DNA of 64,000 nucleotides from assembly GCA_950097015.1 (NCBI GenBank), contig CATNEN010000034.1, positions 3,844,001-3,908,000 of the forward strand, in the 5' to 3' direction. The notes under the pieces are model-generated. The model searched no databases and had not been told where the DNA came from. It saw only the letters and a program-made list of their open reading frames with translations. Below are positions 1 to 64,000 of this stretch, piece by piece (the first letter of the stretch is position 1; every line of letters starts with the position of its first letter). The stretch comes from Macrostomum hystrix. Lineage: Eukaryota; Animalia; Platyhelminthes. The position numbers were made by a program, and so were the translations under genes.

Positions 1-299
1 GAATGGAATGCACTGATCATGGAATGGAATGCACTGATCATGGAATGGAATGCACTGATCATGTAGTGGAATGCACTGTTCATGGAATGGAATGCAGTGA
101 TCATGGAGTGGAATGCACTGTTCATGGAATGGAATGCAGTGATCATGGAGTGGAATGCACTGTTCATGGAATGGAATGCACTGATCATGGAGTGGAATGC
201 ACTGTTCATGGAATGGAATGCACTGATCATGGAGTGGAATGCACTGTTCATGGAATGGAATTCATGGATCATGGAATGGAATGCACTGTTCATGGAATG
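1..299. repeat. 21-bp tandem repeat (ATGGAATGGAATGCACTGATC)n, truncated by window start
   Basis: About 14 near-identical units; the ORFs at 3..311 and 82..417 are its 7-aa translations. Confidence 0.97.
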
Positions 300-520
300 G
301 GTCTGGTTTAATGTAGATTTAACGCCGCTTAAGTCCAAAAAATCAAAAAACTCAACAAGCTCTTTGAAAGAGATCTATGGAAGTATCGTCTATGGCAAAA
401 AAGTAATACAAATCTAGAAAAATGCACATAATCGATTCTGGAAGAGCAATATTTCAGAAGACGAATATTTTAATGATCGAAAATTCTACAGATTTACGAG
501 TAATCTATTTGGTTCTACAG

Positions 521-3503
521 TGCTCATGGAGGACCTCGGGTCTTTTCAAGGAAACGATTCTGAAAAGTCCTCCAGCAGCAACTCGATGTCGCGATTGAGC
601 CAGATGTCAATTAGCAAGGATACGCACTGGCGTCGAGCTAGTGTCCGTTCCGCGATGTCATCGACTTCTCGGCCGGGCTCAATTTGCGACGGGTACAGTA
701 CGGGCAGCGAGTTCACTAATTGGACTACCGACCAACCAAGGCTTCGAGAATTCGGACTGGATTGCCTAGCACTGAGGAGTGTTAACTTCGGCTTCAAGCA
801 GCACACCTGGCTACAGTCTGTAGAGGAGGTTGGTGGCCTGGTTCGATTTCACAGTCAGCCGTTTGTCTGCGAGATTCTGCTGCAGCTTGACAAGTAAGAT
901 GGGTCAGGGGTGGATGGGTCAGGGGTAGATGGGTCAGGGGTGGATGTGTCAGGGGTGAATGGGTCAGGGGTGGATGGGTCACGGGTGGATAGGTCAGGGG
1001 TGGATGGGTCAGGGGTGGATGGGTCAGGGTGGATGGGTCAGGGGTGGATGTGTCAGGGGTGGATGGTTCAGGGGTGGATGGGTCAGGGGTGGATGGGTCA
1101 CGGGTGGATAGGTCAGGGGTGGATGGGTCAGGGGTGGATGTGTCAGGGGTGGATGGTTCAGGGGTGGATGGGTCAGGGGTGGATGAGTCAGGGGTGGATG
1201 GGTCAGGGGTGGATGGGTCAGGGGTGGATGGGTCAGGGGTGGATGAGTCAGGGGTGGATCGGTCAGGGGTGGATGGGTCAGGGGTGGATGGGTCAGGGGT
1301 GGATGGGTCAGGGGTGGATGAGTCAGGGGTGGATCGGTCAGGGGTGGATGGGTCAGAGATCGATTGCTCAGAAATTGTTGGGTTGTACTGATTTGGAGGG
1401 CTTATGGGGCTAATCCGGAATGCTCGAATTAAGCCAAAATCATATGCTGTAGGAGTTTAGCCACAGCTGATTGGACTCTGGGCCTAGTTCAGGGCTGCAG
1501 CCAATCCAGCTTCGTCGCCCAGTTCGAGGAGGCCTGCACCCTGGAGTCGTTCTCCCAGCCGCTGGCCGCTGGAACATTTCGCATGCTTAACGACAGCGAC
1601 GGCATCCAGTTCCCGTTTGCAACCCACACCAACTCGCTGCTTGAGGTGGACAAGAACACGGTGGTTGCTGACCAATGCCAGCTCCTGTCCTACAACTGCG
1701 TGTTCGCCCCGTACACTCAGGTGGACTTTTGAAGCTAGTTTGGCTTTAAGTACATATTTTGGTGCTAATATAGACGAGATTAGAGATTTAAGAATAATTT
1801 TGGACTATCGGCATACGTTTAGGAGAAATATGAAGACATTTTGTAGCAATGGGAAGAAATTTAGAAGAAATTAGGAGAAATTGGATGAAATTGGAAGAAA
1901 TGGGAAGAATTTAGGAAAAATGGGAAGAATTTAGGAGAAATGGGAAGAATTTAGGAGAAATGGGAAGAATTTAGGAGAAATGGGAAGAATTTAGGAGAAA
2001 TGGGAAGATTATAGAAGAAATGGGAAGATTATAGGAAAAATGGGAAGAATTTAGGAGAAATGGGAAGATTATACGAGAAATGGGAAGATTATAGGAGAAA
2101 TGGGAAGATTATATGAGAAATGGGAAGATTATAGGAGAAATGGGAAGATTATAGGAGAAATGGAAAGATTATAGGAGAAATGGGAAGAATTTAGGAGATA
2201 TGGGAAGAATTTAGGAGAAATGGGAAGAATTTAGTAGAAATGGGAAGAAATCAGGAGAAATGGGAAGAAATTAGGAGAAATGGGAATAATTTAGGAGATA
2301 TGGGAAGAATTTAGTAGAAATGGGAAGAAATTAGGAGAACTGGGAAGAGTAAAGGTAGAAATACATTTTTCGTAATGAAATGAAACGATAAAGGATTTTC
2401 ATTATTCGGAATAGTGCGAAGTCTATGGAAAGCAAATCGATCCTAGAAATTTGTTCAGATAAAAATGTTTTTTTAGACCGACGTTGCGCTGACGAGTCGC
2501 CAGCACTACCTGACCCACGTGAGCTTTCGGCAGAGCTGCACCACCTGGCTGGTTGCTGTGCGGCGCGGCGACCAAACGGAGCGTCACTATCACCAGCGCA
2601 TCAAGTACCTGACCTTCAATCCAACATGGGATCGCTTGTACTCACTCATGACTATGAGGTGGGATTGCGCTTTTGAGGTATGTCACTGGGAACGCTATTT
2701 TCATAGATGCCTCAAATTCCCTTCTCCGCTGTCTCCCATCAACCCATCTCAAATCCTTCTCTACGCTGTCTTCCATAATCCAAACTCAAATCCTCTTTCC
2801 GCTGTCTCCCATCATCCCAACTCAAATCCTTCTCTACGCTGTCTCCCATCATCCCAACTCAAATCCTTCTCTCCACTTTCTCCCATCATCCCAACTCAAA
2901 TCCTTCTCTCCACTTTCTCCCATCATCCCAACTCAAATCCTTCTCTCCACTTTTTCCCATCATCCCAACTCAAATCCTTCTCTCCACTTTCTCCCATCAT
3001 CCCAACTCAAATCCTTCTCTCCACTTTCTCCCATCATCCCAACTCAAATCCTTCTCTCCACTTTCTCCCATCATCCCAACTCAAATCGACCCCGAATCGA
3101 ACTGCATGGACTCCAGGCCGACTTAGACTATCGCCGTGGCGGAGAGACGGTCGTGAAATTCGACGAGAGCGGCTCCAACTTGCCGAGCATCTGCGAGCGA
3201 CCTCTGCCGGTGTTCCGCTCCGTGCTGCTTGGCCCCACACTGGCTGACACCCGTGCCACCATCTGCTACCCCGCCGATACCGGACAGCCGGCGCAGCTGC
3301 GGCAGCCGCCAAAGTACATCACGGTGCCCTGGGGCATTTGGCAGCGGCAAATGCAGCGAGAGAACTGCGGCTTGCTAGCCTACGGCAGCCAACAGAACTG
3401 GGAACCGCGCTTTTGGCCCATTCAACAGCCCAACAGTCTTATTGGGAATAATCCTGAGGTGGTGATTGATGTAGTTAAAACTACTGACAGCTCAAGCATG
3501 TAA
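521..3503 (+). CDS. FAM78: FAM78-family protein, last four exons (5' end probably upstream of the window)
   Basis: Phase-consistent GT-AG exons 521-893, 1453-1720, 2477-2677 and 3117-3503 (TAA). The spliced product contains WTLGLVQGCSQSSFVAQF, RMLNDSDGIQFPF, LTHVSFRQSCTTWLVAV and QPPKY. These match FAM78A/B motifs as I recall them (WVVGWIQACNQMEF, AISDSDGVSYPW, LTRIKRDQSFTTWLVAM, VIPPK). Confidence 0.8.
899..1355 (+). repeat. 15-bp G-rich tandem repeat (GGGTCAGGGGTGGAT)n in FAM78-like intron
   Basis: About 30 units, starting a few bp after the GTAAG donor at 894. Confidence 0.97.
1848..2350 (+). repeat. 20-bp purine-rich tandem repeat (AAATGGGAAGAATTTAGGAG)n in FAM78-like intron
   Basis: About 25 units, seen directly. 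Confidence 0.96.
2715..3086 (+). repeat. 37-bp pyrimidine-rich tandem repeat (TCTCCCATCATCCCAACTCAAATCCTTCTCTCCACTT)n in FAM78-like intron
   Basis: About 10 units filling most of intron 2678-3116. Confidence 0.95.
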
Positions 3504-3521
3504 CTCTGAGAATCTAGAAAC

Positions 3522-3885
3522 CAGATCGATAAATTCTTTCCTCTACTCCAACTGGATCGATAAATTCCTTCCTCTACTCCAACTGGATCGATAAATTCCT
3601 TCCTCTACTCCAACTGGATCGATAAATTCCTTCCTCTACTCCAACTGGATCGATAAAATCCTTCCTCTACTCCAACTAAATCGATAAATTCCTTCCTCTA
3701 CTCCAACTAAATCGATAAAATCCTTCCTCTACTCCAACTAAGTCGATAAATTCCTTCCTCTACTCCAACTGGATCGATAAATTCCTTCCTCTACTCCAAC
3801 TGGATCGATAAATTCCTTCCTCTACTCCAACTAAGTCGATAAATTCCTTCCTCTACCCAAACTAGATCGATAAATTCCTTCCTCT
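3522..3885 (+). repeat. 31-bp tandem repeat (ATCGATAAATTCCTTCCTCTACTCCAACTGG)n downstream of the FAM78-like stop
   Basis: About 12 units beginning ~20 bp after the TAA. Confidence 0.95.
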
Positions 3886-4453
3886 ACAAAAAATTCCTTC
3901 CTTACCTTTCCTTATAGCTTTTATTGATCACTTATACAAGTTACATGGTTACATAATAAATATTGTTCTTATGCATTGGTATATTATAGCTTATTTAATG
4001 ATTTTTTCATTTTTTAACTGTAATTCAAAATAAAAAGGGCATTTTCTTTGTTCTTCTTGAAGCATGTCTTGCTATGTTTTTGCTGTTTTTTTACTTATTA
4101 GAATTCTACTAAGAATATTGTGCTCAAATCACTGTAATATTAACTTCAATTTGATAGCACGTTTAGTGGTTAGCAAACCAATAGTAAAATGTATCTGATT
4201 TTAACGCATAGATGGGTCTTCTGAAAAACTGTTAAGAACAGCAGTAGTTGATTCTATTTTTAGACATATCTTGTGGAATCCCTCCTTTGCCACCAATACC
4301 CTAAGCACGTGACTTAAATGAGCCAATCAGATGAAACCTATGCATAGTCTTAGATTTTATATTACATAATTAATTCATGAAAATAGTTTAATCTTCATCA
4401 ACATCGACACCATCGCTGTATGTCAGCGATGTTAGAAGTCCCCTAAATTCCTG

Positions 4454-7400
4454 TCACTGGGCACTCTGCGCCCTGGCAACGTCAATCTTCCGCTTCAACT
4501 TGCTGCACTGCAGTGTGGCCTCCGAGTGCTGCATCTTCAACGACTCTAGCCGACTTCGCTTCTCAGTCACCAGGTCGGCGTTCTCCTCGAAGTTTCGCAG
4601 CAGGGCTTCGTTGCCAAGCAGGCCGCTGTTCTGCTTCAGCCGCTGATTGTCGTTGCGCAGAGCGTCTCGAGTCTGCTTGGTCCGAGTCAGCTGGTCCCGG
4701 CGCCTGGAAAGGGTCTGGTCCAGCTGGTCCAGCTGCTCGCACTGCTCCTGCTTCTTGCACTGCACGAACTGCAGCTTCTCCTTCAGGTGGGTCAGCACCT
4801 GGCAGAGGGACAGAGACAGGTGGTGGGCGTTTTACAGTAAATCCTTCTGTGGAGTCCTTCTGTGACTCTCTACCCAAATCCTTCTGTGACTCTCTACCCA
4901 AATCCTTCTGTGACTCTCTACCCAAATCCTTCTGTGATCCTCTACCCAAATCCTTCTGTAATCCTCTATCCAAATCCTCCTGTAATCCTTTACCCAAATC
5001 CTTCTGTAATCCTCTACCCAAATCCCTCTGTAATCCTCTACCCAAATCCCTCTGTAATCCTCTACCCCAATCCCTTTCTGTAATCCTCTACCCCAATCCC
5101 TTTCTGTAATCCTCTACCCCAATCCTTCTGTAATCCTTTACCCAAATCCCTCTGTAAGCATTTATTTTCCTTCTATGCGTCTCCCACCTGAACATTATTG
5201 TTAATCTTCTTCTTCAATTTGAGCAGCTCTTCCTGGCGCTCCTCAATTTTCTCATTGTAAGTCTGGTTCTCAATCTTCAGCTGCTCGAAGTCGATCATGT
5301 GCAGGCCCTCTGACAGCTCCTCCTTGGCTTTGAGCGATGTCTCGCACTTGCGCACTCGATTGCTCAGGCCGATGTTGTCTAGCCGGACTTTGGCCACCTG
5401 CGCGACGGAGCAGTCAAAATTGATAAATAAAGCTAAGCCAATATCCCTAGCGTGCTAATAACAGTGAGAATGCTAGCAAGATTTGTTAAGGACCACTAGG
5501 AAAGGACCAAGGCCATTTTTCTGAATCTAGCAACATTACTAGGGTCAACGTAAGCAGTAATAAATAAGTCATTGGGCTAGAGTCATTAAAAAAAGTTTTA
5601 GAATAATATCAAAACTTTAATCACTGATCAAAGAAAACAAAAAGCTATTTTCCGATCGATGTTTTAAAAACTAAAGCTTGAAAAAAATCGATTAAGCTAG
5701 GAATAAGGGAAATAATAGCAAAAGAAGAGCGTTAAATTAGCCTCAAAAAAGCACAGTCAGAAAAAAATGCTGATGAACTTTTTCTAAGAAACGGGGTTTT
5801 TTAGTTTCCCGTCCTTCTACTCCTAGTGGTACTTGACTCTTCGCATTGCTTGCTAAAATCCTCACGACCCCGTCACAATCTGGCAGAGGGCCTACCTTGT
5901 CCTCGAGTTCCGCCTCCTCCTGTAGCATGTCGTCCACGCTGGTGCTCAGCGGATCCTGCGACTTGCCGCCTCCGCCGACGCCACCGGCGGCCTCTGAACG
6001 CTTCTGCGTCACTGCTGGGAATGGCCGACCGTTTGTAACTGAAACAGCTTTGGATCCCACCTTCTTCTTGGCATCTAGCTGGCTCTGGAACAGCAGCCGC
6101 ACCTCCTCCTCGCGGCTCTGACACTCCAGCTCCAGTTCCTGAATTCTGTCGTCGAATTCCAGACGCTTGGCGTCGCGAGTCCGCCGCAGTTCGTCCAAGT
6201 TGAAGACGAATTTGGCGTATCGCTGCTCCTGATCCGTGATTGATTTCTCCGTCTCCTGGCTGGCCTCAGCCTGGCCACCCTGGTCGGCCTTCTTTCGTCG
6301 GAAATAATCGCTGAGTTTAGTCTGAAGCAGGCTGTTCTGGTGCAGCTTCTGCTCGCGCTCCTGCATGGCCTGTAAAAATGAGAAGATCGATTCAGGTGCA
6401 AACAGCGTGAGGCTATAAAAAGTATTCATAATTCTAGCAGGGTGGGGCAGTGAGCGCTGAGTAACCACTCAACCGAACACAGGCACACACTCACACAGGT
6501 TTGTCAATCTCATCGTCAGGTAGTGTGCTATAAAGTTACTTAGCGTAAATTGCACGAAAAGCCCCAAGTCTTCTCTCTGCGGAAGCGCAACAAATTAATG
6601 TTGCCTCGCCGTGGATTCGAGCTCAGGGAGCTTGGTGCGATTGTCGGATTCTCGCTTATTTCACTTAAAAGTTGTAAAAAAGGTAAAATAACTACCTGCT
6701 TATAGCTGGCGATCATGTGCTCACGATTAAACTCCTCTTCCTCGACTTCCTCCTCCTCATACTCTTCCTCTTCCTCCTCTTCGGCATCCTCGCCCTCTAC
6801 ACCGATCTCGTCGAAAGACGCGACGACTGCGTCTGGGGAAGTCGGTTCTGGGCGCTCGGCTTCTTCGTCAACTTCGTCAATACGATCTGCCCTCAGCCGC
6901 TCGTCAGCCGTTGGTGTCGGCTCTCGCGACAACTTCTCCGATGCTCTGGCTGGACTCTCAGTACGCTCGCCGTCGGCGAACGTTTCCGACATAGGCGGCT
7001 TTTCGCCATCGAGGCCTTCGCCAGCGCCTTCCTCAGCCACGCCTCCCTCCACTGTTGGCGCTTCACCGTCCGCCTCTTCGACAGCGTCTCCGGTGGCGGC
7101 AGCCTCTCCACCTTCGCCGCTTGCTGTTGCGCCACCCTCAGCTCCCTCTTCGCCTTCAACGGCGACCGGTGCTTCACCATCAGTGGCTTCCCCCTCCCCC
7201 TCAGCCTCGTCAGATTTCTGTTGATCAGCACCGTCGCCAGCGTCTCCTTCATCAGCAGCGGTCTCGCCATCAGCTTTTGTCTCTTCGTCTCCTGCAGCCG
7301 ATGCCTGACCTTCCTCTACTTCCTTCCCAGGAGCCTCATCGGCAGCTTCTGCATCATGAGTGGTCTCCACCAGCTGTTCGGAGGCAGTTTCAACTTCGCC

Positions 7401-8257
7401 ACCAGCATCTTCTGTGGTATCTTCATCGCCCCCAGCTGGCGCTTCATTTTCGATGGCCTGGTCATGCGGCGCGGCCGGTGCAGGATCCGCTTCTTCGGCT
7501 GCTGCAGCGTTTGGCGTCTATTATTTTACGAAAATAAGGGAAGAAAACTTTAACTCGCTGGATTATCAGTACTAAAGTCAGAATGTTTAAAATTGGAGCA
7601 TGAAACAGCACCTAATTTATATACTTAGAAATTTAAGAAGACACTATTTTAACGGGGGACAAAATTTCCTATAAATATTTGAATAAGTAGAACAGTAGAA
7701 ACAAATTCTCGGAGAAGCAATATAGCACAATGTAGTTTTTACTCGCATATACGAAGCAGTAACTTTGCCTATTTTCAAGTGACAGAGAAAGAGGTTTAAA
7801 GAAGACTTAGGATAAGAAGTTTTAAGATAAAATCAGTAATAAAGATTTTTTTATTTGAACAATTATAATTAAATATGGAGGTGCTAAAGGGACTTTAAAA
7901 AATACTTAATAATCTATAGAAAATCTGAGACTGTATGACATGGAGATCTGCTCGTGTTATTTAACATTTATTTAGAAATTATAAAATATGTTCTTTTAAT
8001 TTTTTTATAACCATTGGAATAAACCCTTTGTAAGAATTTTGGGCGAATACATAATACTGAACTGAGCAGGGCATCACAAAATACTTTTAGGACAAGAATC
8101 GGACCCATCGGTCTTATATTTCTGCTTAGTAACACTTTTGTAAGAATCGTAAAAAATAATTTGTAGGAATACACAAAGTGAAACAGAATAAAATTACCTC
8201 CGCTGAGTGGGCTGTCAGTTCATTTTGATCAAACGTAGCATCGGTCTCATCGGCCAT
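4454..8257 (-). CDS. CCDC96: Coiled-coil domain-containing protein 96 / CFAP184 (DUF4201), about 636 aa, 5 exons
   Basis: All-phase-0 GT-AG exons 8257-8198 (MADETDATFDQNELTAHSAE), 7517-6696, 6369-5896, 5397-5188 and 4798-4454. The C-terminus has VRLDNI...GLHMIDFEQLKIENQTYNEKIEERQEELLKLKKK...VLTHLKEKLQF...LTRTKQTRDALR...GLLGNEALLRNFE, the CCDC96 signature. Confidence 0.93.
4840..5157. repeat. 24-bp tandem repeat (CTTCTGTAATCCTCTACCCAAATC)n in CCDC96 intron 4
   Basis: About 13 units between exons 5188 and 4798. Confidence 0.95.
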
Positions 8258-9089
8258 TTTTAATCGACTTTTTTAATTAGGCATGAATGCTTCGAAAACA
8301 GGGAAGAAATTAGAACTTATTAAATTGTTCAAAATTTGTTAGTGACAAGAAAGCTTAAAATCGGTACACTTAAATATATATTTATTAAAAAAATAATGTT
8401 TTTTAAGACTAAGTTATTGTTCTGTGCCTACGAAACAAAAAGTTTTGTCTCATTAAATATAAAAGACACAATTTGTGTTTTACCTTTTTATAAACCCGTA
8501 ACTTAAATTATTTTAATTAGATGCATTTTTCATTAAAACAGGAGCTTTATAACTTAAAGTGAGACCTTTTTATCTGCGTCAATTAAAAAATTTTGAATAA
8601 CGTCTTGTGAATACAAGAATTTTAAAGAAGTCCTGAATATAATTCATATTATTTAGGCAGCTCGTCACAGTAAGCCTCTAAAGTGAAAATGTGCGGCACA
8701 GCCTGAAGTCAGTGACTAATTACGAAAATATGGATGCAATCATAAATGAAATCAACAGCCTGTAGAAATAAGTGTAAAATGCTTTTGGGTGAAATCGTTT
8801 TACACTACTCATGCTGCTGTCTGCCGCATCAAGATCTTAATTATATTGGTAAAAAATTCTGCTGAGAAACAACAACTTTATCGCGAAAAAAATGAGTTTC
8901 TTTTTTTACCAACTGACGGTAAAATATACGGCTTTGATTTACTAAATAACGATTTTAAACTTTTCCGCTTCTTTGCGAATTAAAATTTCAAAATCTTTAT
9001 TTCAAATACGCTGACGTTTGTCCTTCAAGCTAGCTACAACTAATTACTCATTGACTTCGCTCGTTTGTAAAAGATTTCGAACTGTAAGT
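8258..9089. promoter_or_regulatory. Putative bidirectional promoter (CCDC96 on -, GIGYF2-like on +) with a candidate non-coding first exon ending at a GTAAGT donor (9084)
   Basis: The genes are divergent. A consensus donor CT|GTAAGT lies at 9084, and a free acceptor (CCAG|AGG, 15491-15494) lies just upstream of the GIGYF ATG at 15529. Joining them is inference. Confidence 0.4.
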
Positions 9090-9622
9090 GCATTTCATAG
9101 TGCTTTTTGTTTAGAATTCTGATAATAAATACATAGACCTACTGTGTTTAACATTAGCTTTGTTATGTTTGACTTTACTTTGACTTTGACATTTTATTTT
9201 AATATGGTCATATGGATAACAAAGCCTGGACTTGCTAGCTTGCTCATATGTATATAGGTCTTTTTAGAACTTACAATTATTTTTTGGCCCTGTAGCTAGA
9301 GCCTCCAGTGAGAAATTAAAAAAAATTCCATATTTTTGCTTTTCTTGTGTTACAGATATTGCTTGTCTGAGTTAAAAGACACCTCACTCATCAAAATTGG
9401 TCAAGTAATAAAAAGTTCTAACAATTTTTGATCAACATTTTAGTTGTTTTTGTAATGTATTTTTCCCTTAAGGGGCTGTGAATCTGTGATCCAGATGACC
9501 GTATAGATTTGACTTGGAAAACATAAAAAATGCAATAACAATTTTATTTTTTAATGGATTTTTTAATTCCAAAAGCATAGGCCTATAGTTCATTTTTTGT
9601 TATCTACACTATGGAATATATA

Positions 9623-10220
9623 TGTAATAGGTCTATTTTTCTGCATTATAGCTGGTGATGGTTTTCTTTTTATTTTCTCGCGCTACAAAATTTTATTACA
9701 TATTTTATATACATATAGTATATTACATATTATAAATATTTTATATACTTTATATAGTTTAGTAAATATGCGTTATTAAAACAAAGTTGATAAATGCTAT
9801 ATAAGCATGAAGTTTGTCGTGGTGATAATACAACTCGCCAGTGAGCCAAGAAAGGCAATATCTGAGTAAAAAGATCTTTTTGAATAAAGCAAAACGTGTT
9901 GTGTTAGTTATTGAGGAAACACATTTAGTGCAAAACCGAGGATTGAGGTTGTGACCCTCTGATCCTGGAGAAACGCCCAGCAGAGACTGGAGAAGAAGAG
10001 ACCAGTGCCTTAGAGGGATAAACCGCTCGTGCCAGTGCAGAAGCGCTACCTAGGAGAATCGCGCAACGTAAGAGTTGTGGTGTTAAAACGGCCCTTTTCA
10101 GGGCCACCGAGTTAAAGACATACGGAGAACGTAAACAGTAGAGAAGGAGATAAAAGAATAGAAGAGGCCAAAAGATACGCTACCATTAGAGAGAAAAGTA
10201 GAGAGACAAGCCCTGTTACA
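9623..10220 (+). repeat. 5' LTR of element 1
   Basis: TG...CA ends; TATATAA at 9798-9804; AATAAA at 9883-9888. Confidence 0.95.
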
Positions 10221-10224
10221 ACTT

Positions 10225-10243
10225 TGGTGGCAGCGGAAAGGAT
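10225..10243 (+). promoter_or_regulatory. Primer-binding site TGGTGGCAGCGGAAAGGAT (tRNA-Leu-like)
   Basis: TGG start 4 nt after the LTR end; TGGTGGCAGCGG is complementary to a tRNA-Leu-type 3' end (...CCGCTGCCACCA). Confidence 0.85.
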
Positions 10244-10305
10244 CAGAGAAACGGCCTCAATCAAGAATAGAGTAGATTATTAAGAAGAACGAAGAATTCA
10301 TAGAG

Positions 10306-10617
10306 ATGTCGATTATTATGCTGATAATAGCGGTGCTGATGAATCAGCAGCCAGGTATCCCTCCACTATTTGGAAGTGGTGGAACACAGTCAATGTTCGG
10401 TAATCCGACAATGTCTGGAAACCAGGAAGAAAAGAAAAAGCCTATGGGAAGAGGCATGATTTCGATGCAGAATAAGCAAGATATGGAGTACATCACAGAG
10501 AGGAATGTACAAAAGTTTAGCGGATGTTTCTTCTGTGCTAAGCCAGGACCTGTGAGGCCAGATGGACATCAATGTCGCATCACCTTAAACTTCCTGAAGC
10601 CGAACATGCCGAAGTAA
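10306..10617 (+). pseudogene. Short ORF, probable gag remnant with a broken zinc knuckle
   Basis: Lies directly after the PBS; CFFCAKPGPVRPDGHQC resembles CX2CX4HX4C but lacks the correctly placed His. Confidence 0.45.
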
Positions 10618-10759
10618 GATAGTAGAGAAGGCACGGTACACCAGAGAAGTGTACTGAAGGTGTAAATTCGTGTAAATATGTGCTGTCTATAGTCGTCACA
10701 GTTGTCACAAGTTGCTAAAAAGTTCTGAAAAAAGAAACACAAAAATAGTGAGTCAAGGA

Positions 10760-11070
10760 TTTAATAAATGGGCACACGGCCGTAGAAATTATGTGCTCCA
10801 ATACCTACTCAGTAGAAAAAGGAGTAGTGTGCAAAGAAAATGTAGAAGTTATAAAAAAGAATCTGCCGATAGAAGAAAAAGTGTTAAAATGTTATAAGTC
10901 GGGCATGTGAAATTAATTATTAAGAAATCTCTGAATGAATTGTTAGTAGTTGGCTTGCTCCAATGAAGTACAGCAATTCTGAAGGGGAAGAGCAATGTAA
11001 CGTCACAATTTAACGAAGAGTGTGAAGAAATGAGGAGTGATTTCTCTCTGAAAGAGTTATTAGTAGCTGA
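10760..11070 (+). pseudogene. Highly decayed RT / RNase H connection remnant
   Basis: Frame-broken fragments (ENVEVIKKNLPIEEKV; TAILKGKSNVTSQFNEECEE...SLKELL) weakly echo the gypsy pattern KVEAIK.P...PLT.LLKK...W.EEC..AF..LK..L. Many stops. Confidence 0.35.
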
Positions 11071-12212
11071 CATGTTTCAGTGAATTAAGGTAACTCAGAA
11101 GGGGAGGTGAAGTTTTCGGAGTGTTCCTGGATTGAAGTCCAGAAGCCCAGAGAGTAGTAGACTCTGGGAAAGTCATTGACAAGTTGTGAAGTCATGACTA
11201 AGTGATCAGTTCCAAAAGGCTGAGAAGAAGGCGCAGTGCTGATCTGAGGGATCAGATGTAGAGCCAGTGTTGTGGAATTTTGTAGAGGCACAAAGGTTGC
11301 CTGAAGTGGCCTACCTGAAGAAAGACACACTGTGGCCTGATGATCAGATGAGGACTGTGTTGTGATGTGAACAGGCATGATTGTGGCCTGAAGTATATTT
11401 AAGAGAGGCAAATGAGGCCTAGAGAAATGAGAGGAGACTCGTGTGAAATTTGAGAAGGCACGTGGCCTAAAGATAATCAAATAAGAAATTATGTAAGCAG
11501 AGTTAATAGATTAGAGAAGGCAGATGAGTCAACAGGAATAAATTAGGAAATTGGATATTGCCCGCATGCCAGTTAAATTTAAGTGACAGATGGTCGATAA
11601 GTAAATATTAATGAGCACCTTCCTAGTTGTGAGAATTGATTAAAAGGAGCGAGGTGATGAAGAAGAATATGTGACAACTGTGCGACATATAGTGTAAATA
11701 GTTGTATAAACACGCTTTAAACGTTGTGAAATTAGTATTAAATGTTGTCTCTGAATATTTCTGTTGTATAAACTGAAAGAAAATAAGTTATGCGTGCTAC
11801 TGTGAGTAAACGTGGGAGCACACTTAAGCTAAATATCCTCGCCATTAGAAAGGGTGAGAGTGATGACGTAACCACTTTCCCATAAGGATCAGTGCTAATT
11901 AGTTTCTAATTGCGGATTAAAAGCATCAAAAAGCGATTATCTCATGAAATAATGAAGCTAGAAAAGTGATTCAAAATCAGCAATAATCTACGGAAAGAGA
12001 TCTTTAAAAAGACACCAACCTTATTAAGAAAGGTTGAGAATTGCTCATAAAATCGTAAGCCACAAAATCAAGGCTAAAAGTCAAGTGTCAAAAGTAAGAG
12101 GTGGGGCGCGAAAGACCTTTGAATAGGTCCAGTTTTTGGCCCCGGTGAGTATAAATAACGGATTAGTTGGACCCCTGGAGAGACATGTTTTGAACAAATA
12201 ACGCCATCGAAA

Positions 12213-13178
12213 ATGAACAACGGCGAGGAAGAAAATCAGCATGAGCCGGACGAGATCGAGGCATTCCTAAAGGCGATTCAGGAAGACTACGATTTTCTTG
12301 AAGATGAGAATATGCCTGCCGAGGCTCCCGAGAGGCAGCCCACAAGACCGAGACTGCCTTCCGGCGGCAACAGAAGCAGCAGTAGCGGCGGTGGCAGCGG
12401 CAGTAGCGGCGGTGGCAGCAGCAGTAGCGGCGGCGGCAGCAGCAGCGGCGACAGAGGCAGCAGTGGCGGCGGCGGCAATAGAGGCGGCAGCGACGGCGGC
12501 GGCGGCAGTAGCAGCAGCAGCGGCGGCGACGGCAGCGGCAGCGGCAGTGGCAATGTCAGCGGAGGAAAAAGGGTGCGCCTAGACATGGAGGCGCGACCTG
12601 TGCCCGGTAACACAGCCACAGCCGCCAAAAGCCGCAAACAGCTGCTGTCCGAGCAAGCGGCTACGTTAGTAACGACAGCTGTGCGCGCCGACGGCTTGTC
12701 CTGCAGTCGGCAGTTATCGGCTCAGCCAGATCTGCGAAGGCAGCTAGCTAGTCGGCAATTCGTGTCAAGTGTGGAGCCGCCGACTCAGCAGCAGCCGCAG
12801 CCTCCGGCAGAAGCAGGTCCCACGGACTATCGGAACAACACTCGGGCGCTAATTCTTCAGCATGGTGTCCCCATTGAGCGGAGCAGACATGCCCTGGTGC
12901 AATACCTGCTGCGTATTGCCTTTTTGCGAACTGATGTGGCCTTGCCGCAGCGGGCCCAAGTGTGGCCAGCCATCAGAGTCCTACGCGAACGGATGTCGAG
13001 GACCAACTCCATGACAATTGTACGAGATGTCTGCGCCACCGTCAGGAGGGCCATTGCTGCGGATGGCCGGACCCCATTCCGGCAGCTTCTGGCCATCGAG
13101 GTTCGGTGGGTGAGCCAGCAGCTCGGCTGGCCTTTCTACCGGGAACTGCCGGAGCCGTGTGATTTTGACCAGGCCTAA
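12213..13178 (+). CDS. Uncharacterised 321-aa accessory protein of LTR element 1
   Basis: Intact GC-rich ORF in an otherwise decayed element. TATAAAT at 12150-12156; AAAATGA start context. Acidic N-terminus, Gly/Ser linker, KRVRL basic motif and an R/L/A-rich, probably helical C-terminal region of ~110 aa. Confidence 0.7.
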   Translation: MNNGEEENQHEPDEIEAFLKAIQEDYDFLEDENMPAEAPERQPTRPRLPSGGNRSSSSGGGSGSSGGGSSSSGGGSSSGDRGSSGGGGNRGGSDGGGGSSSSSGGDGSGSGSGNVSGGKRVRLDMEARPVPGNTATAAKSRKQLLSEQAATLVTTAVRADGLSCSRQLSAQPDLRRQLASRQFVSSVEPPTQQQPQPPAEAGPTDYRNNTRALILQHGVPIERSRHALVQYLLRIAFLRTDVALPQRAQVWPAIRVLRERMSRTNSMTIVRDVCATVRRAIAADGRTPFRQLLAIEVRWVSQQLGWPFYRELPEPCDFDQA

Positions 13179-13343
13179 TTGTCTAATTATGGACTATAAA
13201 TTTAGTACCTATTACATTTTATAATTTTTTTTTTTGCGTTGGTGTCGTATTTTTAGGTGTCGTGTCTTGTATTAATGTTGTAATTTTTCTTTTTGTATTT
13301 CTGTAAAAAAAAATTCTCACTCATGTTTTTATTCCAATTTTTT

Positions 13344-13359
13344 AAAAAGAGAAGGCAGG
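13344..13359 (+). promoter_or_regulatory. Polypurine tract AAAAAGAGAAGGCAGG of element 1
   Basis: Purine run immediately 5' of the 3' LTR. Confidence 0.85.
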
Positions 13360-13360
13360 T

Positions 13361-13958
13361 TGTAATAGGTCTATTTTTCTGCATTATAGCTGGTGATGGT
13401 TTTCTTTTTATTTTCTCGCGCTACAAAATTTTATTACATATTTTATATACATATAGTATATTACATATTATAAATATTTTATATACTTTATATAGTTTAG
13501 TAAATATGCGTTATTAAAACAAAGTTGATAAATGCTATATAAGCATGAAGTTTGTCGTGGTGATAATACAACTCGCCAGTGAGCCAAGAAAGGCAATATC
13601 TGAGTAAAAAGATCTTTTTGAATAAAGCAAAACGTGTTGTGTTAGTTATTGAGGAAACACATTTAGTGCAAAACCGAGGATTGAGGTTGTGACCCTCTGA
13701 TCCTGGAGAAACGCCCAGCAGAGACTGGAGAAGAAGAGACCAGTGCCTTAGAGGGATAAACCGCTCGTGCCAGTGCAGAAGCGCTACCTAGGAGAATCGC
13801 GCAACGTAAGAGTTGTGGTGTTAAAACGGCCCTTTTCAGGGCCACCGAGTTAAAGACATACGGAGAACGTAAACAGTAGAGAAGGAGATAAAAGAATAGA
13901 AGAGGCCAAAAGATACGCTACCATTAGAGAGAAAAGTAGAGAGACAAGCCCTGTTACA
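13361..13958 (+). repeat. 3' LTR of element 1
   Basis: Same 598-bp sequence as 9623-10220; the ORF track gives identical antisense peptides for both copies. Confidence 0.95.
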
Positions 13959-15528
13959 TATATATATTCTATTAACACTCAGTATTAAAGTATTAAATTT
14001 CGATTTTACATTAAATAGGATTACTATGCTGACAAGACATGTTTATTTGTTTGCAATATAAAACTATTTTGGCTTTAAAGATGTGGCAAAGCCATACCTA
14101 TTCCATAGCTTAACAAATAGATGTCGCATAGACATCAATTTACTATTTACAGTCAATGCAAAAGCCATCTGAAATGTGTAAAGGGGTACATTAGAGAAAC
14201 ATGTTTCTGAGAGATTCCACTAAAGGAAAATAAAAAGGTTTGACTATATCATATTCTACATAAAATTCTACATTAAATTTTAATGGGATACACTTGTAAA
14301 ACACTATAAACAATGTTCAAAAACAAAATATAAAACTTTCAAACAGAAAATTTATGAAGAAAAAATGTTTTAAGCAAATAATTACTTTTTATTTATAGAA
14401 TTTTATTTTCTCTTTCTGAATATTTACTTTGTTTGACTCAGTACCAATGCATAACTTAAAAATTTCAAAATCTATGTATGTTTGTTTTTTTGACTTTTTG
14501 ATCACACAACAATTTTTTTAAATAACAAACTTTGACACAGTATAACTTTCTTGTTATTGCACCTATTGTAGAGTAGAAAAACTCGTTAGAAAGTAAATTT
14601 TTATATTCTTTCTACTGATGATAAGCTTTCTTCTCTAACCAAAATATTTTAATTCTTTTTTTTCTTCAGAAAATTGCATTTTCTTCATTTTTCATTTTTT
14701 ATTCACTTACTGGTGTCCTTACTGTAGCTATCGTCAGTCATCAAACAAATATTAATAGTTATAATTTTCATGTGTCTCTGAAATTTGGATGAAGCAAAAT
14801 AATATTCTCAGACATGCTTCAAAAAACTCAGGAAGTTAGATTTTTATCTGTAGGAGTAAACTCCAAAGACAGTGCAGTCTCTTTCTTTATAAGAATTACT
14901 AGCTAGCTAGAGTTTTGACAATATGAAGTTGTTTAGTAAGGCCTTGAGTCATAATATCCATAGCTAATATATGGCACTTATTTGTTTCATATTATATGTA
15001 CTATTTTGGTTCATTTGGCATTTTGGTTCATATAATTCTATTTCAGTTCCAATTCACACCTTGTCCTTAACCATAGTTTTTTATCTTAAATTTCTCTGTT
15101 TAAATTGTCCTTTCAAACATCATCCTCTATAAAATAGGCTTTAGGGGTTTGCTAAAATCAATTTTACATGATGTATCAAATATTTACATATTGTTTATAT
15201 GACAAAACAAAGCAAAGTTTTTGTCATGAACTTACACTTAAAAATGAACGAACAATAATACATTAGTGCCCCAATTACCCATACCCTTAGTTAGGCCAAA
15301 GTGGCAGTTTAGAAAATTTTGGTAAATATTAGTGCACACAGACAGTAAAATCCAAAGTTTGCTACTATACTCATAATATAAACTGTGTAGATCAGTATTA
15401 GCAGTTGTGTCATCATTGTAGTTATAAATTTGAATTTTCTGAATAAACAGTTCAATTTTAACTTGTTAATTCACACCCAGATTTTGTCACCAGAGGTTGC
15501 ATCAGATAGCACTATACACAGCAACATA

Positions 15529-18500
15529 ATGACTGACGGTAAAGAATCACGTGCTGGCAAGGGCTTGTCATTTGGTCCGCAGTGGATACAGAAGCTGCAG
15601 AGCGGCCAGACTGACGGCATGACACCGCCGCCGACTCCGACTTCGCCAGCTGTTGGAGCATTGAAATCTGGCGCCGGATCGTTTGGTATTGGTGGCGGCG
15701 GCAGCGGCGCTGGTCAGCATCGATACACGCGAGATGAAATCCTTAAGCTATCCGAGTGGGCCATGAAATCGGCAAAACCGCCCTGTTTGGCTAGATTTCC
15801 CGAGATTTGCTCAAACGAACCGCAGCCGGCATTAGCTAATTTGCCGCCAACGGAGAAAGAACAATACCTGATGAGCAAAGGCTTTAACAGTGCGGCTGTG
15901 TTGAAGAATTACAATAGGTCAGTTTTTAGTTTAATCTTGCTATTTTCTCTATGGTCAATGGTTCATAAACCTTTTTTTGTTATTCAGAGACAAAGACCGG
16001 GACTGGGGAGGCGAAGGCGGCGGTCGCGAGCTGGACATTCGGGACCGGGATCCCAGCGACAGGCCGGTCCGGGAGCGTCTGGTTGTCGGCTCCGATTCTG
16101 CGCGAAGTCGCGGCGGGGGCCTCGGATCTAGTTCGCAGGAGCGCGGTGGTCATCGGGGTCGGGGTCGAGGCCGCGGCCAGCCGGTTGCCGGCGGACGCGA
16201 ACCCGGCGGTGTCGGCGTCGCAGCGGTCGGCGGCGGTTCGAGTTTCCACGAGCCTCGGCGGCTGATTGGAAACGCGGACGCCGACGACGATTGGCGTTCG
16301 CGCTCGTCTAGACCGGCGCCGGCTGCCGTGGCTACAACAGCGGCCTCTGGCGAAGCGGTAGCTTCCACGGCGCCACCAACGCGTGCTTGGAGACCCCGTG
16401 GCGGAGCGACTGCGGCTGCCACCGTCGGGGAGACTACTCGCGGCGGTGGCAGCGGCGGCGGTCCCGGTCGATGGCGCCTGGGCACCACCGGTGGGTCAAC
16501 CGGTGCTACGACGACTGGCAGCGGGCCACGTCGTCGGCCAGGTTAGATTTCAATTATTTTTGCCGGTACTGATTGGAAGATTCTATCCTGGCACTGTTTC
16601 TTGCTTTCAGGAGGCGATCCTGGGGACACCAGTGGCGGCGAGGCACTGCCGGAGTGGAGCCAGGATACTGACGAGTTCGGAGGTCGCTCCTTGGGAGGCG
16701 GCACCGGCAGTGTAGCGGCCGGCAGCGGTGGCACTTTCGACAGCGGCGGCAAGTACATCGCCGTTGTTTCCGATTCTAGACAGAAGTCCAAGCATGTAGA
16801 AGACGAAGAAGCGGATTACAACGACGAGGAGGAAGAGCACGAAGAGGAAGATCTTCCGCAATTGGTCGACAACGTTGAATCAGCTGACGGGGGCGGCGGT
16901 GCCTCTGAATTAGGGCAATTAAAATCGCCGCCAAGAGGTGAACGCAGTTGGTTCTATCAGGACCGGGTCGGTCAAGTCCAGGGCCCGTTCAATTCGCACC
17001 AGATGCTTGAGTGGAACAAAGGCGGCTATTTTCAACCGGAGCTCATGGTTAAACGATCGGAAGATGCCAGATTTGCTCAATTGGCTGATTTCTTCCGGCT
17101 TTACTCGGGCAATCCGTTTGTCCGGCCGGGCAATCGACCGGAGTCGCCGCCACCGTTGGAGCCTGAGCTGGCACCACCAGCAACATCTATAGTGACTACT
17201 TCTACTGCAATAACGTCTACAGTTGTGCCAGAAGCAGCGGCCCTGATGCCCCAGATGCTGCAGATGATGCGCAGCACATTAGAAGCCGAATTAGAGCAGC
17301 GGGCCAGGGCGTTGCGTGAGCAGGAGGAAAAACTGCGACTTGAGCAGTTAGAGATTGAGCGAGCTAGGCGCGAGCTAGAGGAGAAGCTGGCCCGAGACCT
17401 CGAAGAGCAGACTAGACAGCGGCAGGCGGCAGAGGAGCGGCTTCGTCTATTTGAAGCCGAGAAGCTACGCATTCAACGCGAGGAGGAAATGCGGCGCGAG
17501 CAGCAGAGATTAGAGCAGGCCGAGGAATTGACCAGGCAGAAGCGGCAGGCCGAGGACCTCGCCAGGCAGCAGCTGGCGGAGGAGCTGTCTAGACAGCAGC
17601 GCCAGACAGAAGAGCTGGCCAGGCAGCGCCAGGCTGAAGTGCTGGACAGGCAGCAGCAGCAGGCAGAAGAGACCGCTGCTCTACAGAGGAAACAGGCAGC
17701 TGCGGAAGAAGAAGCGGCCGCAAAAATGCGGCGTCAAGCTTCTGAAGTGTCGTCTGCTTCATTAACCCGGCCAGCCAAACAGGTTGTAGACGCAGACGAA
17801 GCTGATAGACAGATGCAGCTAATTAGGCAACTAGCTGAAGTGAAATGGAAGCGACCGGAACAGAAACCTCAGTCGCCGCCACCTCTGCAACAGCAGCAAC
17901 CGCAGACGCCAGCCACGCTGCAGTCACCGCAGCAGGACTTCGGACAGGGATTTCGAATGCCTTCAACTGCGCGCTGGGCCTCTAGCCCATCCCAAGTGGC
18001 TTCGTTGGCATCGGCAGCTGTTGGCAGTCCAACCCAGACGCAATCGCTATTAGAAATTCAGCGCGCCCAGGAGCGGGCTCTGCAACTAGAGCAGCAGAAA
18101 CAGCGCCAGTTAGAACAGCTGGAGCGGGAGCAGGCTGCCGCTGCGGCTCGGGCTCAAGCCGCTGCCGGAGCGCCCTGGGGCTCAGCCCGCACGGGTCCAA
18201 CCAAATCTTTGGCGGAGATTCAAGCTGAAGAGGAGGCTAAGCGTACAACCTCGGCTCAGCAGCAGCATCAGTATCAGCAACCGCAGCACCATTTTGTTAG
18301 GGCTAGTGGCGCCGGTGGCTACACGGCCGTACCAGCCACCGCTCTGTGGTCCGGTAAAGTGCGCGAAAATGCTCCACCCCAGCCGCCCCCTCAGCAGCAG
18401 CCGCCGCCGCCCGCTACGTCGCAACCAACGGCGGCTAGTTTGGCTTCGATATGGAATTTTGAGTCGCTGTCTATTGGTGCGAAATCGCCAAATACAACTA

Positions 18501-19906
18501 CAACGACGTCTACGCCGGCTGTATCGACAACTGCCGGTCCGGCTCTTGTTCCTAAGCCAAAGGCTAATCAGGCTAAACAGCAACAGCCTGTAAAGACTTC
18601 ATCATCAGCCACAGCCAGCACGGATGCGGTTAGTCGAAAGGCCCGCGAGGAGGACAAAGCTCAGCAGGTGCTTCGTCAGAATCTAGCTAGACAAGGCAGC
18701 TCTGCTAGCGACTCGCTAACTTTATGGTGCCAGCAACAATTGCGCGGCCTAGACACGCAGGTTGACATTCCGACTTTAATTGAACTGCTAAAAGACATTG
18801 AAGATCCAAACGATGTGGACGATCTAATTAAGAGCTATCTTGGCGAGAATGCGCGAACTGTGGAGTTTAGTAAGAACTTCTTAAAGAAGCGCATCGAATT
18901 CAAGTATCAGGAGAGGAACGGCGGCGACCAGGTGAGTCAGATCACCCGCTTAAGTCAATGCTATATTTTTATAGTTTGCTTCTGTGCTAAACGGCGTTAA
19001 CACAACACTTTTTCAACTCACTTATACATATTTACCTTGACATCCGTATCTAGTCTCTCAACTCATCAGACAGAAACGAGTTTATGTCGCATACTGGAAG
19101 ACTTTAAGATATTATAATTTATCCGTTAAATCTTCCCTGGATTTCCCATGACTGGAAGTTCCATCGCGGCTTGCAAAATCTATTTTTTAGAAGTTACTTT
19201 TTTTATTGTCATCCCTTCGCTTCGGGGCCACCCTCGGGGATTCTATTTTTATAAGCATCCCTTATCAATTTCATCACTTCGCTTCGGGGTCACCCTCGGG
19301 GATTCTATTTTTAGAAGCATCCCTTATCAATTTCATCACTTCGCTTTGGGGTCACCCTCGGGGATTCTATTTTTAGAAGCATCCCTTATTAATTTCATCC
19401 CTTCGCTTCGGGGCCACCCTCGGGGATTCTATTTTTAGAAGCATCCCTTATCAATTTCATCACTTCGCTTCGGGGCCACCCTCGGGGATTCTATTTTTAG
19501 AAGCATCCCTTATCAATTTCATCACTTCGCTTTGGGGTCTCCCTCGGGGGATTTATTTTTAGAAGCACGATTTACCATCGTTATCTCTTCGATGTTGGGC
19601 AACCCTTTAGAGTAAATTATTTTTGCATCAAACTAAAATGCTAACCCAAAACGCTTTGTTTAGCATTTATCCGCTTCGGGCGCCTCGGTCGCTGGCAGCT
19701 CCTCTTTAGCCGGCGCAGCGGGATCGCCTGCCGCCAAGTCTGGCAAAGACGCTTCGGAGAAGTCCAACAATTTCCAGCCGGTTGCTGGCAGCAAGAAGAA
19801 GAAGAAGAACACGAAGAAGTTTAAAGTGCACTCGGATATGCTGGGCTTCACTAGCGCCCCGAGTTCGACCCGGTCCAACATTGGCCAGATTGAGACCGCC
19901 GATTAA
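15529..19906 (+). CDS. GIGYF2: GRB10-interacting GYF protein (GIGYF1/2 family), about 1170 aa, 4 coding exons
   Basis: Phase-consistent exons 15529-15917, 15988-16541, 16611-18931 and 19664-19906. Motifs: N-terminal LSFGPQW and RYTRDEIL; LPEW...GTFDSGG; GYF domain WFYQDRVGQVQGPFNSHQMLEWNKGGYF; C-terminal WCQQQL...VDIPTLIELLKDIEDP...YLGE...FSKNFLKKR; terminal KKKKK...MLGF...NIGQIETAD. Confidence 0.93.
19190..19565. repeat. 62-bp tandem repeat (...AGAAGCATCCCTTATCAATTTCATCACTTCGCTTCGGGGTCACCCTCGGGGATTCTATTTTT...) in GIGYF last intron
   Basis: About 6 units; period measured 19301 to 19363. Confidence 0.93.
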
Positions 19907-21874
19907 GAATCTGATTCCAAACTGCTGCAACTGGGTCGCTTGCTGCTCGTTTTTGTTGGATTCGTCCGTCTTTTGAAAATCTTGGGTCCCGGGCTGGCAT
20001 TGAGCTCGGCTTATTTTAGTTACTCTATACTACTGTATTAGCGTATAAATAGAATTTTATTTTTAGTATGGACACAACACATTGTGTTGTGTTGACTATC
20101 TAGATATTGTTATTATTTTGGCGCTGATAATAAAAGATTACTCCGATTCACTTATCACTTAATTTGTTTTTTTATTTGGGCATGCAAATCTTGAATGGTA
20201 CATAAGAATCAGGAACTTATATTTATAATTACTCATTCGATATAAAGATATTCGATAAGCTGAAAAAACTATGTATGCATCAATCAATTTCCCTCTCTGT
20301 GTCTTTATTTTTCTTTTGTCAATTTTTGTTTGTTTTCATTAACAAATTTTCAATCGGGATGAGGCCTACCTATAATCTAATGGTTTTCCACATCATAAAT
20401 ATGAATTGAATATATGTATAGTGTAGCCTAAATCTAAGCAGTCTAGATGCTGATAGCACAAGCCACCAAATCCTTCGTTATATATGAAAACTATTCCTTT
20501 AATTTCTGTCCACTTGCAACCATATCTATTTTATTTAGTTGTAAAACTGTTCTGCAAACAGCCAGTACTTGACTATTGTCTGTTAATCAATGTGTGTGTG
20601 TGTTGTCATGCTTTCATGCCACTATTGTATGCTATGCGTCCGACATAATACTCACCGGGCCCTTTTGAGATCCTCAGGCTGACCCACCAGTACTTCTTAG
20701 ATCCTCAGGCTGACCCACCAAGCCACCAGACTCAAATTCCACCGGTTAACCTATTCGTTTTGGTTGTTTTGCTTTTCTGTTTCTGAAATCATTTTTTCGG
20801 CATTTCCTTTCTACCCGGCTGTTCGAATGAACCTTAAATACCTTAATTTGCTTCTGCCTCCAATTCTCTCTCTTTTCCTCTCTCTTCAATTGTTTATTTA
20901 GTTTGGGCTATTTCGAATAATTTACGAGTATAAAAATGCGAATGCCAGCTTAAAAGTGGTCCTGCGAAGTTCTGTTGTTTCGTTTTTTTCTGCTCCTTGG
21001 CACTGTCGCTTGCTGTTTTGTTTATTAATTTATTTGTTTGTTTGTTTATCTGCGCTGATCTAGCTCTGTGTAAACTCTCTCAAAATTCCCAACGTTTATA
21101 AAGGCGGTGTAAAATATCTACGAGTTATATCATTTTGCTATTGCTACTCACTAGTAGGCAAATAAGAAAAAGCCACTTATTTTTAGTGTATTTTTTCAGC
21201 AACAATTTCTTCTTTTAACGAGTTACTTTAATGACCAGTGATTGCGTTTCTTCTCTTCTATAATCGTCTCTCTCGTCTCGTTTGATATTCGTTCCGGGAA
21301 TTCTGGCTCATCTGGGCAGGCGTTAGCGAGCTCAGCATGACCCTACTTGTAATAGCAGCGTGCGTACGTAGCCCTCTCGCTGCCATAACTTTCTTGACTA
21401 AATTTCAGTCAATTATTTTTTTGCCGTTTGTTTTGTTCTCTAGCGAGACTCTTACACAGGTGTCAGGCACTGTACATAGACTAAAATGGTTTGTTGTCTC
21501 CCATTGTCCTGTTACACTGTCGCTGCTAATGGCTGGTTCAAGTTTGTTGAGTTCTATTTCTCCCAGTTGCCTGCTTGAATTTCGCTGCAAGTTCGACAGC
21601 TGACACAAACTTAGCTGTAATTTAGCTGCAAATGGCATAGAGAACTAAGACAATAAAAGGCTATTTGATGGAGACACGTTTCTGTGTTTAATTCTTCGTT
21701 CTGTTTGAATTTTGAATTGTGAAAACTTGCGTTTACCACCGGAAACTTTTTGTTAAAAGCTTTTTTGTTTTACCTTACTAATTTGTTATTTGCGTGGATT
21801 TAACATTCTTATTCACACAAAAATATCTTAGGCCAAGAAAAACATTGCAAAAATTACTTACTGATGGTTTGTGA

Positions 21875-22120
21875 TCAGAGTGGACAGATCTGACACTAAA
21901 TTGTCAGCTCAGAGTGGACAAGTCTGACACTACAAACTGTCAGCAGACGGGTCAGCTCAGAGTGGACAGATCTGACACTAAACTGTCAGCAGACGGGTCA
22001 GCTCAGAGTGGACAGATCTGAAACTAAACTGTCAGCAGATGGGTCAGCTCAGAGTGGAAAGATCTGACACTAAACTGTCAGCAGACGGGTCAGCTCAGAG
22101 TGGGCAGATCTGACACTAAA
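21875..22120. repeat. About 46-bp tandem repeat (GTCAGCTCAGAGTGGACAGATCTGACACTAAACTGTCAGCAGACGG)n
   Basis: About 5 units with an internal CTGAC...GTCAG inverted repeat. Confidence 0.9.
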
Positions 22121-25100
22121 GCAGAGACTTGTGCTCATGCTTCTGTCCTACTGCCTAAGCCAGTGAGCGAAAGTGTGTTTCGATATGACAACTAGCTCGT
22201 ACTGTAATTAGCTCGGCATCCGTCTGAGAGTTTCGTGCAATTAGCTTCTGACTGCGCAAAAGAGTTAGAGGGGAGTAATCCCCATTGTGGCATCGGAACC
22301 CTGGGGTTGCAGCCTCCAGTCTTGCTATCTTTCAGCAGTGCGGCGCGACAGCTTAGCCATAAGCTTTAATCCCTTGATGCCGCTTCATCAGAATCACCGC
22401 CTCATCAGCCTCCGTGCTGTAATGGAAGCGAGAGGCGAATTAATTAAATGGAACCCGCGCTCAACTCGGCCCGACAATCCACTGCCGCGGCCGCTGACGA
22501 GCTCATTCGTGCATGAGAACAGAATCAGTTTTTTCTCTCCAAAAAGGCAATCTGGGATTTGATACTGCCCTTCTAACCGGGACTCGAATGGGGCTCGATC
22601 TGTTAAATTATTATTCATATCAATACTCGCGTTGCCGCGTGCTCAGATTTCCGCTTTCTCTCTCTCTCTCTCGATCTCAAGCTGCCTTTGTCTAGCTCTT
22701 GTGCTTCACGCTTGAGCACCCGCGCTCTCCGCTTGGGCTCGCTAGACTGACAAAGGAAGGTGTTATATATGCTCAGAATCGGCTTAGATATAAACAGTGT
22801 GGGGTGCAGTTCCATCTAATCCTTTTGGGAATCCTAAGACAGGATTCTGTGCTCACCTGTACCTTTGATAATTAGTTTGTCATATACCCGAATAACTTCG
22901 ATTCAATATTGTTGCAGTCAAAAGTATCCATCGGATCTAGCCGACATTAGCTTCTGGGCAGGCGTTTTTGCATAGGGAATATGCGAGTAGAATTAATGTA
23001 TCAGAAATAGGAGAAATAGACTACAGCTGTTCAGTCCGTGGACTGTTGAGGCCGCGTCACCCACACGAATTTCCACGCCAGCTGAAGCTGGGCAACTGGG
23101 CAACTAGGGAATTAAATTGTGTTTTTCAATAACAAAATTGCTTCCCTTGCATTAAGATTCGAACTCGCGACGTTCTGTCAAAAGTCCAAAAGCTGTATAT
23201 TTGGTTCCATTAAGAGCACTTGAACCGCAGGAAAGCAAACGCACCTGGGCCTAATTATTGCAACAGCAAAATTGCACTACAGACCTATTACATTGCACAA
23301 TATCATTTCATATAGATTATAGCGGTTCAATAATTTACTTTTAGTAGCTGCAGCCGTGGCAGCATTTTTCGCGCTGCATCGGCAGTCGCATTATCCCCTG
23401 TCGTCATTATCCACCCTCTCGGTTTCCATCCCCAATTCTAACTGCTCGAGAATAGATCTAGCCGGAGCTGTTAATTGAATAGAACAGAAATATGGAAGGC
23501 AATTCTGTTGAAATGGGGCCTGGCGAGTTCTTAGCCTTCCAATCTACCCATTCCACGGACTATCTGATCCCTAGAGAATCAGAACAGAAGTGACACGAAT
23601 TCCAAATGTAAAAGTGCAAATTACATTCGAGAGAAGCAAAGAAGAAATCAAGGCCCTGGATAGCTGATCAAGACCGCCTATTTCTTGCCGTAATTCTCGT
23701 AATTGTATTTTACTCTTATGACATTGTTTTTCTGTTCTCTTTTTATTTTAATAAACCTGAACTGTCTCGGTCCATCTTCTACGTTTGCGTGTGAAGTTAA
23801 CTTCTACGAGTATTTAGAACTTGGGGGCTATTGTGCTAGTCCTTATGCCAAGTCCTTTCAAACACCTTCCAGTCTCATCTTTCCCGTGTCTCATCTCTTC
23901 ACTGTCTCATCTCTCACCTATCTTGTATGTCCATTTCTCTTACTTCTGTCCCCTCTCCACTGTCAATTTAGTTTAAAAGGGGGTTCCTTTGCTAGTCTAT
24001 AATACTAACCCAAATTTGTTGCCTAATCTCTATTACCGCATCACGGACTTTAGATTTTTCATTCTAACCACAAATAAGCGATCTGATACTTAATAATTGA
24101 ATCAAAACTTTATTGATTATGAACTTTCGCAATTTTTAGATCAGATTTAAAGTTGGAGATTGCTAATCAAAACTTTTAACTATGAAAAAGCCACGTTATT
24201 TACGAGTATCAGGTATTAGCCTTCATTTTGACTTCAAAGGTCTCCTGTTTCTTATAGATGGTTTTTTATTTAAAGGAGCGTTCGAATAACTGAGCAAGAT
24301 TATCGACCGAGCAATCCTGTGGTAGTGCAGATCAGATTCACGAATGGATGTTGGTTAGTGTCTTTTCCAATCTCTATTGAAAGGCATGCGATTGCGGTGA
24401 ACCACATGTTAAGTGGCAGCAAACTGTAGATCCTCATAGATAGGTAGATGAGGCGGACAGGATGCTGTGACGGGGCCTCCATATGAATTGGCTCTAAAAC
24501 GTGCATTATGAGGTCGAACGCCTCGATACACTTCCCTCGGCTGTGGCGGCTGCGGTCCAGAGAACCTTCTGCCCCGATATCTGCCCCCCCGGCATCCTTC
24601 TTCATCTTTTTCCCATCGCACTCAACAAAGGCTCGGAACTGACAGGGGCGGATAGCTAGCTGAGCTCAGGATGGGGCGCGCATGCCGCTTGAAGAGGCTC
24701 CCTGGCCATCCTATCATCTGCTCAGAGTCCCTCTGCCCCCGTCCTGAGCTGCCTCCCCCGCCTCGAGCATGCTGCTGCAGCCGCTAATTCGTCCCAGCCA
24801 GTAACCGGCGCTACAGTCGGATTTTGAGGGGCCTAAAATCCACTGAACCTGCCCAACTTCTTTGCCAGCCTTGGCCAGACAAAAAAGGCGTTCTGTAAAA
24901 AAGGCCGACAAACAAAGAACTTAATTAACTTAATTAAGCTGAGCAAGTGACGGGCTCAAAAAACAACAAGCGGTGAGTAAAGTGCAGCAAGTATTTATTG
25001 TTAGGTGCGAGGGCTTTTACAAAGCAATTGTTCTAGTTTTTTTCTTCTTGTAGATCTGTCTAATATGTCAACGGATCGTCGATTAAACTGATCTGAATCA

Positions 25101-28100
25101 GAAAATTTTTTTTCTGTAAAAATTATTTTAAACAAGTAATTTCTTGAAACATTTAAAACTTCTAGTAGAGTCACTTGTTAATCCAAACTTGTATATTCTT
25201 CGTGCCTTTGCTCATAAGCAGCCTTCTAAAGCCTGTCCATGGATGCGCACACAATTATTAAAAAGCTACTCTATGCCCTGCTCTTCCCCCGCTAATGGCC
25301 GAAACTTCATCAAAGGAAACATGCATTGGCCTGTTACTTGCCTCTAGCCTAGCAATCCCCGTACAACGCAAAGCCCTTCTTTTGCCTCTGTCTCCAACGG
25401 CCACCTCACAAGCTTCGCGGAGTGTCTGAAGCACCTGACGGCATCGCGCACTGAGTAATAACCCCCTCCCTAAGTTTTGAACCTCGTGACAGCGAGTGGA
25501 AGGTCTTCATCAAAGACCCGGCGGGGCTAATCAACGAGAGACTGCACTTTGAGGATCGAGGGAGAAATGTTCCTAAAGCTTGCCTGATCCAGAAAGTTTA
25601 ACAAGCAAGGGACAAAAAATGATGGATGTGATGACATTCTTCTAAATGATGGCCCGTCGAAAACAGCGAAATATTTATCTCACAAAAAAGTCACTCTCAC
25701 AGCAACACGACGCCTTCCTTGATGGTCTGCGGGTCGACTTAAGTAGCATCATGGCATCACGCAAATGTTGCCAAATCAACTCGATATCTGAGTAGAATGA
25801 GTGTGACTTTGGGGATCAGTTTTGACTGTGTTTTGACAAGCCGCGGGAAGCTACACGCGTGCCAAGTATCAGCTAACACCTAGTGATTGAATATTCATGC
25901 ACTGCAATCTGCGTCTGTGATCAGGCTGACTTTGCCAATCCATCAATCAGTTGGGTACAACTGCTGCCGCTTAGAGGTGGGGAATCTCGACTGCAGTTTT
26001 TTTCGCCTATATTTGTTCGAGTTGTGTCCGTCAGCTGTTGGTTGCAATTAACTAAACCTGAGTCCCACTCGGGCCAACTCTAATTAGAAATACCTTCGAA
26101 AGTAGCTAAATCTCTCATTAACTCCGCAACTAGACTGAAAAAAAGACAATGAAAGTCCGGCTATATAGCCTAGTGGTTCGTGATTCTCAATCATTCTACC
26201 TCATTCCTTTCAAGTTTGGCCTAGGAGGAATTCTTTGCACTAACAATTAGGAGCTTATTAAGTTGCCGGAGCCATGGGAAGAATCTGGGACTCTCTCTCT
26301 TGTGGAGCTGAAAGTTTTCTCTACTGAGGCATTCTCTCTCTCTCCCAGTCAACTCTACTCTCAACTTTCTGTCATTTGCCCGTCAGTGAACTGGGGCAGG
26401 TTTGACTGAAGCCATGGGTCTCCTTGGATAGAGGGGCCGCCCTCACGCCAGGTAGTCACGCGAGTCCTTTCACTCGGCCCTTTTTGTGTTGCGTTTTTTA
26501 CCCCGCTTTGATTTTTCTTTCTTTTTTAGAAAACTTTGCGCTTGAAATAATTCTGCAGCTCCGAGAAACGGCGAGAAATTTGTCAGAAATTATTCAAAAC
26601 GGCGAGGCCGATTTTCTGTGAATTCGTTCTTTAGACGTCCTTCTAAAAGATAACAAGTCACTCAAATCATTTTGTCTCGAAAGCTAATAAATCCATAATC
26701 CTTCAGGAGGGATTTTCTGCTTTTATCGTTTGTATGGAGATTTGCTGGCAGGGGGAGCTTTTGAGTTGGAGAACGACCAAGATCTACAAAGACATTCGAG
26801 AAAATAGAGTTCAAGACAGTGTAGTGACAGACAGCTTCTAATGGTAGAGGACAAGGTTAGGGAGATCTTAAAAATGGGAAGTCGAGGCGAGATTAAATGG
26901 GTTTCAGCATCAACTTGGATGGAAATTTGGGGTGGGTGTCGCGTTATCGCAGCCATCTGGGCTAGATGTGATTTCCATTTATCTATGGGAAGACAAGGTT
27001 TATTAAATCTAACGTTTGCTTCAGTTATCTAAAATATTTGCAAATCAAAATAGTTATTTTACAAACTTGCTACTATGAGTAGCAACTTTTATAGAGCTGT
27101 CTAACCCGTTTGCTTCTGAGGCAGAGGTCCCTGAGTTAGATTTTTGAGGGCCAAACTCCAAGGCAGAATTGCCACCTCGCAGGCCTCGGGTCGGCTGTCA
27201 CGAAGTAATGTGCCAGTGCCCACCGCCGACCCTCCTGTACGTCGGTTATGTCATTAGCGTCCTCAAAAACAATATTGCACGTGATGGCATGATTGTGTGG
27301 CTATCACAGGTTCAAAGCAATCCCTCTGCCCAATACTCCAAGCCAGGCATGACAGACGGGCCTGAGCAAATGATGAGTTGAGACCCTTATCTGACTCAGG
27401 CTGCATCCGCTGCCGAACTACTGCTATTCGGCCTCGACCCTTGAAGTGGGCGACCTCATTTCTCTCGGCAATCTGCACCTGAGTCCACTCTGAGCTATTC
27501 CCTCTCTCCATACCTTTACTGCTCAGCATCTTGCTGTTTTCCGCTCTCACCCTGTCTCACTCAATCTCCCCCTAAGTCAGTCTACAAATCAAGCATTTGA
27601 TTTATCTAGTATGGAAATCAGACTCGACACACACTAAGCCTGAACCAGATTATCATGCGACGGTTGCTTTGTGACTTCTTTAATCAGATTTCTCATTCGT
27701 AATTCTTAATTCGCAATCATATTGGATGGGACTATCAAGTCGCAAAGGAATTTATTCGATTCCCAAGTGTAAAACTGATAGATGGGATCGCTTTGATGGT
27801 AAAATTATTTTGTAGCTTTTGAGGAAAACAAGATATTGTTTTTTACCGGCGCGGGGGTTGATTAAAATTTCCGTTTTCCAATTTCCCCTCCCTTGAAAAT
27901 GCGCCTGAATTTGCTTTCACTTTTAATTAAAACGTATAGCTATCCAAGGTTTCCCTGACGACAGGGACGCGGAAATTGCTTCCAGTAATTTCCTAGTGTG
28001 TCGACAGATTTTAATAATTTTACCATATTTGTGATTGCTGATTTTGACTTGCTGGGTTTAAAAGCTTGTTTGAATTTAAGTTCGGGGCTGTTGAACCAAC

Positions 28101-28119
28101 TGAATGCCATCAAATGCCT

Positions 28120-30300
28120 CCACTGAAATCAATAGACACCTTCCTAATGAGATCTATCGACACCTTCCTAATTAGATCTATCGACACCTTCCTAATTAGA
28201 TCTATCGACGCCTTTCTAATTATATCTATCGACAACTTCCTAATATGATCTATCGACACCTTCCTAATTAGATCTATCGACACCTTCCTAATTAGATCTA
28301 TCGACACCTTCCTAATTAGATCTATCGACACCTTCCTAATATAATCTATCGACGCCTTCCTAATTAGATCTATCGACACCTTCCTAATTAGATCTATCGA
28401 CACCTTCCTAATATAATCTATCGACGCCTTCCTAATTAGATCTATCGACATCTTCCTAATTAGATCTATCGACACTTTCCTAATATTATCTATCGACACC
28501 TTCCTAATATAATCTATCGACGCCTTCCTAATATGATCTATCGACACCTTCCTAATATAATCTATCGACGCCTTCCTAATTAGATCTATCGACGCCTTCC
28601 TAATTAGATCTATCGACGCCTTCCTAATTAGAGCTATCGACGCCTTCCTAATTAGATCTATCGACGCCTTCCTAATTAGATCTATCGACGCCTTCCTAAT
28701 TAGATCTATCGACGCCTTTCTAATTAAATCTATCGACACCTTCCTAATATGATCTATCGACACCTTCCTAATATATTGACGCCTTCCTAATTAGATCTAT
28801 CGACACCTTCCTAATATAATCTATCGACACCTTCCTAATTAGATCTATCGACGCCTTCCTAATTAGATCTATCGACACCTTCCTAATTAGATCTATCGAC
28901 ACCTTCCAAATTAGATCTATCGACACCTTCCTAATTAGATCTATCGACACCTTCCTAATATAATCTATCGACACCTTCCTAATATAATCTATCGACACCT
29001 TCCTAATATAATCTATCGACACCTTCCTAATTAGATCTATCGACACCTTCCTAATATAATCTATCGACACCTTCCTAATATGATCTATCGACACCTTCCT
29101 AATTAGATCTATCGACACCTTCCTAATATGATCTATCGACACCTTCCTAATATAATCTATCGACACCTTCCAAATATGATCTATCGACACCTTCCTAATA
29201 TAATCTATCGACACCTTCCTAATATAATCTATCGACACCTTCCTAATATAATCTATCGACACCTTCCTAATTAGATCTATCGACACCTTCCTAATATAAT
29301 CTATCGACACCTTCCTAATATGATCTATCGACACCTTCCTAATTAGATCTATCGACACCTTTCTAATATGATCTATCGACACCTTCCTAATATAATCTAT
29401 CGACACCTTCCAAATATGATCTATCGACACCTTCCTAATATAATCTATCGACACTTTCTTAATATAATCTATCGACACCTTCCTAATTAGATCTATCGAC
29501 ACCTTTCTAATATGATCTATCGACACCTTCCTAATATAATCTATCGACACCTTCCAAATATGATCTATCGACACCTTCCTAATATAATCTATCGACACTT
29601 TCTTAATATAATCTATCGACACCTTCCTAATTAGATCTATCGACACCTTCCTAATGAGATCTATCGAAACCTTCCTAATATGATCTATCGACACCTTCCT
29701 AATATGATCTATCGACACCTTCCTAATTAGATCTATCGACACCTTCCTAATATGATCTATCGACACTTTCCTAATATAATCTATCGACACCTTCCTAATA
29801 TGATCTATCGACACCTTCCTAATATAATCTATCGAGACCTTCCTAATTAGATCTATCGACACCTTCCTAATATAGTCTATCGACACCTTCCTAATATGAT
29901 CTATCGACACCTTCCTAATATGATCTATCGACACCTTCCTAATTAGATCTATCGACACCTTCCTAATGAGATCTATCGACACCTTCCTAATATGATCTAT
30001 CGACACCTTCCTAATTAGATCTATCGACACCTTTCTAATATGATCTATCGACACCTTCCTAATATAATCTATCGACACCTTCCTAATATGATCTATCGAC
30101 ACCTTCCTAATATAATCTATCGAGACCTTCCTAATTAGATCTATCGACACCTTCCTAATATAGTCTATCGACACCTTCCTAATATGATCTATCGACACCT
30201 TCCTAATATGATCTATCGACACCTTCCTAATTAGATCTATCGACACCTTCCTGATTAGATCTATCGACACCTTCCTAATATGATCTATCGACACCTTCCT
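28120..30300. repeat. 24-bp satellite (CTATCGACACCTTCCTAATTAGAT)n, about 90 units, with higher-order structure
   Basis: Direct observation; the 560-aa and 217-aa minus-strand ORFs are its translations. Confidence 0.98.
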
Positions 30301-30869
30301 ACTGAGAACTATCAACATCGTCCTCCTAATTGACGGAGCTAATGTAAAAAAAGTTCTGAGAACCTTTGAACTTGACAGCTGAATTCTCTCTGTCGCGATC
30401 TGTCTTCTTTGTCTCTCTGACTGACTTGTTGACAGACCACAAGTCCGCAAGCTTCATCCTGGATTCGCAAGGCTTTAGTGTTTACATTTTTTTCTAATGC
30501 ACTTCTTTCGCTTTGGACTCCTGGCGGCCCGTGACTCGCGTAGAGGTTTGTGTGGTTCGTATGAAAAATAATAACAAAATCCCATGTTTACTAGCTGATT
30601 TAGCATCTCCTGGGATCAGATTGTCTTAATCCCGGACATCAACATATTTCGTCACAACCCTTATCGGCAGTGTGACAAGATTGCTCCCAGAGATTTATCT
30701 CATGTTCCCATCGAGACAGCGCCCGCAGAGCTCTCAGAGCATTTTGAACCTGAATTAGCATACTTGGTCGAGGTTAGTTATTTTAGATATATAAACATAT
30801 CGATGTGCTCAGGATGTGCTCATTAATGTAATTAAACCTACAGTCAATAATGTGCTCGATCGTGTGCTC

Positions 30870-31590
30870 TATATCATGCTAAAAATGTACTCAGCCGTGT
30901 TTTTTTAACAGTGTGCTCAATCCTGTGCTGAATAGTGTGCTCAATTTTTACTCAATAGTGTGCTCAATCTTTACTCAATAGTGCGCTCAATCCTGTACTC
31001 AATAGTGCCCTCAATCCAGTACTCAATAGTGCGCTCAATCCTGTACTCAACAGTGTGCTCAATCCTGTACTCAACAGTGTGCTCAGTCCTGTACTCAATA
31101 GTGTGCTCAGTCCTGTACTCAATAGTGTGCTCAGTCCTGTACTCAATAGTGTGCTCAATCCTGTACTCAATAGTGCGCTCAATCCTGTGCTCAAATTTTG
31201 TGCTCAATCCAGTGCTCAATAGTGTGCTCAGTCCTGTACTCAATAGTGTGCTCAATCCTGTACTCAATAGTGCGCTCAATACTGTGCTCAAATTTTGTGC
31301 TCAATCCAGTGCTCAATCGTGTGCTCAATCCTATACTCAATTGTGTGGTAAATCCTCTACTCAATTGTGTGCTCAATCCAGTGCTCGATAGTGTGCTCAA
31401 TCCTGTACTCAATAGTGCGCGCAATCCTATACTCAATCGTGAGGTAAATCCTGTACTCAATTGTGGGGTCAATCCTGTACTCAATTGTTTGGTCAATCCT
31501 ATACTCAATTGTATGCTCAGTCCTGTACTCAATTGTGTAGTCAATCCTGCACTCAATAATATATTCAATTCCAACAGTGTACTCAAAATT
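30870..31590. repeat. 24-bp tandem repeat (TGTGCTCAATCCTGTACTCAATAG)n, diverging at the edges
   Basis: About 28 units. Confidence 0.93.
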
Positions 31591-32149
31591 GTTGAGATCG
31601 CATAGAAGTAGCCAGCGGACGATTTAGCTAAAGACTAAAAACTGTTCTCACTCCATCTCGCTCTAATAATATTGCTGTCAGTATCTCTGTCTCAAGTTTC
31701 TTACTAAATCCTTAAGGTTATTAATTAGCCACATCTAAAGTCTAACAGACTATGTTGCGGAATTGCTTCACTTCTTGAAGCTCGTGACCTTCTGGATGGT
31801 TCTCAAGCAGTCGCAAGCGCCACTGCTCACGACACTGAAAGAGGAAGCCGCATTTAAGAATGCTCTCCCGTTGCAGCTAGCTGGTTGCTGGCTCTCAAGA
31901 GCTACCTCCCGGTCCATTGTAAACCTGATTTATAATAATAATTTTCTTAAGAGAATAATTTTCTGAGAATGCGCGGCGCCCACTTTAACGCCTCAAACTA
32001 ATGGCTTTGGCTTCCGCTAGATAACTGTCGCCTCCGCTGAGCTGTTCCCTTCTCGTCGAGTACTTTTTAGAGTACTGCTACATTTGTAATCCTCTTTTAT
32101 TAGCTCGACGCTAATAAACCGACTAATTTCATCTAATAACTGTACTGAG

Positions 32150-32835
32150 ATCCATCGACACCTTCCTACTGATGTCTATCGACAACTTCTTAAGGATGTC
32201 TATCGACACCATCCTACTGATGTCTATCGACACATTCCTACTGATGTCTATCGACAACTTCTTAAGGATGTCTATCGACACCTTCCTACTGATGTCTATC
32301 GACAACTTCTTAAGGATGTCTATCGACACCTTCCTACTGATGTCTATCGACAACTTCTTAAGGATGTCTATCGACACCTTCCTACTGATGTCTATCGACA
32401 CCTTCCTACTGATGTCTATCGACAACTTCTTAAGGATGTCTATCGACACCTTCCTACTGATGTCTATCGACACCTTCCTACTGATGTCTATCGACAACTT
32501 CTTAAGGATGTCTATCGACACCTTCCTACTGATGTCTATCGACACCTTCCAACTGATGTCTATCGACACCTTCCTACTGATGTCTATTGACACCTTCCTA
32601 CTGATGTCTATCGACACCTTCCAACTGATGTCTATCGACACCTTCCTACTGATGTCTATTGACACCTTCCAACTGATGTCTATTGACACCTTCCTACTCA
32701 TGTCAATAGACACATTTCCTACTGATGTTTAGGGACACATTTCCTACTGATGTTTAGGGACACATTTCCTACTGATGTGTATCGACACCTATTACTGACA
32801 TCTATCGGCATCTGTCTACTCACTTCTATCGACAC
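32150..32835. repeat. 24-bp satellite (CTATCGACACCTTCCTACTGATGT)n, sibling of the 28-30 kb array
   Basis: Shares CTATCGACACCTTCCTA; the left part alternates with a CTATCGACAACTTCTTAAGGATGT variant as a 48-bp dimer. Confidence 0.95.
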
Positions 32836-33429
32836 CTGCTCTCGGTACATTTGTAATTCTTTTTACGCAACATATCGGCTCATTTATAACTGAGCTCTAA
32901 TTGCAGCGGTTGGCAACCTGCGGGCTGCGGGCCAGAAGCATTAAATTCAGCCTTCCAATTCAACACCTACTCCACCTTTTCTGATCTCTCTAGCTTCACA
33001 TCTCACCCCAGTCTCGTCATTTCGCTGTCTCATATCTCATACATGAGTAATGCTTCATAGAACTGATTTGGCTCAATTAAATAAGAACATGGTTATGTAG
33101 TCCGAAATGTTAAGAACTATGTCATTGTTTTCAGAGTTTTTCGGATTTTATCCTCGGGTTTTTATCCCATATCTTAGATTTCACTTAATCCAGCACCCTA
33201 GAAATCGATTCCTAACCACCGTCTTGCTATTATTCTCTGCCGGGTCTTTTCCATCAGTTTCATTTCCTCTCAGTTGGAAAGTGCAAGTCAACAGACACTG
33301 CTGGGAAGTATGACTAAGTGGCAACCCAATGCATTCTGTCCTAATTAATTATTAACTGGCTTTGGTCAGAAACGGGAATGAAAAGCCTGAATGCATTCGG
33401 TGCTATCTCAATAATGACCCGCCATCAAG

Positions 33430-34140
33430 GTCCTGTTCCTTCCCGTCCGGTCCCGTCCCATCCAGTTACTCATTCCCATTCCATGCCGTTCCCACCCATC
33501 CAGTCCCATCCCATTCTCACCCATCCAGTCCAATCCCATTCCCACCCATCCATCCCATCCCATTCCCACACATCCACTCCATTCCCTTCCCACCTAACCA
33601 GTCCCATCCCATTCCCACCCGTCCAGTCCCATCCCATTCCCACCCGTCCAGTCCCATCCCATTCCCACCCATCAATCCCATCCCATTCCCACACATCCAC
33701 TCCATTCCCTTCCCACCCAACCAGTCCCATCCCATTCCCACCCGTCCAGTCCCATCCCATTCCCACCCGTCCAGTCCCATCCCATTCCCACCCGTCCCAT
33801 CCGATTCCCACCCATCCAGTCCCATCCCATTCCCACCCTCCAGTCCCATCCCATTCCCACCCGTCCCATCCGATTCCCACCCATCCAGTACCATCCAATT
33901 CCCATCCAAACAGTCCAATCCCATTCCCACCCATCCAGGCCCATCCCATTCCCATCCATCCAGTCCCATCCGATTCCCACCCATCCAGTCCAATCCCATT
34001 CCCATCCATCCAGTCCCATCCCATACCCATCCATACAGTCCAATCCCATTCCCACCCATCCTGTCCCATCCCATTCCCATCCATACAGTCCAATCCCATT
34101 CCCACCCATCCAGTCCGATCTCAATCCCGTCCCATCCGGC
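33430..34140. repeat. Degenerate (CCCAT)n pentamer-based repeat
   Basis: CCCAT/CCATT/CCAGT mosaic; G-rich on the minus strand. Confidence 0.93.
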
Positions 34141-35114
34141 GAATATAAGTGCAGAGAAGCGGCCCTGCTTGTGTACACATGAGTTAGGCAAGGCAGAAGG
34201 AAAAAACTGCCATTCGCTTTCTAAATTTTTTCTATTAAAATTTCTGCGTCTCTCCTGCTTGCTCGTCCGGAATTAATAGTTATTCTTTCTTTCTGTGGAA
34301 AATCTAGCAAATGTCACGAGGAAAATGCAGGAAGGATACAAGCATGCTGAGATCACCCGCGGAGCCGGGGGGAGAGTAGTGGGAGACAGGAGAGGAGCTG
34401 GGAAGACACGAGCCAGCTTAGCTCTCGTCAGGTGAAAAAGAGACGACGGAATCTCGGCAGCAGGAAATATGACCGTTGGGGGCCGCAGCCTGCATGGCAC
34501 TGAGGCTGTGCCAGTGTCTAGGCTGACAATCTGTGCCAGGATGCCTGGCTAAAACCGCAGGTGCGTGACGGAAAAGAACCTCGAAGACACCCGATGAGCT
34601 GAAGTCCCTCCGGCGTGACCCCGGACCCCGCCCCCGTCCTCGGCCTCATCTTCCCCATCCGCCCGCCGCCCCATATGAGGATTAGCGCGGATTCAGGTGG
34701 GAAATAAAAGGAGCCTGGGAACAACCTCGGCAGCCGATTGAGCGTTCAAGCTTCGGAGCTGCATGGCAGCCTTTTGAGACAGACGCGCGGGGGCCGACGG
34801 AGGGGAGGAGAGCAGGGAAATTGACGGATTATCGCTGGGATTCGCTCATCAGAGGCGGTGTTTGGGGCGAAATCCACTGCGCAACATGTGGGATTTAACT
34901 CCCCCCGCATATCCAGGTACCGAGGGTGACGCCTCCCCAGCGGCCTCTCATTGGCTGCATTGAAATCTGCTATTTGAAAGTGCGCCACTGTTCCATTCCA
35001 GACTCGAATTGAGAGCTGCCTGGGTGAGACGGGACATACAAACAGATTAGGAGGCCCGGGCGCAAACAAACCAGCGGGGATAAAAAGGCCTTGCCCTACT
35101 CAAAGCCGCTAGAC

Positions 35115-35721
35115 ATGCTGGGCAGCAAGCTGCTGGACATTGTGTCCCCCTCCGGCTCCACTAGCGACTTGAGTCTCCGCGGTCTTAAAGAAGCTCTTCT
35201 AGCCACGGACAGCCAGGGGCAGGCAGCGCCAGAGAAGCCGAAGCAGCCACTCCGCTACACAATGTCCTTCCGAGGTCGAACTGGGCCAACCAGCCGTGAC
35301 GAGGGCTGGCAGCGCCTCAGCGTCAAGACGGCCGTCGGCGGGCTCGGAGGTGTCGGCGGCGGTGGCGGCGGCGGAGATGGTGGCTCCCCGCAGCTGCTTC
35401 AGCGGGCGAGTAGCATGCGTGAGGGGATTGGCCGGCGCCCTGTCGGAACGGGCGCAGCTGCCGCCGCAGCAGTAGCTTCAGCTGCGGGGCCTCCGCGGCA
35501 GACAGGCACGCCCCAGAGGACAGTTGGTAGGTCAAGCGTTCGAGAAGGCCGGATCAGTCATCACAACTCAAAGGACTCGGTGTTCGCCGAGCATCAGCAG
35601 CAGCAGCCGTTGACGCCGACGCTGCAGCAGTTGCACAAGCGGCAGCCGCACGTTCCTCCGCCGCTAATGGAAGGAAAGTCGGAAGTCCAGTTTTGGCGCT
35701 CCAGTCGGAACGAAGCAGGCA

Positions 35722-35763
<42 letters not shown>

Positions 35764-38700
35764 GAGGAGGAAGCGGAGGCGGCGGTTGCCGGAGTCCTCG
35801 CGGCACAGACTCGGAGGTTTCCGTTGAGCACTTCAAATTCGACCTCTACCAGGGCGTTGTGGCGGAGTCGGCTGGTGCCGAGTGCAGCGGAGCTCCCATT
35901 GAAGTGGCAGGCGGCTCGTCAGCAGCCGTAGAGAAGCCATGCGGCCTTATCAACATCCGCATTCAGTACAATTTCGACCGGTCCTGCCTAGTTGTCGATT
36001 TGCGCCACGCCAAGGACCTCTGTCTGCCGTCGCCGGCATCAACGCCTGACTCTCCAGCGGCTGCGGCAGCGTCGGCGAACCAGGCAGCGTCGGCGAACCA
36101 GGCAGCTTCGTCAATGCCAAGCCCGTTTGCCCGTCTACAGCTGCTGCCACAGAAGGAACAGCAGCAGGTGTGCAAGGAATAAAAAAACTGATCTCAGATC
36201 CCAGATCTCAGATCCCAGATCCCAGATCCCAGATCTCAGATCCCAGATCTCAGATCCCAGATCCCAGATCCCAGATCCCAGATCTCAGATCCCAGATCTC
36301 AGATCCCAGATCTCAGATCCCAGATCTCAGATCCCAGATCTCAGATCCCAGATCTCAGATCCCAGATCTCAGATCCCAGATCTCAGATCCCAGATCTCAG
36401 ATCCCAGATCTCAGATCCCAGATCTCAGATCCCAGATCTCAGATCCCAGATCTCAGATCCCAGATCTCAGATCCCAGATCTCAGATCCCAGATCTCAGAT
36501 CCCAGATCTCAGATCCCAGATCTCAGATCCCAGATTCATAAATAAATGACTAAAAGGATCGCGGCGATTTTTATCCCAATCCTTAGGTGAGCCGAGTACA
36601 GAAGCTGACCAGCTGTCCAATATGGAACGAGAAGTTTGACTTCAGCCTGGAGTTCCGCCAGTGCCAGTCGGTTACTGTTGAAGTTGAGCTCAGGAGCCAC
36701 AGCAAGCGGGGAGCCAGCAGGCTCATCGGCAAGGCAAAGATTCCGCTGAGCTCCGTCAATGTCCAGGGCGGCGAGACCATCAATAAGCCGGTGTTCCCCT
36801 GCAGTCAGGCGAGTCAACGACTGGGCTTATGTTGCTGGGCTTCTAGTCGGCTGATGGCAGATTGATGGATTGACTGAACAGGTCATAGAGCGAGTGACTG
36901 GGAGAGTGACTGAAGGAGTGACTCGGAGTGACTGGAGGAGTTACTTGGGGAGTTACTGAGGTAGTGACTGGGGAGTGACTGGGGGAGTGACTGGGGGAGT
37001 GACTGGGGGAGTGACTGAGGGAGTGACTGGGGGAGTGACTGGGGGAGTGACTGGGGGAGTGACTGGGGGAGTGACTGGGGGAGTGACTGGGGGAGTGACT
37101 GAGGGAGTGACTCGGAGGAGTGACTGGGGGAATGACTGGGGGAGTGACTGGGGGAGTGACTGCGGGATGACTGCGGGGTGAGTACAGATTGCTGTAAAAT
37201 GCAGTGATGGTACTGTAAGTGATGCAAAGGTCAAATACATCATCAGATTATGAACAGCTAGGCTGTACCAATATCACCTATGAAGCACAAAATCTTTAGC
37301 CCTTTCCGTCCTAATCCTGTGATGGATTAGAAATCTTGCGGTCGAAGGAGTTTTGTCAGAAAACGAACTGATCCTGACCGAGGACTTACTCTACTTGGCG
37401 ACGCACTTGTACTTTTTATCTGGGCAGAAAGTTAGACAAGCTGAGGTGCCGTTGGCTAATTTACAAAAAATTTCGCGTACTAAATGCTTTTATTAAAATA
37501 CAATTTAATTTCTAGGAGCGTGATGATATTGGCGAAATCCTAGTTTCGTTGCACTACCTGCCTAATGCCAAGCGACTCAACATGGACGTGCTCAAAGTGC
37601 GAAACCTACTGCACGACGACATGACGAAACGACTGGGTGAGAATTCCAGGAAATCCGCACTGTTCGATTAGAAATATTTCGATACATATCGGCCATGTGT
37701 CTAATTTATGGTTCGTTCGAATTTAAGGAGCTTGTAGCCCAGTAGTTGGCATGTGTCCCTTGAGTCCCTAGTGCTTCTGTTCTATTCTATTCTATTATAT
37801 TATATTATATTATATTATATTATATTATATTATATTATATTATATTCTGTTCTATTCTATTCTGTTCTATTCTATTCTATTCTATTCTACGAGCTCGTAT
37901 TATTTTCTATTCTATCATTTGTTATGATTGTATGACTGACAGCTGAATGCTAAGTACTCGTTCCTTTTATTTATTAAAAATGGAAACATTCTGATTTAGA
38001 AAACTGTTAAATGGAAGTCACTAAGCTCCAGGAAACAAAGGGGGTTGGCCATTGTGTTTCGTAGAATAATGGAGAGTTATAAAAAATTAGCAACTCTTAA
38101 AGCGACTTTTCTGATTAAAGAACTACCTAGAGCTGTCGTTCATTTGAATTTGGTTAGGAGACAATAAAATATAGAAAAATCTCTGAAACTTGTTTTAAAA
38201 AACGTATTGTTAACATCCTTTCTCAATAAATCTGTTAGTTTTTACTTTGGATTTCGAATCGTTGTGGGAATAAAAACACAACCACATCGTTGGGTGGTGA
38301 CTGATTGGTTGACAGACTAGGCGAGGGTGTCCTGTGTTTGAGCTGCGCCTAACATTTTAGGCTTGATTAGTGAAATTGGAAACATCTGACCTTCGGCCAG
38401 AACCGTTGAATATCTCGACGTTCTAAAGAGCTGGCGACTTGATTATTGTTTCAGAAGATGCGCAACAAAAAGTTGGCCCTTGTTCTTGAGTTTCGTGTTC
38501 TTGCCTGGCTCCGACCGTTCGGGTGCAGCAAAAAAATGGTCGCGGGGGGGAATTCCCCCCTCGTAGTTCTACTGTTAAGGATTGGGATATCTTTTGAAAT
38601 CCGGGATTTACGAGACTAATTAAGCTTAGGGGATATTTGTGGGTAGGGGATAATTTAGGGATAGGGCATTATTTAGGGACTGAGGATTTCTTAGGGATTG

Positions 38701-40793
38701 AGGATTCCTTAGGGATTGAGGATTCCTTAGGGATTGAGGATTCCTTAGGGATTGAGGATTCCTTAGGGATTGAGGATTCCTTAGGGATTGAGGATTCCTT
38801 AGGGATTGAGGATTCCTTAGGGATTGAGGATTCCTTAGGGATTGAGGATTCCTTAGGGATTGAGGATTTCTTAGGGATTGAGGATTCCTTAGGGATTGAG
38901 GATTCCTTAGGGATTGAGGATTCCTTCAACTTAAAAATCAGACGATCCCATCCAGCTTTGAGCTGTGCCGCGCCTTCCCGATGGAGACGGCAATAGGAAG
39001 ATAGACAGGGAGGGAAAGCAATGGCTGGTATGGGATATGTTCCCAGACAGTCGGATCCTCTCTGAGCAGATCGGAGCATTGGAAAAATGAAATGAAAAAT
39101 ACCCCCTATCCCTAGGTCGCATGCCGAATGCACCTTCACAGAAGGGGTATAGCAAGCCCTTAGCTATAGATTTAGTAGATGCATATTTTTCCCGTGCCCC
39201 GACATTGAGCAGGAATTTCCTATTGCCATTAGGGAAAGAGGTGGACGGAATCAAAGTGCAGCCCTGATCGATGGCGAAAACATTAAACTGACGAGTTATT
39301 TTACTATTTCGTTTCAATATCAAACGAAGTTCTTTGCGCTTTTTTTAAACTAGCACATCATTTTTTCGTGAAATTTAGGACAACATTAACGCATTTAAAA
39401 TGCCAAGTTAAATGCTATTGCTAATGAATTAACAGTTGGGATGAGAAATTAATAAGAATGCAGTAGCTCGTGTGTATAACGGATTGTGAGACATAGGGAC
39501 TGTGAGTTGTAGGGATTGTGAGATTTAGGGATTGTGAGATGTAGGGATTGTGAGATGTAGGGATTGTGATATTTAGGGACTGTGAGATTTAGGGATTGTG
39601 AATTGTAGGGACTGTGAGATTTAGGGATTGTGAATTGTAGGTACTGTGGGATTTAGGGATTTTGAATTGTAGGTACTGTGAGATTTAGGGATTGTGATAT
39701 TTAGGGACTGTTAGATTTAGGGATTGTGAATTGTAGGGACTGTGAGATTTAGGGAATGTGATATTTAGGGACTGTTAGATTTAGGGATTGTGAATTGTAG
39801 GTACTGTGGGATTTAGGGATTGTGAGATGTAGGGATTGTGAATTGTAGGGACTGTGAATTGTAGGTACTGTGAGATTTAGGGATTGTGAATTGTAGGGAC
39901 TGTGAGATTTAGGGATTGTGATATTTAGGGACTGTGAGATTTAGGGATTGTGAATTGTAGGGACTGTGAGATTTAGGGATTGTGAATTGTAGGTACTGTG
40001 GGATTTAGGGATTTTGAATTGTAGGTACTGTGAGATTTAGGGATTGTGATATTTAGGGACTGTTAGATTTAGGGATTGTGAATTGTAGGGACTGTGAGAT
40101 TTAGGGATTGTGATATTTAGGGACTGTTAGATTTAGGGATTGTGAATTGTAGGTACTGTGGGATTTAGGGATTGTGAGATGTAGGGATTGTGAATTGTAG
40201 GGACTGTGAATTGTAGGGATTGTGAATTGTAGGGATTGTGAATTGTAGGTACTGTGGGATTTTGGGATTGTGAGATGTAGGGATTGTGAATTGTAGGGAT
40301 TGTGAATTGTAGGGATTGTGAATTGTAGGGATTGTGAATTGTAGGGATTGTGAATTGTAGGGATTGTGAGATTAGGAAATTTCTAAACTTCACAGTTTGG
40401 CGTAGAAATAATTCTGAAGCGATTCACAACCCAAATGTTCTCACAGAGCCCATAATCAAGGTGACATTTCACGACGGCAAAAAGGTGGTTAAAACCAAGA
40501 AGACTGGCAAGAGGAATTCTCTGACTGGAGAATTCCGAGACACATTCCGATTGGACATTGGCGAAAGCGAGCTCGACCAACTGACCATCGGCATCAGCGT
40601 GTTCAGCCAGCCGCGCTTCAAGGAGTCCCTGGTTGGCCAGGTGTCCTTGGGTCGATTGTGCAGCGGCAGCGAGGAGGCTGGCCTCTGGCGACGCCTCAGG
40701 CAGGCAGGCTCCGCCACCGAGTCCGTCGGCGCCTGGCTGCCGTTGAAGCCGAAGCATCAGCGGCACAGCAGCAGCTCGCAGTCGTCGCAGTGA
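35115..40793 (+). CDS. Synaptotagmin-like tandem C2-domain protein, no TM segment seen, 4 exons
   Basis: Exons 35115-36167, 36587-36808, 37516-37636 and 40447-40793. C2A: NIRIQYNF...LVVDLRHAKDL...PFARLQLLP...PIWNEKFDF...LIGKAKIPL. C2B: IGEILVSLHYLPNAKRLNMDVLKVRNL...EPIIKV...KTKK...DTFRLDI...LVGQVSLG...W..L. Intron 2 needs a GC donor. The true start is uncertain. Confidence 0.85.
36190..36535 (-). repeat. 14-bp satellite (TCTCAGATCCCAGA)n in Syt-like intron 1
   Basis: Reverse complement of the arrays at 41210 and 45772. Confidence 0.98.
36890..37170 (+). repeat. 12-bp tandem repeat (GTGACTGGGGGA)n in Syt-like intron 2
   Basis: About 22 units. Confidence 0.95.
37780..37910. repeat. (TATAT)n/(TATTC)n microsatellite
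   Basis: Direct observation. Confidence 0.93.
38625..38925 (+). repeat. 18-bp tandem repeat (TTAGGGATTGAGGATTCC)n
   Basis: About 14 clean units, each containing TTAGGG. Confidence 0.96.
39480..40375 (+). repeat. 16-bp tandem repeat (TAGGGATTGTGAGATT / TAGGGATTGTGAATTG)n
   Basis: About 55 units ending ~70 bp before the last Syt-like exon. Confidence 0.96.
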
Positions 40794-41209
40794 TGCCGGA
40801 ATCAAGGCCGACTAATGCGCCGCAATTGTTGCTTCTTGCTTTGTTCCCTATTTTATAGAGTTAACAGAATCCTATACCGAAAACCAGTACTAGTACTGTT
40901 TTTTCGTATTTCCGACTTTAAGAAAACAAAATATTCATATCATACTACTTTGATACGAGCGTAATAAAATTTAACTTTTTTAGTTTCAGCTTAGCGTCTA
41001 AGAATAAAAGATTTTTTCTGTCCTATAATTTTTAAGAAAATCGTCGAATAGGCAATAAATTTTTTTTTTACTTTTCATACCAGATTTTTGTCCAAAGTGT
41101 GCTGTTTCAAAGATATCCCGAAAGTTAGTTTATGTTTTATTTTATCTCCTCTTTGCGACCATATTTTACTTGTTCAATTTGAAACAATTATTTGTGCAGA
41201 AATAATTCA

Positions 41210-42312
41210 ACCTGAGATCTGGGATCTGAGATCTGGGATCTGAGATCTGGGATCTGAGATCTAGGATCTGAGATCTGGGATCTGAGATCTGGGATCTGAG
41301 ATCTGGGATCTGAGATCTGGGATCTGAGATCTGGGAGGATCTGAGATCTGGGATCTGAGATCTGGGATCTGAGATCTGGGATCTGAGATCTGGGATCTGA
41401 GATCTGGGATCTGAGATCTGGGATCTGAGATCTGGGAGGATCTGAGATCTGGGATCTGAGATCTGGGAGGATCTGAGATCTGGGATCTGAGATCTGGGAG
41501 GATCTGAGATCTGGGATCTGAGATCTGGGATCTGAGATCTGGGATCTGAGATCTGGGATCTGAGATCTGGGATCTGAGATCTGGGATCTGAGATCTGGGA
41601 TCTGAGATCTGGGATCTGAGATCTGGGATCTGAGATCTGGGATCTGAGATCTGGGATCTGAGATCTGGGATCTGAGATCTGGGATCTGAGATCTGGGATC
41701 TGAGATCTGGGATCTGAGATCTGGGATCTGAGATCTGGGATCTGAGATCTGGGATCTGAGATCTGGGATCTGAGATCTGGGATCTGAGATCTGGGATCTG
41801 AGATCTGGGATCTGAGATCTGGGATCTGAGATCTGGGATCTGAGATCTGGGATCTGAGATCTGGGATCTGAGATCTGGGATCTGAGATCTGGGATCTGAG
41901 ATCTGGGATCTGAGATCTGGGATCTGAGATCTGGGATCTGAGATCTGGGATCTGAGATCTGGGATCTGAGATCTGGGATCTGAGATCTGGGATCTGAGAT
42001 CTGGGATCTGAGATCTGGGATCTGAGATCTGGGATCTGAGATCTGGGATCTGAGATCTGGGAGGATCTGAGATCTGGGATCTGAGATCTGGGAGGATCTG
42101 AGATCTGGGAGGATCTGAGATCTGGGAGGATCTGAGATCTGGGAGGATCTGAGATCTGGGAGGATCTGAGATCTAGGATTTGAGATCTGGGATCTGAGAT
42201 CTGGGAGGATCTGAGATCTGGGAGGATCTGAGATCTGGGAGGATCTGAGATCTGGGATCTGAGATCTGGGATCTGAGATCTGGGAGGATCTGAGATCTGG
42301 GATTTGAGATCT
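41210..42312 (+). repeat. 14-bp satellite (GATCTGAGATCTGG)n with 17-bp GGAG-insertion variants
   Basis: About 75 units; the 383-aa minus-strand ORF is its translation. Confidence 0.98.
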
Positions 42313-43345
42313 AAATAAACTTGCCGCCCATTTTAACAAAGATGCTTATTTCCAAAACAAGTTTTAGAAAAGCGATTACTGCCACATCCCAACTGCTAAT
42401 CATTGAAAGCGCTTTCCGTGTTGTTTTTGTCGTTTTGTTATTCTCCACCTTGTGCAAGAGCGGCAGACCTAAATATTGAATATACGGCTCGTAAGCGTTT
42501 GCAGTTTAAAGTGCACACAAATTATCAAGCTTGCTTCGCGCCAACAATTTAGCTTTTTTAAGCAGCCTTTTACAGGGCCACATGCGAGTGTTATTAGAAA
42601 GTTAATTTTAATATTGGTCTGCGATAAACCCAGATCTGAGATTGAAAAATTCTTAGAACAAGCCTGAATTTCACTGCAAACACGCTGAAGCAGATGAAAT
42701 AGATGCTTTGAGACTGCTTTATTTTCTCCTAAGCAAGGCGACTCAAAATTAACTAAGCGGTTAGCTCCCTACCTGTTTACTCTTGCATGCGCTCACATCC
42801 TTTTTGCTAATTAAAAAACAGTCCACAGGATGCTAAGTTGGATGCGAGCACTTTATTGACACTTGATGCAGCGCCCAGCTTTCCTGTCCCGCGTACTTGG
42901 CGACTATTATTAGATGAAAGCCGAGTAGAATACTCAACTGAGCTATATAGACCGAGCACTGTCAGCCCGGACTTCGGGTCTATTTTTAGCCCTGACTCAG
43001 GCGGCCCAGCACGCAGTCGAATGAAGCCTGTCTATCTTCGACGAAAGTTTTCTGCTTCAATTTCGTGTTAAATTTCGCGTACAACCCAAATGTGCAAACC
43101 AAATCAAGATCGTTTTGGACTAGAGCCCCCCGGTTGCTAAAGTGTTGTGGCCGGAGAGAACATTCTTATTGAGAAGGACGGAAAAAGAGAGATATAAAAT
43201 TAAACGCATATTCGGCCACCACTGTGAAAGCAAGTTTTCTCTCTCTCCGAATTCAGACGCTAAACAGCACCAGGTTGTGTTATAAGGTTGATAAATAATC
43301 AGGTCCACTTAGAAACCCGATTCCGAAGCCAGAAAAATCACTGCC

Positions 43346-45709
43346 ATGGCTTCCAACATTTCGGTTGCAAGCTGCGCCCGCTGGCTGGGCAAAGTTTTGG
43401 GTCCACCGAACAGCCATAGCTCCACCATCCATGTACCAGCAGCCGCCGTCGCTACCGCCGCCGCCACAGCTGCCGCCACTCAGGAACCAGACGAAGAGCT
43501 TCGCAACAGGCTGCTGCTCCACGACAGCCTGGAGCCGGGAGACCTGACTGCCGCCCTGGCCGACGGTCGCCTTTTGCGACGCCTGCGTCGGCGACTACTT
43601 CGATCGCGCCGAATCAGCGCGCTGCTCCAGGAGGGCCACGAGAGTTGCATCGACGCTGACGATGGCGAAGACATTGACGGCGAGGACGATGACGAAGAAG
43701 GTGAGGAGGCCATACGTCGACGCGTCACGAAATTCCTCGACAGTTGCCGGACGGATTTTCGCTTGCCGGCCGAATGCCTGTTCGAGCTGGCCGACCTTCA
43801 GCCCGAATCTGGCGCTGACGGCCACTCCGACCCCGAGCGGGTGCTGCGCTGCCTGAACGCGCTCAGCCAATCAGATTCAGCCGCTGTTGCTGGCCTAGTG
43901 GTCGAATCGGCTGTCGCTGTCGCTACCGAGGATGCCTCCATCAGCTCAGCGGCCAAGCCAGCCGGGCAGAGCTGCTGGGACGGTCCGGTGCTGGCCACGC
44001 TGAACCAGTTCGTTGGCTTCTTCCGGGCCTGCCGCATCCTGGCTCGGGAGCTGCGCGAGTCGCCGCTGAGCCTGTGGTCCGGCGAGGCAGTCGACGCGGT
44101 GTTCGGCCGATCTGTCGGCCTGCTGGAGCTGATGTCGAATCTGCGCATGAGCGTGATCTCCGGCGACGAGCAGCTGGACGAAGCGCTGGCCAGGCGAGAG
44201 AACCAGCTGGCGCAGCTGTACACTGGACACTGGTGGCACACAATCCTCAATGGCAATCGGACGCTGAAGAAGCTGGAAAAAGAAAATAAAGACTGCTTGA
44301 GCCAGGTGACGCTGGCCCTGGCGAAGCTGCCCCAGACATTTGAGTCGGCCGCTAAAACCTCCTCGGATCTCCTGCAGATGCCGATGAATCACGTGCGCCG
44401 GTTGAAGAGTGCGGCGAATGAAGCGCTTTCCAAGGCCAACGTGTCTGCCGAAGAAATGCACCGGCTGCAGGCCGTGTTGGATGTGCTCACGCGAGTTGAA
44501 GATCGGGTCAATCGGTGCATTCGGAACACTAACAGGTGAGCAATTGTGACACATTACGAGTTACAAATTATTTTACACAAGAAAAGTGCTTTCATTTGGC
44601 GCAGACACTTGACGCCGAGCTGTGAAGAGTTTGAGAGCCTGAGCTGGCCCGTCAATCCTACCTTCCGAGTTGACAACGCCATGGAGCTGGGGCGCCTGCG
44701 GCACAAGGGCTCCGTGACCGGCCCGGACAACAAGAGGGTCCACGCGAGCCTGTGGGACCGGGCGCTGGTTCTGTCGCAGTCCGGCGAAGTTCAGCAGGTC
44801 CTGGAGATCGGGCCTGATGTCAAATTCGAGGAGGTTGGTGGTGGCGCCGGAGCGGCAGGCGGTGGTCTGGGTGCCAAGCTGATCAAGCGCGCGCCCTCTT
44901 TCAGCTTCCAGTTGAAATTTCCGAGCAGTGCTCAAACCCCATCGATCAGTCTCAGTCTCGGCTGCGAATCCGGCAGCGAGCGCGAGAATTGGCTGAAAGC
45001 CTTCAACAATGCACGAGACGCCTGGCGACCCGTCGGCTTCAACGTGCACGGCCACTGCTTCCGTCGAATGCCAACGGCTCCGGACTCACGGCCGTCGGAC
45101 GCCTGTCGGCACTGCGACAAGCCGCTGGGCTGCTGGGCGCACAGCTGCGAACGCTGTCGGGTTTGGCTGCACCGGCGCTGCATCACTGACGCCTGCAGTC
45201 CGACCAGCGCGCTGCCGCACCTGCGCTGCCAGCCGGTGCCACGGCCGAGGAAAAGTTTGAAATCCGACTCCGGACAGAAGAGTTCAACGGCTCTGAGCTG
45301 GTGCGAGGCGGCGCCGATCGATGCGGAGACCGCCAGGGTCCGGCTGCGTCAGCTGCCCGAGATGCGGCCCGGCCGGCGAAGGAACTTTCTTCTGTGCCCG
45401 TCGTCTTCGTCAACCGGCGGCGGCTCAACAACTCGGACTTGTTCGGCTAGCAGCAGTGGCAGCGGCTACCAGCTGCACGTGCTGTCTGGAGAGGCCGTGC
45501 GCACCTACCAGGTGGAGTCGGTCATCGAGGACCAGATGCTGCGCATTGCCGGCACAAGGGAATCTTTTCCCGGCCTCAACGACCTGGTGCGCCACTATGC
45601 CGCGAACCCGCTGCCTCCCATGGGCGACGGCGAGCAGCTGGAGGAGGACGTCTACGAGGTCATGGAAAATGATGTGCTCATTTTTGACAGCGGCGTTGCT
45701 GACTGCTAA
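43346..45709 (+). CDS. Divergent Vav-like protein (CH - DH-like - PH - C1 - SH2-like), about 764 aa, 2 exons
   Basis: GCCATGG start; exons 43346-44535 and 44605-45709 with a 69-bp phase-2 GT-AG intron. CH: ALADGRLL...TKFLDSCRTDFRLPAECLFELADL...RVLRCLNALS. DH: AVFG...DLLQMPMNHV...RVNRCIR. PH: LGRLRHKG...ERENWLKAFNNA. C1: H..C RH C..C ER C RVWL H RR C..C. SH2: NFLL...YQLHV...FPGLNDLVRHY. Confidence 0.8.
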
Positions 45710-45771
45710 TTATCTGATACTTTATAAGGCATCCGCGGATTCATGAACGTGTACATTTTTATGGCATATGT

Positions 45772-46330
45772 GACCTGGGATCTGGGATCTGGGATCTGGG
45801 ATCTGGGACCTGAGATCTCAGACCTGGGATCTGGGATCTGAGATCTGGGATCTGAGATCTGGGACCTGAGATCTCAGACCTGAGATCTGGGATCTGAGAT
45901 CTGGGATCTGGGACCTGAGATCTCAGACCTGGGATCTGGGATCTGGGATCTGGGACCTGAGATCTCAGACCTGGGATCTGGGATCTGGGATCTGGGATCT
46001 GAGATCTGGGATCTGAGATCTGGGATCTGAGATCTGGGATCTGAGATCTGGGATCTGAGATCTGGGATCTGAGATCTGGGATCTGAGATCTGGGATCTGA
46101 GATCTGGGATCTGAGATCTGGGATCTGAGATCTGGGATCTGAGATCTGGGATCTGAGATCTGGGATCTGAGATCTGGGATCTGAGATCTGGGATCTGAGA
46201 TCTGGGATCTGAGATCTGGGATCTGAGATCTGGGATCTGAGATCTGGGATCTGAGATCTGGGATCTGAGATCTGGGATCTGAGATCTGGGATCTGAGATC
46301 TGGGATCTGAGATCTGTTACCTGAGATTTT
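45772..46330 (+). repeat. 14-bp satellite (GATCTGAGATCTGG)n, third array
   Basis: Starts ~60 bp after the Vav-like stop; same orientation as the 41210 array. Confidence 0.97.
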
Positions 46331-47134
46331 GGATCTTAGATCGGAGATCAAAATTGGTCTGATGATTTCTAAATGAATGCGTTCGGATCAGTAATGCGAG
46401 TATTGTAAGCACTTTTTTCTTTTCAGAACTTTGCTTAACTCGACTCAATAAAAAGTAACCTAAGTTGTTTTAACTTAGTTATGCCATCTTCATTTAATGC
46501 AACATTATAAATTTTATTTGAAAAAATCTAAATCACTTCCAGTTGGTCACACTTTACATACAATGTCTAGGATTGGTAGCAAATCTAAAAATTTACCCCA
46601 TCAGAAAGTTACAATTCAATAAAAGTTGGTCTAAACACTTCAACTCCACATGTTGTGTGTCACGGATTGCTTCATTTCATCAGCTGACACCGGACATTCT
46701 TCATGTTATCCCAGGAAGCGTTTCATTCAAGTCTATGAGAAACTACTTTTTCATTATTGTATTTTACTTTTTTGTATTTTTGTGACTCATTTTGCTTTGC
46801 GTCGTAAACTGTGCACTGAAATGCTTTTGCGTGGAAATCTTGAATTTCTTAAATTTCAATTGAAAAGAAAGTTATATAGCTCGTATAATAAAACAAGCTA
46901 CAATTTCAATAATCTACATAGTTGTTACTATTTATACACTAGCATCCAAAATCAATGATTCACACTTCAATGATGTCAATGATGACAACTGCATTACTTT
47001 GAGTAGAATCATAAGAAAATATTCTTTCCTCGTATAAATGAGATGCGAACAGCAAAGGAGTTAACTCGTTAGACGCATCTCGCTATAGATTTTCATTTAA
47101 TAGATCTGAGCTCTGAGAATCTCACTACGATTAA

Positions 47135-49482
47135 TGAAATAGTGCGGGTCTTTTGCTAGCCGATGACCGCCCTCATGAAAGATAGGAGTGTGGAAAACGA
47201 CGATAGAGTCGGAGGTCGATCGCTGCTGCCGCGAGTTGTCGCAGAGAGGGATGACGAAGGGAGGGATGAAGGGAGAGATGAAGGGAGAGATGAGGCGGTA
47301 CAAAGGATGCAAGTGAGTGGTCCTATTGGCCTCAGGCTGGCCAGTCCCACCCAACCCATAGGCCACAGGCATGACTGCCGTGCCCACCCCAAGCAGTGCT
47401 CGAAACCGGCTAAAAGTCTAAATAGATGTCGGACTACCCGCAAGCGAATAGGACAGGGCTAGATAGCCTACTGTCATCAGTAGCATGTTCGTAACTGACT
47501 CCTAACTTTGGTAGCAGTGGTCGACTCGGCCTAGGCACTTGTCTTAGAAATGCGGAAAGGCTATCGGCAAAGCGGATAATGATCGAAGGTAGCGCCACCA
47601 CCCAATGCGCCTACGTTGCCACCGCAGACATTTGGGAACTTGGGTCCCCGGAGCTCGCAGCTCCCAGTTTGTCACACAGATCTTAGACAAGCCGAAAAAT
47701 AGAGCATTCTGTAACTTCCGTTTTAGACTAGGGTGAGAACCCCAGAATGGATCGAGTCACGCCTCACAAGGGGATTCCTGAAACTGCGCTACAGTGGTCT
47801 AGAAAGGTGGTACTCCGAACCCGAATGAGAAATCCATAGCCAGAATCCTACTCATGAGACATTAGACACATTCCTTACATTAGATTGCAGCCTACACATT
47901 GAATAACTAGCAAATCCGAATCTGTGTGAGATGAGGAAATCAGAGGCAGGAGAGATTAAGCTGAACACTGGCTGAGTGATTATGCAAGCAGGAAATTATT
48001 AGATCACACCCCTCGCTCCCATGGCGGCGGCAGCGAGAGGCGGGGAACAGAAGGGAAACATTAATTGACAGGGGAGGTTGACACGCACTCCTTGATCTGC
48101 CAGAAAGAGAGGAAAAACCCGCCAAGGAATTCCCCCACCCCTAGCAGAGAAACACATGCTACGCTCCGCATATTACTCGCAAATCCCTAGCTCCTTATTA
48201 CTTCCATGCGCGCTCACAGTTATCCTCCTGCCGCAGCTTTCAGCTAGGCATCACCAGAGCCCATCCCCCTAATAAGTTAGCCACTCATGATCGAGGGCCG
48301 TCTAACGATAAAATAAGAGAAAGTGAAATGCATAGTAAAAAGGATTTAAGTTGTTATTAAATTGCCCAATAAATTAGATAAGCTGTGATTTAATAGTTTT
48401 ATTAGGCTAAATCAAATCCCTGCCCTTGCCTTATTACCCACTAGCTAAATAGTAAATCCCTTAGGGATAGCAATAAAAGTCCGCTGCGCGGGTTACTTAT
48501 CTGACTACGCTGGTTGACAGGCTGCAGGCCGTCGATCTCGCGGGGGAATGCAAATGAACGGGAGAAAAGGTGAGGGATTGCTGAGTACAGTTGGCAAGGG
48601 GCCAGACTGCAGGGAGCTCAAGGCTCAATTTGGAGCGCACCTAAGGAGGTGGCTTGCGCTTAAGGGCACTAGCAGGTAGTTGCCTGCTGCTATGATCTGG
48701 AGCCTTAGGCTCAGGGACTAGGTGCTAGCCTAGAAGGGGGAGAGTCCACGGACCGAGTTCCGGGACCGGACAAGGGAAAAAGGTTGTAAGGGCGGACGGT
48801 CCAAAGGGAGGTCCGGGGGAAGGTTAAAGGTGTCCTGGGAAGGTTGTTCTAGGGGCAGCGCAGCGCGCTCTCTTAAATAGTCCTGCAGCTCCGCCAACCT
48901 CGCATTCATCAAAATAACCCACATGCTCGCCGGCCTGTCAGCGAGGAATCGGGTCGGCAGTATGCCACCCCAATTGCCCACTGAAGCGGCGGCGAGAATC
49001 GCCAGATGCCCCACTAGGAGCGTCTGCCGGCAGTCGGCCAATGATTGTGATCCCGCCGGGATATGGGAAGCGCAGGCGCCGACCTGCCTATAGTGTCGTT
49101 ACATGTATCTAAAGGGGGAAAGGTCATAATCGAGCCCCGGCTCGGGTTACAGTAAAGAAGAGGGACATGAAGAATTAAAGCTCACTCTAAACGCATGAGT
49201 GCTCCCGACAATCTGATCGCGGTTTGGAGGGGAATTATGACCTAAACTAGTCCATACAGTATTGCTATTTCCGCGATCAGTCACTCCTACAGGGGACTAG
49301 ACAGATCCGAGACAAAGGGAATCGGCGGCTACTTAATTCACCTCCGCCCCAAGTCTGGCCCTAAGATTAATGATGGTGTTCTGCGGCCAGCTGCTATGTG
49401 GGTCGCGATTATTAACTTGCTAAAAATGGAAAAATTAGGCTGGCTCACAACCCCACTCGATTCCGAAGTACACTCCACATCA
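47135..49482 (-). repeat. 3' LTR of element 2 (2348 bp)
   Basis: Looks identical to 53683-56030; the ORF track gives the same internal peptides at a 6548-bp offset. Confidence 0.95.
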
Positions 49483-49502
49483 CACCGCCTTCGCTCACTT
49501 TC
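49483..49502 (-). promoter_or_regulatory. Polypurine tract GAAAGTGAGCGAAGGCGGTG of element 2
   Basis: Purine-rich run abutting the 3' LTR on the minus strand. Confidence 0.75.
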
Positions 49503-51805
49503 ACGTAAGGCACTTACGTGCTTACTGTCAGTAGTGGGGTGTGCCGCGAATCGAGGGGGCAAAAACTTACATTACCCTACTGTATACCGTAAAGAACCTT
49601 AAGAAGAAATCCGCTAGAGAAGAAATCCTAGGTCATCGTACGTAACAATACTGCTATAAATAGATTGTGTGCGAGAGTGTAAAGGTCGGCGCCCCTAGCG
49701 ACTAAGGGATAGAGTCCTGAGGGGAGGTGGGTGCGCATTCCGGCTGAGTTAAGGTTGTTCTCGTTGCCCAGGGGTGCCGTGTCCCGGCTCGCCTTCTCCT
49801 CCAGGTGGCTGCAGCTGTCCCCGTCTTTCCCTGCCCGGCTTGGTCTCGGTTGCGCAATCCCGGGAGGCTCCGGCCGTTTTCTCCTTAAGTCCGAGGGTCC
49901 GGCCGTGCTCTTCCCCAGGTGGCTCCGGGTTGGTTGGTCCGTTCGCGCCTTCCCGATTCCGTTGCCGGGCCGTGGTAGCCTCTGATTCGCCGCGCGCCCA
50001 GGTGTTTTCAGCTGGCCGGGCCCGAAAATTCTCGTCGGGCCGGTTGCCTAGCCGTTGCGCGCGGCCCAATCGGCGCTGCAGCTGGTCGCAGCTGGGGAAA
50101 CCGCTGCTCAGGCCGCTTGTGATGCTGTTGCCGGCCGAGGTGTCTCCTCACCGAAAAGGTCAGGGCCCCAACAACTAAACTGTTACCATGAGCCCCCTAA
50201 ACTGGTTCTGCCCGGAATTCCCACTTTGCTCCCATTGGCTGGCGGTTAGACCGCCACGTCTCCCTAAATTAGCCCTATAAAAGCAAACACTTGACGCCCC
50301 ATTGACTCCAAGCCTGTTATCTCTAAACCTATTTCGACACATTATCTAAACATCAACTAAGCTAATCTCTGCCAGCGAACTTCCTGGATTTATCCTGCCA
50401 TTATTATTTTTGTCGACTGCTACCCGCGATCATGGCCGAGCAACTGCCTGAAGGAGAGAGGTGAGTGATTTGGCTTCTACTCGGCCCCCCAAGGCCGGTT
50501 ATTAAGGATAATTGCGAGGGTTATGTCATAATAGTTAGGATAAATCGAATTCCCTTTTTACCCACGGCACTCTGAAATGTCCCACTGATTTGGAATTGAC
50601 CCCGACCCGAACTGTGACAAACCCTCCCCCAAATATAGATAGATTACATTGTGAGTTATTTGAAATGCAATTACCCGCTCTATTCCTAGATGAACATTAC
50701 TGCTCAAGTTTTACAACCGCCTAGTAACCAAAAAAACTAACTGATAGACTGTCAATGAGTTTTGAAACGTCTGGAACCTTAATTCATGCGATTTATTACT
50801 ATTCTACCCCTCCAGGTACCTAGATTTGAATGCCCAGCTGCTAACTTCTGGCTCCCAAATAATGTTTTTTTTTTTCTGACCCCTCTAATCCTAACAAAGG
50901 AAAAGTTATCATTTTTAGAATCTGTCGTTCATTGAAACAGCCAGATTGTTTTCCCTCCCAGAGTTTGAATACCTGATCCTACCGGCCTCTTGATTTACGA
51001 CCGCCCACTCTTTAAACAAACATTAAGAAGAAAATTCCCGAAACATACCACCCCGCTCACTTTAGCGGGTTGGTATACCCCCTAAATAGAAGCCGGTATA
51101 GCTAAACTCCCGAAACCAAGCATAGAGAACATGTAAGATAAGCAAGTTTGCGGAAAGTAGGTGCGAACCCTAGTTTGCGGCAGTTATTACGAAAATATTT
51201 CATGCGAAAATTCGTACTAGGGGAGTTTCACCCCACTAAGTATGTTTTTGGATTTTGATTAGTTTATATGAGTTTTTAAGAGGGTTTGGCGCCGAGATGG
51301 CCTTTTTGATTTGAAACCGCCTTCCCTCCCTTAAAGAAACATAGAATTTCCCATGGCATACCACCCCGCTCACTTTAGCGGGTTGGTGTCCCTCCTAAGT
51401 TAGAAGTTGTCCTAAATTGAACTCCCACAGACCCACCAATATGAACAAGATAAGGCAGAGGTGCCATGCATGATGTGGTGCGATTAAAGTAAAATGCTCT
51501 TTAAGAAAAGAAGGTGCATGCCCTAGATTGCTACAATTAGATAGGCATCTCATGCGAAAAAGTACTAGGGGAATTTCACCCCACTAGGTATGTTTTTGGG
51601 TTTCTGGCTAAATTATAAGAATTTTTATGAGATTTTTGTGCCAAGGCGGCTTTGATGAAAAAGGAAGGCGTGCACAATAGGAGAAAGGAGCAAAAAGGGT
51701 AACAGAATGGGGGATCGCTTCCCCAACGAGGTCTCCAGTGGGGCTCGGTCGCCTAGCACGGCCGAGTGAGTGCTTCGGGGCACCCGCAGCGGGAGCTACC
51801 TTTCC

Positions 51806-52357
51806 CTAGCCTGGGTCGTGGCCGTTGGTATTTACCTGCGCAGCAGCGGACCTCAGGCGGTCGGCGAATGAGGCATATGATTCGCCTCGGTCCTGCCTCA
51901 GGTTGCGCCCGCTGAGGAGCCGGGCATAGGGGGTGCAGGCGCCGCTGAGGGCCTCGGTCAGGTCCTGCACGAACCGGAAATAGGTCACGCGGCGCGGCAG
52001 GGTCATCGCTTGGGTTAGGGGTTCACCGCCTAGGTGGGCCAGGAGGGTGAGGATTTTCTCCTCTTCTGTTCCCAAGCCCTCAGCCTCAACCTTCAGGTTA
52101 AACCGGCGCAGCCAGCGGGGAAAAGAGCCTGCTGCCGATTCGAATGGTTCCAGGGCAACTTTCGCCCTGTGAGTTCTTGCTCGACGCGGCTCTAGACGCT
52201 CCATCAGGGAGGCTAGGCGCTCGATGGGGTCCCCTTGATTGGCGGCTGCAGCTGCTGCTGCCGCTGGGGGATCGGCGCGCGCTGCGGCAGCAGCGCGGCC
52301 TCTAGGTGGGCGGGGGGCGCCGATGGCCTCGACGACCTCATCCTCCTGGTCGGACAT
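51806..52357 (-). CDS. Truncated gag (capsid-like), 183 aa
   Basis: LEPFES...FPRWLRRFNL...EEEKILTLLAHLGGE...LRQDRGESYASFADRLRSAA follows the retrotransposon gag capsid/MHR pattern (P.PF.G...W..RF; Q..GES...F..RL). No zinc knuckle or protease follows. Confidence 0.8.
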   Translation of the reverse strand: MSDQEDEVVEAIGAPRPPRGRAAAAARADPPAAAAAAAANQGDPIERLASLMERLEPRRARTHRAKVALEPFESAAGSFPRWLRRFNLKVEAEGLGTEEEKILTLLAHLGGEPLTQAMTLPRRVTYFRFVQDLTEALSGACTPYARLLSGRNLRQDRGESYASFADRLRSAAAQVNTNGHDPG

Positions 52358-53660
52358 TTTCGGCCAAAAGAGAAATGAGGGTTTTTGCGAATTGAAAAGG
52401 GGTGTTTGTCGCTAATGCAACAATGGGGAAGGAGAGAAAGGGGAACACAGATCACGACCGGGGGTCGTGCGAGAGGGAAAGAGAATGGCCTGAGTTGTCA
52501 AATCCAGCCCTAATTAATGGCGAGCAAATTCCTTATTCTTAGCAAACAATCCTACAGCAAAAATGAGATCAAAGATCAGTGAGAGAGAAAAGGGCCCAGG
52601 GCCCTGGCTAGCTTTGCTTCCAGCCTTGGCTACTGACAACTGTTTGCGCGCACTCAAGTTTGGGACATAGAAGTCTAGGTTTTAACTTAGCACTCGTTCT
52701 GCAACCCTATAGCGGACTGTTGCACTATAGGTACGGCGGGGTCAGTACTACTGCAAGCTTGCGCCTGCAACAGCCTATCACCCTACCTTGGAAAGTACAC
52801 GCCTCAATAAGATACTCAGAGAAAGGATAATCCCCGACTCGTTCAGGGAGTCATCGGTTCCCGGCTGCATTGCCGGGGGCCCCCCTCGCGATTAACGAGA
52901 CTGGGAAGCCCAGGGGGGATATACCTGGGATCTCGCTCGGATAGGAGTCCATGGCTAAAGCCTGGCTACCCCATTTAGAAAACCCCTCAAAGAATCTCTT
53001 AGAAAGACGTGCCGACCGAATTCTAGCCCATACTTGAAGTAGGCAGTTACGAGAGGCGGGCACGGGGGTCGTTAGACCTCCCTCAGAAGTCCCACCTCCC
53101 TAACTGTTCCCCACCAAAGTCAGACTTGGTCAAAGCTATGTGACACATTCAGAATCAGGTACACGTAAGCAGGCCCGCAAGCTGCCCAAGAGAACCAATC
53201 CCCGGTGCTCAGCGAGTCATCGATTCCCGGCTGCATTGCCGGGGGCTCCCCTCGCTCGGTTAGAAGGCCGAAAGGCGTTGCCCGGTCCCTCGTTAAGAAT
53301 GGCCCCTCCCAGAACAGTCACGCAGGAAACCCCACAGACAGTCCCTGACTCCTGCAGCAGCCACATAACCCGAAGACACTCTAGCATGAAGTCCGCTCAC
53401 ACAGCCTACTCTTAGTAGAAAGTCACTAATCAGAAATTTTGGAAATCCTAACAAAATCCTTACATTAAAGTCCGAATCAAATTGAAACTGTTCAAGAAAA
53501 TTAATTGACAGTTACTCGAACTGAAGTCCAGTCTCTAGAGATAAGATTTAGGCATACGGAAGATGAAATCTAGAAGAAGCCCTTACGGCTAACTACCACA
53601 GAAATCTGCGGCGCTAAACTAACAATTGAAAAAATTCAGGTTCGTTTCGCGCCCTTTCTA

Positions 53661-53681
53661 AATCCCACCTCGATGCCACCA
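53661..53681 (-). promoter_or_regulatory. Primer-binding site TGGTGGCATCGAGGTGGGATT (tRNA-Leu-like)
   Basis: Starts 1 nt after the 5' LTR; close to the complement of a tRNA-Leu 3' end (AATCCCACCGCTGCCACCA). Confidence 0.85.
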
Positions 53682-53682
53682 T

Positions 53683-56030
53683 TGAAATAGTGCGGGTCTT
53701 TTGCTAGCCGATGACCGCCCTCATGAAAGATAGGAGTGTGGAAAACGACGATAGAGTCGGAGGTCGATCGCTGCTGCCGCGAGTTGTCGCAGAGAGGGAT
53801 GACGAAGGGAGGGATGAAGGGAGAGATGAAGGGAGAGATGAGGCGGTACAAAGGATGCAAGTGAGTGGTCCTATTGGCCTCAGGCTGGCCAGTCCCACCC
53901 AACCCATAGGCCACAGGCATGACTGCCGTGCCCACCCCAAGCAGTGCTCGAAACCGGCTAAAAGTCTAAATAGATGTCGGACTACCCGCAAGCGAATAGG
54001 ACAGGGCTAGATAGCCTACTGTCATCAGTAGCATGTTCGTAACTGACTCCTAACTTTGGTAGCAGTGGTCGACTCGGCCTAGGCACTTGTCTTAGAAATG
54101 CGGAAAGGCTATCGGCAAAGCGGATAATGATCGAAGGTAGCGCCACCACCCAATGCGCCTACGTTGCCACCGCAGACATTTGGGAACTTGGGTCCCCGGA
54201 GCTCGCAGCTCCCAGTTTGTCACACAGATCTTAGACAAGCCGAAAAATAGAGCATTCTGTAACTTCCGTTTTAGACTAGGGTGAGAACCCCAGAATGGAT
54301 CGAGTCACGCCTCACAAGGGGATTCCTGAAACTGCGCTACAGTGGTCTAGAAAGGTGGTACTCCGAACCCGAATGAGAAATCCATAGCCAGAATCCTACT
54401 CATGAGACATTAGACACATTCCTTACATTAGATTGCAGCCTACACATTGAATAACTAGCAAATCCGAATCTGTGTGAGATGAGGAAATCAGAGGCAGGAG
54501 AGATTAAGCTGAACACTGGCTGAGTGATTATGCAAGCAGGAAATTATTAGATCACACCCCTCGCTCCCATGGCGGCGGCAGCGAGAGGCGGGGAACAGAA
54601 GGGAAACATTAATTGACAGGGGAGGTTGACACGCACTCCTTGATCTGCCAGAAAGAGAGGAAAAACCCGCCAAGGAATTCCCCCACCCCTAGCAGAGAAA
54701 CACATGCTACGCTCCGCATATTACTCGCAAATCCCTAGCTCCTTATTACTTCCATGCGCGCTCACAGTTATCCTCCTGCCGCAGCTTTCAGCTAGGCATC
54801 ACCAGAGCCCATCCCCCTAATAAGTTAGCCACTCATGATCGAGGGCCGTCTAACGATAAAATAAGAGAAAGTGAAATGCATAGTAAAAAGGATTTAAGTT
54901 GTTATTAAATTGCCCAATAAATTAGATAAGCTGTGATTTAATAGTTTTATTAGGCTAAATCAAATCCCTGCCCTTGCCTTATTACCCACTAGCTAAATAG
55001 TAAATCCCTTAGGGATAGCAATAAAAGTCCGCTGCGCGGGTTACTTATCTGACTACGCTGGTTGACAGGCTGCAGGCCGTCGATCTCGCGGGGGAATGCA
55101 AATGAACGGGAGAAAAGGTGAGGGATTGCTGAGTACAGTTGGCAAGGGGCCAGACTGCAGGGAGCTCAAGGCTCAATTTGGAGCGCACCTAAGGAGGTGG
55201 CTTGCGCTTAAGGGCACTAGCAGGTAGTTGCCTGCTGCTATGATCTGGAGCCTTAGGCTCAGGGACTAGGTGCTAGCCTAGAAGGGGGAGAGTCCACGGA
55301 CCGAGTTCCGGGACCGGACAAGGGAAAAAGGTTGTAAGGGCGGACGGTCCAAAGGGAGGTCCGGGGGAAGGTTAAAGGTGTCCTGGGAAGGTTGTTCTAG
55401 GGGCAGCGCAGCGCGCTCTCTTAAATAGTCCTGCAGCTCCGCCAACCTCGCATTCATCAAAATAACCCACATGCTCGCCGGCCTGTCAGCGAGGAATCGG
55501 GTCGGCAGTATGCCACCCCAATTGCCCACTGAAGCGGCGGCGAGAATCGCCAGATGCCCCACTAGGAGCGTCTGCCGGCAGTCGGCCAATGATTGTGATC
55601 CCGCCGGGATATGGGAAGCGCAGGCGCCGACCTGCCTATAGTGTCGTTACATGTATCTAAAGGGGGAAAGGTCATAATCGAGCCCCGGCTCGGGTTACAG
55701 TAAAGAAGAGGGACATGAAGAATTAAAGCTCACTCTAAACGCATGAGTGCTCCCGACAATCTGATCGCGGTTTGGAGGGGAATTATGACCTAAACTAGTC
55801 CATACAGTATTGCTATTTCCGCGATCAGTCACTCCTACAGGGGACTAGACAGATCCGAGACAAAGGGAATCGGCGGCTACTTAATTCACCTCCGCCCCAA
55901 GTCTGGCCCTAAGATTAATGATGGTGTTCTGCGGCCAGCTGCTATGTGGGTCGCGATTATTAACTTGCTAAAAATGGAAAAATTAGGCTGGCTCACAACC
56001 CCACTCGATTCCGAAGTACACTCCACATCA
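53683..56030 (-). repeat. 5' LTR of element 2 (2348 bp)
   Basis: TG...CA ends on the minus strand, followed by the PBS. Confidence 0.95.
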
Positions 56031-56685
56031 TTAACCCAAATCTCTAACAACTCACTACAATAATCTAATGTCTGAGAGTCGCATTCAAAGAATCTAATTT
56101 CTGAGAGTCTCAGAGACAAGTCAAGAAATCAATGCAATTCGCTATTTGTGTTTGTTATTAACACAAGGCAATCCAAAAAGTCATAAAAAGCAGCAGAAGA
56201 ATTAGCGCTTTGAAGAAGCCCCTTTGCCAATGTCTCTGATAAGGAGGGGCAGTGCTTGTGTGTGTCAGAGCCAATGAAATAGATAAGGTCTGTGTAAATA
56301 TGGACCTTGTGCAGTGCGTGAAATATCTTCAACACAACAGAGGGCCTCTCACTGCTACACCTGCTAAGTAGATATGTTGTTTTGCTATTTAAAATAAGTT
56401 CTATAAGTGGAAGGCTTTCAGAGGCCAAGTGTGTGTGAACCGAGTTCTTAGTTTGTTAGAAAAATTGACCAGGCCATTATAAGGGGACCGAGCGAATTTC
56501 AGAAATCGTGCTTTTTATGCTTGATTCTACAAGCTTGTAACTCAAATGCGATGGTATTGAGACACTAAATTCTAAAAGAGCTTATCTATTCCACTTAAAG
56601 CTCAGCCGCTTTATCAGCCGCTGCTGCTACTATTGCTAGACTCTCAAAAAACTATCTGTACGATAGCTGGATCATGCTGGAACAC

Positions 56686-56950
56686 ATGATGGTACTATTG
56701 CCAGACGGTTGCATCAATGCTGGTACTATTGCCAGATGGTTGCATCAATGCTGGTACTATTGCCAGATGGTTGCATCAATGCTGGTACTATTGCCAGATG
56801 GTTGCATCAATGCTGGTACTATTGCCAGATGGTTGCATCAATGATGGTACTATTGCCAGATGGTTGCATCAATGCTGGTACTATTGCCAGATGGTTGCAT
56901 CAATGATGGTACTATTGCCAGATGGTTGCATCAATGATGGTACTATTGCC
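56686..56950. repeat. 31-bp tandem repeat (ATGGTTGCATCAATGCTGGTACTATTGCCAG)n
   Basis: About 8 units. Confidence 0.95.
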
Positions 56951-58034
56951 ACTGCTGGTGTAATTCAATTTAGCATGAAAAAAAGTTTACAAGCCGTGCA
57001 CTACATCAAGTGTTTACCGGTGCTTAGTTATAAAAACGCAGCAGTTTCCTAGTATTCGTGTATTTTATGCCACAATTTTTTTAATTGAAGTAAATTAGCA
57101 GAAAAACGAAGTAATAGCAACAATCAAATGATTCTTCGTATAATTAAGAGCAATATTTTATATATTTAGCAATAGCAAAAGCTAGCATATAATTAAAAAA
57201 CTTACATGGAAAAAACAAAATTAAACGTAATAAACTGGAAGAAAAAAGCTGCAAAAACTACATTTCATGTTTTTCAAAACTACATTTTTTGATTTTAACA
57301 ACCCGTGATCCGTCCATTAGAAAGACCAAGGGGGGCATTTCAATTACCCTCATTTTCCTTTGTCTGTATCTCCCAAAAGATTCAATTGATCGCCATTTAA
57401 TTAATCGGTCATTCAGTTTGGGAGCTGTCGTGAAGTAGGCAGTGGGTATTTGAAACAGCACCATGCCATTTTTCCGGTGGGAATAGCGTGGTAGTTCTAT
57501 TGTTAACAAACTGGCTAAGGTCCTCGAGGGTCATCTATAGACATGCGTCTTATCTGTAGCCTTGCTGAGCTTACGCGGCGGCTAACATCAAAGAGGGCTA
57601 TCGGCGCCATGCCCCCCACCCACCCATTGTGTGGGGTCATTAAAATTGAATTTTGACATTGACGATTTTGAAGCAGGGAGAGCATAAAAACAAAATGACT
57701 ACATGAGAAGCTGTTTAAAAATTCTGAACTTAATCATTAGTTTGCATAATCATTTGTTTAGCCTTAGATATTTCTCTTAGATTAAGAGAATGGTGTAAAT
57801 GTAATGTAAGCGATAGAATTCAAGGTATTTAAAAAAGGAATCAAATTATATAACAACAGCTTAAATTAGTTATACTGTGCTGCATGACCTTTAGTACAAA
57901 TTTTCAAAGACAGCGAGAATATCAAAGTTAGTGTGCCCAAGTTTGCACTATTTTTGTAAGTAGAATGAGTACTTGAATATTTTTAATTATTTTTACTCTT
58001 TTAGATTCTCCACTAGGTTTTTACATAGAGACCC

Positions 58035-58530
58035 CGCTAGATCATTTCCAAGATTGCCAGCTAGATCATTTCCACGATTGGCAGCTAGATCATTTCCACG
58101 ATTGGCAGCTAGATTATTTCCACGATTGCCAGCTAGATCATTTCCACGATTGCCAGCTAGATCATTTCCACGATTGGCAGCTAGATCATTTCCACGATTG
58201 CCAGCTAGATCATTTCCACGATTGCCAGCTAGATCATTTCCAAGATTGCCAGCTAGATCATTTCCACGATTGCCAGCTAGATCATTTCCAAGATTGCCAG
58301 CTAGATCATTTCCACGATTGCCAGCTAGATCATTTCCACGATTGCCAGCTAGATCATTTCCACGATTGCCAGCTAGATAATTTACTAGATTCCCCCCGCT
58401 AGATCATTTCCTAGATTGCCCGCTAGATCATTTCCTAGATTGCCCGCTAGATCATTACCTGGATTGCCCGCTAGATCATTTGCTAGATTGCCCGTTAGAT
58501 CATTTCTAAGATTCCCCGCTAGAGCTAGAT
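58035..58530. repeat. 24-bp tandem repeat (AGCTAGATCATTTCCACGATTGCC)n grading into a 23-bp variant
   Basis: About 15 clean units plus a diverged tail. Confidence 0.95.
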
Positions 58531-58984
58531 AATTTCCAAGATTATTACTAAGTTTTTTTCCTTGATTCCTAGCTAGATCAGCTCCAATGTTTTACAGGCT
58601 GGAATATGTCTGTCTGTGAATATGTAGATGAATCACATTTATACGCAATTTCTAAGCAAGATTTTGGTAGCTTATCAGCGAAAAGGGAAGCGTGTCACGC
58701 TTTCAGCAAAAAACTGGTCTCCAAGCAGCAGGCACTTGTGCATTATATTGCTAGAGGTTTGCTTCAGAAGTAAGAGAAAGTGATTACAAAAACAAGTTTA
58801 TTATACGTTGGCCAGTTTGCCCCCGTGAGACTCATCCGATCGTAGCATTGTAGTTTTGTCGCTGTCTGTCATTCTGCCGTCCTCCTTGCTCGCCGGACTG
58901 AAGTAATGCAAATATGCAAGGTTGTTTGAGTTAGTAAGGCCGCATGGAACTCTTAATCTGTGAAAGACAATCACTATAGTAGAC

Positions 58985-59712
58985 TCACTAGTGCGATATC
59001 ATATTCACTAGTGTGATAGCAGATTCACTAGTGCGATATCATATTCACTAGTGTGATAGCAGATTCACTAGTGTGATAGCAGATTCACTAGTGTGATATC
59101 ATATTCACTAGTGTGATAGCAGATTCACTAGTGTGATAGCAGATTCACTAGTGCGATATCATATTCACTAGTGTGATAGCAGATTCACTAGTGCGATATC
59201 AGATTCACTAGTGCGATATCATATTCACTAGTGTGATAGCAGATTCACTAGTGTGATATCATATTCACTAGTGTGATATCATATTCACTAGTGTGATATC
59301 ATATTCACTAGTGTGATATCATATTCACTAGTGTGATATCATATTCACTAGTGTGATATCATATTCACTAGTGTGATATCATATTCACTAGTGTGATATC
59401 ATATTCACTAGTGCGATATCATATTCACTAGTGTGATATCATATTCACTAGTGTGATATCATATTCACTAGTGTGATAGCAGATTCACTAGTGTGATATC
59501 ATATTCACTAGTGTGATAGCAGATTCACTAGTGTGATAGCAGATTCACTAGTGCGATATCATATTCACTAGTGTGATATCATATTCACTAGTGTGATATC
59601 ATATTCACTAGTGTGATATCATATTCACTAGTGTGATATCATATTCACTAGTGTGATAGCAGATTCACTAGTGTGATATCATATTCACTAGTGTGATAGC
59701 AGATTCACAGTG
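58985..59712. repeat. 20-bp quasi-palindromic tandem repeat (ATATTCACTAGTGTGATATC)n
   Basis: About 36 units, each with a CACTAGTG palindrome; GATAGCAG variant units are interspersed. Confidence 0.96.
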
Positions 59713-60070
59713 TGATAATCTTATATTTACTTCTCTTCGTCAACTTATATTGAACTTCAGGACAATTGAAAGTGTTTTATGCAGGTAGAAGGTACCAATA
59801 ACCATTTGCATTATTAATCTGAAAGGCTACAGACTCAATAATATCAACTAGGGAAAAATTAACAGTTTCAATAATAAACCCAACCATGGTTTTAGGCTTT
59901 TGCTTATGGAGACCAACCGAAGCTCCAGCAGCTTTAGTTGCCCGTGGTCGCCAGGGGCTAGCGGAATGGGCGGCAACGCCTCCCCGCTGCATCCGAAGAA
60001 TGCCCCTGCATCCTTCGGATGATGGCTAGAGGAATATGAATTGAGGACAAAGACAGGCTAGACTCTAGAG

Positions 60071-60943
60071 CAGGGGTCGGCAAACTCCGGCCCGCGGGCC
60101 AGATGCGGCCCTCGAAGCTCCCAAAACCGGCCTGTTGCCCCTTCCAACACCTATAGTATCCTGTCTCATCTCTCCCGTGTCTCATCTCTCCCGTGTCTCA
60201 ACTATCCCGTGTCTCATCTATCCCGTGTCTCATCTCTCCCGTGTCTCATCTCTCCCGTGTCTCATCTCTCCCGTGTCTCATCTATCCCGTCTCTCATCTC
60301 TCCCGTGTCTCATCTCTCCCGTGTCTCATCTCTCCCGTGTCTCATCTCTCCCGTGTCTCATCTATCCCGTCTCTCATCTCTCCCGTGTCTCATCTCTCCC
60401 GTGTCTCATCTATCCCGTGTCTCATCTCTCCCGTGTCTCATCTCTCCCGTGTCTCATCTCTCCCGTGTCTCATCTCTCCCGTGTCTCATCTATCCCGTCT
60501 CTCATCTCTCCCGTGTCTCATCTCTCCCGTGTCTCATCTCTCCCGTGTCTCATCTCTCCCGTGTCTCATCTATCCCGTCTCTCATCTCTCCCGTGTCTCA
60601 ACTATCCCGTGTCTCATCTATCCCGTCTCTCATCTCTCCCGTGTCTCATCTCTCCCGTGTCTCATCTCTCCCGTGTCTCATCTATCCCGTGTCTCATCTC
60701 TCCCGTGTCTCATCTCTCCCGTGTCTCATCTCTCCCGTGTCTCATCTATCCCGTGTCTCATCTCTCCCGTGTCTCATCTCTCCCGTGTCTCATCTCTCCC
60801 GTGTCTCATCTCTCCCGTGTCTCATCTCTCCTGTGTCTTATCTCGCACTTATATCATATTTCTATGATCAAAGCGGCCCGCTGTCGTCTTTTAGATTCTC
60901 TCTTTGGCCCGCTAGCTAATACTCGTAAGTTTGCCGACCCCTG
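60071..60943. mobile_element. Non-autonomous hAT (Charlie/MER58-like) MITE
   Basis: TIRs CAGGGGTCGGCAAACT / AGTTTGCCGACCCCTG; 8-bp TSD CTCTAGAG at 60063-60070 and 60944-60951, fitting the Charlie NTCTAGAN target; subterminal CGGCCCGCGGGCC motifs. Confidence 0.93.
60163..60835 (+). repeat. 16-bp tandem repeat (CTCATCTCTCCCGTGT)n inside the MITE
   Basis: About 42 units making up most of the element. Confidence 0.96.
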
Positions 60944-61427
60944 CTCTAGAGGAATATGAATAGAGGATTTTAGTCCCAATTTAAAACGTAGGATAAGTCA
61001 TCAAAGGAAAATGTGTTTAGTATTGAGTATTATTAAGTATCAACAAGCCAGAGAGATGTAGGCAGTGATACAGCAAATGCTTATCAAGCTTGCTTGTTGA
61101 GGTTGTAAATCACATTATACCGGGTCATATCGCAATGATTTAAATATTCACAAAAGCTACCGGGTGGTCTGAATGGGCTTTGAACAAAAAAATGGGGATC
61201 AGCTGGGATTTGGTGTTTACTCTATGCCTCTCAGTGCCAAACTCGTACAGATCTTTAACATGCGATATCCCTCCGCTTCTCGAGTTTTGTCAGCGCAATC
61301 CGCGGCCTTATCTTATCAAGAAATCCCAGCCGGCCCGACTACGTAAGAGTCGTGTATTTTCATAGCATTTTCCTATGGCCAGGGTCTAGGATCAGTTAGT
61401 TGTTCGACTGTTTTATTCTAGGACTGA

Positions 61428-62220
61428 CTGTTAGATTCTGTGAGATCTTGTTAGATTCTGTGAGATCTTGTTAGATTCTGTGAGATCTTGTTAGATTCTG
61501 TGAGATCTTGTTAGATTCTGTGAGATCTTGTTAGATTCTGTGAGATCTTGTTAGATTCTGTGAGATCTTGTTAGATTCTGTGAGATCTTGTTAGATTCTG
61601 TGAGATCTTGTTAGATTCTGTGAGATCTTGTTAGATTCTGTGAGATCTTGTTAGATTCTGTGAGATCTTGTTAGATTCTGTGAGATCTTGTTAGATTCTG
61701 TGAGATCTTGTTAGATTCTGTGAGATCTTGTTAGATTCTGTGAGATCTTGTTAGATTCTGTGAGATCTTGTTAGATTCTGTGAGATCTTGTTAGATTCTG
61801 TGAGATCTTGTTAGATTCTGTGAGATCTTGTTAGATTCTGTGAGATCTTGTTAGATTCTGTGAGATCTTGTTAGATTCTGTGAGACTTGTTAGATTCTGT
61901 GAGATCTTGTTAGATTCTGTGAGATCTTGTTAGATTCTGTGAGATCTTTTTAGATTCTGTGAGATCTTGTTAGATTCTGTGAGATCTTGTTAGATTCTGT
62001 GAGATCTTGTTAGATTCTGTGAGATCTTGTTAGATTCTGTGAGATCGTGTTAGATTCTGTGAGATCTTTTAAGATTATATGAGACTGTAGATAGAAGGAG
62101 ATCCTGTTAGACAGTTGGAGATCCTGTTAGACAGTAGGATATCCTGTTAGACAGTTGGAGATCCTGTTAGACAGTAGGAGATCCTGTTAGACAGTTGGAG
62201 ATCTTGTTAGACAGTTGGAG
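61428..62220. repeat. 20-bp tandem repeat (GTTAGATTCTGTGAGATCTT)n followed by a (GTTAGACAGTTGGAGATCCT)n variant
   Basis: About 32 very homogeneous units, then about 7 variant units. Confidence 0.97.
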
Positions 62221-62849
62221 ATCCTGTTAGACAGTTGGAGATCCTGTTAGACAGTTGGAGGTCTTCTTTGTTCTCAAAAACTCGGACGTAAAGAATAAAG
62301 TAGATTTGGTTATTAATCTAAGCCTAATTACAGAGAATAATGCAACAAACACGGTGTTAAGTGCGGCTGTTAACTGACGCACAAAAACATTAGTCATGCA
62401 GGACCAAGACTTCAGGGTACTAGATTATGTGCACTTCCTGTGTAGCTGTGCTGGGACGCGCACGGAGCAAAAAAACTGCGCAATTCAATGCCACAGTCCC
62501 AAATCCATGCAATTTTTAAACCATCCCTGCTAGACGAAAGGAAAACGAAAAGAAAAAACTGAAAAATGCTACCAGGCTAAAGACAAGTTCACGTACACCA
62601 AAAAAGTAAAGATTAATATTTTTTATAAATTATTCTATTATGCAGTGTGCAAGCTAAATGTAACTGAGACCATAACTAACAGGAGATGAAGCTCGATTGA
62701 AGCAGCTATAAAAAACAGCGGTTTTGTTTCTGCTTTCTGCACTGATCCAGTTTCAGCATTCAGTAGACATTGTGGGTCTGAAACATTATATGCGACTTCG
62801 AGGGCCTGAGAGAGAATCTGAAACATGACAGTGGATCAGGTTCAGAGTC

Positions 62850-63365
62850 AAGAGATGGGACAGGGGAGAGATTAGACATTGGAGAGATGAGACGTTAGAG
62901 AGATGAGACAGTGGAAAGATGAGACATTGGAGAGATTAGACATTGGAGAGATGAGACATTGGAGAGATGAGACAGTGGAGAGATGAGATATTGGAGAGAT
63001 GAGACATTGGAGAGATGAGACAGTGGAGAGATGAGATATTGGAGAGATGAGACAGTGGAGAGATGAGACATTGGAGAGATGAGACAGTGGAGAGATGAGA
63101 TATTGGAGAGATGAGACATTGGAGAGATGAGACAGTGGAGAGATGAGATATTGGAGAGATGAGACATTGGAGAGATGAGACAGTGGAGAGATGAGATATT
63201 GGAGAGATGAGACAGTGGAGAGATTAGACATTGGAGAGATGAGACAGTGGAAAGATGAGACATTGGAGAGATTAGACATTGGAGAGATGAGACATTAGAG
63301 AGATGAGACAGTGGAAAGATGAGACATTGGAGAGATGAGACATTGGAGAGATGAGACATTGGAGA
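62850..63365 (-). repeat. 16-bp tandem repeat (GAGAGATGAGACATTG)n, inverted relative of the MITE-borne array
   Basis: Its reverse complement CAATGTCTCATCTCTC is close to CCGTGTCTCATCTCTC. Confidence 0.95.
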
Positions 63366-64000
63366 GGTGGGATATGGTTTGGGTTAGACAGGGGAGAGTT
63401 GCCGGTTGTTTGGCAGTGTCAATGAGCTGGAGTAAGGACATTGTGGGGTAGTCTCTGGCCCGACCCAGAGAAAAATGCAGAGATTTTCTAATTTAAATTT
63501 TCTAGAAAAAAATGTGTGATATAAAGTGTTTTAACTTCTCATTTCAGTAGCGTTTTGTAAAAGTAAAAAATTATAGAATTTTGTACCATATGTGACAAGA
63601 ACCAGAAAACTAGTCTAGCTACAGGTGGGGTTTGCAGTGCGTGCATCACTGGGGAAAGGCAGAGTGCGTGAGAGGAAGAAAAACAAAAACCCGAAACAAC
63701 GATTTAAATTCATGCGACACTAAAATAATTGAAGTGAAAAACACGATGCTAAGTGCGCGGTTCATACCTCAGCACAGAGTAACCATTCATCTGCATTACA
63801 GGATTATCTTCCCAAGGCGATAGCCTGATGTTTGCAGAAAATGTGTAATACAGTTTTTACAACCACTTAAAAAATATAGTGGTTCAAAATTAATTATTCT
63901 TCTTTTCATACCGAATATGAAAAAAATATAATAAAACTTTATTAAATAAACTTTATATAAGTATAAATTAAAAAAATTGTGTACATTATTTGTTATGCAG

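What the first reader, a model, noticed from the sequence alone, without database searches (positions are those of the whole stretch)
12100..13360. Intact unknown 321-aa cargo ORF with its own promoter inside a gag/pol-dead LTR element
Seen: the retroviral genes of element 1 have decayed almost beyond recognition, yet this GC-rich ORF in the env position is uninterrupted. It has TATAAAT ~60 bp upstream and could end at the 3' LTR AATAAA. The protein has an acidic hydrophobic N-terminus (DEIEAFLKAIQEDYDFLED), a Gly/Ser linker, an NLS-like KRVRL and a compact C-terminal region I do not recognise. It has no signal peptide or TM segment, so it is not env. Inference: it is kept by selection and may be a nuclear accessory factor (transactivator or anti-silencing protein) of a parasitic retroelement family.
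Basis: partly seen in the sequence, partly recalled or inferred. Interest (0 to 1): 0.8.

Follow-up and report, generated by a model that had tools for sequence, protein, structure and literature searches.

The report
Orphan gene riding a flatworm retroelement
A young LTR retroelement with no gag or pol, in a Macrostomum-like flatworm genome, carries one intact gene of a small flatworm-only protein family of unknown function; it is most likely a host gene picked up in passing, which is a known kind of event.

Summary
The ORF is real: 12213-13178, + strand, 321 aa. It lies inside a well-formed LTR element (9623-13958, 4,336 bp) with identical 598-bp LTRs, TG..CA ends, a TATA target duplication, and PBS-like and purine-tract signals.

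The rest of the interior shows no gag/pol at all. Pfam finds nothing, and stop density equals that of shuffled sequence. Because the LTRs are identical, the element was already non-autonomous when it inserted. "The ORF survived while gag/pol decayed here" is therefore not a valid argument for selection in this copy.

The genome is a flatworm close to, but not the same as, Macrostomum lignano. An exhaustive protein search found a tiny family of about seven proteins, all Macrostomum or unnamed. They share the ORF's N-terminal acidic module and C-terminal domain at 45-50% identity, while the linker is only 13-20% identical. So the family is under purifying selection.

The C-terminal domain folds confidently as a five-helix bundle with no PDB, viral or Pfam relative. 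It is not env, capsid or a known transactivator.

Best reading: a host mRNA captured by a non-autonomous LTR element (0.5). Rival: a true element-borne accessory gene (0.3). I left out the look-up of the relatives' loci that would decide between them.

The parts
9619..9622 (.). Left copy of the target-site duplication (TATA; could be read as 6 bp)
   Evidence: The same four bases directly flank both ends of the element. The site lies in a TA-repeat context, so this is weak on its own.
9623..10220 (+). 5' LTR, 598 bp, with TG..CA ends, TATA-like sites at 9731 and 9798, and AATAAA at 9883
   Evidence: 100% identical to 13361-13958. Signals. No canonical heat-shock element was found.
10225..10242 (+). 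Primer-binding-site-like stretch that starts with TGG, 4 nt after the 5' LTR
   Evidence: Read. Its reverse complement ends in CCA, as a tRNA 3' end does. The matching tRNA was not identified.
10221..12069 (+). AT-rich, purine-skewed interior with no detectable coding content (treated as one part)
   Evidence: Pfam found nothing in 10 open pieces from both strands. The interior scanned (10221-12212) has 51, 53 and 55 stops in the three + frames, against 50.7 +/- 6.8 in shuffles. The longest + strand ATG-started ORF (103 aa) has no PDB relative.
12070..12212 (+). Leader of the GC-rich island upstream of the ATG; holds TATAAAT (12150-12156) overlapping a GGTGAGT
   Evidence: GC content rises from about 12070. 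Sequence. Chance expectation for the TATA-like site is 7.4%.
12213..13178 (+). Intact 321-aa ORF, a member of a small Macrostomum-restricted protein family
12213..12356 (+). Conserved N-terminal module (residues 1-48): an acidic helix followed by a Pro/Arg motif
   Evidence: 21/46 identical to P0002 and 17/38 to P0007. Helix at residues 12-32 in the low-confidence single-sequence model. No PDB relative.
12362..12551 (+). Degenerate 3-nt and 21-nt repeats that encode the Gly/Ser run; an in-frame expansion specific to this lineage
   Evidence: Tandem Repeats Finder. The run aligns to gaps in every relative.
12567..12581 (+). Basic patch (residues 119-123), possibly a nuclear localisation signal
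   Evidence: Basic residues align at the same place in P0001, P0002 and P0007. Coordinates. Function is inferred only.
12825..13166 (+). Conserved C-terminal domain (residues 205-318): a five-helix bundle followed by a conserved tail
   Evidence: 46-50% identical to P0001, P0002 and P0003, and 36% to P0004; 15 invariant columns. AlphaFold2 with the family alignment gives pLDDT 86.9 and pTM 0.81. No fold relative.
13179..13343 (+). AT-rich 3' tail (about 25% GC) with a T11 run (13225-13235) and an A9 run (13305-13313)
   Evidence: The A-run could be a poly(A) remnant of a captured mRNA, but no canonical poly(A) signal precedes it.
13344..13359 (+). Polypurine tract one base before the 3' LTR
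13361..13958 (+). 3' LTR, with AATAAA at 13621 where ORF-containing transcripts could end
13959..13962 (.). Right copy of the target-site duplication (TATA)

Best explanation
Shown:
- Window 9623-13958 is a recently inserted, structurally complete but non-autonomous LTR retroelement in the genome of a flatworm related to Macrostomum lignano.
- Its only coding content is a full-length, intact member of a small Macrostomum-restricted protein family.
- That family has a conserved acidic N-terminal module, a fast-evolving disordered linker with a basic patch, and a conserved C-terminal five-helix domain of no known fold.

Inferred:
- The gene entered the element as a host mRNA. While the RNA of an already gag/pol-less element was being copied with enzymes supplied in trans by an autonomous partner, reverse transcriptase switched templates onto a co-packaged host mRNA and back. 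This is LTR-mediated retroposition.
- The chimera then integrated like any other copy, about 1.5 kb upstream of a GYF-domain gene.
- The ORF is intact here mainly because the copy is young. The family as a whole is kept by purifying selection.
- The protein's architecture suggests a soluble, possibly nuclear, protein-binding adaptor.
- Transcripts would start at the 5' LTR or an internal site and end at the AATAAA of the 3' LTR.
For: - Element anatomy: identical LTRs, TG..CA ends, target duplication, PBS-like and purine-tract signals.
- No gag/pol: no Pfam hit in any open piece, and stop density equals shuffled sequence.
- Youth: 0 differences in 598 bp between the LTRs, so divergence is below 0.5% at 95% confidence.
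- Host-like coding island: GC rises about 140 nt before the ATG and falls at the stop codon. GC3 is 0.60-0.67, against 0.56 in the neighbouring GYF exon and 25-39% overall GC in the rest of the element.
- The ORF covers the whole family architecture from the first to the last conserved motif.
- Its relatives are annotated as ordinary low-copy hypothetical genes on 100-390 kb M. lignano scaffolds. Each exact protein is seen on only 1-4 contigs, in clusters of 1-2 members, which is unlike a multicopy element protein.
- Only six hits came from 1.84 billion representatives.
- An A9 run lies 127 nt after the stop and 47 nt before the 3' LTR.
- The mechanism, and chimeras of this layout, are documented in flies, mosquito, fish, birds, mammals, maize, rice and yeast (PMC5131818).
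Against: - No parental gene has been identified. The closest relatives are only 45-50% identical and come from another species.
- In documented cases the retrocopy replaces part of recognisable gag/pol, and none remains here.
- No canonical poly(A) signal precedes the A-run.
- No spliced-leader remnant was found, although only about 30% of M. lignano genes are trans-spliced and the species differs.
- Junction microsimilarity could not be examined.
- The genomic context of the relatives was not examined, because that step was left out.
- The position just before the 3' LTR is also where elements keep their own extra genes.
Confidence: 0.5

Rival explanations
1. The family is an accessory gene of an LTR-element lineage. 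It is carried at the 3' end of the element and kept by selection acting on the element. This copy would be a stripped-down derivative that kept the accessory gene, lost gag/pol and is copied in trans.
For: - The ORF sits directly before the purine tract and 3' LTR, where extra retroelement genes normally lie.
- It is the only stretch of the element that is both open and conserved.
- The family is confined to one genus whose genomes hold many Ty3/Mdg4 families (PMC12801592).
- Repeat masking could explain why so few members are annotated.
Against: - No family member carries a pol, gag or env domain.
- The one merged model that holds a fragment of the domain (P0005) sits next to weak, sub-threshold LINE-type motifs and LRRs, not LTR-element pol.
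- Relatives are low-copy.
- The ORF's composition is unlike the rest of the element.
- From general knowledge, I know of no precedent for a non-autonomous LTR element that keeps only a gene unrelated to gag.
Confidence: 0.3
2. The ORF is a host gene in its original place that merely came to lie between two independently inserted solo LTRs, or between two elements of one family.
For: The relatives look like ordinary host genes.
Against: - The PBS-like site abuts the inner edge of the left LTR and the purine tract abuts the inner edge of the right LTR.
- The two LTRs are identical.
- The same four bases flank the outer ends.

Together these point to one insertion of one element.
Confidence: 0.04
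3. The open frame is a by-product of GC-rich repeats and encodes no protein.
For: The Gly/Ser stretch is a triplet-type repeat that is open in several frames.
Against: - The non-repetitive 197 residues stay open in only 0.2% of shuffles.
- They match four independent protein clusters at E from 2e-30 to 2e-11.
- They fold with pLDDT 86.9.
Confidence: 0.01

Closest known systems
LTR-mediated retrocopies (Tan et al. 2016, PMC5131818), for example the chimeric retrocopies flanked by LTR-element sequence in Drosophila melanogaster
   Same: An intronless-looking gene sits between the two LTRs of one element. The chimera keeps both LTRs and integrates with a target duplication. It behaves as a non-autonomous element and can be co-transcribed with the LTRs.
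   Different: No parental gene or junction microsimilarity has been shown here. The flanking interior has no gag/pol remnant. The whole coding sequence is present, whereas the usual retrocopy is partial. The host is a flatworm.
Maize Bs1 and the rice LTR elements that carry host gene fragments (as summarised in PMC5131818)
   Same: A low-copy LTR element whose interior is host-derived coding sequence and which is copied in trans.
   Different: Bs1 joins fragments of three genes, whereas this element holds one complete ORF. One is in plants and the other in a flatworm.
Large non-autonomous LTR elements (LARD-type), from general knowledge
   Same: LTRs, PBS and purine tract are present, the interior is non-coding, and gag/pol must come from a partner.
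   Different: LARDs are defined by having no ORF, and this element carries an intact, conserved one. Its interior (3.1 kb) is at the small end for that class.
Extra 3' genes of retroelements and retroviruses (env or ORF3 of insect Ty3/Mdg4 elements; regulatory proteins of complex retroviruses), from general knowledge
   Same: Position between the pol region and the 3' LTR. The acidic-plus-basic modular build loosely recalls regulatory proteins.
   Different: The ORF has no signal peptide, membrane segment or env domain. No sequence or fold match to any viral protein was found. I had Tat-, Tax- and Rex-like regulators in mind, and none came back as a hit.

Membership tests
LTR retroelement (structural definition) | Two long terminal direct repeats with TG..CA ends | tested here: met
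   598 bp, 100% identical, with TGTAA...TTACA ends.
LTR retroelement (structural definition) | Target-site duplication | tested here: met
   TATA lies on both flanks and could be read as 6 bp. The support is weak because the site is a TA repeat.
LTR retroelement (structural definition) | Primer binding site after the 5' LTR and polypurine tract before the 3' LTR | tested here: met
   A stretch starting with TGG lies 4 nt after the LTR, and a 16-nt purine tract lies 1 nt before the 3' LTR. The cognate tRNA was not identified, and the window holds no tRNA gene.
Autonomous LTR retrotransposon or endogenous retrovirus | Recognisable gag and pol (protease, RT, RNase H, integrase), intact or broken | tested here: not met
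   No Pfam hit at E <= 1 in any of 10 open pieces, and stop density equals shuffles. There is therefore no identifiable gene in which breaks could be counted.
LTR-mediated retrocopy (PMC5131818) | Host-derived, intron-free gene sequence between the LTRs of one element | tested here: inconclusive
   There is a host-like GC island, and relatives are annotated as low-copy host genes. Host origin has not been demonstrated.
LTR-mediated retrocopy (PMC5131818) | A parental gene elsewhere in the same genome, and microsimilarity at both junctions | not tested
   This needs the source genome and the relatives' loci.
Retroelement env / ORF3 | Signal peptide, membrane anchor, and an env or fusion-protein domain | tested here: not met
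   The N-terminus is acidic and the maximum 19-residue hydropathy is 1.08. No Pfam hit and no viral fold match.
Gag capsid / Arc-like helical domain | Fold similarity to retroviral or Ty3 capsid lobes | tested here: not met
   The confident model (pLDDT 86.9) gave a best Foldseek E of 0.73 against the PDB and 0.68 against viral models, with no capsid among credible hits.
Retroviral regulatory proteins (Tat-, Tax-, Rex-like) | Sequence or fold similarity to a named member | tested here: not met
   No named hit in Pfam, PDB sequences, PDB folds or viral folds. Whether it works like one cannot be tested with these tools.
Macrostomum orphan family (P0001-P0004, P0007, P0008) | C-terminal domain with 15 invariant positions, plus the conserved tail and N-terminal module | tested here: met
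   E values from 2e-30 to 2e-11. Alignment A1. Identities.

The most novel reading that the evidence does not exclude
The family is a previously unrecognised class of retroelement accessory protein. It would have an acidic module, a basic patch and a new five-helix domain, and would be kept by selection in LTR-element lineages across Macrostomum species, even in derivatives that have shed gag and pol entirely. That would imply it gives the element, or its host, something that trans-supplied proteins cannot.
Probability: 0.25. Interest if true: 0.7.

Novelty: new member of a known kind. Interest (0 to 1): 0.35.

Why it matters
- If the capture reading holds, this is a clean example in flatworms of LTR elements moving whole host genes. 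It shows that a non-autonomous element family was active very recently in this genome, next to a conserved GYF-domain gene.
- It brings to light an uncharacterised, genus-restricted protein family with a confidently predicted helical domain that has no known structural relative. Such families are candidates for lineage-specific biology.
- It is a caution for annotation. The ORF is absent from a collection of 15 billion predicted proteins, probably because it lies in a repeat.
- If the rival holds, it would be a new kind of retroelement accessory gene.

Tried and rejected
- **Insect origin.** I first took the window for insect (Drosophila-like) DNA. I rejected this when every named relative of the ORF and of the GYF gene proved to be Macrostomum lignano.
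- **M. lignano itself.** Rejected because the GYF exon is only 63% identical to its best M. lignano match.
- **Word-index searches.** The search with residues 125-321 found nothing, not even the ORF itself. The profile search added nothing new.
- **Family and sequence libraries.** Pfam, NCBIfam and PDB sequence searches of the ORF, its modules and the family found nothing.
- **Single-sequence AlphaFold2.** The model was too poor to use (pLDDT 43).
- **P0005.** UniRef calls it 'RNase H domain-containing', but it is a merged gene model. It has sub-threshold LINE-type motifs, a truncated copy of the domain and an LRR gene, so it gives no link to LTR-element pol.
- **P0006.** This is a repeat-protein artefact.
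- **Spliced-leader remnant.** The two halves of the 35-nt leader printed in PMC8629364 do not occur in the window at up to 3 mismatches.
- **Other negatives.** There is no second copy of the element or of the ORF in the window, no canonical heat-shock element in the LTR, and no Rfam or tRNA hit.

Full report
**Observation.**
- It is 62% GC inside DNA that is 25-39% GC.
- Its codon-position GC pattern resembles the neighbouring host exon.
- The other five frames hold 5-14 stops each.
- The non-repetitive residues 125-321 stay open in only 43 of 20,000 shuffles.
- The acidic N-terminus (net -12), the Gly/Ser run (59 of 79 residues), the basic patch at residues 119-123 and the absence of any membrane-like stretch are all as described.

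**The element.** A self-comparison shows one pair of 598-bp direct repeats, 100% identical, at 9623-10220 and 13361-13958.
- The repeats begin with TG and end with CA.
- The same four bases (TATA) flank both outer ends.
- A stretch starting with TGG, whose complement ends in CCA, lies 4 nt inside the left repeat.
- A 16-nt purine tract lies 1 nt inside the right repeat.
- Each LTR holds TATA-like sites and one AATAAA.

This is a single, complete LTR element of 4,336 bp. It is the only LTR pair in the window, and there is no second copy of the element or the ORF.

**No gag or pol, and what that means.** The interior before the ORF is about 2 kb.
- Ten open pieces from both strands, each searched on its own, gave no Pfam hit at E <= 1.
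- The longest + strand ATG-started ORF (103 aa) has no credible PDB relative.
- The three + frames hold 51, 53 and 55 stops, against 50.7 +/- 6.8 in shuffled sequence.

So no identifiable retroviral gene exists here whose breaks could be counted. The interior is simply non-coding.

With 0 differences in 598 bp, LTR divergence is below 0.5% at 95% confidence. Only a handful of substitutions can have hit the interior since insertion. The element was therefore already non-autonomous when it integrated and must have been copied with proteins from another element.

**Whose genome.** A GYF-domain gene starts about 1.5 kb downstream. Its best matches are Macrostomum lignano proteins at 63% identity. 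All named relatives of the ORF are also M. lignano. The window therefore comes from a flatworm related to M. lignano but not from M. lignano itself. Other Macrostomum genomes have been assembled (PMC10468722).

**The protein family.** The word-index search found nothing. The exhaustive search of 1.84 billion representatives with residues 125-321 found six proteins. Four are true relatives:
- P0001: 235 aa, E 2e-30, from an unnamed Logan assembly.
- P0002: 349 aa.
- P0003: 90 aa.
- P0004: 118 aa.

P0002, P0003 and P0004 are 'hypothetical proteins' of M. lignano, on scaffolds of about 196-392 kb. Each exact sequence is seen on 1-4 contigs.

The alignment shows 15 invariant positions in the C-terminal domain and a conserved tail. 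In the full-length members it also shows a shared acidic N-terminal helix, a Pro/Arg motif and a basic patch at the same place. Identity to the ORF varies by region:

| Region | Identity to the ORF |
|---|---|
| N-terminal module | 45-46% |
| C-terminal domain | 46-50% (36% to P0004) |
| Linker | 13-20% |

Two conserved modules around a free-running linker, kept open across species whose GYF protein has diverged to 63%, means purifying selection on the family. The Gly/Ser run is a degenerate triplet and 21-nt repeat found only in this member.

**Fold.** With the family alignment, residues 200-321 fold as a five-helix bundle (pLDDT 86.9, pTM 0.81). Foldseek found nothing credible in the PDB (best E 0.73) or among viral models (best E 0.68). 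Profile and sequence searches of the PDB, Pfam and NCBIfam were also empty. The domain is therefore not env, not a capsid lobe and not a known regulator.

**Origin.** Two readings remain.

*Capture of a host mRNA by template switching during reverse transcription.* This mechanism is well documented (PMC5131818). It fits several observations:
- the sharp host-like GC island, which rises about 140 nt before the ATG and falls at the stop codon;
- the complete coding sequence;
- the A9 run 127 nt after the stop;
- the low copy number and ordinary annotation of the relatives.

Against it:
- no parent gene is known;
- there is no flanking gag/pol remnant, unlike the published cases;
- no poly(A) signal precedes the A-run;
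- no spliced-leader remnant was found.

*An element-borne accessory gene.* This fits the position before the 3' LTR. However, no family member is joined to LTR-type pol. The one merged model, P0005, holds only sub-threshold LINE-type motifs, a truncated copy of the domain and an LRR gene.

I put capture at 0.5 and an element gene at 0.3.

**Expression claims.** TATAAAT at 12150 is real, but 7.4% of random 150-nt stretches of this window hold such a site, and it overlaps a donor-like GGTGAGT. Ending at the AATAAA in the 3' LTR (13621) is plausible. No transcript data were available.

**How it most likely works.** Every step here is inferred except the anatomy.
- The element is transcribed from its 5' LTR.
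- It is packaged and reverse-transcribed by a Ty3/Mdg4-type partner; such families abound in M. lignano (PMC12801592).
- It is then integrated, taking the ORF along as a passenger.
- The protein looks like a soluble, possibly nuclear, adaptor. An acidic helix and a basic helical domain (net +7) would bind partners, joined by a disordered linker.

- I did not look up the genomic loci of the relatives, or further copies of the element. This is the main reason the origin stays open.
They were covered by Pfam, by a PDB search of residues 1-48 and by the family alignment.
I met no contig that I took for human.
- The two 20-nt search patterns are overlapping halves of the 35-nt host spliced leader printed in PMC8629364. 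I halved it to tolerate 5' truncation within the three-mismatch limit, not to pass any check.
- It is not identified as any gene.

Noticed in passing
window 27980-31000 and 32117-32840: A large 24-bp minisatellite of about 110 copies, 85-93% alike in the core, with a related array (78-80% identical) about 2 kb further on. It is open on the minus strand (a 560-aa frame), with only spurious Pfam hits.
   Followed up: partly
window 15430-19000 (+): A GYF-domain gene (Pfam GYF, E 2e-16) with at least two coding stretches. Its best relatives are M. lignano proteins at 63% identity. The LTR element sits about 1.5 kb upstream of its first coding stretch and might influence it.
   Followed up: partly
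window 1-300, 1818-2362, 2711-3087, 3519-3887, 4855-5160, 19179-19567, 21875-22120: Many short tandem arrays with periods of roughly 20-62 bp are scattered through the window, so the region is unusually rich in minisatellites.
   Followed up: no
window 41188-42339 (-): A 383-aa open frame with many weak coiled-coil-type Pfam hits; probably an exon of a coiled-coil protein.
   Followed up: no
window 43346-45709 (+): Two adjacent long open frames (397 and 387 aa) in a region of about 60% GC have no Pfam hit. They may be exons of another lineage-specific gene.
   Followed up: no
window 10221-12212: The element's interior is strongly purine-skewed on the + strand. As a result the minus strand has far fewer stops (23-34 per frame) and shows a 131-aa open frame. 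This is an effect of composition, with no Pfam hit.
   Followed up: yes
protein P0005 (M. lignano, 1495 aa): A public gene model merges weak LINE-type motifs, a truncated copy of this family's domain and an LRR gene. It is probably an annotation chimera around a family pseudogene or a stray exon.
   Followed up: partly
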